Shown here one piece after another: positions 1 through 64,000 of a DNA stretch of 64,000 bases. The DNA comes from Amphiscolops sp. MND2022. Taxonomy: Eukaryota. The notes beneath the pieces were generated by a model. The model worked only from the letters and a program-made list of their open reading frames with translations, was not told the DNA's origin and searched no databases. The stretch covers positions 47,990,001-48,054,000 of the forward strand of contig OZ076409.1 in the NCBI GenBank assembly GCA_964187785.1, given 5' to 3'. Each line of letters starts with the position of its first letter. The stretch's first letter is position 1. The position numbers and the translations under genes were made by a program.

Positions 1-447
1 TCGAATTTTGAATTTCCTTTAACTTGACTCATTTATATACCTAATATACTGCAGAGGCAATCCGTTTAGTTTTGTACTTAATTAGCGCTCTTCAACTGTT
101 CGACAAGTTTTCCTTCATTTCTTTTCGGCCATTTGTTATCTACGAGTTGTATTCGACGAGTTGTTTTCGGCGAGTTTCCGCGAACCGAAAAAGCCAGATA
201 AGTACTAGAGAGTCCAAATTCGAATCGGTTTTGCGCTGGTTGGTGATTTTTTAGCTGTCACTGATTGAACTGCCGATTTTTAGCTCCAATGAAATAGTCT
301 CCAAAATGTAATAAAACACTGAATTGTAATGTGAAATCGAACTGACATCAACTATTTCAATTGTGGTCATAAAAATGACAATTCTGATAAGCCTGAAATA
401 GATTGACAATTTCTTTTCTGTGCTTTTAGCTGCTTTGTCGGTTAAAT

Positions 448-845
448 TTATTTTTTAAGGAGACCCTGCCTAAGGGAAGCAGCTGCCATCTCACTTTCGG
501 GGGACATCACCCGGAAGGAGGTTTCCATCATTACCCCTACACTGCCCCCTCTACCCCCAGTATCTGATAACCCTCCGCCGCCACCCCCTCCTCCACCACT
601 GGAAGCAGCCGATTGGTCATCAGGAGAACCAATAGCAGGCACGTTGTCTATATTGAAAGAATGAAAGTTGCTTCTGTTCTGACTGCTGTTCGGATTCGAG
701 TGGTTAGATTCTGGAGTGGGGATTGACGATTCAATTATGACGTCAGGGGTCATATTGGAACAAAACCGGTGATGGTCGCTTGTCGGTGTCATTGAAAAGG
801 CCATTTGTAAAACACCCAACGAAACAAATAAATGAAAAGGGAATT
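448..845 (-). CDS. Probable terminal coding exon of a host gene (hydrophobic segment followed by Ser/Asn/poly-Gly low-complexity tail)
   Basis: GC-richer than its flanks; open ~130 codons to TAA (FPFHLFVSLGVLQMAFSM...SSGGGGGGGGGLSD...LLKK*); acceptor-like tttgtctttcaacacag| just upstream on the minus strand. No recognisable domain, and the antisense poly-Pro frame is also partly open. Confidence 0.4.
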
Positions 846-1490
846 CTGTGTTGAAAGACAAATGTATGTCGATTCTTTTCTATGCTGCTTTCATCTCTTG
901 TCTGTTTTGGCGCAGGACATGGCGTTCACATGTTCACACAGGAATTCTGGAAGATTTATGGCCACAGGAAGAGAGAGTTGAGTTGGAATAATTGATTATG
1001 CAATTACAAATGTTTCCGGCACTGCGTTCATCTAAACACAATGAAAACAAACCAAAGTTGCGCAAAAATATCCCAGACTTGCATTAGAGACTAAAATTTA
1101 TTCAATTCCGCTCTAGCGACTTCACCTAACACTTTTACCATGCTATTTTTGTAAGATTTTAGTCTAGCTAGAATTCAGCAGAAAAACAACGACCCAAAAT
1201 TTGATGAACTCTACTTCATAACTTGATCCCACATTATTCCGAACACCAGTGAAATGATTTTGTATCATTTTTTGTAATTTGAACCCAGTAAAAGCTCTAG
1301 GCTTCGGAGAATTATAGAAACGCAAGTGCATTGAATTCGAGTTTCACGTTGCATACCAAATTAGATTTTTAATTCTGATAGACCAATTACTGTGATGCTC
1401 GCCATTAAATACCTGATGGATTTGAAATTCGAACCTTTTCTTGAGAAAAGACATTAGCATGCTCTCCCTTGTTGAAACTGCTTGAACTTT

Positions 1491-2399
1491 CCCTGGTTGA
1501 CCATCATGGCTATTTCATGGATATTCATCCATGATCATGGATTGTTCAACACATTACATACTTATTCATGGAAAAACATCGATGATTCATGGGAGAATGA
1601 CGCTTCATGGATTTTCATCCATGATTGTCATCCATGAATCATCTATGATTTGCCATGTTGAAAAATTCGTTCAAAGTAGGCAAAATTTTCTGTACGTGTA
1701 TCTTCCCATGAAATGGAGGTTTTTTGTTGTTTATTGTCGTTTTTGCTATTATTGGAATTTCAGGTTTACTTTTATGATAAAGTAGGATAGGTAGGATTTC
1801 AGGCCGCAAAATGGTAGGGTTTTCGCTTTTTGTGAGGCATTTTTTTAACTTCCTAATCAAAAACTTGGTATTATGGCCTCATTATTTTCATGATCAAAGA
1901 AACAAACACACACAGTATCTTCACAAACACAGTATAAGGACTTGGGTAATACTCTGCAAGCTCTGCTTGCAGAGAACCTAGAAAGTCCGACATCTTGGAA
2001 TATAATTTCTCTGTTTCAGGTAATTTTGTTATGGAAATGATTTTTCGAAGAGATGTCAAATCCCATGATATCCGCTTAATTTATGCTCTTCTCAGGTGTT
2101 TTGATCATTTTTGAGGGTATTTTTGTAATCTATCAATCCAAAAACTAGATTATTTGGTGTTATTCTTTTCATAATTCGTCGAATCTAGTGTATTCAGTTT
2201 AACGGCCAGTTCAAGGACTGGACCTTCTCATTAATTTGCATCGACGATCATCCTCGGCATCGTGGATTTTCATCCATGATTCATGGGTTTCCATCCATGA
2301 ATCATTCATGAATCATGGATATCTTTCCAAGATCATGGAATGATTCATGGATGAATCATGGATGAATATCCATGAATTAGCCCTGATGGTTAACCTGGG
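1491..2399. mobile_element. Non-autonomous TIR element (MITE), CCC...GGG termini, 2-bp TT TSD; CMC/EnSpm-like
   Basis: Left end ccctggttgaccatcatggctatttcatggatattcatccatg matches the reverse complement of the right end (cccaggttaaccatcagggctaattcatggatattcatccatg). Subterminal ATCCATGA/TCATGG repeats. An empty-site version (gcttgaaacttttacatg) is at ~46961-46978. Confidence 0.85.
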
Positions 2400-4619
2400 T
2401 TTACATGTCTTTGAAAGTTAGCATTTATGATTTCCAAAAATTGTTTACAGAATTTTTCATGTCAAAAAATTTTCCTGTTTTAAATTATCAAGCTGTTTGA
2501 AAAATTAAAGTTTTGGCAGCCATGAAGTTTTGCAACTTTCATTATGTATCAGTTCTATATCTTAAACGAGGTGCTTGAAAGGAGGTGATTACATTCAACA
2601 AATCTGGAAAGATTTTCGATTTTGATTTCTACAGTGGATTCTGCTTGGTAATCCTAGAAAATTTACTGCCGGAATCTTACTGAATTTTCTAGGTTTTAAG
2701 AAAATTTGCCGTGCATTCAAGCCTGCAGCATGTAAAAAAAAGAAATCGAAAAGGAATTCAATGCTGGTCGTTTAAAGTCCGGCATAAATTTTTGTGTCTT
2801 GACTTTCAGCACTGGCCGAATACATGAACTATTCATTTTAGGTACACTTAAATTTATACTGAATAGCAAATCTATTTTTAAAACGCTTGTTAAAAGAAGC
2901 AGAAAGTTCGTTTTCCCCATTTCTACAAAGTGAACGCCGAATAAGCAGTGTTTTTCTAAGTCGGCGACTTAACGGATACCCTATAACAAGTTATAATATC
3001 ATAATTTAAAACAAGTGGTCAAGCAAGAGCGACTTTCTCAATGTCACAAAAACCTGATTGTTCAACGTTGCACTTCTCAATTTGCTGTTTTTCGCCAAAT
3101 GCGTTATTTTTTGCCATGATCATACGATTAAGCTAGAGAAGACGGACTTGGTTAAGGCCCAACAATGATAAGTTGGGAGATTCGTACCTCATACTGCCCA
3201 ATTACTGTTCAAATTTTTCTACTACTTCACCGCGGTTGTTGGAATGTTTGCATATGTCCACCAAAAATGCACTTCTTTCTAGGAGCTAATTAATCACTTT
3301 ATAGATTGTACGTTTCCTGCTGCAAGACTTTTCCATCCATGCTCATATGCTTTTTCCGAATGTTTTTAAATTGTCGGCTAAATTTTAACTTTTTCTACTT
3401 CCAACCATAGTCCATTTTTTTTCAAAAATTCTTGTTCAATTGAGATTTCAAAATGCCATTTTTCTCACAATTTTTCTCTGCTATATTCCAATTTTATACC
3501 CAAAAGATAAACTCTCAATAGAAAATATCATGGGTTGGCCAATAGTGAGCAGCTTAAAAACAGGCTGTTTAGGAGAGTGGTACTTTTGTGGTACAATTTG
3601 TTTCGAAATACTGAAACTGTTCAACCAGACGTATGAAAGTTGAATACATTTCTAATAAGAAACTCGTCAATGACATCGGTGGAATCTCAATATAGTGAGA
3701 ATTGTTGGAGTGATTATCGTTTAAAGTAGTCAAATGTTAATGTTCAGTCTTTGCTTTTCAAATTTTTGTTAATGTTTAATTTTTAAGTAATTCTGTTTTT
3801 ACGCTGTCCTTCAAATATATATTTTCTTTAATTTTTTTTATTTCATATGGAGTTCACTGCAGGTGTCCTCTTCTGTGTTTAGCTAGACAAATGTGGTTTT
3901 GTTAACCTAGTGAGCCTCCCCGAAACTTTTTGACACTGTTCAACTTGACACTGAAAAAGTGATTCCTGAAAAATTGTTTCCTTGAAAACGGTTTCTCTTG
4001 AGCTTTTTTGTTCAAAGAAACTGTTGTTGGAGGTTATGTTGATGAGAACCATCTCAGTAAACTTCTCCTTTTCAAATTTTTAGATGTTTCAAGTTAGTGA
4101 AAATTCAATTTTTGAGTAAATCTTCAATTCTGAATGAACTCTAGATCTAAATTGATTTCTCCCTTCAATTTTTCATTCAATGGGCTCCTTTGATTTTTTT
4201 CACATTTCTTAACCAATTCAAAAAGTGAGTGAGACAAAAGGTCTTCTTTTCTGGGTGCTTGGTAGCACTTTGCGAGATTTTTTTCTGTGTTTTCTACTCC
4301 CTTTCAGCTTTTTTTTATGTTTTCCGTTAATTATTTTCGTAATTAAACGAGTTTTCTTCATGCCTAAAGATTAGCCTTTTTTCGAACTTGTATCAAAATT
4401 GAATTTGTTTTGCCAAAATGTTTTGAGAAGTGTCAAACTCACACTAACTTCAATTTTTTTGTATTCCTCCAAAATGGCAGAATACTAACTGTTTTCCGAT
4501 ATAAACCCGCTGAACCCAATTATCACGCGCTGAAACTTATCAGGACGCTGAAAATTATCAAGACCGGCTCTGAAGTTCCTGTAAACCTTGTTTGCACTTT
4601 CAGATCGTGTCCGAAAAAC

Positions 4620-5760
4620 CTTTTCCACTGGTTATCCAGTGAGTTTAGATCTTACTCCAGTGATTTTTTGGGTGATTTTATATCTCATTTCAGTGGTTTT
4701 TTCTGTAAATTTAGACTTGAACCAGTGGTTTTTTGAGTGGCTTTAGATCTTGTTCCAGTGTTTTTCTTGGTAATTCTAGATATATTCCAGTGGGTTTTTT
4801 TTAGTGATTTTAGATCTCATTTTAGTGGTTTTTTGGTACGTTTAGATCTTATTGAAGTGGTTATCCAGCTTGGGTTCGATGTCATTATAGTGGATTCTTT
4901 CCTTGAACTCGTACCTTTCTAGCTTCTCCAGTGTCGACAGTGTACTTTTTACCGGGCGTTTCTGAGAAAAATACCTTTTTCAAATTTCTGATTTCAGTTT
5001 TGAATTTAGTCTTGATACATGTCATGGTTTTTTTTGCTTCTCCAATTATACCCATGTCTTCATGAAACTTTCTGATTCTCTCAGTATTTGTCCCTTATTT
5101 TCCACTTGAGGTGATCAAAAAACCCATTTTTCCCTTAGCTTCGAGAGTCGAAAGATCGTTTTTTACTATGTTTTTACGAAGGTAGCAGGCTTTTTTTTTC
5201 AAAGCACAGGATAACTCCATGTTTTTCCAAGATGCAGAGAATTTTTACATGTTTTTACAAGATGCAGGGAAGTTTTTGTAAAATTTTCCATGCAGGATCT
5301 AGAAATTTTCTACAATTTATCAAAATGATCCATGCATGCATGCGCATGTGAAATTTTTTCTGCAATTTTGACTAGGGCATTGCAGCGTTTTAATCTTACG
5401 TTGATTCAAAGACGACTCAAAAATTCAAAAAACGGAGCTTCTGTAAGCTGTTTTGAGCTTTCCGGACTTTTGGTTTCCAGGCCTGGCCAGGGATGGTCCA
5501 TCCCTGGCCAGGGATAAAAGTGGCGATTGCCATCCCTGGTCCATCCATGGACCAGGCCTGGCCAGGGATGGAACTGCCATGGACCATCCATGGCCATGGA
5601 TGGAATGCCATGGAGTCTCAGTACGGGAGTGAGTTAAGATCTTATTCCAGTGGTTTTTTCGGTAATTTTTGATTCAAACCAGTGGTTTTTCGGTAGTTTT
5701 AGATCTTATTCCAGTGGTTTTTCGATAACTCTAGATCTTATTCCTGTAGTTTTTCCAGTA
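4620..5760. repeat. ~33-35 bp tandem repeat (TTTAGATCTTATTCCAGTGG core) interrupted by other repeat DNA
   Basis: Repeated tagatcttattccagtgg units at ~4645-4860 and ~5635-5760; the same TAGATCTTATTC core recurs at ~47630-47735, ~54340-54450 and ~55880-55990. Confidence 0.7.
5478..5628. repeat. Palindrome-rich arm of a MITE (CCTGGCCAGG/CCATGG repeats ending ...cagtacggg)
   Basis: Multiple ggcctggccagggatgg and ccatgg motifs ending in GGG, like the other CCC...GGG MITE arms; partner arm not found. Confidence 0.5.
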
Positions 5761-6466
5761 ATAACCCTCTTTGTGGTGGCCACCGGTGGGGCTGCGATGG
5801 GAAGTGCGGTGGCCACCGGTGGGTTGCCCTGGGTTGTCAGCACGGGTGGCTCAATTTTAATGAGGGTAAAAAGTTTCTATTTTTTCCCCAAATTGAACAA
5901 TAGCACAATTTTCCGCCAGAGCATGTAACAACTAAAATGCCTCAAGTCCGACTTATCAGTTATTACCAAATTATATCAGACGAAGTCAAAACAAATATTA
6001 TTTTGACTTGTCATTCTGGAATGCCATATGCAAAATTGCATGAAATAGTTTTCAGAAGGGTTGAGAATTTTCAAAATAAATATCTTCCTTCGTGTATTTT
6101 TTGTATGATCAAAAACTTTCAATAGTTGGCCCCTGATTGATTCAAATTCTTTGCTTATTTTGAACCTTGAGCAGAGCGACGACTTCTTTTTATCAAGCAG
6201 TAACACGCCTGCACGCCTGACACTTCAAGTTATTGATGAAAAGTTATCCAAAAAAATCTTGAAATCTCACAGCGCCCAAGATATTTAAAAGGAGGACCCT
6301 TTGGCTTGAAAAAACCCTTTCCGAACTAAAAACATTAAAAAAACGGAAACGAGAAGCTTTCTGTGAAAAATAAGATTCGATGATCAGCCATATAAAAAAG
6401 CTACATATTATGTTAATTCGAAGAATAGTGTCAAAAAATAATATGGAGGAACTCCTTTGATTATAT

Positions 6467-7045
6467 CTATATGTTGTAAGCTTGGTCTATGAACTCGTCT
6501 TGAAGACAATTACGACTAAACTCACTTCTTGAATTGCTTCTGATTTTTTCTTTGCAGTAATTTTCGGCAATATATTCCGGTCTCTCAGCCGGAACATTCC
6601 ATCCCTTTTGTGTCACATGTCCCGATCCGGTCTTAAGGGCATTGTGGATTTGTGGCAATACTTGATTGCTAATTGCATCACTAATTGCCCTCTGGATCTG
6701 AACACTAACACTATTCATCATCTCATCCATTTCGCTAGATATCCTCGAGTTCAGTTCACTTGATAGCCTATTGATCTCTGCACTAAAGTTGGTGCTCGTA
6801 GAATTTTGGCCGAGACCGGTATTGTTACTTGGCCTGATCTCTCTAGGATTTAAATACATGTTTTCCTCAGTATTCTCAGAAACATTACTATTAACCTTTT
6901 TAGGTCTTCTAGCAAGGTTGCTATTCACACTTTCCTCTCTTTCAAGGTGATCTCTACCTAATATTATGTCAAGGTTTTCAATATCGGACAACATTTCTTG
7001 TCCTCTTGATTTTCTTGCCTTCTTTTGTTTTCTAGTAGTAGGCAT
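6467..7045 (-). CDS. LTR-encoded ORF (MPTTRKQKK...), probably the N-terminal part of a retrotransposon ORF1/Gag cut off at the LTR edge
   Basis: 192-aa intact ORF; blocks MPTTRKQKKxRKSRG-E-LSDIENLDI and AEINRLSSELNSRIS-EMDEMMN-V--QIQRAI--AIS-QVLPQI are shared with 63036-63671; the stop codon lies in the flanking TSD, not in the element. Confidence 0.7.
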   Translation of the reverse strand: MPTTRKQKKARKSRGQEMLSDIENLDIILGRDHLEREESVNSNLARRPKKVNSNVSENTEENMYLNPREIRPSNNTGLGQNSTSTNFSAEINRLSSELNSRISSEMDEMMNSVSVQIQRAISDAISNQVLPQIHNALKTGSGHVTQKGWNVPAERPEYIAENYCKEKIRSNSRSEFSRNCLQDEFIDQAYNI

Positions 7046-8264
7046 TGAAGAAAGTCGAGCGAAAATACTTGAATTAATCTTGTTCGGAAAATTAAGTTGA
7101 GTGGGTTGAATGATAAACCGTTTTGGTCATCAAACAGAATCAGAGCAAACAAAATAGATTTGGCTCTCTCTCAGGGGAAGCATGGGTATATGTGGGTCCC
7201 CAGGAGAGTGACAATCACATTTTTTACACTCTTAAATAAATCAGGTGACATACTAAACATGGAACAACATAATTTTGGGATTACATATATTATGGAATGC
7301 GTTTGAACAGATTAAATACATTTTTTAAAACACAAAGATGTGCATCAAAGGGAGGCGGAGGAGTTTGTCCTAGCAATCGTAAACAAATAGTATTTGACTG
7401 ATTATCGGGTCTAGCACTTCAAAGTGTTGTTTATTACAGAAGGAATGTGAGTTATTTCACGGCACGTGCCTGCGCGTGCAAGCAAGTTTATCAAATCCAC
7501 GAAACGGTTTCATGCAAAATTGGAAAAAAAAAACAAAATCGGTGTAGCTCAATATTGTAGCCCGATACGGTTATTTGACTGGGGAACTAGTTGATAATGA
7601 TGGCCGGAATAGGCCTAGGGACAGGTATTCAAGATACCGCTGGTCATTATTAGACACTTTAATCAGACTCAGGTGGCTAGTTAGCCCCTTCTAGTATAAA
7701 TACAGCTACAAAACTGTAAATCATAGGAATATTCATATTTCAAAGCATCACAAATTACTTCTCAAAGCATCGCAAATAACAGTTAGTGAAATGGCCTGAA
7801 CCGGCCATTTGCCTAATGTCTTGTACAGTAAGCACAAAATAGCGTCAGACGGCCATATCCGGCTAATTGAATTGAAAATGTACACAGCACAGTAAATGGA
7901 AGGATCTGATTGGTTAATGTAACGAGCTCAAGTGACGTCTTTTCCGGAATAGAAGTTACGTGCACTTGAACTCGTTTCCGTTCAGCTGTATACTTGTATG
8001 CTTTATCTACTGTATTGAATATTCCATTGCATTGCAAATTCTAATGTATTAAGCATCTCGATTCTCATTTTCAAATGTGAACATTAACAGACTAATAGTA
8101 GGAAACAACAATAATGTACAGAACATACTGAATACCATAGTTTAGGCGGAAAATAGTTTGTTTTGATTTTAGTTTTCAATATATGGGCAAAGTGCCGGGT
8201 ACTACTTCTTGTCCAATTGCGGTCGTTGTGATTCTTGTGCCGTCACAGGCGGCAGCCTGCGACG
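6472..8264 (-). mobile_element. Solo LTR (~1.79 kb) containing an internal ORF
   Basis: Minus-strand termini cgtcgcagg... (degenerate TG) and ...cttacaACA; 5-bp direct repeat CTATA on both sides (6467-6471, 8265-8269); related copy at 63086-64000. Confidence 0.75.
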
Positions 8265-9302
8265 CTATATCTGAAGCGTGTAGAACGTTTTGCCCGGATT
8301 GAAAGAAAACGATAGAAAACGACTATAACAGTCGTGTTTTGTTTTTCCAAAAGCACTAACTAAAAAAGGAAACAAAAAAAACAAGACCACACTTGGAAAT
8401 CGAAAAAAAAACAAATTGAACAGAATAATATTTTCAACTCTTCAAGTTTAGCTACTTTAGTTTGACTAATAATTTCCTTACTTTATTACACATAGAAACG
8501 CATACAAGGAAATATGATCAACTGGAAAAAAATCTCAAATCATGCCTCTCTTTGGAACGACAGGAATTGTTACATGTGCATGATAGCGTAGCTGCTTCAA
8601 AAATTCAAATTTTGTGCACATACAGAAACATTGTTGTTGCAACGTATGCCAACTGATAATTGTAACGATGAATCTGGCCTCTCACCATAGTTGTTGAACC
8701 TTTTCCAGGAAAAGTCTGTTTCTTTTAGATTTTTGAAACTAAATTAAGAAAAAATTTTCTGTCAATGAATGTTTGCAGATAGAACGATTTTTCCAGATAG
8801 AATTGGTCAACTGTGATTATAACTGTGATATCTATAGATACCTTTTTCTTCAAATTTTAATTGGCGGTAAAAATTGACACTTAGACTTACAGAAACTTGT
8901 TTTAACCTGCATCTGTATTTTTAAACTGAAAGATACTTATTCAAATTTATGACAGAGCATCTACGGGTTTTCATTTCTTATTTTCAAAAATCTTCATATC
9001 AGAAATATAGAAAAAAGTTCAAGTGTTTTTCCAACAAGCTGATTGTCAAGAGTGAAAATGTCTAGATTTGATTATCTAAAATACGACCTTTTCAGGCAAT
9101 CAATTGCACGTGCTTCACCGATTCAGTAGTTTTTTTCGTTTGCCACCGTGCGTAAACTTCTTTGAAAATATAGAAAAAAAACTCGAGATTTTAGCTGATT
9201 GCAAAATTCATTTGAAGTCATCAATTAGAATGAAGAAAAGTGTTTTAGGAATCAAACAAAAAACAATACTGTGATTAAGAAATCACCCCAGGGCCGACTT
9301 TA

Positions 9303-10302
9303 CCCTTGTTGGAAATGCTTGAAATTTTTCGCATGATCTTTGAAGTCGCAAACAACTTTTAATATGATTTTCTAAAATTTCTTTGGAAACTTTCATGTGG
9401 AAATATTTCATTTTCTTGTTGTACTTGACTTTTATCGAGCACTTGGAAGACGCATTCTAAATTTGGCAGCAATTTGAAGTCCTGTAGTTTTGCAGGTTTC
9501 ATTGAGAAGCAATTTCATTTTTAAATGCAAATAAGATGTTATCAATTTTATTGCCATTTTAATGCGAATAGACATCATTCACAATGTAAACTGCAAACTA
9601 GAGTCATTTCCAGCTTGCTATTTGAGAAGCTGTGATTACATCAGACCAGTAGTCAAAAAATTAAAGTGTGAAAACAACGTGATCGTGTCGGTAACGAAGC
9701 GGGAAATATTTTTTAACAACAATTGCAATAGTCAAATTTTCAGGTAATTCGATGCTGTGCTGCAGTAAGGGTGGCTATAGTCAACAGCTTCACCAATTGT
9801 CAAAAAAAGGTTATTTTTGTCTTGTTTTTGCGTTTCTTTTCCAAAAAATGTACGCCTATCATCAATTTAGGTTCGTTCGGCCTAATTTCGAAGTCTCCAT
9901 CGTGTACATGATAGAGAGTCATTTGTTTTCCATATATTACATCAAAACTGAGTTTCAAATATCGGTTTTTTATTGCAAAAATTTGGCTTTTAGGGCGCAT
10001 TACTAAAATCACACTTCTAGAGTTTTATTTTTTCTAGAGTTTGCATTTTTGGGTCCTTCACAATTTAGGAAGTGAGACTCTGGCTGTAATGGAGAGTGTC
10101 TTCATAAATCGGATCCCTTAATTCCATGAATACTTTTGATTTGAAAATTCAATTCTTTGAGAAAATGTATAGCTTGCAAGATTATCATTGAAAAAATGTT
10201 TATCTTGAAAGATTACTGCAAGATTTCTTCAAGAAAAATGCATTTTCTTTAAAAATAAAAATGTAAGAATCTTGCAAGATAAGCATTTTTTTAAAACTAG
10301 GG
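9303..10302. mobile_element. Probable CCCT(A/T)GTT-family MITE, TA TSD
   Basis: ta|cccttgttggaaatgctt ... aagcatttttttaaaactaggg|ta; imperfect TIRs; same terminal family as 46947-48873. Confidence 0.45.
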
Positions 10303-11113
10303 TACCACATGGAGGCCACATGAATTCCAAATTCGAACCTTTTCTGGAGAAATGACCTTAGCATGTTCTACTTTAAACCTGATTGAACTTTTTACATGTA
10401 TTTGGCAACTGAGATTCATCTGATATTCCATACATCTGATATTCTCACCGAATTTTTATACGAAAATATTTTCCTGTTGTGTTCGACTTTTATCCATTCA
10501 GAAAATTTTTAGCGACCATGAAGTTTTGCCACTTTCATTATGTATCAGTTTCACATCTTTAGCGTGTTAGCGTGCTGTTTGAGAAGCAGTGATTACATTC
10601 AAAGAAGGTGGAAAGATTTTCGATTGTGATGGCAACTGGGGAAACTGCAGGAAACTGGGGAAACTGGGGAAACGTAGGAAATTCAGTAAAATTCCGGTAA
10701 TAAATTTCATACGTTTCATAAAAAATTACCAAGCATGCAGACACGCAGCGTGTCAAAAGTTCTAGTAGTGTCGACGATGGTCAACACGATTTATTGGAAG
10801 CCGATTCGAAACTAACCAGTTCATCTAGGTTCTTGTGAATGTTAGAAGCGTAATAAGTTAGAAGAGTAATTTTAAAGATATTTAGTAGAACTGGTTTCTA
10901 ACGCCTATTAAGACGAAAAATTATAAATGCTTCGAAGTTTCGAACAACCGAAATTGGAAAATTGATTTCAAATAGTTGATAATTTTTTCCCGTGTATTCT
11001 GATAGGTTAAAATATAAAGTAAAATTCAATTAATTGAGTTAAAAACTTGTATCGGGTATTTCCGAAATTATCATATTACGTGGGCATATTACGTATCATG
11101 TATTCATATACCC

Positions 11114-11242
11114 CTAGTGCCCTAAATGCAGGAGTGAAGTGAAGCGGAGCGACGAACCACTACTATTCCAACCGCTGGTTTTGACGAAGGTCGACCTGGA
11201 GGGGTGCGAAGCGCCGGAAGGAGAAAGGCCGACTCATACAAC
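11114..11242 (+). other. GC-rich hairpin cassette (CTAGTGCCC...CATACA), copy A
   Basis: cccctagtgccctaaatgcaggag is the reverse complement of sequence at ~20543-20566; hairpin ggtgc-gaa-gcgcc at 11203-11215; ends ccgactcatacaac. Confidence 0.65.
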
Positions 11243-12121
11243 CAATGTTTGCAATATTGACTGTTCTATGCTACAATGATAGCAAAAATGATATTTGCAT
11301 TCCGCTGTTTGAGACCAATTTTCTTAAGTCGGCTGTATTTATAGTCACCGGCCAAAACTGATAAAATATGATTACAAAAATGACAAAATCGTAGCTTTTG
11401 CCAAACAGTCATTGAACTTTTTGCCCATGAGTGTATGTATACCGCCTCCTTTCACAGATTCCATTTCTTTGTTTGCTTTGGAAGCAAATTCAAATAGATT
11501 TTTGGCTACTTCAGCGATACTCCGAAACTGCCAGCAGGTCAAAAGTCAGCGAGAAATTACAGTAAGTAAAGTTTATTTGATCAAGTCAAGTTCACTTTTT
11601 AACCGAAACAATAATAGACAAGGAATTTGACACATTATGACTTTCAAAAGTAACAAATCCTAGTTTTAGGAAAATTTACAAGAAATTATAAAGATTGAGT
11701 TAATTTTCATAACCGGCATTGTGGAAAAGCTATGAAATCCATATCTTAGAGTGCCATATTTTTCTGTTCTCTTAAAGGTCATATAATGTTGTAAGTGTAA
11801 TCTCATTAAAACATGAACTGCAAGTAGAAATCAAAATTTAACCAAAAATATTACCCGGAAATACGTGGCGCTCAAGAGCTTGTTTATACCAGCGAAAACA
11901 AATGTTTATAATTATGTGGCAGATGGATGATCTAGAGCCTGGATCAGTTAACCAGTTAACTGATTAACCTGGTGATAAATTGTGCAAAATGAAAAACGAT
12001 TATTCAGTTAACGGGAAAACCTGCAGAATGTTGGATTTGAATCCCACGCCGACTGCAGTGGACGTCCTCCATGATTCTACGCAAATTTTATAAAGACTAT
12101 AGTATCAGACAAAAAATATCA

Positions 12122-12215
12122 GACAAAAAGTTCTGATAACTAGTCTTAGCAAACAGTTCTGATAACTATAGTTATCAGAACTGTTTGCTAAGACTAGTTA
12201 TCAGAACTTTTTGTC
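12122..12215. repeat. Perfect 94-bp palindrome (47-bp arms, no spacer)
   Basis: gacaaaaagttctgataactagtcttagcaaacagttctgataacta|tagttatcagaactgtttgctaagactagttatcagaactttttgtc. Confidence 0.97.
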
Positions 12216-13903
12216 CTACCAGGTTCCCAGGCTTTCCACCCATGATTCATTCAAAATTCACGATTTCGTCATGCCGAGTTTCATTCCATGATGATGAAAT
12301 TTGGATGAAAAACCATCAATTCAACTTTACGTTATGAATAAGTTTACATTAAATTAAATGTTCGTTTAATTTTGTGTTTAAGAGGCTGTTAAACAACACT
12401 AAAATTGAAAAAATTCCTCCAATTGGAAATTGGAGAACTAAAACTAGTAGGAAAATATTTGAATTGTAATTATACAAACTGTAGGAACCCGACCTCACTT
12501 AAGTTTTTCTGTACTTGAGTTAACATGTCGGTAAACCAATGAAAACGAAAGATGTTTGGAAAAATGAAAGTTTTGATTCTTTTGATTCATTCCGGGTAAA
12601 GATATTGTTAAATGTTTACACCATTCTCGACCACGGAATCGCTCTGAAATTCTACGAAAAATTGCAGAAAAAAATTGGATTTTGGGTCATTCTTGAGTAT
12701 TTTTCACGCTATATTACTGCAAACATTGCCCTTGAAAGACGTATTGCACAGCTATTGTTTCGTCTGCTGCCAATTGAAGAATGCTTGGCATAAAAAGGCT
12801 AAAAAACGTATATCTACGTTTTTGATAAACTTTTATACTATTTTTACAATCAATTTCGTTCGTTTTCTATTAGAAACGGGTACTTATGGTAGCTACATGT
12901 TATTCGGTATTTTGAAAACTCGGAATTTTGATATCGTTCGGAGACAAATTTTTGAGGAGTAATTTTCAACTTTCTCTCCTGAATAGCGATTTGAATTACC
13001 TATTGTTTCTAAGTTCAGGTCGATGAAATTTCTAATCCAAAACAACTCATTATGTGAACAACAGTCGAACTATTAAGTCAAAAAACTCGCTTTTTTGAGA
13101 ACTTTTGGTTTTTTGGGTGCTTTTGTGTCCTATTCTAACGAGAAACTGCAGTTTTTTGTTCAGCAGAACCTACTGTATAAATCTTTTGTTTTTTAACGTT
13201 TGAATTCTTAAACTTACCGAATATTTAAAAACATTCCAAATTTGCATTAAAAAATCACAACACGAAAATTTTGGAGTCTTCGACCCTATCGGATTGTTTT
13301 CTAACACAAACATGATATCTCTTGAAAAAAGCGTTTTGGACAGAACCTTTGAAGTAGTTGGGCAATATTATCAGCCTTTCCTATACTTTTTTTTCAAAAT
13401 TTTTTGGAACAAAAAACGAATAATTGTATTGAAAAACTTGGATCATTCCGAGTTCTTTTTCTTCCAAAAACTGCATTTTTAAGCGTGCTGCGTACATGGA
13501 TTTGCTGTTAGCGTCTTAAACTTCGTAAGCTGCCGAATTTTTGTAGTATTCTACAAAACGTATGTAAAAAGTCAGAGTTTGGAAATTTTAGATTTTTTCA
13601 ACTACCTTGCGTTCATTTTGATGCACGTTCCTGAGAAACTGCGTATGTAAATTCAAAACGTCAAGTGAGTACTGTGTTCAGTCATTGTTGAATGCTGGCA
13701 TCATGAATCTTGTCAAATCCATGAAATTGCTCAAAAGTTTTAAAAAATTGCATAAAGTCAAAACTTGAATAATTGGATTTGAAGTTTTGATCAATTCTGA
13801 AGTACTTTTCTGCAATCAAAACTGCAAAATTCCATATACAAAACGTGCTGCATACCTAGTCATAAATTTTGGAGCTTTTTGAAACTTTTGTACGTAATGT
13901 TTT

Positions 13904-14101
13904 TGTGGTAGAGCGTGTTACATCATCTTCACCAATGTAAATGCAATTGTGAGAAAAGTGTTTATTACTAACAACCTGCCAATATAAGCCAAAGTGGCAA
14001 AATCAGAAAATAACACACAAACTTAAGATACGTCATTCAATACAGTTTACATTCCCGTTCTGTTTTACTTCAACTCAGCTAATTGTCACTGAGCTACTAC
14101 A
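13904..14101 (+). repeat. 5' LTR of Gypsy element (~198 bp)
   Basis: TGTGGTAG...CTACTACA inverted termini, followed directly by PBS TGGCGCTGCGAGC (14102-14114), which resembles the complement of a tRNA-Ser 3' end. Confidence 0.75.
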
Positions 14102-17100
14102 TGGCGCTGCGAGCTGAAGATGACAATTCTAATTCACCCCTTCCGGGCCTTAGCTATTTCTGGCAGGATGCAGAAAAACCGCCAGGTTATGATTGGGAAC
14201 AGTGGGCCCAACTTTTTGAGGTTGCTGTCCTAGCCAGGCACTCAATCTCAATGACTGAATTGCTGCGAGAGGCAGATGAGCGACAACCGAGAATTGCTGC
14301 CATGATGGGAAATCTAGAAGAAGTACCTGCAAAAAGAAAGTTGGTGAGCTTGTTGTAGATATCCATTGGAAAAACCGGAAGAAAGATGTTGATGGACAAG
14401 TTTCCAAACATCAACATTCTGCTAATCGAACTACGAAATCTAGTACAAAACTGCACGGAATGTTTTCAAACACGCAGAAACCGAACTTTGGATCGACGCA
14501 TTTTCTTGTCAAGGAAGCAAAAACCCACTGAGACACTACGTCAATTTTGGAATGTGCTCAATGGACTTGCAGCCTGTTGTGATTTTGGAAACCAAACGGA
14601 AGGGCTTGTACATGATATTTTTGTCTTGAATATGAAAAATAAACAGGTTCAAGAAAAATCATGTACAGAACCAAAAGAATATCCGGCAGATGCATTACAG
14701 TTCGCTATAGCCTTCGAAGACGGCCTAAAAAGACAAAAATCCTACGGGTATATCAATCAAAGGCCAAAAATCAAAGAAGAGCCTATCTGCGCAGTAAGGA
14801 CCAGCCAGTAGAGAGAATGCTGGAGATGTGGAGCAGGAAATTTTACTTTTGATCACTTGAGCAAATGCAAAGCCCCAAATGCTATGTGTAACTATTGCAG
14901 AAGAAAGGGTCATCTCGAAAGAGTTTGCAACCAAAAGAAAAAAAGACACTAACCCAAAAATTAGCAATACCAGAGGATTTGGCAAACGTGTACAAAGAGT
15001 CGATCCAGAAGATAGTGACGAAGATGAAGGAGACGAGTATATGGTTTTGAAACTGGAAGCAGATAAGGACAAAACTAAACCATATTATATGGAAGGATTT
15101 ATGAATGGCAACAGATTCAAGGCCATGATAGACACTGGCTCTCCAGTAACCATCTTTGCACTGGATGAAGTAAAAGGAATATTGGTGAGAGATGAATTAC
15201 AAGTACGCCCAATGATCGAAGACGAACGCTACGTGGATTTCATTGGAAAACCACTCAAGTTATAGGGATATGTGTTTTGCGAGCTGCAAGTGAATGATAG
15301 CTATGTAAAGAAAGCCAGGATTCTAATTGCAAAAACTGGAATGAAATCGATCATTGGTAGAGAATGGCTATCAGCACTACGGTACAAATTGGTCTCTGAA
15401 GGTGAGTTGGAAGTAAATTCAATAGAAAAAGAAACCGAACTAAGTGCAGAAGCAAAACAATTTGTAAACGAGTTTCCAAAGTTATTCGAAAGAAAAGGCA
15501 AGATAAAAAATCACCAAGTACGGATAAATTTCAAAACGGGCGCAAAAATAACGCAGGAAAAAGGGAGAAGAACCCCCATTCAGCTACAAAAAGCCCTGGA
15601 TGAGGAAATTGGCAGATTGCTAAAAGAGGGCCACATAGAAAGAATTAACGAAATAAAAGATAACGTATTCATTCAACCAACGGTGATAACTGTAAAAAAG
15701 GATCGTTCGGTAAAAATTGCGCTGGATTCAAGAGCACTCAACCAAGCAATAGAAAAAGATAAATATCAAATGCCAAATTTAGAGAATTTGCTAGATATGG
15801 TCGCAGAAAAACTAGATACGGAGAAAGGGGAAGCATGGTTTTCATTCATTGATATGACATATGCTTACGGCCAAGTACCCTTGCATCTATTGACAGCAAA
15901 ACATTGTAATTTTCAAATAATCGGAGGTGAATTCAAAAGAACGTATAGATCTGTGACGGGATTTTATGGTCTGTCGGTTATGCCGACAGAAGGTCAAAAG
16001 TAATGGATATTTTCTTCGCAAAATTTGAAGAAGTGTTTGTGTTTGTAGATGATATTTTAATGGTAACAAAAGGAACAAAGAACGAACATTTAGACAAAGT
16101 GCGGGAAATTTTGAAAACTCTCGATCACGCAGAATTACAATTAAAAGCGGGAAAATGTAACTTCGTGACTAATGAAATTGAATGGCTAGGCTTCAAATTG
16201 ACAGAACAAGGAATTTCGCCAGTAAACACAAAAGTGTAGGGAATTACAGAAAAGCTCCGACTTACAAATTTAAAAGAATTGCGATCCTTTTTGGGAGGAG
16301 TAAACCAATTGAACAACTTTATTCCGGATTTAGAGTTAATATACTCGACATTTAGATCAATTCTAAAGAAAGACGCAAGGTGGATTTGGAATAACGAACA
16401 CGAAAAGGCGTTTCCTAAGGTAAATGACGATGTGAGAAAAGTAGCGGAAGTTACACTTTTCAAAAGAAACAAACCTTTGAGAATAATTTGCGATGCGAGC
16501 AAAAACGGATTAAGAGCGGTATTACAACAGTGTGAAGAAAACACATGGAAACCGATTTCATACGCATCTAGGTTTTTAACAGAACTAGAGTCGAAATATT
16601 CAATAAAAGAATTAGAAATATTAGCTGTAGTTTGGTTAATAGAACATTTTAAAAACTATGTGTACGGAAGATCGTTTGGTATAGTTTCTGATCATGAAGC
16701 ATTGCAAAGTGTGCTAAGGTCCAACAAAGGAAATAAAACGAATTCCAGTCGACTAACACAATGGGTCGATAGGATATTTTTTTGATTTTGCAATAGTACA
16801 TACTCCGGGCAGAACGCTAGGAATGGCAGACTATTTATCAAGACACATGTCAAAAAATGAAGGCGCCGTCGCAAAAGCGGAGGAATTGTTCAATGATTTG
16901 TTTACTTTAAACGTATTAGATGAGATCTCGCCAAAACTGCCACAATCGGCAAATCCGCGTAAGCCAATCAAATCGCAAGAAATTAAGAACGCTAAACGGA
17001 AATTGAACAGCGGCGTGTTGACGATTTACCAGCCTGTACAAACAATTGACGCGTGTAAAGAAGCTGCGAAGACGCCAATTAGCAAAACAATGACAGATTT

Positions 17101-17773
17101 TAGAGACTTGTCCAAATTCAAAATTAGTAACGATTACGTCAAAGCAAATGCTGAAAATGAGAGAAAATTAGAGATAGACCCAAAGATCGAAATAGAGCAC
17201 GAAGATTTCAGCGATGAGGTGGACTCCACAATTCTAATCCGAGAAAGGGTACGTGGGACAATGTTAGAAGGAGCGTGCAAGCGTGTGAAAGGCAAAGTAG
17301 TAGGTCAGTCAGAACAAACAATCACAGTGCTGACAAGAGGGAACAAAAGCGAGACTGTTTACTCAGAGAGAGACGTGGCGAAAACCACAAAATTGCCAAG
17401 TACAAGCAAGATGCCAAAAAGAAGAAAAGGGGCAATAGAGACAATAGTAAAACAAAACAAAAATAGAAAAGGAAAAAGAAACCAAGACGAAAGAGATATA
17501 GGCAAATGGTCCACAAGCAGTCCCTTTCCTGATGAAGGCAAAAAGATTGTAAATAGCCCTGTAAATAATGAAGAAACTGAAGAAGGGGAAGAAATGGAAA
17601 CACAAAGCCAAATTGCCGAAGAAACTGAAAGAAACGAGACTGAACCGCAACTGGAAATACAAAAGGAAGAAGCTCAGAATGAAGAAGAAAGGATTGACGA
17701 ACTACCAAAGATTCCTGTAAAGGGAACCGTGAAATGGAAAAAACGAAGCTCAGAACGAGTTTTTGTGGAGTGA
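14101..17773 (+). pseudogene. gag-pol pseudogene (zinc knuckle, protease, RT, RNase H; integrase core missing)
   Basis: CWRC...H...C and CNYCRRKGHLERVC knuckles (~14815-14930), protease MIDTGS (~15125), RT LDSRALN/IDMTYAYGQ/FVDD, RNase H ICDAS...ELEILAV; stops at ~14356, 14809, 15263, 16001, 16237, 16783 plus frameshifts. Confidence 0.92.
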
Positions 17774-20271
17774 CACTGTTCAATTTGGATATAAATTTGG
17801 AACATGGCAAATTTTGGAAAAAAGTTGAAACGCGGCTGATTTAAAAATTTTCTTCTCCCAAATGAAATATGGATGGAAAATAGTAAATTATAGTGTATTT
17901 TTTCACCATCTGTTCAATTCGTTTTAAATGAAGTACATAATACCAAGCCACTATTTCTCCAGCTTTTTTCAATTGAAAAATTTGCTTTATTGCTTGGCTC
18001 TAAAAGTGAGTATGTATAGAAAACTATGTTACTTCGATTACCTTCCTTGTATTATCATAACTGTAGAATACAAAATTTCAGTTGTTCTCGTACAATTGAG
18101 CCACTAATTGTTGTAGATGTAACAACAAAAATCATGAAAGCTTAATTCTCACGTTTTTCACACTTTTAACAAAAAGGCACCTCTATCAGCATCAAAAAAT
18201 CATCAAAGCTCCAATCTGGACGAAATTTCATCCGATTGATTTTAAAGTTTTCAGTGTAGCACCAATAAAGGAACGCACCAATGTCAAGGCAGGAACGCAC
18301 CAATGTCAATGCATACTTAATGGTATAATCAACTTTTTCAGTTTTTCAATGTTTGATAACACTGATCTGTTGTCATTTTGCAACGTGCATTAATTGAAAT
18401 TTTCCAGGAAAAAAGAAACGACAAATTGTAAAAACTGAACTTGGTCACAAAAATTGTTGGTTTAGCGGTAAAATCTTTTAGTTCACATTAAATTCGAAGC
18501 TCGCAGGAATTCGCGAAGTTAATGGGAATTGATGTCAAACATTGCAGAGGAATTGAGGTAGTTCATTGGAAAATTTGGAACATTTGCAAGCGTCACAAAA
18601 CTTTGGGAACCTCGACTTTTAGACATTATTCGTTCTCTGTTTCCGTCAACTTCGGAAACAAACGTTGAACCATAAGGTGCCCGAGGTAGTCTACTCCGGT
18701 TGTCCTATGACACTCTGAATAATAATCACCAAGGGAGTACGCCGTTTACAAAAATTCTTCCAAAAGAACGCAGCTATCTGCGTTTTTATTGAACATTGTG
18801 TAAAGGCATTATGGATTGACTTCGAAGCTGATATAAAATCCCTTGAAAGTCCAAAATATTATCAAGTGTACGTTTTGAACCCGAAAGTTCATTTGTGTTG
18901 ACACTTGAAACGATTTCGGTTTTTTGAGTTGAAAAAAGTCTTTGGTACTAGTAACAAAAACTAAGTAAGAACTTCAAGACGCCTTTCATGGCTTGAGATA
19001 TATGGCTTCAAACTGAACAAAAGTTCACAGAAACGCACCAAATACAGTCACTAGCTTTTGGTAGAAATTGTTAGAACAAAAAAAATCAAAATTGAAAAGT
19101 TAACAGCTGAAACTATACAAAAAAGGATTCAATTCAAAACCTTTCGAGGAATCTAATTAAATATAAGAAAAACTAATGACTAGAAGTTGAAAGTTGAGAA
19201 AAGTGAAGCCTTAAATAACTGTGTATTTGTCATTGCTGAGAACTCAATAATTATAGAATCTTTTCTCATAATTGTAGCAATGAAGAAACTTGGAAACGGT
19301 AGACGAATAATTTACACCAATTTCGAGATGGAGTATTTGCTGAACAAGTGGAGGTGAAGTTGGAGGTAGCGGAGTAAAATAGGATGTGGGTTCTGAAGTG
19401 CAGATAACTGAAGGGCTAAATCGAACGTTGGATGCACTTGTGAAAGGATGACACATATGGTTTATTTTGTCCTGTTTATCGCGTATCACCCACAATTGTT
19501 TTTATGAATTTGTCTCAAGAGGCAGACGCAAACAAACACACGTGAACTGATCAATCCATCTTTTTGAACACTTGATAATTTTGGTCATTTGCATTCTGCC
19601 TGCAATAAAAAAGCAACTGAGACGCTTCTTTTTCTTCTTTTTTAAACTTAGATTTTAAACTTACATTTCAATAACATCCCTTGCAAACGACACATACCTG
19701 TTGAAATGAACTGTATGGTGCCACTAGAAATGGAAATGAATGAGGAACCTTGCGGGATATTTGGTGATTTTTAGTGTTATCGATTTCCTAACAGCTAAGA
19801 CCATCTTTTCTTAATTTGGTTTTATATTGTGGTGGAATAAGATCTGAAATGAATGTTCTGGAGTAAAAATCTAGAACCATTTTTCTGATGCAATAATATT
19901 CAAAACTGTTTTTATGATGGAACGGAAACGTCTAAAAGGCTCAAAAAAGGGCAACGTTTCTATAGTATGCTCAGGGGTTACAAACGAAAATCTCACTGAT
20001 ACAAGACTGACGACAGAAAATGCCCAGAGAGTGCTTTTTGTGTTCGAAAAACTTACAAAAAGATTTTCTGATTCTTTAAAGAAAGTCACACAATGCCAAA
20101 ACACCCGAAGGAGGAACGCTTCAAGCTCTTGAAACTTATAATCGTAACTGGAAACATGAAAAAATTGAAGGAGGTCTTGTAAGAAAATTTCGAGGAAAAG
20201 TAGTACGATGCAGAAAAACCATAATGGAGATCCTTCGGTCCGTCATATAGTTCCAAGGAGGCGGTAAAACA

Positions 20272-20741
20272 GGTGCCGTTGTAAGTTCGCCATATTTAAG
20301 TTCGCCACGTATAAGTTAGCCCGTAAAACTTAGCCACGTTTAAGTTAGCCACCATATAAGATCGCCACGTTTATTTTCGCCACATTTCAGCTAATGAAAG
20401 AATTCCATATCAGCGATTATTTTCATTTGGTTATATTTAGTGGCGATTAGCATACTTGTTGTATGGCTCGGTCGCTTCGCTCCCTTCGCCAAGTAGCAAC
20501 ATTGAGGCATGGCCATATGGCACGCCGCTCCGCTTCGCTTCGCTCCTGCATTTAGGGCACTAGGGGTATGTGAACATATCTGACTACGTTATCGTAATTT
20601 TGAATGCTCAAATTTGATTGGCCGAAAATGTGGCGAACTTGTATGTGGCGAACATATATGGTGGCTAAATTAAATATGGCTAAGATTTACGGGCTAACTT
20701 ATATGTGGCGAACTTAAAAGTGGTGAACTCAAACGGACACG
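20272..20741. mobile_element. Mutator/MULE-like MITE (470 bp) with 9-bp TSD and central hairpin cassette
   Basis: TSD GGTAAAACA at 20263-20271 and 20742-20750; TIR ggtgccgttgtaagttcgcca vs cgtgtccgtttgagttcacca; inverted subterminal TAAGTT(C/A)GCC arrays; cassette copy B on the minus strand at 20458-20563. Confidence 0.88.
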
Positions 20742-22049
20742 GGTAAAACAATGTAATACTCAATGGGAGTTCCCTTTGACTGGCCTCTTTGAGTACCTTT
20801 CAATTCTCAGACGTAAAAAAGGACCCTGCAGTGTAAGCTCTGTGGACTGGAGGAAAAAAAGAGAAAGAAATAGTTACTGTGATAGTCGGGCACGTTTCCT
20901 TTTAAAACGTTGCTATTTTCTGCCAAATCACTCTTGTTTGGTGGAATGAGCAAAAAAATCGTCCAGCAAATTTAGGTCTCTGGTGAATAAAGCTTTAGAA
21001 TTGCTTTTTGGCACAGCTTTCAGGGACCTCATCTTTTTATTTCTGAAACCGAAAACCACTTTGTTTTGAAAAAACTCTTGCGCTAAACAATAAAACAAGA
21101 CGTCCGCTAAAAAGCGGGAGATTTTTCGCCGCAAACTTTTCTACTACCACATGATTTTGAGACTCAAAAGTAATAATTGCACTATGAAAAAGCAAAGAAG
21201 TTTGAAAGAATGAATTTTTGACACTTTTTGATTCATCTTGTCCTTTTTTAACGGAAACACGTGATTTAAGAATAGTGTAAGTACCGAAGTGAATTATTTT
21301 TGAACTAAGTGAATATTAGTATTGAACCGACCGAAGTTATATGTTTATATACACCAAAAGTCACTAAAATTTTTATAAATCGGAAAACTTGATACTTTCG
21401 AACCATTTGGGCCGTTTTGTCGAGCTTTCCAAGCTAGAAGCTGCACATATCTCCTCCGAATTGCCTTAAGGATACAAAATCTGATCGATGGTCAAGGTTT
21501 TTAACCAATTTTACAAAAATTAAAAATTTCACAAACAAATGAATGAAAACGTCAAACACTTTTGATCTTTAGGGGTTTGCTGCGTGTTTTTTCTACCTGA
21601 AAAAAACACAACCTTTTTCCTTAAAAACTTACTGCAGAGATAGTAATTTATTTAGGAGCATAGTGACTTTTGAATATTTAACAAGAAAAGCAGGTCGAGA
21701 AAAAAATCTTACGTTTTCGAGAAGTTTGTAATTTTTCCTTCTGGAACGCAATTTCGTTCAAAATCCCAATTGGGAAGCACATGTTTCGAAACTGGGCCCA
21801 AGAGTTCTCTAAAAATTGAAAACGTTCAGGAATTTTGCAAAATTGGGAGTATGTTGTCGATTAATGATGAACTTCGTAACTTTTGACACATTTGTTCTCA
21901 ATTCCGAGGAACTCTACCCCATTATCTGTCTCGAGTTGTGTTTTGAATAGCCTATTGTTTTAACTTCCAAATCGATGGAAGTTCAATTTTTCAACGAAAA
22001 ACTCGCGAACTGAACAAGTTTGGCTCTAATCAGTCAAAAATCGACTATT

Positions 22050-23650
22050 TTATGTTCGACATTTTTATGTTTTTGGAGTGTTTTTGAGGCCGATTTTAAT
22101 AAGAAACTGCGTTTATACCTTCAGATTGTACTACTTTTTTTATTTTAAAACTTGTTCTTGCCACGGAATCTTTCAAACATTTTACGAAAATTAGCGTCAA
22201 AACGTCGAAAACTTTTTATATTTTAGAGTTTTAGAGAAAATTTTAGGTCATACTGAGTTAGTTTTCATCCAACAAAACTACAAACTTCTATTCTGAAAGA
22301 GTGCTGCGGATCGCATTGTCTTGTGTGGATCCTTCCGAAGTTTTTTTATCATAAACGTTTTCTAGTGTCGAATTAAAATCAATAAAAATATCAGAGATTT
22401 GAAACTTTTTAAAAATTCGACTAAGTTTTCATCATTTGGGGACATTTTTAATCAAGAAACTGCATTATTTCCCAAAGAGCCAAGTTGATATCGCGTGTGT
22501 TTGTTGTTGAATACTTTCTTTTGTTCTAGTACAAGAACTCCTGACAACTTTCAAAAATTGCAGAAAACTCCAATTTGAAACTTTATGAATTTTCGTCTGC
22601 TTCGGTTAACCTGTGGTTTTTCTTCCAAGACAACTGCCATTTTCTGATGAATGGCACTACAGCCTGGCTGGACATTTTGTTTGGAGGATAATTCACGTTC
22701 TAAGTTACGAAATCTATAAAAGTATCAAATTTATATTTTTCGACATCTATCGGGTAAATTTGAAAAATTTCCAGACATGATTATGCGGATACCTCTTCAG
22801 AAAGCCTACTTGGGAACAAATTTAATATTTTTTGAAACCTTCGAACATTTTAACCACGAAAAGATACAAAAAGTACATATATCAATACAAAAACGATTGG
22901 CATGTTATTTGAATTCATTGCGAAACTTCTTTGAAGCAAAACACTGCAACTTTCTCTTCAAAAAAGTATAGTGCAAAGCTGTTTTTCTCCTTTGAATTTT
23001 CTGAACCTTCTAACCCATGAAAACCTCGTAAATTGTACTCAAATTGAAACACAAAAACTGCAAACTTTGTTATTTTTTGTTATCTTTGGGTTAATCTGAG
23101 GCAATTTCTTAACAAATGCTTTCAACTTTTTACAGAAGTTTAGTGGACGACGAATGTTTGCTCGCTGAACGTTTTCACATTTAAGTCCAAGAAGTTATCG
23201 AAGTTTTGACAAACGATGCAGAAAAATTGTTTAAAAAATCTGAAATGTTTAGATATTTGGACAATTTTGGTCACAATTTGAGGCATTTTCCCTTAGAAAA
23301 CTGCATTCATTTCCTCAAAGAAACATCTTGCCTATTGAAATCGTTCAGTTTTGAACGTTTCCAGCATTCTAAACCACTAAATATATTGAAACTTTGATTT
23401 AAAAAAACGTAGAAACTCGGAAATTTTAGGAAGTTTTATAAAATTTGGTCACAATTGGAGTCATTTTTTTATTGAAAACTGCTTTTATTTCTTCAGAAAA
23501 GCCTTCGTGACAACAAATTCTTTGCAAGGTGAGCGTTTTTAGGATTCTAAGCGACCAAGTCTGCTGAAAGTTTGAGAAAAATTGCGAGAAAAATCGCATG
23601 AAAACATGTTTACGTCAGTTGATTTCCATGGGTGAAACCCAATAACTTGG
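22050..23650. repeat. Diverged ~180-bp tandem array of a dispersed repeat family
   Basis: Recurring tttgg(t)cacaatttgaggcatttt...aaaactgc units at ~22905, 23086, 23266, 23445; followed by the conserved block gttgatttccatgggt. Confidence 0.55.
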
Positions 23651-23775
23651 ATATACACTATGGTAGCAAAAAGCGACGTACAGCTGAAAATTAAATCTTA
23701 TTCAGTTTGTGAAGAACTGTTTTCATTCTCAACCGGAAGTGAAATCAATCACTCTTGAATTAAACATTGTTGAAA

Positions 23776-25278
23776 ATGGTCAAACCTTTGGATTCATACG
23801 TTGTTTGCAAAATCGTTACACTTCGCGAAATGGGTTTATCATACAAAGAAATTAAAGAAAAGTTGGGTCTTAAATCTTGATCGACAGCTCAAACAGCTTA
23901 TCAGCGTTTTTTGAGAACGAACTCTTATGTGGCGAAAAAACCTCCAGGCCGGCCAGAAAAGCTCAGCGAAAAAGAGCAAAGACTAATAGTTCGAAGAGTG
24001 GAAAAAGACCCAAAAACAACATTAGAACGAGTAAGAGTACTGCAAAACTCTTTTTCAACGTCAAAGACAGTTTCTAAATGCACTATTCGAAGAATCCTGA
24101 AGAAGTACGGAATTGTTTCTAGAAAAGCCGCAAAAAAGTTTAACTTGAACAAAAAACAAAGGCTGGTCAGAAAACGCTGGTGCTCGAGAATGTTGAAAAA
24201 GCCCCTTGGTTTTTATCCAGCGACAATATTCACCGAAAATGGGAAAAAGTTATGGAATTTTTTGAAAGAAAAAACATTTGAGAAAAATCTCAAAGTGCCG
24301 AAAAAACCAAAACGAAATAAAAAATTTTATCAAATCAATCACTTTGGTAGAGTGAACTAATAGCGCTTTTGATGGTGCTGTCATAGATACAAGACGAGAA
24401 CATCTAAAGTCGGCGCTAAACCTAAGGCTCAAAAAGCGCAAAGTGTAGAAACTCTGCTCAGAACTTTTATGAAAAGACAAAAAACCTCAAAACACCAAAA
24501 TATCATAAAGTTTGAAAGGGGACCCTTTAGTCTCGTTCGGTTTCGTATGTTACGTTAAAAAAGAGAGAATGAGAGGGTGGACCTTCTGCACTACCTTAGA
24601 TGCATATTCGCTGGCCAGATTTGGGTGTTATTGTAAGCTTGAAGAAGGTTGTTTTTGTTTCACTCGAACTTTTGTATTTTTGTTCTGAAATTCGGCTGGA
24701 TGGAAACTAGGCTTCTGGGAAAACGTCGTATTCTCAGACGAAACCCGTGTGCGCTTGAATAGTGATGGCGTTGTCCGGGTGTTCAGGAAAACTGGTCGTC
24801 GCTTTTGCCCGAAAAACACACAGGGAATACGCACAGACAAAAGATCTATGATGTTTTGGGGGGCCATCAGATCAGATGGTAGGAAAATGCTAATTAAATG
24901 TCCCGCAACACTCAACAGTTACGGATATTTGGAGATTTTAAAGCAATACGATCGACATTTGAATATACCGGATTTGGTGTTCCAGCAAGACAACGCCCCA
25001 GTACACAAAAGTGAAGTTGTTCGCAATTTTCTGGCCCAAGAGCAATGGGAGGTGCTGGATTGGCCAGCTTACAGTCCTGACCTGAATCTATTGAAAATAT
25101 TTGGGCCATTTTTAAAAAAAGCTTGCGAGGTCAGATTGTTACCTGGGAGAATTTAGAAGAAAAGGTTATGGAAGTGTGGAACAACATAAACCCTGATGTT
25201 GTTCGCAACTTGTACTCATCGTATGAGAATCGTCTGGTGAAGGTAATCAAAAACCATGGTAGTTTGACGGGATATTGA
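23776..25278 (+). pseudogene. Tc1 DD34E transposase pseudogene
   Basis: MVKPLD...GRPEKLS HTH region, VVFSDET, FQQDNAPVH, WPAYSPDLN(P)IENIW with 34 residues between the second D and E after restoring a 1-nt deletion; stop at ~23878; insertion at ~24206-24709. Confidence 0.93.
24206..24709. mobile_element. ~500-bp insertion in the Tc1 transposase (short TIRs, contains a HINE fragment)
   Basis: Splits KKPL|GFW; ends ttggtttttatccagcga / tcggctggatggaaacta are imperfect inverted repeats; internal acaagacg...aagtcggcgct...taaggctcaaaaagcgc. Confidence 0.7.
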
Positions 25279-26404
25279 TTTATTATTTGTTTCAACAGTT
25301 GTTTCAAATTTTACTGTTCTGAGTTTTTTTTAAAAAAATGTTGGTGTACGTAGCTTTTTGATACCATAGTGTATAATTGGAACATGGCAAATCTTGTAAA
25401 AAACGCGGCTGATATAAATATTTTCCTTTCCGTATGAAGCATGGGCGGAAATTGACAATGAAAAAAAAATAAAAACTTCAATAAATACCCAACCGGTTGT
25501 CTTAATTGACACTTGTTTGAGAATTTGACTCTTGGATGACTGCTTCGACACTTCCAGCATTCATTAGATAACACTGACTTTTTACTTCTTTTTTGCAAAA
25601 GAGCAGAACTTCTCACATAGGAAAAATGTTAGAAATGTTTAGACAGGCCCTTATGAAAGAAGGCCAGCGAAGATTGAAAAAAATGAACTTTTTGAGATGA
25701 TGATTTTCTTTTTTTTTTCGAAAAATCTCAAATCTGAACGAAAGTTCAATTTTGTGTTATTAACTTGAACTCAAGAAAATTTCGGTTCCTTTCGCACTGC
25801 AAATGTTTGTTGGTGTTTTTGTGGAGTCAACTGTTTCTCAGTTATACTGAAACGATAATTCGGAAGAGAAGTTTTTACTGCCGGATCTTATACAGATGCA
25901 ATGTTTTCTCAAGCTTCCATTCCTTCTTGAGGGGACCTTCACTCCAAGAGCTTGTTGGTAGCCCAACCAGATTCTACTATTCAGATTTCACAAAACTATT
26001 CCAACATTCTTCGTTTCGTTATAACAATCTTTGATATTTCTTTTGTTGGTTTTTATAATTTTGAAATTTTTGATTTAGATTTCTGTATTTTGTTCTGCAT
26101 TCTTAAATTCTCCTGCTCAGCGCTTCACAAGTTGTTTTAGCTTTTGAGAGAAAATGTCTATTTCATATGGAAAACGAGGTCTGAGAGTCGGCAAACGGTG
26201 GCTCTGAAATGTTTGAAAACGTTAAGCGATGCAACTTCTGATAAGCGATGCAACAATTGCGTTTAATGAAACCTATGAAATTGTTTCGTCGTTTCCAACA
26301 TAAATCGGCACACAGAAATTGGACACTTATTTGGTAGTAATTATAACTCTAATGAGTGAAACTTTTGGCGTGGTATCAGTCATTAATCTGAAACGCATTT
26401 GGTA

Positions 26405-26476
26405 ATTTAAATGAGGGGTGAAATGAATTTAGGGATGAAATGAACTTGGGATGAAATGAACTTGGGATGAAATGAT
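26405..26476. repeat. Short tandem repeat (GGGATGAAATGAACTT, ~4 units)
   Basis: Directly visible 16-17 bp units. Confidence 0.8.
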
Positions 26477-29344
26477 AGTTTACAATTATTTGACAATGAT
26501 TTTAGTATGTTTACCAGGAGTGATTCTCACCGAATCTGGTTAGTAGTAAAAGATGGCTAGTAAGGCTAACATAGTTGTCGAAGGGACCTTCCGCGAAGTA
26601 AAATTGAACCGATGTCTTTGTCATTGTGACGAGTTTAGTAGAACCATGAAAAGGTAATGCATCAAAATATAAAAGAAAAACAGTTTCTCTATAGATTATC
26701 ACTATAGTTATCTCTTCGAATGAAAATAACGTTTCAGAATTTGTTATCTCACCTCCGCGGGGCAATAAAGACAACGTGTAAACGAGATTTGTTGAAACCG
26801 TTAGCAAACTATCCGTGGAATGAGACAATAAAAACGAAGTTTCATGTTCGATACTATCTGCAAATTTATGTAGCAGCTTGATAAGGAATGAAAATCCATG
26901 ATTCTTCGCCTGCATCCATCAATTTTAGAAGAAAACTAGAAAGGTTAACTGTGAACAGTAAGAGTATTTCAATAACGGAGGTAATTTGCTATCAGCCAAA
27001 GATTCTTCTAGCGATAACAGATACGGTTTAGTAATTACAATAATTAATTTTTGTGAGTATCCTCGGAATGCGAATAGTTCTGTTGTTTCAAAATAAATTA
27101 GCTGACATATCCTGTATCCAAAACTGTTTCTGACCAATAGAAGTTGTGTTAACAAGTATGTTCTGACTGTTGCTTCGGGTGATATTGACTTTGCTCAGTT
27201 GGCGACTAATTGATCTAAATAACCGAACACGAAAAATTCGTTTTTGGGTTTTCGAACACGAAAAGTGAACGTTTGTTTTGCTTCTCAAAACAATGTGGGT
27301 ACAATTGAGTCCGCAGTAGATTTCGCAATGACAGAAACACAGCTATTTTTGAGAGATCTCATTGGACAGATGTTTATTCATGTTTACATAGTGAACAAAT
27401 TGGCAATAAAACAATATTGAAAGGAAGTTTAGGAAGAAAGTTTTTGCAGACTTAATATAGGGATAAGCTTGTTTAATCGCCATATGCTGTTGGAGAAGAG
27501 AAAGAGAAACAAATTATGAATGTCCTGTCTTTTGATTCTCTTACGTCATTAATTGTAAGCAAAATTCTCTTTCTGAATAAATCGGCTCTTCTCTCTTTTG
27601 CCAAAGTCGTTCGTTCTGCTTTCTCTTTCTTCTTTTTCCTATCAGCTTCTTTCCGCTTCATTGGTCACTTGTACATGTTTTTGGACGATATTTGTGTTTC
27701 TAAAATCACCGACTGAAGTAATGACATTGCTATAACAGCTCTTATTCCCTGCACGTTTTTAGTTCAACTCGAATGAAATTCAATTCAACTGCAAGTCAAC
27801 AAAAGCAGCGTCTGCAAATGCTACCATGTCACAACTGGCAGTTCCCGGGAAGAATCCAGGGGGGATGGGGAAGTTTGGAGGGGTAAATTGGTGGTTTTAG
27901 TTGTTATACCAATTGGCCCTGAAACATTTCGCGCTTTGAGGAAATAGACATGACTAAATTTTCGTAATTGAAAATTGAACATTTACCGGCGTCTCCGTTA
28001 TTTCTGGTTTCTCTGCCGGTTTCAGTTGCGGAGGAACCAGCCCAGGGCAATTGGGAAATTTAACAGAAACAAACAAAGTTTACCCCTGTAAAAGTAGACG
28101 TAAACGTGATCAAGTCTGCGTCTAATGTTTTAAGTAAGACTTCCAAGCAAGATTGAACTGGAACATTCATAGATTTCTAACATAGCTCAATGTTTTTTAT
28201 TCCTCTTCTCTCACACAGTGTTCATTCACCGCCCTCTTCAGAACAAGTGAAATAACAAAGCAAATTTACGAACCAACACTATTAGAACTTCACCATTCAA
28301 ACTATTCTCACCATAAAACTCAATATAAGTTCAACACTGTTTAATTAACCGCTTTTAAGCTGCAGGTCAAAAGTTTCGCGAAACCAAGACGGTCGCCGCC
28401 AGAAACACAAACATCTTCGCACGGAAGACTGGATTGATCACATTTTATCGGAATCGTTTTTAATGAAGTGGACAGCATGCGTTTCCTGAAAATGATTTTG
28501 TTGAAGAATTATGGAAAAAACGCTCCGTAATCCACGCCATTATCTTTTTTATTGATGTTCTACACTAGTTGAAATATTGGATTCAATAATTTAAAAACAA
28601 ATCGTCAGTTTCTGTAACGTCCGGCACCCAGCGAAACAAAATTTCGTTGAAATTCAAAAAGTGTGCGATATCAAATAGGACAATGGCCGACCTAGCAGGT
28701 ACCGAAAATCGGAAAAGACGCAAAAAAACGCAAAAAAACCCTCCTCCCCAACCCTGTCCCGACTGTAAAGAAGACACAGACAGAAACCCCAGAAGTGTGA
28801 GAAGATAGAAGATCACAGTTGTGTGCCGTCTTTTCCAGAAAATGTCCTGGAAAACCCGAAAAAGAAGCCAAACCCTTCAATGGTTCACCCCGAAATCTCT
28901 GGAAACTTCATGAAAGATCAGAATGCGTGATTTCCATTGTATTTCAATGTTGATTCATGTCGTTTAGCAGATTTGTGATGGTACCGGATCTAGCAGATCC
29001 CAATTTTGTTGATTTTAGTCTTTATTCTCCGAATTAAATGTATATCAGCGAAACCCTACTTTTGGACCTCGGAGGTATGTATGAGGTCGTAGGAACCTTA
29101 GGATACGCTTTTACAGGCTTGTGAGACGTGTCAGGAATTTGGAGCCTCCTTTGACGCATGGAAAGTCCCCCTAAGAAACCATTTTGGGACAAAAACTGAT
29201 GTCTAGGGCTGTAGTAAGACAACGGTCTGCTGTTTAAGCACCCTGGGCATTATGCCACTTCTATGATGTACGCTGCTAGCTGGACGTTACATTCTAACAA
29301 AATATTGATAACCAAATTTTGCTGTTGCGTGGCTACCGGATTCT

Positions 29345-29490
29345 AATGCACGAAGATTCCATGCAATTCCATGGAACCATATGATCGGCTGAATTCCATG
29401 CAATTCCATGCATGGAACAATGACATTCTTCCTTTCCATACGTTTCCATGCATGGAACCGTACGTTTCCATGCATGGAATCGCATGGAAA
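29345..29490. repeat. TTCCATGCATGGAA palindromic repeat block (probable MITE arm)
   Basis: Repeated attccatgc/catggaa motifs similar in style to the CCC...GGG MITE arms. Confidence 0.55.
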
Positions 29491-30578
29491 GAAAAGGCAA
29501 CAATTTTAAGTAGAAATATCAAATTTCCGGGTAATTATTCAAGAACTTATCAGAAATAGGGTATCCTTGAAACTCAAGGGTTTTGTATTTTCGGAATATG
29601 AACTTGGGGGTGTTGAGAAACATGGTGATCGCATGATGTTTCAGTTCATGTCAGAACCAGCTGACGGATTGAAGGAGCTATGCTGAGTTATCGGAACCAT
29701 AAACTTTAGATACGTGAACTCGTGAAAGTTATATTATATACCAACGCTACAATAATGGGCTAACTCGCTGAACGATAGTTTTGACTTGCGATTACTGACT
29801 TTTACGTTCAAAAAGTTTTAGTCACCTTTTAAAATAACCTGTCTTTCTTGAAAAAGTTGGGGAGATTCTTGATAAGTAATTTGTTTTTGAATTGTGCATG
29901 AAAACATTGGCACAAATTTGAAGCGAGTAGAAGCAGCGAATAACGCAAACTTTTGAACCTACTTGTTTTCCTGCGGAAACATTTTGTTCATTTGTGAATC
30001 TAAATGAAAATACCTATCAAAATTACAATTTTTTTCAAATAGGCGATGAACTCAGTCCCTTCGCTATTTGGTTGAAAGTGTTCAAATGAAAAAAAATGAG
30101 AGCAATCTCAAAAGTTTTTTGCATGTCGATGTTCGAAGAGAAGCTGAAGCCCAATTAAGTCCGAAAAAAACATTCCAGATTGAGATTTCAAAAAGATAAT
30201 GGACAACGCTTTATTGACGATTGTCAATATGTGTGTTACATGATAGGCGCAAGGTGGAACCCAGAGACAGCGGTTTTCCGCCAGCATCGGAAATGAGCGG
30301 ATTTAGCAGAATTGAATGCGCGTAGAAGAAAACGATTTGATTGGCAGAATATTCATTTTCACACATCATTGCATGTTTGGATAACCTAAAATGCTTTGAA
30401 GTGCCTACCATCTACTTAAGCTAGGCAGTGACTTAGTGAATTACGTATCATTGTCAACTCTAAATTTTCATTTCTCTCATTCTTAAGCAATTTGACTCAA
30501 ATTAACTTTATCACGCACCTGCTCACTGTTAATTTAACGCAATCAGTTGTTCTTTTTTTGCAATGTTATGGAATCAAA

Positions 30579-31030
30579 ATGCCTGGACCAAGCCGTGCTA
30601 GTGCAGAACTTCGTGCACCTCAGTTCCAAACGACATTTGATCGTAAGAATATTGCTGACAGAAACGTTATGCTGAGACAAATTACGATGGAAAGTGCGAT
30701 CAAAAGATCGAAATTCGATCAAAGAAGAATGATCGAAATTTGTTATGGATTTCGTTAACATGCGTCTTAATGCAAATATTCCTCTTGAGAAGTGTGAGAA
30801 AATGAAACCCTTCTTCGTCAAACAAACGAAACAATGTGGGATGATGAGGTCAGCTCAAAATTTATGACAGCAGTACGTGCCGAAATGTGCCGATGGAATT
30901 AGACAAAGTTTGAAAACAATGATTCATACTTCAAAGAAAGAAACAAATGTGACGACATAATTGCATATAAATCCACCGACAAAAAAGAGAGATCCATACT
31001 CAATATCGTTTTGAGATTTCAAGAAACATT
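30579..31030 (+). pseudogene. hAT transposase N-terminal remnant with CGGBP1-like domain
   Basis: After a frameshift it reads FVNMRLNANIPLEKCEKMKPFFVKQTKQCG...L*QQYVP, resembling CGGBP1 FVKMCLEANIPLEKAD...LRRAYLP; then STDKKERSILNIV, like the hAT first catalytic DE(S/T)TD region. Confidence 0.7.
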
Positions 31031-31391
31031 TTATTTTTGGATGAACCCGTGAATTTCACCTCTTTTTCGTAGTGTTTGAACAATGTTTTGAAGTTTGAAC
31101 TCCCGACATGAGTCTTTTTTCTTGTGAATGATAGCGCTTCGTACTGTCAAAAATCTTACAAAGAATTTCTTTCGAAAAGGTTCCCGAAATGACAGAGTAA
31201 CGAAAACCATCTATATTATGAAGTATGCGTAGTAGTGTAAACCAAAAACGCTTTTTTTTAAAAAAAAGTAAGAAACTGCTTGAAAAAAGTATTATCAGAT
31301 TTAGTCGAGCTCTTGAAAACACTTCCAATTGGTTGTGAAATTCCGTCCTCTTTTTATTTAGGACATTTCCATCTTCGAAAAATTCTCCAAG

Positions 31392-31690
31392 AAACGTTAT
31401 ATCTGGTATACGTTATATCCGGAGTTCGTTATATCCGGTTTGCACTAAATCCTGGGTTGTGTCCTTATATCCGGTATACATTAGTTTCGGAATTCGTTAT
31501 ATCCGGTTTGCGTTATGTCCGGTATGGGTTGTGTTGTTATATCCGGTATACGTAATATCGGGTATTCGTTATGTCCGGTTTGTGGTAAATTCGGTGTGGA
31601 TTGTTACTGTCGATGGGGACTCCTTAGACCTTTTTACAGCTTCGAAAAATTCTCCAGGAAACGTTATAATATCCGGTATACGTTACAGCT
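31392..31690. repeat. GTTATATCCGG tandem array (MITE arm)
   Basis: About ten cgttat(a/g)tccgg units. Confidence 0.8.
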
Positions 31691-32009
31691 TATAATATCT
31701 GTCACTTCGTTGGTCTTAAAAAAGCCACTACTATAGTCGTCCCTTTCTACGAAAGCTCCAACTAAAAAAACCCTCCCATGTAGCCAACACGCTATATCCG
31801 TTAGCGTTTTTAGCGCAATTTTTAACCGTTTTCAGAGCACAAAAGAACCCTTTAGGGGCTATTTTAAAAACTTTTCGCTTTTTGAGCCCTCAGTGGGGCG
31901 CCGCTTGAGACGTTCCCGTCTTATTCCATTACTCCTACAGTATGCTATATCGTTTGCGAGAACACGGTTCTAAAACTTGATTCGAAAACTAATCCGGTTT
32001 GTTTTGTAG

Positions 32010-32179
32010 CTTACACCAGAGGTGGGCCCGGCCAGATAAGATACCTGCCGCGACTGGATCCCAGGGGATACCCCATGTCGTCTGCCTTCTATGGGACAGG
32101 CATCTACACCGCACGGCCAGAAGGTTGGTTCGACAGACATATCCAGAAAGAGACGTACGAGAAACAAAGCGAAGAGTGA
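32010..32179 (+). CDS. Probable terminal exon of an unidentified host gene
   Basis: Branch-like ACTAAT plus acceptor tttgttttgtag|; GC-rich open frame YTRGGPGQIRYLPRLDPRGYPMSSAFYGTGIYTARPEGWFDRHIQKETYEKQSEE*. Not in the ORF track because it has no start codon. Confidence 0.55.
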
Positions 32180-33742
32180 AACACAGCTATTGGAATTGTT
32201 TAGGTTTGTGGTCTTCTTTCCTTTAGAAACAAAGCGACGCAGAATATTGACTAAAAACTGTTCGATTTCCGGAAATTCGCACGTTACACTGCTCCAAATT
32301 CAGGTGGCAAATGACCATAAAGTTTGCTACGCGCTATTCCAATATTGCAATTCAAAGAAAAGTCTCAAAGCCAAGCGTGCCATTTTAAACCAAGGGTAAA
32401 AGGACATTAAAATTTAATCAATTTTACAGCACGAAAAAATACCCGATGGGATACGCATAAGTCTCGAAAACCATTCTTCCCCAAATGGAAACAGCAAAAA
32501 ACCCATCTTTCTTAACGGAACACCTTTAAAAAACAGAAAATTGAGGAAAAAAATTCGAAATTTTTTTTATGGTCACCGGTAAGTCGCATAATGCCGAAAA
32601 CCTTGAGCAGTCCTTAACGCTCGCAAAACGTTTCGTTTCTTGTAAAAATTGAGGAGGGGCTTCGGTGAAAACAAATTTTAAAAAAAAGTCGCATAGAAAA
32701 AACATCGGTCTTTAAAAAAAAACAAAAATCGGACATAGCGAGATGGGCCTGGGAAAACTTTATTTTAAGACGAACATTGTTCCTATTGAAAAATCGCACA
32801 ATGCCGAAAACTGTAAAAGGGGGCCCTTTGAGATTTTTTAACATGCATTCTGTTGAAAAAAATGAAGGAGGAAGCTAAATAGAGCTTTAAAAAATCTGTC
32901 ACCTTGTTAGTCTTTAAAATTCAACTATTTAATACAGTAGTGTGGACAGGCACTAAATCATGAGACGAAAATGGGAATTTCCATGCGGGAAAAATCAACA
33001 TGTACATTGAACATATGAAACCAAATTCTCACAAACTACCCCTTTTGTATCAAAAAGTTATTTGCTGAATTTTGATAAGTTCCCAAATTACAAATTCATC
33101 CTCCCCCTTTTTTTCAGGACCTTCTATTGCATAAAAATTGTTACGGATGTCCACTTGAATTACGGATGTGCAAAACATACTCGGAACGTCAGAACCTTGT
33201 CCAACACAAAACCGACGTCCAGAACCTCGAAAACATAGTGAGGATCCCCGTTTCACTATCTTGGTGTTCTCAATTTAGATTTTTCGGCACTATGAATTTT
33301 TTTCGATAACTTTGATTGCACCAAAAGGTACCTCTTCAGTTTTTGCCATTTTGCAACAGGAAGGATGTTAAAAATCACAAATGGTCCAAATCACAAAGTC
33401 TATGCGGATTTTGGAGGCGGAGGATTGAAAACATTGCGGTATCATACGCACCATGACGATTCTCTGAAACATACATGTACATAGTACGTTAAAAACATAA
33501 TACGTTAAGGCTCTTTTCTGTTCCTACCAATGTGAATTCACGCATGTAATTATACAAATTAGTCAAATTAGTGTACATGTAAACCAGTCAAAATGAATAG
33601 TGTGAAACAGTCAACCTAATTACCGACTGCAATTACAATGTGAAGCGTTTCTGTTAAATAAGAAACCAATACGATGTATCGTTTCTTTGGTGTAAAGTAG
33701 TCAAACTTTGATCATTTTCCCCGTTTTCAATGAATGATAATT

Positions 33743-33908
33743 CTAAGTACTCGAAAAGTGAATTCTAGTCAAACATTGACTAATTTACGTGGTAGATAGA
33801 TCTAAGTACTCGAAAAGTGAATTCTAGTCAAACATTGACGAATTCACGTGGTAGATAGCTCTAAGTACTCGAAAAGTGAATTCTAGTCAAACATTGACTA
33901 GTTTACGC
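33743..33908. repeat. 59-bp tandem repeat (~2.8 copies) with internal inverted repeat TAGTCAA-aca-TTGACTA
   Basis: Units start at 33743, 33802 and 33861; isolated TAGTCAAA motifs also occur nearby. Confidence 0.9.
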
Positions 33909-36900
33909 TTTATACACGTTACGGAATTGAGCCAATTGTAGGTTGAAATTCTTGACTGGTTTCCATTTTTCTCTAATTACGCTCAATGACCAAAATCTGC
34001 ATTTTCTGATTACACTGTGCGTCAAAGTTCACGATGAACACATTGCCATGTTTGACTAGAATACGATTCGTACTCGTTTTACGGAAAATACACTTTACAC
34101 TTGATGATAAATTCCACTTTTGCGCCATATGTATCGTAATGATATTCGAACTTTTGACTTGATATCCGAACTATATTTCGTTTAACTGAGGAGAAGACAG
34201 AGTTTCAAAAACAAGCGCCCCATTTGTTCTGAAGCGTTTTCCAAGCACTAAAGGCTTTTTCTTGAGCACGAAAGGCACTTTTTCCGAGCACTGACGGCCA
34301 TTCCGAGCGTTTTCTCTTGAATGTTTTGAATCTTTTTTGTGAGTTTCTTAAACAAACGTTTGTGATTTTAGAGCCTTAGGTATAGCGCCGACTTGAGAGT
34401 TCCCGTCTTGTTACTCAAATGTGATAGGCATGCAAAAATCTATTGGTTCAACGTTTTCGAGAAAACTGGAGGCAGAGAGGACTCATAATTCGCCTACGAA
34501 GTACAAAAGAAACATGTTTTTGGTTTAAACATATTTGTGAGTTGTATTTACTCTACGACCCTGGAACTTCAAAAGTAATAAACAAGACGCCCGCTTGAAC
34601 CAGGATATTTTCCGCCTTCCACTGTCTAACAATAGACGCCTATCGAAAAATTCCCCCTCGGTAAAGCGCCAATTCTTTCGGAATTATTCTCAAAGTTCGG
34701 ATTATGCGCAATCAATCTTTTCGAACAACAACCACCACCACTTTTCGAACAACAACCACCATTTTGTTGTTTCTGATGCAATTTATGTACATTTTCCGAG
34801 AGATTTCATTCTACGTTCGAACCCAATCAAGTCAACAACTAAAAAACGAGCTATGCAATACACTTTTGAAGAGAGCTTTGCATCGTTTTGCTTCAAAAAC
34901 ACTTCAGAATGACTCCAGAGTAGTCAAAAATATTCAACATTCTGGTTTTTGTGCAACTTGTGTACTTTTTGAATTGTTTTGGAGTCAGAATGTTGGCAAA
35001 AGTTCAAAAAGACTAAACTCATAATCCAGTAGGCTTTTAGAGAAATATTTGCAGGTATCGGTTGGAAATGTCTCAAAATTGACCGCAAAGTGTCGAATTT
35101 TTTGTCGTTTCTCATTTTCAGTGAATTTTTATTTGAGATTGGAGAATTTCGGTTAAAAAAAGCTTTGAAAAACTCCGATGATAAAACTAAATCCGAAACA
35201 CGTTTCAAAGAAAATGCCTGTTTTATGGTCGAAAGTTTCCTCAGAATGGCCCAAATGTTGGAAAAACAGGAAATTACTTCAATCAGAAATACCACAGGCT
35301 CAATATTAAAATATGTAGCTACCGGTAGTGTTTCCAAAAGATATCGAACAAATTTGTTAGCACAACTTTCAAAAACTTCACTTGAAAACGTAAATTTTGA
35401 CTTCATTTGTCCAATATATAAATTTCAAAAACCTCCAAGCAAAATCACTAGATATGGAGTATGGAGTACACCTTCCAAAGGAAGATGTTTCGAGCTACTT
35501 CGTGGGTTAGATTGGTGTATATTTTTGACAACAGCCAAACTCGGTGTCCAGTAGGTTTTATTTTGAAGAGACATTTGTAGATTCATGTTAGAAAAGTTCC
35601 TCAAATTGACACTGAAATTGTCAAAACTATTTTCAATTTTTGACACTTCTGGTGAAACTATGTGCAAAACTTTAACAAACGGGGATCGCTCAACTTTCCT
35701 AAATTGGCAAGGGACCTAGTTTGAAGCTTTTACCATTTTCTCAGTGCCAAAAATTACCTCAAGAAATACGCCTGAGATCAGGAAACTACTGTTCGCCCAT
35801 CAGGAATCACAAAAAATCCAATTTTTTATATTTTTTTCCGGTGAAAATCAATAATGGCGAAAAAAATAGCAGCTCGCAAAACTACCTTTCTCAAACTGAA
35901 ATCAGCCATGAAGGCAAGGGGGTACTCTTTGACCAATTGAAAGTTTCCGAAAGACGCACAGAGTCGAAAAATTGAATTGAGGTGATTTCCACAATCAAGG
36001 AGAAACGTCGTCAGTTCCATATGATCAAAACTAACAAACAAGTCACCCTCAACACTCGAGAAACCTATTTCGTTTACAGAAAACGTTCTCGGTAAGTCGC
36101 ACAGTGCCGAAAAAACTAAAAGTGGCCAGCTATCGCAGAATTTATAAATCAGGGGTTTTCTTTAAAATGGGCTAAGATGAATAAAAACTTTGTTTTCTTC
36201 CAATTTCTTTGCGTTTTTATTGTGCATTAGCTATTCTTGGGCCTCAAATTTCTGTAGTTGTAGAACAGTTTGGGGAGGAAAATATCTCGCTGCTCAGCGG
36301 GCGTGTTGGTAAACAAACTCAAACAAACTTACGTTTTAACTAGTACTAGTCTATCCTTACATATTCGTTTCAGTGGGAATATTTATGTTGAGAGCGAATA
36401 GATTTTTACAGACAGATGGTTTTTTTTTACAAAAGATAGTGAACGTTTGTTTGAAATTTAGTGAAAATTTTTGACTCAACATTGAACGAAAAACCTTCAT
36501 TTTCAAGTTTGTTCTCAGTTCGGCAATTCAGGATCCAGACACAAACTTTATTAACTTTATGTTTTCCTATGGAGTCACGCATTATTGTTAGGAAATGAAC
36601 AGCTTCTTCGTTTTGAGTCACGAAAAACTTACTTGGATTAGAATTTTAGATTACGTCTTATAATGATGACATTAGGGGTCATTTTTCAGAACAATTAACA
36701 CATTTTGCTCCATTGGATATGGTTGTTTAGAGATTAACAAATCAAGCTAGGTTTCAAAATCAGTAATCAACCTACAGAATGCTACTAAATTAAAGGCAGT
36801 ATTCTTTTCATATTGTAACAATTAGAAAATTGTTACTCACTTTTCATTGTTACAAATTGAAAAATCAAATAAATTTTCACAAATTGCTAATTAGATGAGT

Positions 36901-39496
36901 CATAACGGGCAAAAACTTTGGTATAAATTCATCGTATTGTAGGTGAAATAAATTTATGGCAATGATTAGCTTTCAATTCGATCAGGGAGCAAAAGAATAG
37001 ACGCAATGACTAAAAAGTTGTCGGTGAATGACGTCAAATAGTTTCTTAATTCCGATGAAAGTAGAAGCGAAAGAAGATAGGAAAAAGGCGGACATGTAAA
37101 GTTAGTTCTTGTGAAATGTTGTTCAAAGTGTTCAAACAACAAAGAAGCTGTGAAGGTTCGTTCGGCTGAGGTAGTTATAGTTATACTGCTACCGCTGCTG
37201 CAGTAGAGGCTGCTGTGTTGACGAGAAAAGTGTTGAAATAGGGATCAAAAAAGTTTGAAGGGGAATTGAGACCGAAGCAAAAGCAACAGTTGGATAATTA
37301 GGCCAAGTTGGAGCTTGGAGAATGACTGGGGCTGTCACGTCACATGCCGGCAGAAGACAGCCAATATCAGTGTTGTTTGGTGGCGCAGACAGTCTTGCCT
37401 GTCATCTACCTACAAAGGTCGGCAGGGAGTCAGCGCCATCAAGGAAAAAAGAAGGAAAACTAAGAGGGGGGGTTGGAAGACCCAAGTTAAAATTGTGAAG
37501 GTGCAACTTCTCTGTCTTCCTAGCTGTTTTTTATTTCTCTGCTGGAGAAGCTGAAGAAAAAATGTAAAAAAAAGTCAGAAACGAGAAGCGGGTGACTAAC
37601 TTTGGATCAGCTGAACAGTCAGCAAGGTGCGGCGCGGCGACTGGCCTGAGAATAAAGAAGGAGGGTTGTATTGCTGCTTAACAACGTTGAAAGACCAGCA
37701 ACAATTAGGAAAGGAAAGTAACTATGTTTGCATCAGATGAATTCACCCACGAAAACATAAACAAAACAAAGTGAAGAATGAGAAGAAGAACGAGAAAGAG
37801 AAGATAGAAGTTTAAACGTGCTAAGACTGGCTAAAGATGGTAAGAAAAGGTAAGAAAGCATGAAGTACCATGGATCAGTGATTGCATGGATGGGTGGGTA
37901 GAGGGCAGGGGACAGGTAACTGAGGCAAGAGAGTTGAGAAGCTGCTGGTTGTTAATAACAAAATTGAATTTCAACCGAAGAAACAAACAGTCATTTTCAA
38001 TTTCTACAAACTGCATTCCTTTGAAAAAGGACGAAGACGCATTGTGGATAAATTGATTGCATCAGGCGACGTGTCATGTCCACTTTCATTCCAGCCCACT
38101 GTCAAATTGATACGACAAAAGGGACGGACAAGGGCACGGTGTAAAACACGGGTTGGGGGAGGGTTACAGGGAGGTCAATCTATCACAACCAATCACAGCG
38201 ATCCAGATTAGCCTGAGATCGGCTACTGCTGCGTCTCATTCTGTGCCGCTGAATTTGTTCACTGCACCCCGAGTCACTCCGTTGGTTCTCTGATATCAAT
38301 TAGTGAGAGAAACTAATAAGGGGATATGGGAAAGACGGGATGGTAGATGGGTAGATAGATGGGTTGATATTTAGAGGCTAACAGCCCGAGTGACGTTGGC
38401 TGTGATGAAGATGATAATGACCATGATGAAAGAGATCAACTAGACGTATATATCTGTTTGAGATGAATCCATATGTGTACATATGTGAGGGGATAAGAAT
38501 ACTAGCAATGAGGTGATTAAAGAAGGTAGAGAAGTTATCGTCAGAATGGGGGGTCACATGGGTTAGTTGGTACCTTGGTTGTATGACTGATTGGTTGGCT
38601 GGTTGTTATGGTTCTGCAGCAGACAATTATTACCCGTGACAGGTGAGGAGGCCACCTATTGATGCTGTACCCCCACAACCTTTCTCCTCTCTTTTTTCTC
38701 TTCCTCTCTGTCTTCTTTTCTTCTCCGGCGACTGCTCAACTCAAGGCAACAACTGAGAAGTAACAAGAAACAGTAGGAGAAAGAGCAGTCAGTTGTAATG
38801 GTGCTACTTGTGATGGTCTACCTGGTGCAATGCTGGTTATTGATTTGGGTTGGTCTGCCTACTCAAATTAGCACACAACTTGAGCTCTAATCTAATTTTG
38901 AGATCTCTTCTCCCACGGGAGGAGTACTGCAACTAGATAGCTGCTAATGCCACTGCAACCAGAAGCACCACACCATGCTACGACCAGGCTGCTACAACAA
39001 GGGTAGCTGGTAGTAAGACGGGTAGCAGGTAGCGACAGCAACAGCACAGCCTTTACCCGGCATAACGAGGCATTATCATGGTACACACTATCATCGTCAT
39101 CAGCATCATCATTGACCCAGCCGTAATCACCACTAGTTGCAAAATCTAACTAGCCAACCTGTATAACTTGATACATTTTCATATCCAATATCTCTTTATT
39201 TTCCAACCCAGGGCTACTCATTTGGAGAGAAAAAAGGAATAAAAAACAAGAGAAGAAAGAAAAAAGGGAAAAATAAAATAGAGAGCACGCAGATCATTTG
39301 CCATAAAACCCCCTATCTAGAAGGCCCATCTTAGGCCACACCAGCAGCTAAGCCGCCCAAGCCAGCGATGTCGCACTTATATCTGCATCATTTCATTTAT
39401 CAACCATTCATCCATCTATTTAACAAACTAGTTAACTAGCAGCTAACTATCTTGCCTCCGCTTTTGCCATTCCATTTTTTTTACTCAACGCTATGA

Positions 39497-39521
39497 AGAG
39501 AGAGAGAGAGAGAGAGAGAGA
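39497..39521. repeat. (AG)12 microsatellite
   Basis: Direct. Confidence 0.95.
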
Positions 39522-40860
39522 TGCTAAAATTTACCTGATTGAGCTGTTGACCATTTTGTTAGGCTGCTGATTTAAACAGCGATCGATTTCTCATCACTTA
39601 CAATCTTTCTTTCCCCGGCATCACCAAAAAAGACGACTACTTCGCTAGTAAAAAGTATAGCCAAATACTCTCACCATCATTTCATTTCCCTTATTATTAC
39701 CACGCACAAACATCAAAACACACAAAGCGCCCACCCAGTCCCATGCCGCTAACTGCGCCCTAAAGGTTCACCCAATTAGCATCAACCCCCCACCCGCCTT
39801 CCCGGGAGCCACCCCAAACCCAATCAATTACACTTTTACAGTTAGGCTCTTTCAACCAAAAGAAGACACCGCTAGAGTCCCCAATTAAGTCACATCCCTC
39901 CCCATACCATATTTCAGTCCCCTACCGCGACAACCCCCAATACATTGCGAACGAAGCACATTCAAACATGAAAAATGCAATTACCTTTTCAAGCGATGGA
40001 ATATAAAAGCGAAAAAATTGGCAAATAATGTAAAAACAATGCAAAGACAATTTCTACCGTAAAAAATGAATAATTGCGAACAGATTTGAAATCCTTTTCT
40101 CCAGTATTTATCGCAATTCTGCATTAGCTCCCATCACCTGAGCGTAATCATGACCCATATATATTTTTTGGACATAATCCTCAAAGATATCTCGAAGTGT
40201 CCATTTGCAACCAGATATCTTCCTTTATGCGAGGATGATGAAAAAGCGGGAAGAGCTAATCCATTGATTATGCACGGCTAATTGACAATTTAGACCAAAA
40301 TCAAAGTCCACCCGTAAGCGGTTTGCTGAAGAACGTCAACTTCAGACACATGAAAAGAGAGAGAGCCCAAATCTAATTTCAAGTTCCAAATCAACAGGAC
40401 AGTCACGCATGCATCTATTTTCATACGTCATTAGGGTTGATTTGAAATTTCATCCCTGCCTTGTGCAGTTACTGCTTTTTCCAACGACTACAGTAAGTTT
40501 TTCAACGAGAATATTCGATTCTTCGCCATTTTTCGAAAATAGTTTTCCAAAAACTACGAAATTAGGCATCAAAATAACTTGTCACAATCAGTTGACTTAT
40601 TCTGTTACTATCCGTTCTCATTGAAAGTGGAAAGTTTTCTGCGACCAGCTCTTCTTTTAAAATTTGTTTCTCCATTAATGTAAAACCACCCTGTGTAAAA
40701 GCCCTTCGACATTTTAGCAGATTCACTTTTTTCGTCACCCGTCACTTGATTAAATTTCACAATTACGGATTCAAATTCATATTCATTTCAAGTTGAAGTT
40801 AGAAAACTTCAGAATGAATTGCCACAATTTTTATTCAGGCACTTTTTCTTGAAAACATCA

Positions 40861-43800
40861 GTTAGATGTATAGAAGTCATAGCAAGTTTCGAAGCTAAAA
40901 ACAAGTTTCTCAATAAGTATTAACAACTTCTCCAGTTAGAACAAGTCACGCATTTTTGTATTTCAACGGGAGATAATCATTAACTTCTGATGTTTATTTT
41001 GTAAATCACTTTTGTGTTAACTTCTCTGAATACAGTTGAATTGATACTACCAACTCTTCATCTCACTCAGCCTCAAAAGTCAAGAGGTTATGCGGCCTTA
41101 TCCAATCATCTGAAACTAAGGTTGCTGTCAGCTTTCGATCAGAAGTCACTTGCTAAAGATAGACTGAAAAATGAAGCGAATGATGGCAAGGAGAAGCGAG
41201 AAGTGAGAAGTCAAGCAGAACGAAACCATCTTTTTTTCCAATGAACCACTACGCCATGCAGTCTGAAGTCAACTTTCAGAGATGAGAAGCGAGTGAATTT
41301 TTTAAAAAATCAGACTCAAATTTTCTTGATGCTTTTGTAAATTTTCTTGCTGTTTTTCCTAGGATGAGTAGAGTTGAGTTTGAAGTTGAGTGAGAGTACA
41401 CATAGGTTAAACAATGTTTTGAAAAATTTTCTCGGAAGATTCCAAAAACACCAGTGAAATATATCTGGGCTTGATAAAAAATCTTGGAGACAATTTTTCT
41501 GACAAACTTTTCGATAGCAAGTCTTTGTTTAAGTTGATTTCCAACGCGCACGTCGCTATGTACTGCATAGCATGACGGGAAGTAAGAAATTTTCTGAGAT
41601 TAGTTTTTGTTTCAAAACGCCTCTCTTTCGAGGTTTTTGTAAGTAAGTTGTTTTTGCGATCCAGAGATACGTTGTTTTATGTAAATCGTTCAAAGATACA
41701 TTCTCACGAGGTCAAGGAGCACAAGTTCAGGTTCACAAGGCTTAGCGTTTTGAGTGTCTTCGTTAAGTTACACAACTCAGACATAAAATGACAAACCACC
41801 GTACTGTAGAGTCTAACTTAGAAACGTTGTTGTTTTCAAGAAAAGACGAGGACTTAAAACATTTTGCTGAACGTTTTGATGCTCAGCTTCATTTTTTAAA
41901 ATCGAGGACAGTCCTTCTTGATCGAGAGAGTTTGCCTGAGGAAACAGATGCTAATGTCGCTGGTGAGCAAAACAAGTTGAAAGAAAAACGGCTCGCAGTT
42001 TGGTGTGAACTGGTGCAATCTCTAGATAGAAAATCATTGAGTTTGGTAAAAACAGCGAATCTTAACGCCACTCTGGCTTGGAAATTATTTCAACACTGTT
42101 TCAAAAGTCGTGAACGTCCTCGTATCCTTCAACTTTTGAATAAGTTAACGAACCTTAGAATGAACTCATAAGAAAGTACGCGTGATTATTTGATGAGAGC
42201 TGAAGAACTTCAACTTAGACTAACCGATGTTGGAGAGAATGTTAGTGATCAAATGCTATCTTCGGTAGTCCTAAAGGGTTTGCCGAACAGTTTTGCAAGT
42301 TTCGTAACTGTCTTCAAGTTTTCGCATGAAGCTGAAACATTAGCTGATCTAAAACGAGATCTTTTGAATTTCGATAGTGATAGTTGCCGAAGTCAAACCA
42401 ACCAAGGAAGAAGTTCACATTTCACTAAAGACGTGAAATGCTTCAATTGTGGTAAAATTGGCCACCGACAAAATGAATTGCAGAGCAAAATTGTCTGTCA
42501 TAGTGTGTTACAAATGTGGTGAAAAGACCTCAAGGCGAATGAGTGCCTTAAAAAGAAAAATAGGTCGAAACAGCAGCGCCGCGTGAGGCGGCTCAAAACA
42601 AAACTTTTTAACGAAGCGAAATGACAGTAATCTAACATCTGAAAAACAAGGTATTTCTTTTCATACTAGCCAAGCACTTTCGACGGGTAAGAACATAGAA
42701 CTTCTGATAGACAGTGGCTGCACGTGTCACATGATAAAGGACGCTGAATTGTTCAGCGACTTAGACGTTTCGAAAATGGGTAAAGTTCAATGTGCGAACG
42801 GAACAGAATCCAGTTTTCAGGAGAGGATCCGTTCATTTTTTGGCTAAAGACAATCAAGTTCAAGATCAAATCTTGGAACGTGAAGAATCGTTGTACGTTC
42901 CCCAAAACACAAAAAACCCAAATTCGATAAAGAAACTGAGCGAACAAAATGCGAGCGTTCATGCTGATGTAAACCCTCGCATAGTTCAGGATGATAGATG
43001 TTTTCCATTAAAGTGCGAAAATAACTTGTTTTATTTGCAAGTTGACTGTTTGCATGAGCAAAACAATGTCGCGACTGCAAATCTTTAACTATGGCATGAA
43101 AGAATGGCTCACAATAACACCATTGATGTTCGAAATTTGGCAAAGGCTTTCTTCCATAGTAGATAAAAGAGACAAACCTTGCGATGTGTGTAACACAGAA
43201 AAAGCCGAGCGGTTACCGATAAGCCGTCAAGTAGCAACTAGAGCTAAAAAACCTTTAGACATAGTTCACGTGGATATATCGCCTGTGAACACGACGTCGA
43301 TAGATGACTTCAAGTACGCTCTAGGATTCGTTGATAGCTTCAGCAGACTCGGTGCTGTTTATCTACTAAGAAGAGCCGAAGTCGGAACGAAGCTTTTGAG
43401 GTTCAAAGATGAGCTTGGAAAAAGTCGCAAGGTAGTCACTGATAATGCTAAAGCGTTCGACTTTGGAAATATCGCGGACATTTGCTAACAGCAAGGAATT
43501 CATTAGGAATTTACTTGTGAATACACTGCCGAACAAAACGGTAAAAAAGAACAGTTTTGGGGAACCATGGGGGTGATGGCTAGGTATCTGTTGAAAACAG
43601 CAGGCTTGCCTGAATGTTTTTGATCGTTTGCATACCAAGCAGCTTTCCATATAAAAACCGATGCCTTCAATCTGCTCATGGCACAACACCGTCTGAAAAA
43701 TTATTTGACAAGACACCAGATGTGTCTTTTTCTCGAGTTTTTGGGTGTCAAGCATTCTTGTACTTAGAGAAACCAAAACGAAACAAGTTTGATGTAGAGC

Positions 43801-46085
43801 TTTGGAAGGTTTTTTATTCGACTATAGCAACAATTCTAAGTCATATTTGATCGGATTTTTAATAATAAATTCAACAAGACTAGTTTTCCAGGTAAAACAC
43901 ACTTCGCAAACACTGAAAGTGACAATGATTTTTTCTCCGAACTCAACGAAAACGGGAGTGGAATAGAGATGCAAAACACAGAATCAGTCGGAGATACAAA
44001 CTTTATCAGCGATGTGATTGAGTTGAAAAACGGTGATTTAGGCGGTAATCCAGAAACGTTGGTCACCGAAAGGTCAAACGAAAAAATAACACATATTCCT
44101 TCGCATAGTTTGACTGTGCATACTACGACTAGATACGGACGAAAAGTTAAGTCGCCGAACAGATTTACCCCAGGTACGAGCAGCAACTTGTCTTACAATT
44201 TAGGTTCGTCTGAGTTCGATGAAATTGAAACGCTCGCTTACCATTGAAATTATGTTGATCATGAGTTACCGAAGCGCTTGAAGAAGCGCTCCCTTTGCCA
44301 GAATGATATCGTGTGATGAAAGCGAAATACGATTCTTTACAAAGAAATGAAGTGTGGGAGCCTGCTGAATTGCCCGAAAGAAAAAACTTTGTACCAGGTA
44401 AAGAGCATTTTGCATTTAAGCGAAAAATAAATAGAAAACATTAAGCACAAAGCAAGATACGTAGCTAGAGGATTCAAACAAAGACAAGATGTTGACTACG
44501 ATCAAACATATAGTCCGACTGTGAAAATGGTAACACTTCGAGTTTTGCTGAGTTTGGCAGTTCAGAAAGAAATGAAGTTGAAACAGTTAGACATAAAAAC
44601 CGCTTACTTGAACGCAGGTATAGAGGAAGAATTTTTTGTAGATCAGCCACCAGGTCCCGTTGAGAAAAATGCCAACGGCAAAAGCTATGTTTGTAGATTG
44701 AAAAATCACTTTATGGATTGAAGCAATCCGGTCACAGTTGGTTCAATACACTTAGAGATTTCTGCTTAGCTCACAGTTCAAGCCGAGCATAAGTGATCCC
44801 TAATGGTTCTTGAGGGAACGAAACGGTCATAAGGACTTTGTAGCAAGTTGGGTAGATGATTTAGTCTACTGTAGTGACAATAGTAACTATTACGAAACGT
44901 TTGAGAAAACACTGAGTAAAAAGTTTTTTTTCAATGAAGTAGATGACTTGAACTGGTTCTTGGGAATGCAAATTAGACATGAAAAAGGCAGACTAGAAAA
45001 ATCCCAAGAAAATACATCAAAAATTTCCTTGAAACCTTGGAAAGAAGGATGCCAAAGGACTTTTCACGCCTGTTGCTGAAAAGCAACAAATCAACAGGTC
45101 AGACTCTCCGGACGAAGGCAGCCAAGAACAAAAGGAGATGAAAAAGTGTAATTTTCGTGGGTTGATTGGTTGCTTGAATTACTTAGCGAACACGACGACA
45201 CCTGATATAACTTTCGCTGTGAGAGCCTTAAGTCGTTACGTTCAAAATCCAGGCCGAAAACATTGGTAACTAGGAAAACACATCTTGAGGTATCTAAAGG
45301 CAACAAAGTGTAGGAAACTGACGTATAGAAAATCCGAAAAACTTGAGCTCACAGGTTTCAAAGATGCTGATTGGGTAGGAAAGTTAGATGATAAAACGTC
45401 CATCAGTGGCCTTCGCTTCTTTCTAAACCCAGAATCAGGAGCTGTTAGTTGGAATTCTAAGTTACAGACAACGGTAGAGACTTCAACAGCTGAGCTGCTG
45501 AGACGGAAGCAATGTCGTTTATTTGCAGCTTCTCAATAACTTGAGTTTCTACGAGGACTAGCAAATGAGATAGGCATAGATACGGAAAAGCCTATTAAGA
45601 TACATGTGGACAATCAGGCTTGTGTCACGACACCCAAAAATGCAGTGAACTTCCAGAAAGTGAAGGATTTTGCAATCCAGTTGAGCTTCATACAACAAAA
45701 GTAGGATTGCGACGTTTGGATGTTGAGTTATGTCCAACCAGTGAAATGATTGCTGATTTGCTAACTAAACCGTTGGCAAATTCAAATTCAAGTTTAAAAT
45801 GTTCAGCAAAAGACTTTCCGGAGAATATAACTTGCAATCGAGCTCCGAAAAGGGGAAGTTTTCAGATATATAGAAGTCATAGCATGTTTCGAAGCCAGAA
45901 ACAACTTTCTCAATATGTAAGAACAACTTCTCCAGTTAGAACAAATCACGCTTTTTAGAATTTCAGCGGGAGATAATCATTAACTTCTGATGTTCATTTT
46001 GTAAATCACTTTTGGGTTAACTTCTCTGAATACAGTTGAATTGATACTACCAACTCATCGTCTCACTCAGCCTCAAAAGTCAAGA
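40861..46085 (+). mobile_element. Full-length decayed Ty1/Copia LTR retrotransposon
   Basis: Two ~225-bp LTRs (40861-41085, 45861-46085; about 19 differences by eye); PBS GGTTATGCGGCC similar to the copia GGTTATGGGCCC; PPT aaaaggggaag before the 3' LTR; TSD not evident. Confidence 0.95.
41788..45790 (+). pseudogene. Copia gag-pol pseudogene (gag, PR, IN, RT, RH order)
   Basis: CFNCGKIGH knuckle, LIDSGCTCHM protease, CDVC...KPLDIVHVDI integrase, KARYVARGF/QLDIKTAYLNA/WVDDL RT, DADW and IADLLTKPL RNase H; many stops and frameshifts. Confidence 0.93.
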
Positions 46086-46946
46086 GTTTTATCATTGAAA
46101 TTGCCCGAAACCACATTTTTTCGCCATACAAATTGCGGATGACCCTCTATCACAGAGTGTTACAAAACTTTAATTTAGAGTGTTACAAAACTGAGTGAAT
46201 GAAGAAATTAAATTTTAAATTTTTTGTATTTACGCACTCTTTTCTTCCAATAAAAAAAGCGGCCAGCAAAAAATTCAGAAGCATTTCGGTCTGTAAGAGT
46301 AGTTAGTAGATGTGATGAATAGTTAAAGTGCGGAAGAAAAAAATTTTTTAAGCTTTGTGGAAGTTAACTGTATTAGTTCGGGCCTAAAACTTTAGAAAAA
46401 AAATTATGTCGTCAGAAAATGAATGGGATTTTGAGTTTAGTGGGGGCACTGACTTTAGCGTTCTAATCTTGTTTACTTTTCGTCTATGTAAAAAACTTTG
46501 CATCAAAAATCTACCATTAAGTGTTCTAGCGATACTGCAGGCGCCAAGATTGTCGCAATGAATACGAACCATAACAAGTGGTCGAATACTGACGAATCGG
46601 CAATCTCTAAGTTTTTCAAAGCCTGAAGTAAAGCTATGAGGTGACAAATCGCGAACTGCATAAGTCGGCACCCAGCCCAAGCCTCATAAACATAAAACGA
46701 GTTTCAAAACTTTAGGAACTGTTTTTGGAATTTTTCAAAATCTCGGTGTCGAAAAAGAAGACGGGAGGCCTAATATGTCTTTTTTTTCAACGGCAAACAT
46801 GAAAAACCCGGCTTGCCTCATTGCAAAGCGAGTCTCGCACACCATAATAAGTAAAAATAAAACAAAACTTAGAAAAGCAAAACAACTTATTCGATGATCA
46901 CTCCCGCAGAATTGGGGATATTAAGTTAAAGAGGTTTTTAAGAGGT

Positions 46947-48873
46947 CCCTAGTTGAAACTGCTTGAAACTTTTACATGATTTTATAGGCTACCAAGCACT
47001 TTTAGCATGATTTTTGGAGTTTCATAGATAATCATTAATGCTAAATATTTCCCTGATGCAATGCTATTTCTTCAAGTATTTATTAGGATTTCTATACAAT
47101 TTGGCGGGTTTTCAGAGCAACATCAAGGAAGTTCAAGAAAAATTTCCCGCGAACTTTTGCATGTTTCTGCGGGCAAAACCTCAAATTTTATGAGTGCTGA
47201 CGCTAACATATGATGTAAACAAATTTTTTCGTGTGCCAGTGTGGCAAACAAATTCGACGAAAAAATTGTTTTTTGCATGCAAACTGTTGAAATACGCAAT
47301 ATTAATTACTTTCCGCTTTTGGAAAACCCAAAAAAAATCGATTCCGAAGTTCCTTAAGGTTTTTTTGAGGGACTACTTCAAGAGCGGAATATTAAAATCA
47401 GCCGTTTTGATTAGATGAAATTTGAATTTTCAATTTTTTCAACACCCAAGATGTTGGAAAAACTTGTAAAACTGGAAAACAAGAATAACTATAGGTTTTT
47501 TTGAGCATTTTCGTTTGAATTTTTTGCAAAAAAAATGAAAATTTTGATCAGATTGATCAGAAAAGTTGAACATGATTTTCGAAAAAAAATTCGAATTCGA
47601 GGTAAAAACTTGAAATTCTGGAAAAGTCCGTCAGATCTTAATCCGTTAGATCTTAGGCGCAACATGCTTCAGTTAGATCTTATTCCTTTAGATCTTATTC
47701 CGATTTGGTGTCTTAGAGCTCAGGCGTTAGATCTATAAGGATATTTTAGAAAAAAAAATATTTGTTTTTGCAGTTTTGGAACTCCAGTTTTTTACTGATG
47801 CTTCGCAACAATCTGATTTACATAGTTTCCTGTTTTAGCCTATCACTTCAAACTGCTAGCGATTGTGTGGAAGCTGTTAACGAGACTTGCATGAAAGTTC
47901 CTCGATTTCCGCCGGGATCTGTTTTCGACATTGGAGGAGTTAAGAAATGTTGCTTCCCAATTGCAAAACCTTGTTTGCCATACCTTTGAATTGCTTCTTA
48001 ATTTTGAAGTTGTATTTCCTTATTCATCATCCTAATTCAGATTCATTTTTTGTTTTTTTTTTTCAAATCGCCATTAGTAGAGGTTCCAGCTTTCCAGACA
48101 ACTTTAGAGAAAAATCATTATTTCTATCCTAGTTACAATGTTGAAGTTTTTAAAAGTGTTTTTACGCTTGCGCTGACGTTCGCGAAAAAAAATAATGCAG
48201 GGACTTTTTTGGAAAAATTTTGTAAGTTGCAGCGACTTTTTTTCAAAGCGCAGTGAAATGCCAGGTTTTTCCATGCTGCAGTCTGTTTTTACAAGTTTTT
48301 TCTCGCGCGCAGTCTGAATTTTTTATGTTTTATAAAACAAGACGTGAACGTCTCAAGTCGGCGCTATATCTAAGGCTCAAAAAGCGCAAAACATTTTTTT
48401 TTGGAAAAAAACTTGAAATTTTCGAAAAAAAATTTCTTTCGGAAAATGTCGCACAGTGCCGAAAAATGTAAAAGGGGGACCCTTTTTGATTTATAAACAC
48501 GCATTCTGTAGCAAAATAACAAAAAACTCAAAAGGGGGACCCTTTGGGGACATTAAAAAAATTTCGAAAAAAAGTCGCACACTGCCGAAAAAAAATCGAA
48601 AGGGGGGACCCTTTAGTCCCGTCCGGGCTTGTAGGTAACGTTTAAAAAGTAAAAAAACCAAAGGGGGGATCCTTTGGAATAATTTACATGCGTTTCCCTG
48701 GTATTTAGTTTCCTTCAGTTGAACGTTAACGTTCGTCGCTTCGAGTGTGTCTTAAATAAAAAAAAACGAGTGACTGTAATAGTCGGGCTCTTTTCTTAAG
48801 AAAAGCGCCGACTAAAAATTACACTGCGTGCATGCCTGCAACATGTAAAAAGTCACTGCAGTTACAACTAGGG
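46947..48873. mobile_element. CCC...GGG TIR element with 2-bp GT TSD (CMC/EnSpm-like), containing nested insertions
   Basis: gt|ccctagttgaaactgc ... gcagttacaactaggg|gt (16-bp TIR, 1 mismatch). Confidence 0.75.
48336..48818 (-). mobile_element. Helentron-associated (DINE-1/HINE-like) non-autonomous element
   Basis: Sub-TIRs agtcggcgct / agcgccgact, terminal stem-loop tagtcgggctcttttc-ttaa-gaaaagcgccgacta, ...cgtcttgtt end, A/T-run flanks and no TSD; fragments at ~8320, 20876, 24388, 31720-31925, 34370, 49078. Confidence 0.7.
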
Positions 48874-49447
48874 GTTAGGAAAAATTCAATGAGGACTCGT
48901 TTGTGAAAATAATTCGAATAAAAAAATTTAAACAACTTTTGTAGGCCAAATGAAAACGTCAAAAAGAGGACTTTTTATATTCCTTTGGTTTTCTTTGTCT
49001 TAGACTGATAGTAGATTTTTTAGTAGATCTTTCATGGTCATTTCGACAGGATTGGAGAAAAAAAACAAACAAAAAGCCACTATAATACTTGCATTTTATT
49101 CTATAAAGCTCCAATTACAAATTTAGCCAAACTACTTTCGTGACTGCGCATGTAAAAAAACCAAACCAATAAAGAGACAAAAACTTGAAAAAATGAAAAA
49201 AAAAATGCGAGAGTCTTTGGCGAATCAAAGTTATTTTTCAAAAATTTGCACAGGGTCGAAAAAATCCAAAGTGGTGCCGTTTCATCTTGTTTAGTTTTTC
49301 AAACTAAAAGAAATTTGTAGACCAGCGAGGGATTCCAATTCCTACTACACAGCTTCGCACGTTAACCATTTGGCCACGCGTCGTAAATCCAGTTTCGAAA
49401 TTGTTAATAGAAGAGGACGTTGCGCGATGAGCTCAAGAAAAAAACTA

Positions 49448-50491
49448 CCCGGGTTGACCCTCTTACTGCATCTTGGCTGTCTTGGCAAGATCTTGCCAAA
49501 TTCTTACTACATCTTGGCAACCATGGATCCCATGGCAAGATTTTTATTAAGATCTTACTAAGATAATACTTATTCCAAGATCGTATCTTATCACGATGGA
49601 CAAAATTTTAAGATTATAAAAAAACACTATACCTTCGGTACAAGCAGCCGAGACTCAATCTAAAGGCTTATTTCACCCAACTACGACTATTTCTACTCGT
49701 TTTCATAATCAAAATGCTTAAACCTGCTGAAAAAATTTTGCATGCAAAAATGCGTGAAAAATTACGATAACGTAGTCTGGTTTCCAAAATTTTGACGAGA
49801 ATCCTAATAACTGCTCACCTGTTTAGGACTGAGAAATGCGAATGTACCAAAGGAAAGGTCATTTCAAGGGCTTTCCAAAACTTGTAATTTATCACTACTG
49901 TCGATTCCAGAGGCGGCGAAATATGCTCTCAAACGTCCAGACCCACTATCGGAAAGTTAGAAAGGAAAGACCTTAAAATCCTGAACTTTTTGTGAAAGTC
50001 ATATTTCCAGATAGCCTGTTTCTTTGAGCCTGTTTCAGCAGCCTTATTACTGCTAGAAACGGCGGTCATTGCTCTAATTTGGGTAATGATTCAGCCCAAG
50101 GCTTTTCTGACGCCGTTGTTGGCGACAGTTTTGCAATTGAAAGAACAATATCGATATCGAAATGGTTGTAAAAATCATTCAGAAATTTTGTTTTGAATGA
50201 TGTCTAGATTATTTTTCCATAACTCCTAATTTAATGGTTATTTGATTTTACTTTTTCTCGATATCGAGCAGTTCGTAGCAATTTTTTTCTTGCCACATTC
50301 GGCTTCTTAGTTAGATTTTTCTTGCCATATTGGGCTTCTTAGTAAGATTTTTCTTGGAAACATGGCTCTCTTGATAAGATCTTACCATGGCATCTTGCAA
50401 TTCTTGGCAATATCTTGTCACGATCTTAGCTAAGATTGTTCCAAGATCTTGCCAAGATCTTACTAAGATATCCATGGAGGGTCGACCCGGG
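49448..50491. mobile_element. MITE, CCC...GGG termini, TA TSD
   Basis: ta|cccgggttgaccctc ... gagggtcgacccggg|ta; subterminal AAGATCTT(G/A) repeats in both arms. Confidence 0.88.
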
Positions 50492-51549
50492 TAGTCCTCA
50501 GAAGAGCCTAGTTAAAAAAAAACAGCGTCGACAAGATGTACTGAAAATTCTGAAGGTTTCAACATCCAATTGCCAATCCTGGTAAAATTTCAGTGGTAAA
50601 AACAGCTGTGGTTAGCAATGATCAAGGAAACAATGATTCTCTATTATACTGTGGGAACAATCGTACATGCAGTCCAAACTCTGAACTGAAGGAATCAAAT
50701 TAAGAAAAATCAAAATACGCCTGCAAACATTTTAAATTCGACTAGCAAACGTATGGATCATTTCATCAATATCAAAAAACCACAGCAAAACGTCACTGTA
50801 ATTAGGTCAACAGATCAAAGTCAACCATAAAAAAGACAAACATGAATTAGGAAAATTGAAAAAAAACGAATTCGACTGCTACGGAATCAATACGAGTAAC
50901 CAGAAACTTGTGGAAAGCGAGCATCACTGATTAGAGGAATGATTTCGAAAAGTAATTTTTACTGATGTCAAAAAATTTTGAATCAAAACATTCCAGCGTT
51001 CTCAGCATATTCGGGGGCAAATATTTGGCAGATAGGTTTAGAAAAAATCCAATCCAAAACTTTGATAAAGTCCTAAGGTGATTAAACTTGTCGAAATTTA
51101 CAATTTACAATAATTTTGGTGGCAGGGACTCGGAACAAACCCAAAGAAGTTCTCTGAGCTGTCAAGTTTTTGTTTTTGTGACAGTTTTATAAAAAATTGC
51201 ATTTGAGTTTTTCTATTTTAAGCAATGAAGTCGCAATTTTAGGCAACCACAACACAACTATAAATGGTTCGATACTGGTTTGTTTCAGCTCCGCAGATAT
51301 TAGCGCTGGAGGACAAGTAACTTTCACTCTTCTACTCATGACAATTTTAGCCTACACTTATGCTAATTTCACAGGTTCTTTTGGAAGTCATTTCTCACCA
51401 AAACTAAACATATTGAATTCCATTCTGAAGTTGATTCGTCAATATTTGTATGTAATTTTTGACTCATCATTATGGTTGTCGTAAGTTGAATCAATAAAAA
51501 TATCTCCATTTTCCAAAAGCTCCTGCTCTTCAAGTATGAATTTATAAAA

Positions 51550-54500
51550 GCTTATTGAGCGCAGCTGAAAATGGAAAAAGACAATACCATAAACTCCTTT
51601 ATATTGAAGGGAAGGCCAGAGAATTTCATAACTTGGAAAACAAGATTCAGTGCCTGTTTACTTACTAAAAACATACAAATAAACCAAGATGATGTCACTG
51701 AAGAAAGTAGAGCTGCAAACCATGTGATAGTCGTTCGTGCGTTGGTCATGCAACTAGACGACTTTCTACTGCAAGCTGTCATTTCTTGTGGAGAAAACGA
51801 TGGTGTCAAAGTATGGGCACATTTGTATCAGAAATATGGGCAAACAAATGTGTCGCGGATTCTTTCGATATGGAAGCCGTTCATCGACTCAATAGTTGAA
51901 CCAGTTCAAACCGTTTCTTGTTATCTAATTAGATTACATTTTTGATTTTCAAACTAGAAACCGCTAAAGAAGTTATTACTGGAAACTTTAAAATTGCAAC
52001 AGTTTTTAAAACCCTACGTGAAGAATTCGAGTTCTATTATGCAGCAATTCAATTACAAAAATTGATCATAACGGGTTGAAGAACAAATTAATTGAAAAAT
52101 GCTTATGCCTACCGACCAGAAATTTATTCACAGAAGAGAAACTGAACAGGGTGGTTGACAAATTTCAGTTTGACAAACCCAAGTAAGACCAACAGGTGTT
52201 CAAATGTGCTAATTTTGGAAAAATCATAAATCGCAAATTTGTTTTGAACCTGAGGCAAGTTGCACAAACCCAACGAGAAAACTTCAACAGCTTCTGGGCT
52301 CGCGAAAAACGATTAAAACCTAGTTTTTAGTCGCCGCATTTTAGTAGAAAATGTGCCCGACTCTTACAGTGTGTAGTTTTTTTTTTAGACACGAAAGGTC
52401 CACTTTTTTGTTCAGTTCATTTGTTCAACAACTTGGGGGAGGTTCAAAACGCGGAGGTTCAAAACGCGGAGGTTCAAAACACTCGAAATCTAAGAACCTT
52501 GCTTTCAGTTCACACTGAAGGGTCCACTTTTTTGTTCATTTGTTCAACTTTTTAGCCGAGATAATTTAGTTACGATATAACGTTTCAAAGTTCGGATATG
52601 ACGTTTTGAAGGTTCGGATATAACCTTTTCTTTTCTCGTATAGCAGTATCGACGTTTCCCCAAAATTCATAACTTGTTGAACCTTGGATATGGCGCCGAA
52701 TTGGGCCGGTCCCGGGTTGTTGGCTCTCATTACAACTGTGAGAACAAACTATTGAATGGCAGTGGCTGTACTTATCATATTTTAACTGATCAAAGTTTTT
52801 GTTAAAGAAATCAACCAGCCTTCTATTGTTGTATTTGTTTGCAATGCAGATCTGTCAAAACAAGAAACTCAAGGCATTGGTTCAGCGAAACTAGATGTAA
52901 TAGATGCCAATGGTACACATGTTTAAATAATTCTTGAGCAAACTCTTCATGTTCCAGTGAGGAAAGTCAATATTTTATCAGAGGTAAATTTGTTTGAGAA
53001 GAACAATTCGCTCCACTTTGATTTGAAAGAAAGCAATTTCATTCATGAAAACAAAAAAGAAAGATTTGTGTTGTTTTCTGGTGACGATTTGTATCACCTC
53101 ATTTTAGCTCAATCTGAATCGAAAGCTTTTCACAATGATATGTTGTGGCAACATGCCTCAAATGACTGTTAGGAAAGATGAAACACAACATTTCCAACTA
53201 TGATCTTGAAACATTCTCTCGCAGTGAGAACAGATAGCATTGTCAACTCTGTGCTTTTATTAAAAGAACAATTGAGAAGGTTCCAAAGACATTACGCAAT
53301 ATGTCGAAAAAAGTTCGATATACTTCCTTTCAATATCTGTGGAGGTTTTCCAAAGTCTAAAAATCAACGTTTTATGGTGTCTTTCAGAGATGATGATTGA
53401 AAATTGTCCAGAATATATTTCATGAGAAAAAAACAGAATTCCCTGAAAAATTCAAAAACATCGTGCTTACGTTGGCAAAAAATGTCAAATCTCTTCGTTC
53501 AGATAATGGAACTGTCAAGCATTTTGTGAAATTGGCATCAATGAAGGCATTCAAAAGGAATTCAGTTCACCTCAAAGTCAATTCCAAAAGGGAATCGCGG
53601 AACAATATTTGCAAACAATTTGTGACATGACAAAATGTTTTCTCTCACAATCAAATCTCAAAAAAAACTTTCCGGCTTCGAGCTGCTGACATTGCTTGCT
53701 ATATTCGAATTGGTTTTGTAACAAAAACAACAGCTCAGACAAACTACATTATCAACTGTTCTTCGAAAAAATCCTCCAGTGAAACATTAAAGGCGTTTCC
53801 GTTTCGTGGCTTGTAACAGAACGATGTCTAATCCATGTAAACCTGATTCAAAAAGATTACAAAATTGATGATTTGTGAATTTGAAAAAGAGAATAAAAGT
53901 TATTTTCAGTATTCAATGAGAACGCGGGTCATCTGTAGCTGTAATGTGAAACTTGACGAACAACAGTATAATATTCGATGTCGAAGGATTCCAGTCCACC
54001 ATTCACTTTTCAGCCTGAAAAATCAGATTACTGGAATACTAACAGTCCTTAATCAATTTGGTACTATTAAACTCGGCATTTTACCTCTACAACAAACTTG
54101 TATGAATCAACACATAACGAAAAAACTAACTCGCTTCGGATACCCTCTCTCACCGATAATGAAACGTTGGTCAATCAAGTAACAACATCTTTTGAAAAAG
54201 GCCGCGTAAAGACAACAACGTTTAGGCAATCCACGTCAGGAGACAAGAAGAAAGCCAGACGCCCGGTAAGCATCGGGATCTATTCCGCCCTCTTCGCATT
54301 CACCGACTGAGTCGAAGCTACTTTGGGTCTAAAGATTGAGATCTAAAAGTTAGTGATTCTAGATCTTATTCCCTTTAGATCTTATTTTCGTCCCGAAATT
54401 TTAGATCTTATTCGCTTTAGATCTTTTCCTTTTTCTGACTTAAGATATTATTCCCCCTCTAAGCTAAGTGAGTGAGAACTAAGTGAGTGAGAGAGTGTAG

Positions 54501-55170
54501 GTAGATAAGAGTGAATGAAGGTAAGAGTAGGTTTTTGGCAGAATTTGGAACAAAACGCATCACAGAACATGATTTTCTTCAACCATTGAAAACGTTGGGT
54601 CGGAAAATAATAACAGATTCCACGTGTTCTTAACAGTGTCATCTACAGGAAAAAGATACTTAGACCTATTCGGATGCTATGAAATCAATGAATTGTGAAT
54701 GTTGGAAACAAGCGATAACTTCAGAATTGGGTACACTTAGAAAACTTGATGTTTATGATCTTGTGGATAAATCAAGAGAATTGCCTTTAAAGAAAGCAAA
54801 GTGTTCTTTGTTACAAAAAACTCCAGAAGGGTCAATTTCTCAACACAAAGCCAGTTATGCTTCAAAAGGGTTCTCACAAGTGGTCAAAACTGCACCGAAA
54901 CTTTCGTACACACTGTGTCACTTTCGAAAATACGTGTATTACTGGCATTAGCGTCATAAACGTCAATGAAAAGTCGTCAAAAAGATGTCTTTTCTCAATT
55001 CTCCAATAAAGGATGATATCTATTTGGAACAAACTCCCAGGTCCATTGAAGAAGGGGAAAGACGACGAAGTCTGGAAATTGGAAATTTTGTGGTATGATC
55101 TTGAACAAGCAAGTCGCGCATGACATAGAAATTTAGCGAACATTTTAACAAAACAACTCAAGTTCACGAA
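51550..55170 (+). mobile_element. Older, heavily decayed Copia element
   Basis: Gag-like FITWKTRFSACL (51571-51945), protease-like xSGCTYHI (~52755), integrase LRSDNG (~53492), RT WKQAITSELGTL...KASYASKGFSQ and QASRA; LTRs not resolved. Confidence 0.8.
52324..52721 (+). mobile_element. HINE-like element inserted in the second Copia
   Basis: ttttagtcgccgcatttt...aaaatgtgcccgact stem-loop start, ggcgccgaatt...gttgtt end, internal GGAGGTTCAAAACGC x3. Confidence 0.6.
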
Positions 55171-57055
55171 ATTTTACATATCTTCGTTTTTTTGTCCGAC
55201 GATTTGGTAAAGCAAACCAAAACCTTTAATCTTGGGTGGAAATCACGTTCTTTCCTTGTTGACCATTTTTAACATTCCAATCTACAAAGTTTGTCGGAAA
55301 TTTTAAAAAAATGCCTAAAATTTTTGAAAACAAGGAAATTTTGGAGTTTTTGTCATCTTCGGTGTCAATTTGAGACATCTTCATTTTGAAAAATGCAATA
55401 AAGTCTTTCGAAAAGCCTACTGAACAACACATTCTTTCCGTTTTGACCATTTTCAACGTTCCAATCCACAAGTTCTGTAAAAAATTTGGAAAAAAACTTG
55501 CAAATAATCTTTGAACATGTCGAAGGATTCCAGTCCACCATTCACTTTTCAGCCTGAAAAATCAGATTACTGGAATACTAACAGTCCTTAATCAATTTGG
55601 TACTATTAAACTCGGCATTTTACCTCTACAACAAACTTGTATGAATCAACACATAACGAAAAAACTAACTCGCTTCGGATACCCTCTCTCACCGATAATG
55701 AAACGTTGGTCAATCAAGTAACAACATCTTTTGAAAAAGGCCGCGTAAAGACAACAACGTTTAGGCAATCCACGTCAGGAGACAAGAAGAAAGCCAGACG
55801 CCCGGTAAGCATCGGGATCTATTCCGCCCTCTTCGCATTCACCGACTGAGTCGAAGCTACTTTGGGTCTAAAGATTGAGATCTAAAAGTTAGTGATTCTA
55901 GATCTTATTCCCTTTAGATCTTATTTTCGTCCCGAAATTTTAGATCTTATTCGCTTTAGATCTTTTCCTTTTTCTGACTTAAGATATTATTCCCCCTCTA
56001 AGCTAAGTGAGTGAGAACTAAGTGAGTGAGAGAGTGTAGGTAGATAAGAGTGAATGAAGGTAAGAGTAGGTTTTTGGCAGAATTTGGAACAAAACGCATC
56101 ACAGAACATGATTTTCTTCAACCATTGAAAACGTTGGGTCGGAAAATAATAACAGATTCCACGTGTTCTTAACAGTGTCATCTACAGGAAAAAGATACTT
56201 AGACCTATTCGGATGCTATGAAATCAATGAATTGTGAATGTTGGAAACAAGCGATAACTTCAGAATTGGGTACACTTAGAAAACTTGATGTTTATGATCT
56301 TGTGGATAAATCAAGAGAATTGCCTTTAAAGAAAGCAAAGTGTTCTTTGTTACAAAAAACTCCAGAAGGGTCAATTTCTCAACACAAAGCCAGTTATGCT
56401 TCAAAAGGGTTCTCACAAGTGGTCAAAACTGCACCGAAACTTTCGTACACACTGTGTCACTTTCGAAAATACGTGTATTACTGGCATTAGCGTCATAAAC
56501 GTCAATGAAAAGTCGTCAAAAAGATGTCTTTTCTCAATTCTCCAATAAAGGATGATATCTATTTGGAACAAACTCCCAGGTCCATTGAAGAAGGGGAAAG
56601 ACGACGAAGTCTGGAAATTGGAAATTTTGTGGTATGATCTTGAACAAGCAAGTCGCGCATGACATAGAAATTTAGCGAACATTTTAACAAAACAACTCAA
56701 GTTCACGAAATTTTACATATCTTCGTTTTTTTGTCCGACGATTTGGTAAAGCAAACCAAAACCTTTAATCTTGGGTGGAAATCACGTTCTTTCCTTGTTG
56801 ACCATTTTTAACATTCCAATCTACAAAGTTTGTCGGAAATTTTAAAAAAATGCCTAAAATTTTTGAAAACAAGGAAATTTTGGAGTTTTTGTCATCTTCG
56901 GTGTCAATTTGAGACATCTTCATTTTGAAAAATGCAATAAAGTCTTTCGAAAAGCCTACTGAACAACACATTCTTTCCGTTTTGACCATTTTCAACGTTC
57001 CAATCCACAAGTTCTGTAAAAAATTTGGAAAAAAACTTGCAAATAATCTTTGAAC
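53978..57055. repeat. Apparently perfect 1539-bp tandem duplication (53978-55516 / 55517-57055)
   Basis: Identical ORFs offset by 1539 bp (54098/55637, 54679/56218, etc.); 2-bp AT microhomology at the junction. Confidence 0.95.
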
Positions 57056-57850
57056 ATTGGAAAATTTTGATATTTTTGTCAGTTTCGGCGTCAATCTGAA
57101 ACATTTCAATTCAGAACATTGCATTTGTCTCCTCGTAAGAGTTCACTGGAAAACCAATCTTTTTCCTTGTTGGCGCTTTAAAACTTTCCAATTCACGAAG
57201 TCTGTCAACAATTTGACAAAAAATGCGTAAATTGAAATTTTGCGGGTTTTGTTATTTTCGATGTCAATTTGAGATTTTTTTCATTTGGAAAACAGCAATC
57301 ATCTCTTCGGAAATGCCTACTGGACAACCAATCAGTGCCATATTGTGCGTTTTCAACATTTTAATCTACGAAGTCTTTCGAAATTTGATAAAAATTGCAT
57401 AAAAACAATAAAAATCGGGATTTTTTTGGTTTTTTGTCATTTTCTGTTACTTTGAAACATTTTTCATCCAAATAACTGCAATAATCTTTTCAAAGGAGCC
57501 TATTGGACAACGAATTTGTGACTTGTTGAACGTTTTAAACATTCTTATCCACGATATCCATCGAAAAGTTGATAAAAATTGCATTAAAACGTCAACAATT
57601 GAAAATTTTTGTAAATTTTCTCGTTTTGTGGTCATTTCTGGGTCATTCTAGGGTCCCTGGGGTCAACTAAAAAGTCCAGAAATCTCCACAATTACATATA
57701 GCACGAAGCTAAATTTATGTCAGTTGAATTCCATGGGTAACACCCTTAAAGTTAAATTTAAATTTGGTGCTAGGCAAGTTTTGTTAAACAACCGTTTGAT
57801 TTAAATATGTTTTTTCCTTTCCCATATATGAAATATGGGCGGAAAATAAA
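56700..57850. repeat. ~180-190 bp diverged tandem array plus conserved family terminus
   Basis: tttgtca..ttcggtgtcaatttgagacat units at ~56888, 57074, 57249, 57433; ends gttgaattccatgggt...tttcccatatatgaaatatgggcggaaa. Confidence 0.7.
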
Positions 57851-59140
57851 AAATTATTGTCCATCGGACAGAAGCTGCTGGATGGCAGTCTTCAGTTCAG
57901 GAAGCACTTAAATTACGTTGTGGAGAAAAAACACAACTTCTCATAGCAAATTTCGCAGAAATGATTGTCGAAGTTTAATTTATAAAATAATTTGCTCAAG
58001 ATCAATGACAACAGAGTGTCTTCCAATTGGATTATGTTCTTTCTCAGGACTAGAGTCAGCTCTAGTTTCGAAACAACTTCACTCACCTAAACTGGTGAAC
58101 ATTGCTTGTAACCAAGGATTGCATGTTAAAATTAGTAAATCTGTGAAACGTGTGAGGTTTGTCATGCACACGAATGGACAGAAGCAGGTGGTAATACTTT
58201 TATACGAAAAACTAAACAGCCAAATGAATTGTCTTTGTATGATGAATTCTTGATTGATAGCAACTTTTTAGGTTGCCATCTGATGGAGGTTATTTGAGAA
58301 GAAAGCAAAATGTGACATTGAGCTGTCATTGATGTTTTGAAAACTAACAAGTCGCGACTAAATGACGTCTGTCTACTTGGAACCTGTCTCTACATATGAT
58401 CTTTTCACCAAGGAAAATAGACGTTGTCGCGTAAAGTTTAAGAAAATGTTGGCGTAAAAGAAGGTTTTTCTGTTTAGGTACAAGCTATGTTTCATGCTCT
58501 CATTTATCATTTTTCATTTGAGATTCGAAGTCATGTAAAAACCTCAGCCTTCTAGCTCTGATAGCTAGTGTCTAACATGTAACCTTCAAAAAGACAAATG
58601 AAGAAACTTCAAGTTTCAAAAAGTCTTTAAGATGAGCAGGCACAGTTTGGCATGGCCAAAACCAATGCAATGGAAATGTGTCGGTAGCGATTTAGCTTGC
58701 AGATACGCAGTGATGGAGATATCACAAGATACTGAAACTGTTATCAATACTCTTCATATTTTTGAAATTGTTAGTATTAGGAATGAAGTTCAACGAGTTC
58801 AAACAAACGAAGACAAAATAAGAATGAAATTGTGGACGCAAAGAATGGCAGATAAAGCGAGCAGAGAAAAGTCAGAACAAGGATAAGAAATGAATGAGAA
58901 GCTGGAGAAAATGATTCAAGAAGCGAAAAGCAGCAAAATAACTCAGTCATTTCTAAATTTGAAGTTTTATGAGCAAAAAATATTGAAAAATATCACAAAT
59001 AGGGACATGCATTGTTACAAATAAAAAAGACGGTGAAATAAGCGTGTCCAATACAGACAACCAAGAAAACAGAATGCAGGATGTTCTTTTCAGGTCCTCA
59101 AAATTAGGTGAGCTGAGATTGCCCATGCGTCATTGAATAG

Positions 59141-59640
59141 GGGCACGGTAATAAGTTCGAACCCAAAAGTTCGAATTTTAATTTCGAATGGACTAAGTTC
59201 GAATTTTCCAAAAACCGGAACAAGTTCGAATCACTGTGTTCGAATTTTGAACTAAGTATGAAACGTGCCACTGATATTACCGCATTTCATCTAGTGCCCC
59301 GCGGCCCCTTGGGGCCGCTTATGTTCCCATCTTGCTAAGCGAGGTCGAACAGGAGCAAAGACCTAGCGGGAACGGAGATCGCGAAGCGATCGTAGTGGGA
59401 GCTGGTCTTTGCGACGGTGAGGGCGAGCGTGCATACACCGGGTATGCCCCACATTTCAGTTTTTAGATTCCTTTAGATCCTAGGCGGTGGAGCTCTCAGG
59501 ATCTTTTGTGAAGGATGTCCAGTTTACACCGGATATGCCCGATAAGAAAATTCGAACTTGGTGTCTCGAAACTATTCCATTCAAACTTATTGCACTAGTT
59601 CAAATTCGAACTTAGTAAATCGAACTTATTGCCCGAAGCC
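59141..59640. mobile_element. Mutator/MULE-like MITE (500 bp) with 9-bp TSD and central hairpin cassette
   Basis: TSD ATTGAATAG at 59132-59140 and 59641-59649; TIR gggcacggtaataagttcga vs ggcttcgggcaataagttcga; AAGTTCGAA subterminal repeats; cassette copy C at 59291-59437. Confidence 0.9.
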
Positions 59641-61217
59641 ATTGAATAGTGGAGAGTTTGATCTAGTTGTCACTGTAATTGTAATTAGGGTCTCACAGGG
59701 TCACAGGCTCCAACATAACATAATTTCCGTGAAAATCTGAAATTGCCGAGATTTTTTCTGGAGAATTTTCCAAGCGTTTCAAGTGCCCAAGAATCTTGGG
59801 ACAAAATCACTGGGACATTGATTTAAAATTCTCATAAAACGATGTGTATGAACATGGTATGCCACTCTTGTTAAGTTGGAAGTTTTTCGATCGAATGTGA
59901 CAAAAAAAACCCCGCCTAAAATTGTTGTGAAAAAGCATTCTAAGGCTGAAAAAAAGTTGATAAAACTTTTTTGTGGGGATAGAAACAGATATAAAAGAAT
60001 TTAAAAAACGTTTAGTCATAAAGTCAAAAACATTCAACTAATCTCTCAGTCTTAGTCTGACATTAGGGGCGAATTCTTTGAATCAAAAAATCATTTTCTA
60101 CCTTCATTTTACGGGGTGGACGCCGAAGAAGCAGTTCTGCTTTTCTAAGTCAATACTCTTTTATCTTATCATATTTGCAGCCATAAAGCTGAGCAATACC
60201 TTTTTTGTCAACTACCACATCACTAAACAAGGAATCAGGGACTTTCCTAATGCCCAACAATTGTGAGTTGAGAGAGATTCGAACCTGGTTGTTGGCGCCT
60301 CAAATGAGATTTAAGAATTTTTGCGAAAAATTCACAAACAGATTAGTCTCAAACAAAGTGCTGAAAAATTGTGAATATTTGAAATTTGACCATAGTTTTT
60401 TGCCTAGCCTCTTTTTTGACCATATCAAATGGTTAGGTTATTAAAAAATAGACTCGGAGGAACGTTTACCGAAAAACACCGCTGGTTGATCTGATTTTGA
60501 ACCCTTTTATGGAACTTGTGCTTTTTCTGTGATTATTTCTATTTTTTGGGTAAATATATTTCTCTATGTACACCTTATATGGTTTACGTGGGTGTTCAGA
60601 GGACCCACCAGTACCATTTGCGAACGTCCCTGATTATTTAACAGCAAATAACACGTGTAAATGTATGCCTTAATGCCCATAAAAACTAATTTCATATATA
60701 CTTTCACATAATTTGGTGTATAACAACAACCCAGATGAATATTTTGTTTCAATAAATTCTATATATCAAGGCGCTTGTATGATGATGGTAAATTTAACCA
60801 CAAACATCCAACATGATGTATTTCCTGTATGCTAAAGTAACCAGAGTTAACTCCTACAAAAGGGACCCAACCAGGTAGAGGACCAAATCGGTCGACTTTG
60901 CTACTCAAGTATTGAAGAAAGTGACAGCTTGGAAATTTCTTGTACAATTAATTCAGTTAACTCTGGCTATTGAAGAGCTTTTGAGAGTTGTACAAGTGAT
61001 ATTGTATTGTTTCGAAATTCCAACGTCAATTTATTATATTGCGTATGGTTGCGATATTTTTGCTTGGGAAAGTTATCGTGGAGGCAAGTATTTGGACTTA
61101 TCGTTTGATTTAGCTGCTCAACCACGCTACCCCTCATCGAGACAGCTAAGTTGGTTCCTATTGTCAAGCTTTAGAACTTCAAAGTTACTTTATGTTTGTT
61201 AAACAGAATAAGTGTAA

Positions 61218-61858
61218 AGTCGAAGATGCAGTAATTGCTTCACCGACGTCCGAAACTTATTCAATGTAACTCTAGCAGATTCTTTATTGGATATAGATGC
61301 AATATCATCTATTCAAAGTTTCAAAAACCAGAAACTTGTTAATTTCGGACAGCCAAGGAAAGAGCTCGATATTGCTAACTTCAATGTTTTATCACTGCCT
61401 GCTGGAGCAAAAGTAGAACACGTTTACGATTTTATACCCAAAAAGGATTTTTATGATATCATCGTCCTTTATATAGGCGGTAACAACCTATTTGCCAGCA
61501 AATTTTATTTCGACAGATATCCGATCTCGCAAATCTTTCATTAACCAAAGCTGAAAAGGTTTTCGTGCTTGGTATACCTTTAGGCACCTTTCAACCTCAT
61601 CAAGCAAAAGAAGTTAATTCTTTACTAGCTTCTTGTCAAGAAGGCTGGAAATTCAGAGGAATTTCAAGGCAAGTGTTCAGCAATAAGCTCTTGAAGAAGG
61701 GTAACATTCATTTGAACTCCCACGCATTGAGTGGAATTACCTATATTCGGAAAAGCAAGATACTTTACAAGAGATTTTGTACATCGATTGAAAAGGAAGG
61801 ACATCTCGAAGTTATTGTGTGCAGTGGAGTTTGCAAGTGCCTTTCCTGGACAAATTAG
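61218..61858 (+). pseudogene. SGNH/GDSL esterase-like domain, disrupted (probably transposon-derived)
   Basis: Motif order VTLADSLL (block I), SLPAGAKV (II), DIIVLYIGGNNL (III), KVFVLGIP, GNIHLN (V); frameshift near 61500-61545. Confidence 0.65.
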
Positions 61859-62816
61859 CTTTAGAATTGTCCGCAAGTTGTCAACCAGGCCGTCGTAAAG
61901 CTTGGTAAGTGTTTTTTGTCAAGTTACCTTGCAGATGCAAAACTGGTACCGCCCCAGTACAGGCCGAACACTCTAACCATTAACCCATGCTCCTAATTGA
62001 GGGTCTTTTGGCTTACTCTGGTGCCCGTATTTAACGAAGGATTACTAATAGCAGAGGATCTGTGTAATCATCATGCTTATACATTGCGCCATCTCAAGTT
62101 GAAGGCAAATTCAATTTTAGGGGATATGCTGACTTCATCAGTCGGCAATTCTTCACTGTAAGAAGTTTGAAACTCTATTTTTGAAACCACCATTGATTTC
62201 GAAGCACTTTGAACTCAGGTACCTGCAAAAAAAGAAGCAATGGTACTGCGAAGTACTTCAAACACTGGGACAAGATGCTGTTATGAAATGAGGGGACACG
62301 AAGGTGCATTCAGATTTGCTTGGCAAGACTGATAGCGAAGATATTGTATTTTTTAGCGTATTTCGTCCAGATCAGTACTTAATGAAACGCTTTCAAAAAT
62401 TCATGCATTTAGATACCTTACCTGCAGCGACATCATTTCAATCATTCTTTTTTCTTTGAATGTTCCGCTGATCATAGAATATAGCTTACATTTGACTGAT
62501 TTAAATCACTATTAGTTGATTGATATTCAAATTTCAAAACCAGTCTGTCAGTTTTATAATTTTCAAAAGTCGCAACTAACTTTGAAGCTCGTGGAGACAA
62601 CCTAGGCTTGCAAAACTCCTCATACAAACAAATAATTGAACTTCATTTTGAAATGCAGAATTGACAAATTAGAGATTTAATCTGATGTTAAATAAATCAA
62701 TTGAATGGGTTGTAGCTTTCTAACTTTCTTTGATTACACTTTGTTATTTTCAAGATTGAGATTTTGCTTCGTTGATTTGGTAGCATGTCACGTAACACCT
62801 GCTTGACATGGCCATG

Positions 62817-63004
62817 TTATTCAGATAATTCATACTTCTTCGAGTATCCAATTCGGATAGCAATCGCAAGCCCGATAACCGCAATAGAAATGCCACAACC
62901 GATGAAAGGCAGAATAAGGGACCAACCCCATTCACATCCATTGCAATTCCCGTCATGTTTGTAGGCTACTGTTGCCACTGCACAAGCGCCACCCAAAAAC
63001 GCAG
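62817..63004 (-). CDS. Last exon of a PMP22/EMP/claudin-superfamily tetraspan membrane protein
   Basis: Acceptor ttttgcttttttag|; frame AFLGGACAVATVAYKHDGNCNGCEWGWSLILPFIGCGISIAVIGLAIAIRIGYSKKYELSE*, i.e. end of TM3, short loop, (W/Y)GWS motif, TM4 and short tail. Upstream exons lie beyond the window. Confidence 0.72.
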
Positions 63005-63035
63005 CTAAAAAAGCAAAATTTCCTAACTTCTGTTT

Positions 63036-63671
63036 TCAATTTTTTAACAACCCTTTTAATTTTCCGCCCATATTCCATATGGGAATGTCATGAACGTTAC
63101 CGATGGACGGTCTACCTAATCGGTATCCATCATGTTGTTCATTTCTACAGTCAGCTTTAGCGTTTGGAATTCGCTTTTCCTCGGCATTTGCTTCCGCTCT
63201 CTCAACTGGGACTTCCCATCCCCTTCTGGTCTCTCGGCCCGATCCGGCCATTATGACATTCTGTATCTGAGGCAATACTTGACTGCTGATAGCCTCATTA
63301 ATGGCCCTTTGGATCTGCGTCCCAACATTATTCATCATTTCATCCATCTCACGGGATATCCTAGAGTTCAATTCGCTAGACAACCTATTTATCTCAGCTA
63401 GTGAGTTTGCTTCAACTGAGTTTTGGCCAAAATCGGCACTTGTCCTAGGTTCATCATTTCTGCAATTAGAAAATAGGCTTTCGCCCTCGTTGTCCAAGTT
63501 ATTACTTATGACACTTTCTCTCCTCCCAACGGAGTTATTGTCTAAACTCCTTTCTCTTTCAGTTCCATTGTAACGATCGCCTCCTAACATTATGTCTAGA
63601 TTTTCGATATCAGAAAGGATCTCTAGTCCTCTGGACTTTCTAGTCTTCTTTTGTTTTCTTGTAGTAGGCAT
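63036..63671 (-). CDS. LTR-encoded ORF (MPTTRKQKK family), reading 16 codons into the flank
   Basis: 211-aa intact ORF homologous to 6467-7045; homology ends at the LTR edge. Confidence 0.7.
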   Translation of the reverse strand: MPTTRKQKKTRKSRGLEILSDIENLDIMLGGDRYNGTERERSLDNNSVGRRESVISNNLDNEGESLFSNCRNDEPRTSADFGQNSVEANSLAEINRLSSELNSRISREMDEMMNNVGTQIQRAINEAISSQVLPQIQNVIMAGSGRETRRGWEVPVERAEANAEEKRIPNAKADCRNEQHDGYRLGRPSIGNVHDIPIWNMGGKLKGLLKN

Positions 63672-64000
63672 AAGGAAACTTCGAGTATAAAATTAAATTA
63701 GATTATATCTCGAAAATAACAGTGAAACCGTTTGTACTAATATGATAGTCTTTTTCAGAAGAGAGCAAATAAGGAAGTGTCTCCTCTCTCAAAGGCACGG
63801 GTATTTATACCCCCGAAAGAGTGACACTCTCATTCCTTACATTCTTTGACTAAGACAATACCATATGACTGCATTTTTGATGGTCACAGGATGAACGCTA
63901 TCCATTTCAAATATTATACATCAAAGGGACAATCATTCAACCGTTAGCACCGTTTACATATTTGGCAAAATATTTTCATTGAACAGGTATTTGTTGATGT
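63086..64000 (-). mobile_element. Second ORF-bearing LTR (runs off the window), in the last intron of the tetraspan gene
   Basis: Minus-strand end ...gttcatgACA at 63086; block tgtcactct..gggg..ata.ccc.tgc..tgagagag shared with ~7165-7213; TATAAATA at ~63802-63809. Confidence 0.7.

Follow-up and report, generated by a model that had tools for sequence, protein, structure and literature searches.

A Gypsy-type retrotransposon family with a gag gene that starts inside the long terminal repeat

The open reading frame (ORF) carried by a solo long terminal repeat (LTR) in the window (the whole 64,000-nucleotide stretch of Amphiscolops sp. DNA analyzed here) is the N-terminal third of Gag from a 16-kb Ty3/Gypsy-type family in which gag starts within the LTR. 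This LTR-internal start is a real and well-supported architecture. We assign a probability of about 0.8 to the explanation that gag starts in the LTR, that its duplication is a by-product of reverse transcription, and that the solo copy in the window is a likely nonfunctional remnant. In these elements, transcription would proceed from near a TATA-like box 129 to 148 nt upstream of the ATG, gag starts 568 to 595 nt before the end of the 5' LTR and is read through a tRNA-Leu(CAG) primer-binding site (PBS), and reverse transcription would copy about 190 gag codons into both LTRs. The LTR-coded third would act in Gag assembly through a coiled-coil helix, and LTR-LTR recombination would leave the solo copy as a remnant.

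The gag frame across the LTR and the primer-binding site

The solo LTR lies on the minus strand at positions 6472 to 8264 (1,793 bp), and the best copy found is about 90% identical to it 5' of the ORF. As the initial annotation described, it is bordered by the target-site duplication (TSD) CTATA, at 6467 to 6471, which contains the stop codon of the ORF, and at 8265 to 8269. It is a single LTR with the TSD on both sides and without PBS or internal sequence, a solo LTR likely left by LTR-LTR recombination. The Gag N-terminal ORF (6467 to 7045, minus strand, 192 amino acids) starts with the ATG at 7045 and runs for 574 nt to the terminal ACA, as had been claimed, then gains one residue before a TAG within the TSD. 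The LTR-like ends reported earlier hold for the family, whose norm is TG...CA, but the window solo begins with CG, differing in its first base. As a single copy, it looks like an ordinary remnant of low stakes.

A second copy with the same layout had also been reported. Its ORF (63036 to 63671, minus strand) indeed runs 586 nt from the ATG at 63671 to the LTR end at 63086, followed by a 16-residue flank-derived tail, but the copy is not solo: positions 63086 to 64000 (minus strand) form the in-window part of the 3' LTR belonging to a full-length element of 15.9 kb, which extends past the window. The TSD of this element (63081 to 63085, TTCCC on the element strand) is matched at the 5' flank in locus L041, where the 5' LTR occupies positions 3779 to 5488, and the LTR pieces are 99.1 and 99.3% identical. 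Its gag is open over 570 amino acids, while pol, ORF3 and an antisense gene are interrupted. By comparing the two window copies, we found that their proteins are 60% identical over 164 amino acids and that the DNA-level alignment inside the window covers only the ORF (69%), which agrees with the earlier statement that the ORF is conserved and the rest barely aligns. The rest is not wholly noncoding as had been assumed, since the first 89 nt of the LTR, aligned at 78% between the copies, carry the end of another ORF. The conservation between the two copies would reflect selection acting on the copy in the 5' LTR of active master elements rather than on solos.

Thirty loci were fetched by a match to the capsid core, and in 25 of them a single frame runs from the ATG through ACA|TGG into a Gag of about 570 amino acids, with 568 to 595 nt of gag (189 to 198 codons, always 3n+1) inside the LTR and a constant phase at the LTR end; four of the other five lack an in-frame N terminus, and one has an altered junction. 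The PBS directly adjoins the LTR and matches the 3' end of a genomic tRNA-Leu(CAG) over 12 nt; the tRNA-end pattern has 840 genomic matches, and two of the six fetched are tRNA-Leu(CAG). In 13 subfamily representatives, the PBS codons are invariant even at silent sites. Ten full elements, picked for long open gag frames among the 150 best capsid matches, all carry the ORF in both LTRs together with identical 5-bp TSDs; they measure 16.0 to 16.5 kb, with LTRs of 1.73 to 1.96 kb that are 99.0 to 99.8% identical. Gag starts inside the 5' LTR and crosses the PBS, and the ORF is present in both LTRs, which bears out the proposals of the initial annotation on a start inside the LTR, the read-through and the duplication. 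What that annotation had named as contrary evidence, namely inconsistent ends or TSDs, a single ORF past the PBS, or a dN/dS of about 1, did not appear in the full elements.

The family is very large. Exact LTR|PBS junctions number at least 2,039 genome-wide (1 for the control) and exact LTR-start motifs at least 5,208 (0 for the reversed control), both lower bounds in a family with many diverged copies. When the ORF was searched against its own genome, all 150 matches listed had E values of 2e-59 or below, among 14,432 first-look candidates, and many matches come as same-strand pairs with a frame of about 580 codons upstream and one of about 220 codons downstream. Longer database relatives of the ORF have about 570 amino acids; many contain DUF1759, and they terminate in two CCHC knuckles. 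A distant solo LTR (in L046) with 35% identity shows the same layout and its own TSD. A metagenome scan for the family yielded 10 loci, all short matches limited to the knuckle region.

On the gag-pol frame, Pfam families follow the order DUF1759, zf-CCHC, aspartyl protease, RVT_1, RT_RNaseH, Integrase_H2C2 and rve, corresponding to PR-RT-RH-IN with RNase H and integrase domains of Gypsy type. In Gag, the zf-CCHC match (E of 0.003) is below the Pfam cutoff with two knuckle motifs visible, and the Gag profile matches only knuckles in the PDB (NCp10 at E of 0.007). A slippery A-run at the gag/pol overlap suggests a -1 frameshift. The ORF could instead be an accessory gene of the LTR in its own right, comparable to MMTV sag, or the family could belong to BEL/Pao on account of DUF1759; the LTR-coded part has no Pfam match above the cutoff, and the DUF1759 match in Gag is borderline at 25.0 bits against a cutoff of 25.4. 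This reading is largely refuted and retains hardly any probability, as the frame runs on into capsid and knuckles without a break, the knuckles are two and not three, and pol has RT_RNaseH, Integrase_H2C2 and Integrase_p58_C. Peptidase_A17 and DUF5641, which are associated with BEL elements, are absent among the 15 Pfam families listed. The best solved relatives of the reverse transcriptase include the Ty3 enzyme, ranked below two non-Ty3 enzymes that we take to be of foamy and caulimovirus type. We therefore file the family as a Gypsy-type variant by domain content and order, and not as a canonical member, because no polypurine tract (PPT) precedes its 3' LTR.

Selection in active lineages and change after insertion

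The LTR-coded part shows a dN/dS of 0.22 between subfamilies (pooled pairwise over 13 representatives, with nonindependent pairs, thinned from the 24 of 27 junction-bearing gags that remained after 3 were dropped for length), in line with the purifying selection proposed earlier. The basic N-terminal block (codons 1 to 30; 6956 to 7045 on the minus strand of the window solo), a putative nuclear localization signal in the initial annotation, is its most conserved segment, with 0.035, followed by the helix (0.11), the linker (0.38) and the last 35 codons (0.61); the internal Gag part has 0.072 and the capsid core 0.013. The 5' and 3' LTRs of 13 elements differ by 73.5 silent and 234.5 replacement changes, giving a dN/dS of 0.95 (P = 0.69 against neutrality), which stems mostly from five old pairs (0.52 to 1.27) of whole-element LTRs rather than solos, omits codons with three differences, may be inflated in replacements by frameshift edges, and falls to about 0.87 by hand arithmetic without the noisiest pair. 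Differences between the paired LTRs of an element arise only after insertion, so this value describes postinsertion change. We conclude that purifying selection acts on the LTR-coded part in active lineages and that its change after insertion is neutral.

Decay is also seen at loci chosen by upstream DNA and not by the ORF. Among 24 such loci, all 10 ORFs that could be delimited are out of phase or contain stops, and an eleventh locus, L086 (identical to L002), has a stop; the remaining 13 could not be delimited, and one of them, L089, matches over 178 residues without a stop. Of 50 copies in solo or 3' LTRs, 27, many of them young, retain an open frame, and the flank-derived tails of the 50 have a median of 10.5 codons in frame against 12 in the other frames (P = 0.68). 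With random tails and a postinsertion dN/dS near 1, the suggestion that solo LTRs are a source of new genes or regulators finds no support. The idea of a portable promoter with a C terminus taken from the insertion site gains no support at the window solo either, where the tail is one residue and the TATA position is degenerate.

The nearest copy of the window solo, L002, deserves separate consideration, as it bears on whether the window solo has itself become a host gene or an exon donor through domestication. The 192 codons are open in a copy about 9% diverged from this sibling upstream of the ORF, the dN/dS between the two is 0.44 (P = 0.01), and the ORF aligns without indels, compared with 8 gap openings over the 1.2 kb upstream. 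However, the excess of silent changes lies on both branches, including that of the stop-bearing L002, so the value of 0.44 is more probably due to divergence in active lineages. At sites that are otherwise invariant, 2 of 8 changes are private in the window solo and 4 of 9 in L002. In simulations of neutral change, an open frame survived with a probability of 0.78 to 0.31 at 1 to 4.5% substitution, or 0.44 to 0.02 with frameshifts, and at 1 to 2% divergence an open frame is not rare (0.19 to 0.78). A short time since insertion, and the choice of this copy for its open frame, would together account for the intact frame in the window. The silent excess shared with L002, the neutral persistence of open frames, the way the copy was picked, the degenerate TATA position and the single flank-derived residue make domestication very improbable, and the window solo remains best read as a remnant.

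What the LTR-coded third may do in Gag was approached by structure prediction. An AlphaFold2 model from a 38-sequence alignment is confident only at a helix of residues 86 to 141 (pLDDT of 80 to 85; mean of 40.8), with a poor capsid region (pLDDT below 50). The corresponding helix of the window solo (about residues 83 to 138; 6632 to 6799, minus strand), long and conserved, is predicted to form a coiled coil from the model of homologous residues in the neighboring full element. A three-copy model of residues 80 to 150 of that element's Gag scored 0.77 against 0.03 for the best control, with at least 90% of contacts agreeing between runs and a pLDDT of at least 83. Among solved microbial structures, 21 of 30 homo-pairs and 0 of 23 single chains attained the score mark, and among animal pairs 7 of 16 did; the use of three copies was our choice and lies outside this calibration. 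The model supports self-association of the helix of about 55 residues as a coiled coil, which would act in Gag assembly, consistent with the coiled-coil N terminus of the initial annotation, and suggests that the LTR-coded third consists of a disordered, basic N terminus plus this one helix.

A fragment containing the whole predicted self-associating helix could in principle act as a trans-dominant regulator, made from 3' or solo LTRs, that joins full Gag during assembly by way of the coiled coil and holds transposition down as copies rise, like Ty1 p22. Young 3' LTRs retain the promoter-like box, the ATG and the open frame unchanged, LTRs number in the thousands, and truncated-Gag restriction is reported for Ty1 in the accessible text of PMC7175516 and PMC4599808. 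Such an effect needs no selection on single copies and is therefore compatible with neutral decay. Nevertheless, the C-terminal tail is random, the frame is lost in old copies, and the role of the 5'-LTR copy in Gag fully explains the conservation. We regard this regulator as unlikely and keep to the reading in which the duplicated codons are a by-product. Even so read, each 3' or solo LTR is a ready cassette of putative promoter, ATG and ORF. The database holds many stand-alone proteins of 70 to 250 amino acids that match the LTR-coded fragment; gene callers report LTR fragments as proteins in their own right, and annotation can therefore be misled.

LTR signals, a third ORF and the 3' LTR junction

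A TATA-like box lies 129 to 148 nt upstream of the ATG in all 12 young 5' LTRs, and no poly(A) hexamer (AATAAA or ATTAAA) is conserved between the box and the LTR end in these 12. A poly(A) signal upstream of the ATG was rejected as well, with AATAAA there in only one of the 12. The box lies within the loop formed by an inverted repeat, which in the window solo spans 7157 to 7218 (minus strand) around a degenerate box; 18 of 23 copies have z below -2 against 0 of 69 upstream controls with mononucleotide shuffles, and dinucleotide z scores in three copies are -4.5, -3.4 and -0.9. RNAalifold gave 0 consensus pairs around the box, and the hairpin is a candidate seen copy by copy. The box may be a promoter box or a 3'-end signal enclosed in a hairpin, and on either reading the ORF would lie in R-U5, with the U5 start of the initial annotation as one candidate. 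Transcription probably starts near the box, which would give an R-U5 of about 0.7 kb that is almost wholly coding. Minus-strand strong-stop DNA would then be about 0.7 kb of coding sequence.

Coding sequence also enters the LTR from the other side. A sense ORF3 of about 240 to 260 amino acids extends into the 3' LTR, with frames of at least 170 amino acids in 8 of 10 elements and at least 150 matches listed in its own genome. The first 89 nt of the LTR encode its last 28 codons and stop, and the window solo retains this tail (8176 to 8262, minus strand). The stop falls at codon 28 in 37 of 70 distinct LTR starts, and the tails with that stop, selected for being open, have a dN/dS of about 0.2. 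An antisense gene inside the element is likely spliced, judging from a first intron with a GTAAG donor and a YAG acceptor in six of six copies. For ORF3 and the antisense gene, we found no Pfam match above the cutoff, no usable Atlas match and no PDB match, and the model was of low confidence; a resemblance to hAT transposases with a BED-like finger is a tentative reading.

Before the 3' LTR there is no PPT: in 13 of 13 junctions, the last 20 nt contain 5 to 7 purines, and exact CCCGYHG|LTR junctions number 1,190 genome-wide. One distant-subfamily LTR (L048) has an 8-purine run. The four acidic motifs of RNase H are apparently present, judged by eye. LTR pairs are nonetheless 99% identical and TSDs exact, and the plus-strand primer must therefore be unusual. 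In nonautonomous copies, 77 nt or more immediately before the LTR are retained, which makes this stretch the likely site of a cis signal. Other readings of the region were tried and set aside. The pyrimidine-rich ...CAG|TG junction as a splice acceptor is ruled out by CTG and TCG variants and by the ORF3 coding there; a piece of tRNA-Leu as plus-strand primer, proposed from the resemblance of the junction to the anticodon arm, is post hoc and broken by the same variants; and a run of purines some 60 nt upstream follows from R/K-E-A codons and does not form a fixed tract.

A more far-reaching model joins these features into a copy-number sensor built into the LTR, in which thousands of 3' and solo LTRs would make the Gag N-terminal fragment, its predicted trimeric coiled coil would damp assembly, plus-strand priming would do without a PPT, and the LTR would be coding at both ends. 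We consider it improbable, and continue to favor duplication as a by-product of the LTR-internal start.

Comparison with known systems

The family resembles canonical Ty3/Gypsy elements (Metaviridae) in its TG...CA LTRs with 5-bp TSDs, tRNA PBS, CCHC Gag, slippery A-run and PR-RT-RH-IN order. A PPT before the 3' LTR is typical according to the accessible text of PMC7175516 and PMC7264820. Unlike canonical members, the family here starts gag in the LTR rather than downstream of the LTR and PBS, ends ORF3 in the LTR, and has no PPT. Two textbook rules are thus broken in a recently active and very abundant animal-type LTR family, and annotation that depends on a PPT would miss it. HIV nef and MMTV sag are retroviral genes that end or lie in U3, and ORF3 is like them in reaching the 3' LTR from the internal region and ending within its first 89 nt.

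The plant elements Retand, Grande and RIRE2 share with this family a long region between pol and the 3' LTR with antisense coding. For Retand, the available portions of PMC11963269 and PMC7264820 give this region as 2.9 to 6.6 kb with conserved antisense coding of no known function, and the same portions make no mention of a gag start in the LTR of Retand-type elements. The family here differs in having no TRP28 match and in the GT-AG intron signals of its antisense gene. No gag-in-LTR case occurs in the accessible parts of PMC2774666, PMC4402516, PMC5408684, PMC6431247, PMC13524379 and PMC8396678, and exact-phrase searches of open papers (Repbase and GyDB being outside this scope) for a gag start in the LTR or a missing PPT found no such family described.

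One young derivative family has retained gag along with its two LTRs and lacks most of pol, similar to TR-GAG, a gag-only nonautonomous LTR element according to the accessible text of PMC4350172. Unlike TR-GAG, it has LTRs of 2.2 kb with coding overlap. Some of its copies also carry animal-type host gene fragments, a further difference from TR-GAG.

The closest parallel in layout among these systems is a partial one. For Ty1, the accessible text of the sources places the transcript start at nt +238 of the LTR (10.1101/176248) and gives a 5' untranslated region of 53 nt, with reverse-transcription signals within the GAG region (PMC3592414). Ty1 of Saccharomyces cerevisiae (Ty1/Copia) is thus like the family here in starting gag in the 5' LTR and in having its PBS in coding sequence, whereas the present family has the Gypsy-type pol order and tRNA-Leu(CAG), and the Ty1 restriction factor is Gag's C-terminal half, made from an internal transcript, not an LTR product. 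The main difference is one of extent: with a Ty1 LTR of about 334 bp, the Ty1 overlap amounts to about 14 codons, against 189 to 198 here, a third of Gag together with the whole predicted oligomerization helix.

A young derivative family and its host fragments

Seven loci of the host genome (L021-L026 and L039) carry derivatives of the gag-in-LTR family, the Ty3/Gypsy-type elements from which the solo LTR in the window comes. Their LTRs are 2.18-2.19 kb long and 99.7-100% identical; they retain gag and have lost the bulk of pol and the antisense gene. These copies are a young, non-autonomous derivative family of the gag-in-LTR elements. In some copies, host coding fragments (L024:5662-6972, L025:5797-6924 and L026:3152-4279) replace a 160-180-nt segment that lies immediately before the internal region's final 77-100 nt. 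We identified among them a piece of an SLC28-type nucleoside transporter and a piece of a TRPM SLOG domain, the fragment in L026 being assigned through a shared frame. The fragments were likely acquired by mRNA capture through template switching.

The antisense gene and the 3' LTR junction

Between pol and the 3' LTR (L040:2550-6726 and loci L110-L129) lies the antisense gene, which is roughly 1,200 codons long. Its sequence shows intron signals of the GT-AG type and encodes a C2H2-like finger; a search for its protein family found no match. Because it diverges from ORF3, the family's third, sense frame, across about 1.1 kb, the layout of the reading frames suggests that the region between them is a putative internal two-way promoter. 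At the 3' LTR junctions (e.g., L040:795 and L123:5400) a polypurine tract was absent; in recently active copies, the junction is pyrimidine-rich ORF3 coding sequence.

Tandem copies and genome-wide matches

At L027, L028, L029, L030 and L031, tandem duplications of 2-6 kb have copied family LTRs jointly with their flanks; two neighbouring hits therefore need not be the paired LTRs of a single element. Five 3'-LTR junction motifs form a tandem array with 1,545-bp spacing (G000:C1:47790865-47797065). The 3'-end pattern of tRNA-Leu(CAG), which the family's PBS matches, has 840 matches genome-wide, with a dense tandem run at G000:C8:35.59-35.64 Mb (spacing about 236-296 bp).

Other features of the window

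The window also holds a 94-bp perfect palindrome without a spacer (12122-12215) and a perfect 1,539-bp tandem duplication (53978-57057, 100% identical), which is either recent or an assembly artefact. At 40864-46089, a Copia-type remnant has gag and integrase matches between 226-nt direct repeats that are 92% identical and 5,000 bp apart. A decayed Gypsy-type element on the plus strand (14386-17773) gives protease and RT matches; compared with the gag-in-LTR family, it shows 28% to the family's pol, and the elements are unrelated.

Follow-up and report, generated by a model that had tools for sequence, protein, structure and literature searches.

Four short units in a 64-kb stretch of eukaryotic, repeat-rich DNA (the window, i.e., the whole 64,000 nucleotides analyzed; GC ~0.36) are best read as TIR-less, non-autonomous elements that would be moved as single-stranded DNA (ssDNA) by an HUH-type enzyme, with copies nested in related MITEs of the Mutator/foldback type. 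We give this reading a probability of roughly 45%. The units probably represent a real small-element system that has not been described before; it is known from six copies, i.e., four units in the window (A to D) and two low-depth contigs of the public run X1, and its movement enzyme is a postulated one. Our literature search, which covered article listings outside Repbase, found no description of these elements.

Three Islands with Common Motifs Form Two Families

The motif CTAGTGCCC (CTAG motif) occurs exactly three times in the window, at 11114 on the plus strand, at 20555–20563 on the minus strand, and at 59291 on the plus strand. Each occurrence is followed downstream by CATACA (11235–11240 in island A, 20460–20465 in island B, and 59432–59437 in island C), and one GCGAAGC per copy lies 74–83 nt from the CTAG motif. 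The composite pattern CTAGTGCCC...CATACA gave these three matches in the window, and none of 300 dinucleotide shuffles contained any. The three GC-rich islands with these starts and ends, proposed by an earlier sequence-only reading, were thus borne out (GC 0.56–0.61); its coordinates are right for C and two bases too long at the ends of A and B. The units of the window and their landmarks are:

11098–11253, plus strand: unit A (family AB), a decayed copy in which two GCGAAGC motifs are mutated, with a hairpin at 11203–11215 and no detectable MITE around it
20447–20579, minus strand: unit B (family AB), bounded by direct-repeat copies at 20579–20571 and 20455–20447, with four GNA mini-hairpins
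59274–59450, plus strand: unit C, structured and TIR-less, bounded by imperfect 9-bp direct-repeat copies at 59274–59282 and 59442–59450
59291–59299, plus strand: CTAGTGCCC motif of C, common to A, B, and C, internal, 11–17 bp inside the left repeat
59431–59447, plus strand: right-end hairpin CATAC-N5-GTATG of C, common to B; the direct repeat starts with its 3' arm
59447–59541, plus strand: unit D, with a 91-bp period and an AT-richer interior; it starts like the left end of C and ends like its right end (15/16 bp)

By alignment, the islands fall into two families, AB and C, and not into three with interiors of their own. Over a 52-bp block that starts 11 bp left of CTAG, A and B share 92% identity, and two of their four differences are CpG transitions. 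None of 1000 shuffles reached the score of the A/B interior alignment (16 of 2000 for its middle part); the outer flanks of A and B do not align, with scores reached by 945, 1319, and 1523 of 2000 shuffles. The interior of C resembles neither A nor B (scores reached by 964 and 876 of 1000 shuffles, respectively), so the earlier statement that the interiors differ holds for C only.

For the ends that B and C have in common, any motif being allowed, both end scores were reached in 8 of ~20000 random window pairs and in 1 of 20000 shuffles, and the summed scores by 55 random window pairs and 3 shuffles. The test weakens to roughly 0.005–0.3 when the ~110 oriented pairs of 11 GC islands are taken into account, and MAFFT leaves the CTAG motifs unaligned. 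After correction for post-hoc choice, the shared ends of B and C appear modestly above chance, which is suggestive.

The Units Appear to End in Imperfect Direct Repeats

CTAG and CATACA had been taken as the boundaries of the islands, which did not hold up: shared sequence extends beyond both. Left of CTAG it covers at least 11 bp in A/B and 6–8 bp in C (both X1 contigs), and right of CATACA it covers 9 bp in B and C. As the conserved sequence continues 6–8 bp to the left in both X1 contigs, CTAG is internal. Judged from the copies at hand, the true ends are further out and consist of an imperfect ~9-bp direct repeat starting with RTATG and a CATAC-N5-GTATG hairpin. The hairpin, which none of 20000 shuffles of C carried, is degenerate in A. 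The nine bases from GTATG recur imperfectly 16–17 bp left of CTAG, with 7/9 identities in A, 6/9 in B, and 5/9 in C; this register is the best of 16 in A, B, and C alike, but was chosen after looking. Identity of the terminal repeats is 7/9 in D and again 7/9 in X1 record 2. B, D, and X1 record 2 have RTATG at either end; it is degenerate at the left end of C and in A, which has ATGT instead of RTATG at both ends and fits poorly. No perfect inverted repeat of at least 8 bp was found near the unit ends of A, B, and C.

It is unlikely that these repeats are eroded TSDs, since they are too imperfect around copies with 99% identity; they look instead like an element end matched to a look-alike target. 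A 10-bp repeat around C was considered as a host TSD and rejected, because copies in different surroundings also have its last 5–7 bases. Unit D follows C directly, head-to-tail, with the same ends and a different interior, and folds no better than its shuffles (75/200 fold equally well). The end signals that A/B and C share, D probably included, are likely to reflect one mobilizing machinery.

In a separate comparison, positions 49758–49777 gave an exact 20-bp match to the DNA immediately left of B, with a 6-bp hairpin that includes a G.T pair. As an empty site of B this stretch was discarded, because the right flank of B does not carry on there.

Unit C Occurs in Other Flanks

When X1 contigs were aligned to positions 58600–60200, four matched, two of them only briefly and weakly at other positions. 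Record 2 (1816 bp) aligns with 59283–59440 at 2 differences (156/158) and is unlike the window to the left and right of this stretch, while record 3 (416 bp) matches 59285–59458 with 14 differences (160/174) before it continues into unlike sequence. Contig depth is 2.1–2.6, so that single differences may be errors. The contigs are without the MITE3 arms, unit D, and nearly all flanks, a gap that we do not count as evidence. Since two X1 contigs carry C and then diverge from the window, C is, on the aligned sequences, a unit of its own that occurs in other flanks. The left flank of record 2 carries the left 10-mer of B at 9/10 and in nearly the same register, a likeness equaled by 1320 of 200000 random pairs. 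Same-species and other-species readings both fit the X1 copies.

These copies also bear on a different explanation, in which AB and C are unrelated repeat fragments that fill MITEs in the style of Pack-MULEs, their common ends being a post-hoc coincidence. The unlike interior of C, the CTAG motifs left unaligned by MAFFT, and the weakening of the B/C end test by the multiple-choice correction suit this explanation, as do the heterogeneous interiors reported for non-autonomous MULEs (PMC5225508). It is nevertheless improbable in view of ends that are common in both order and orientation, of the like GCGAAGC spacing and repeat register, and of the independent match of record 2 to the left end of B.

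B and C Lie in the Centers of Two Foldback MITEs

As had been proposed, foldback elements with perfect 9-bp TSDs surround B and C, which are located close to the centers of elements of 470 and 500 bp, respectively:

20272–20741, no strand assigned: host MITE2, Mutator/foldback-type, with 115-bp arms (83%), 15-bp AAGTTCGCCA repeats, and a 9-bp TSD at 20263–20271 and 20742–20750
59140–59639, no strand assigned: host MITE3, Mutator/foldback-type, with imperfect TIRs containing AAGTTCGAA repeats and a 9-bp TSD at 59131–59139 and 59640–59648

The arm score of MITE3 was reached by none of 1000 shuffles, and MITE2 and MITE3 are the two strongest inverted-repeat centers of 1264 tested. Both have the features of their class, i.e., a perfect 9-bp TSD (class 8–10 bp) and long TIRs with short subterminal tandem repeats. 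The two hosts had been called unrelated. However, AAGTTCG subterminal repeats occur in both, and their left termini are similar; 60 of 2000 shuffles reached their arm-to-arm score. From these similarities, they do not seem clearly unrelated. With Mutator/type-2 foldback elements (Muta1 type; PMC5225508), the hosts have in common the 9-bp TSD, long tandem-repeat arms (15 bp or shorter), and a heterogeneous interior; they differ from the elements portrayed there in that their interiors are shared structured modules instead of gene fragments, and no transposase is linked to them. The possibility that A, too, lies inside a decayed MITE was rejected, as the inverted-repeat score of its flanks is unremarkable (433 of 1000 shuffles reach it).

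Two of three copies are central in related MITEs, which would be rare under random insertion and argues against the ssDNA-element reading. In the main alternative, the module is a cis-acting ssDNA signal (priming or protection) that forms the core of a Mutator/foldback MITE clade, where selection would keep it and recombination or gap repair would swap it between families. This account is in line with the strongest two of the 1264 centers both carrying the module near their middle, with the repeats and termini common to both MITEs, and with the recurrence of the B hairpin in origin-type non-coding regions. Nonetheless, A is without arms despite its 92% core identity to B, the similarity of X1 record 2 ends sharply on both sides of a 99%-identical core, and a passive core needs neither terminal direct repeats nor the C+D tandem. 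Moreover, the third foldback element of the window (1491–2399) is without the module. We consider a cis-acting core somewhat unlikely. For the ssDNA-element reading, the 92% likeness of the A/B core, found while the flanks fail to align, and the presence of A without MITE arms argue that the units are independent of the MITEs.

Mini-Hairpins Are Confined to One Strand

The three hairpins named by the sequence-only reading were found where it had placed them. The predicted structures of C and the main hairpin of B are:

59301–59318, plus strand: GC-rich palindrome of C, stem 7–8 bp
59322–59351, plus strand: second stem-loop of C, which has a loop of 3 nt and, on the plus strand only, a T.G pair
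59355–59412, plus strand: long stem of C, capped by a GAA mini-hairpin at 59377–59391
20470–20484, minus strand: B hairpin GG-GA-GCGAAGC-GA-CC, in which tandem G.A pairs would form; the 17-mer used in searches is 20470–20486

Folding of C gave z-values of −2.5 to −3.4 as DNA in one analysis and −1.6 to −3.15 in a second one, the latter with the stronger values on the sense strand; for the sense strand, z-values ranged from −2.2 to −3.4. A and B fold no better than shuffles (71–199 of 200 fold equally well) under models that ignore sheared G.A pairs, so the description of the islands as rich in hairpins survives, by the shuffle comparison, only for C. Sheared G.A pairs are stable. Across A, B, and C, seven GNA mini-hairpins lie on the strand that runs from CTAG to CATAC and none on the other, which amounts to ~5 independent sites and p ~0.03. 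The stem of GCGAAGC is extended by Watson–Crick pairs in C, by T.G in A, and by tandem G.A in B. As a DNA oligomer, d(GCGAAGC) is described as an unusually stable and nuclease-resistant mini-hairpin (PMC1524902).

Covariation of the C stems is not established. Among the 10 changes listed of the 14 in record 3, five fall in predicted DNA stems, where three keep pairing and two break it. The double change 59380/59388 keeps a pair in the long stem, another change there gives G.T, and two substitutions break the second stem-loop (59322–59351); in the RNA fold of C, six of the changes in record 3 break pairs. One compensatory pair has a chance of ~1 in 10 by a rough estimate. CpG decay was dismissed as its clear cause, as CpG is not depleted in the window (CpG o/e 0.91).

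A functional ssDNA/RNA module had also been suggested. Its DNA side stood, given the conserved ends, the DNA-type mini-hairpins on one strand, and a module that is not tied to one MITE; an RNA role has little support. As RNA, the sense strand of C does fold well (z −3.15, 0/200 shuffles as good), and in size and tandem layout the units resemble non-LTR retrozymes (PMC7229834). A structured RNA that was retroposed in a SINE- or retrozyme-like manner, with the direct repeats as TSDs or terminal redundancy, is still very unlikely: Rfam scans left both C and B without a match and gave a single one, with E=9, next to B; ARAGORN found no tRNA, and A-rich tails are absent. The hammerhead core CTGA.GA is missing from both strands of A, B, and C; a simple pattern found no Pol III A box, and a loose B-box pattern matched once, in the flank of A only. 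In addition, GC is 56–61%, compared with <50% in retrozymes (PMC7229834), and GNA triloops are a DNA-type motif.

Proposed Movement and Comparison with Known Systems

In the mechanism that we propose, a trans-acting HUH (Rep-type) protein would peel off the strand running from CTAG to CATAC, and the mini-hairpins would protect and mark this strand. Its two repeats would be joined into a single-stranded circle, which may then insert at a genomic site resembling RTATG-N4 by pairing with the CAT(A/T)(C/T) ends of the element. Such an insertion would rebuild the target at the right end, allowing units to chain. Within MITEs, the arms would be constrained and the loop would not, so that copies could persist in the centers; the loop may also be single-stranded once the arms fold, and the MITE might then transport the copies it holds.

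By their end features alone, the units come closest in layout to Replitrons (Replitron-N1 type; PMC10288648), which likewise have no TIRs and a right-end hairpin, and for which alignments between copies can pass beyond the repeat; their short terminal direct repeats may have a counterpart in the imperfect ones of A to D. A right-end hairpin of this type is present in B and C. According to the same source, Replitrons occur in plants, algae, and protists, have perfect 6-bp repeats, and measure ~910 bp in their non-autonomous form, whereas the units described here have imperfect ~9-mers, a length of 90–175 bp, GNA mini-hairpins, and no known Rep.

Likeness to Helitrons is partial. As in Helitron1 (PMC3627910), a GC-rich palindrome lies 10 nt from the CTAG end on the minus strand of C, and A|TC precedes CTAG on its plus strand. 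In contrast to the Helitron1 form given there, CTAG is followed by A and conserved sequence, the palindrome is absent in A/B, and the mini-hairpins lie on the other strand. The Helitron 3' end that had been read on the minus strand of C is thus not supported, as the base after CTAG is A, not T, and 6–8 more bases are conserved. A Helitron1 3' end (CTRR with an upstream hairpin) was not found in the units, where conservation passes 6–8 bp beyond CTAG. Nor was a Helitron1 5' end with TC and A/T insertion, as A|TC in C has conserved sequence to its left and A/B have CC. Elements of the Helitron2/Helentron/DINE-1/HINE group (PMC3627910, PMC4067079) have hairpins near both ends, to which those of B may correspond: its CATAC and GTATG form an inverted pair, and another hairpin and a run of T follow roughly where they would be expected. 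C is without the inverted pair, and direct repeats do not figure as a group feature in the cited passages. Asymmetric inverted repeats of 8–15 bp, as in Helitron2/Helentrons, were not found: B reaches 5 perfect bp at best (7/9), and A and C a net score of 7 with mismatches. Regarding the Helitron2-type insertion in TT, B has both hairpins and is flanked by TT at one end and by a run of T at the opposite end, and C has no TT flanks.

The direct repeats fit a tyrosine recombinase equally well, which speaks against the ssDNA-element reading. In a Crypton-like scheme, the recombinase would cut out a double-stranded circle between the direct repeats and integrate it at look-alike sites. Cryptons have terminal direct repeats of 4–6 bp, with TATGG in most CryptonS (PMC3212892), and the units resemble them in the absence of TIRs and in a similar TATG core. 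Their short direct repeats, which are probably not TSDs, may correspond to those of Cryptons; the unit ends are small palindromes, and the C+D tandem suits site-specific integration. The unit palindromes, with arms of 5–6 bp and spacers of 4–5 bp, are however shorter than the YR sites given in the same source (arms of 11–13 bp and a spacer of 6–8 bp). A double-stranded route would leave the strand bias of the mini-hairpins unexplained, and no recombinase was found, making this scheme quite improbable.

Unclassified TIR-less repeats usually prove to belong to a transposon group as its non-autonomous members, as DINE-1 did in the case of Helentrons. The units do not match the defining features of Helitron1, Helitron2, retrozymes, or SINEs. 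Their end grammar is nevertheless consistent and can serve as a probe for an autonomous partner. A partner that encodes a new recombinase or a Rep like that of Replitrons would extend those groups to a new lineage; a MITE core would point to a single-stranded step in Mutator-type transposition; and if neither holds, the module is an ordinary nested repeat. A far-reaching version of the ssDNA-element reading is rather unlikely, namely that these are undescribed minimal ssDNA elements of a eukaryote, probably an animal, with CATAC/RTATG target pairing, a rebuilt target, cassette arrays of unrelated interiors in Mutator-like MITEs, a G.A mini-hairpin of phage/plasmid type, and an HUH enzyme or recombinase new to animal transposons. 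In that version, the 99%-identical X1 copy could stem from recent horizontal spread.

The B Hairpin Recurs in Viruses and Plasmids

In viral sequences, the 17-mer of the B hairpin matched at 34 loci, which form 25 clusters; nine of these loci are on contigs of at most 5 kb. The two control 17-mers that were run gave 7 loci (1 on a small contig) and 5 loci (0 on small contigs); the latter is the 17-mer of C, with apparent chance matches in coding sequence. Over 21–23 nt, the B hairpin is identical to non-coding DNA between VP2 and VP4 of microvirus KT264833.1, and 20 of 22 plasmid matches contain exact stretches of 21–23 nt. In the two plasmids inspected, NC_020452.1 and NZ_CP102098.1, it lies upstream of repA. 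The matching site is without annotation in all three records. Plasmid and phage matches to B have E-values of 0.1–0.5, and the similarity stops at the hairpin. In these replicons, the hairpin is likely a shared or convergent ssDNA motif, reflecting convergence on a stable fold and not descent. The microvirus and plasmid sites may fall into the category of single-strand origins or initiation signals.

Exact scans found neither the AB 21–22-mers in viral, metagenome, and prokaryote contigs nor the B 23-mer in viral contigs; the same applies to the C 18-mer in viral contigs, the C 24-mer in prokaryote genomes, and the composite and junction patterns in viral contigs. Searches of plasmids and phages gave no match for C and only E=2 matches for A. 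In metagenomes, the composite pattern matched seven loci, none with BLAST similarity to the window (0/7).

Two large "viral" contigs, L030 and L049 (512 and 181 kb, respectively), share a repeat with the B hairpin, and in L049 the resemblance to the right end of B extends over 30 bp (93%). The metagenome contigs L007 and L008 share an AT-rich repeat (82%, 238 bp) with its own CTAGTGCCC and GCGAAGC, which stops right past GCGAAGC, like a transposon end, and has no BLAST similarity to the window. This repeat is presumably Kolobok-like.

Other Features of the Window

The window also contains Tc1/mariner and LTR-retroelement remains. A Tc1/mariner element at 23652–25375 has 31-bp TIRs and its HTH and DDE parts in different ORFs. 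Decayed LTR-retroelement remains with an RT-bearing region lie at 14359–17773, and a further decayed LTR-retroelement at 40864–46089 has a pair of 226-bp direct repeats (92%) around integrase-like ORFs. The third foldback element (1491–2399), which is without CTAGTGCCC, has 45-bp outer arms (91%) and ATCCATG-type repeats, and 12122–12215 is a loopless perfect palindrome of 94 bp. At 53978–57057, a tandem duplication of 1541 bp with 100% identity is either a very recent event or an assembly artefact.

An ORF of ~200 aa occurs in two copies on the minus strand (6467–7126 and 63036–63692; DNA identity 69%). Searches with it gave no Pfam family and no Atlas match, and 899 homologues of the ORF at 63039–63671 were found in ENA; it probably represents the first ORF in a mobile element that is abundant and lineage-specific. 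The ORF may resemble repeats of acoel worms, in which case the DNA would be that of an animal. Finally, a 16-bp repeat array at 31394–31685 contains TATCCGG. Unit D carries the CCGGATAT core of this array in its right end, and a stretch resembling the array adjoins unit A on the left.
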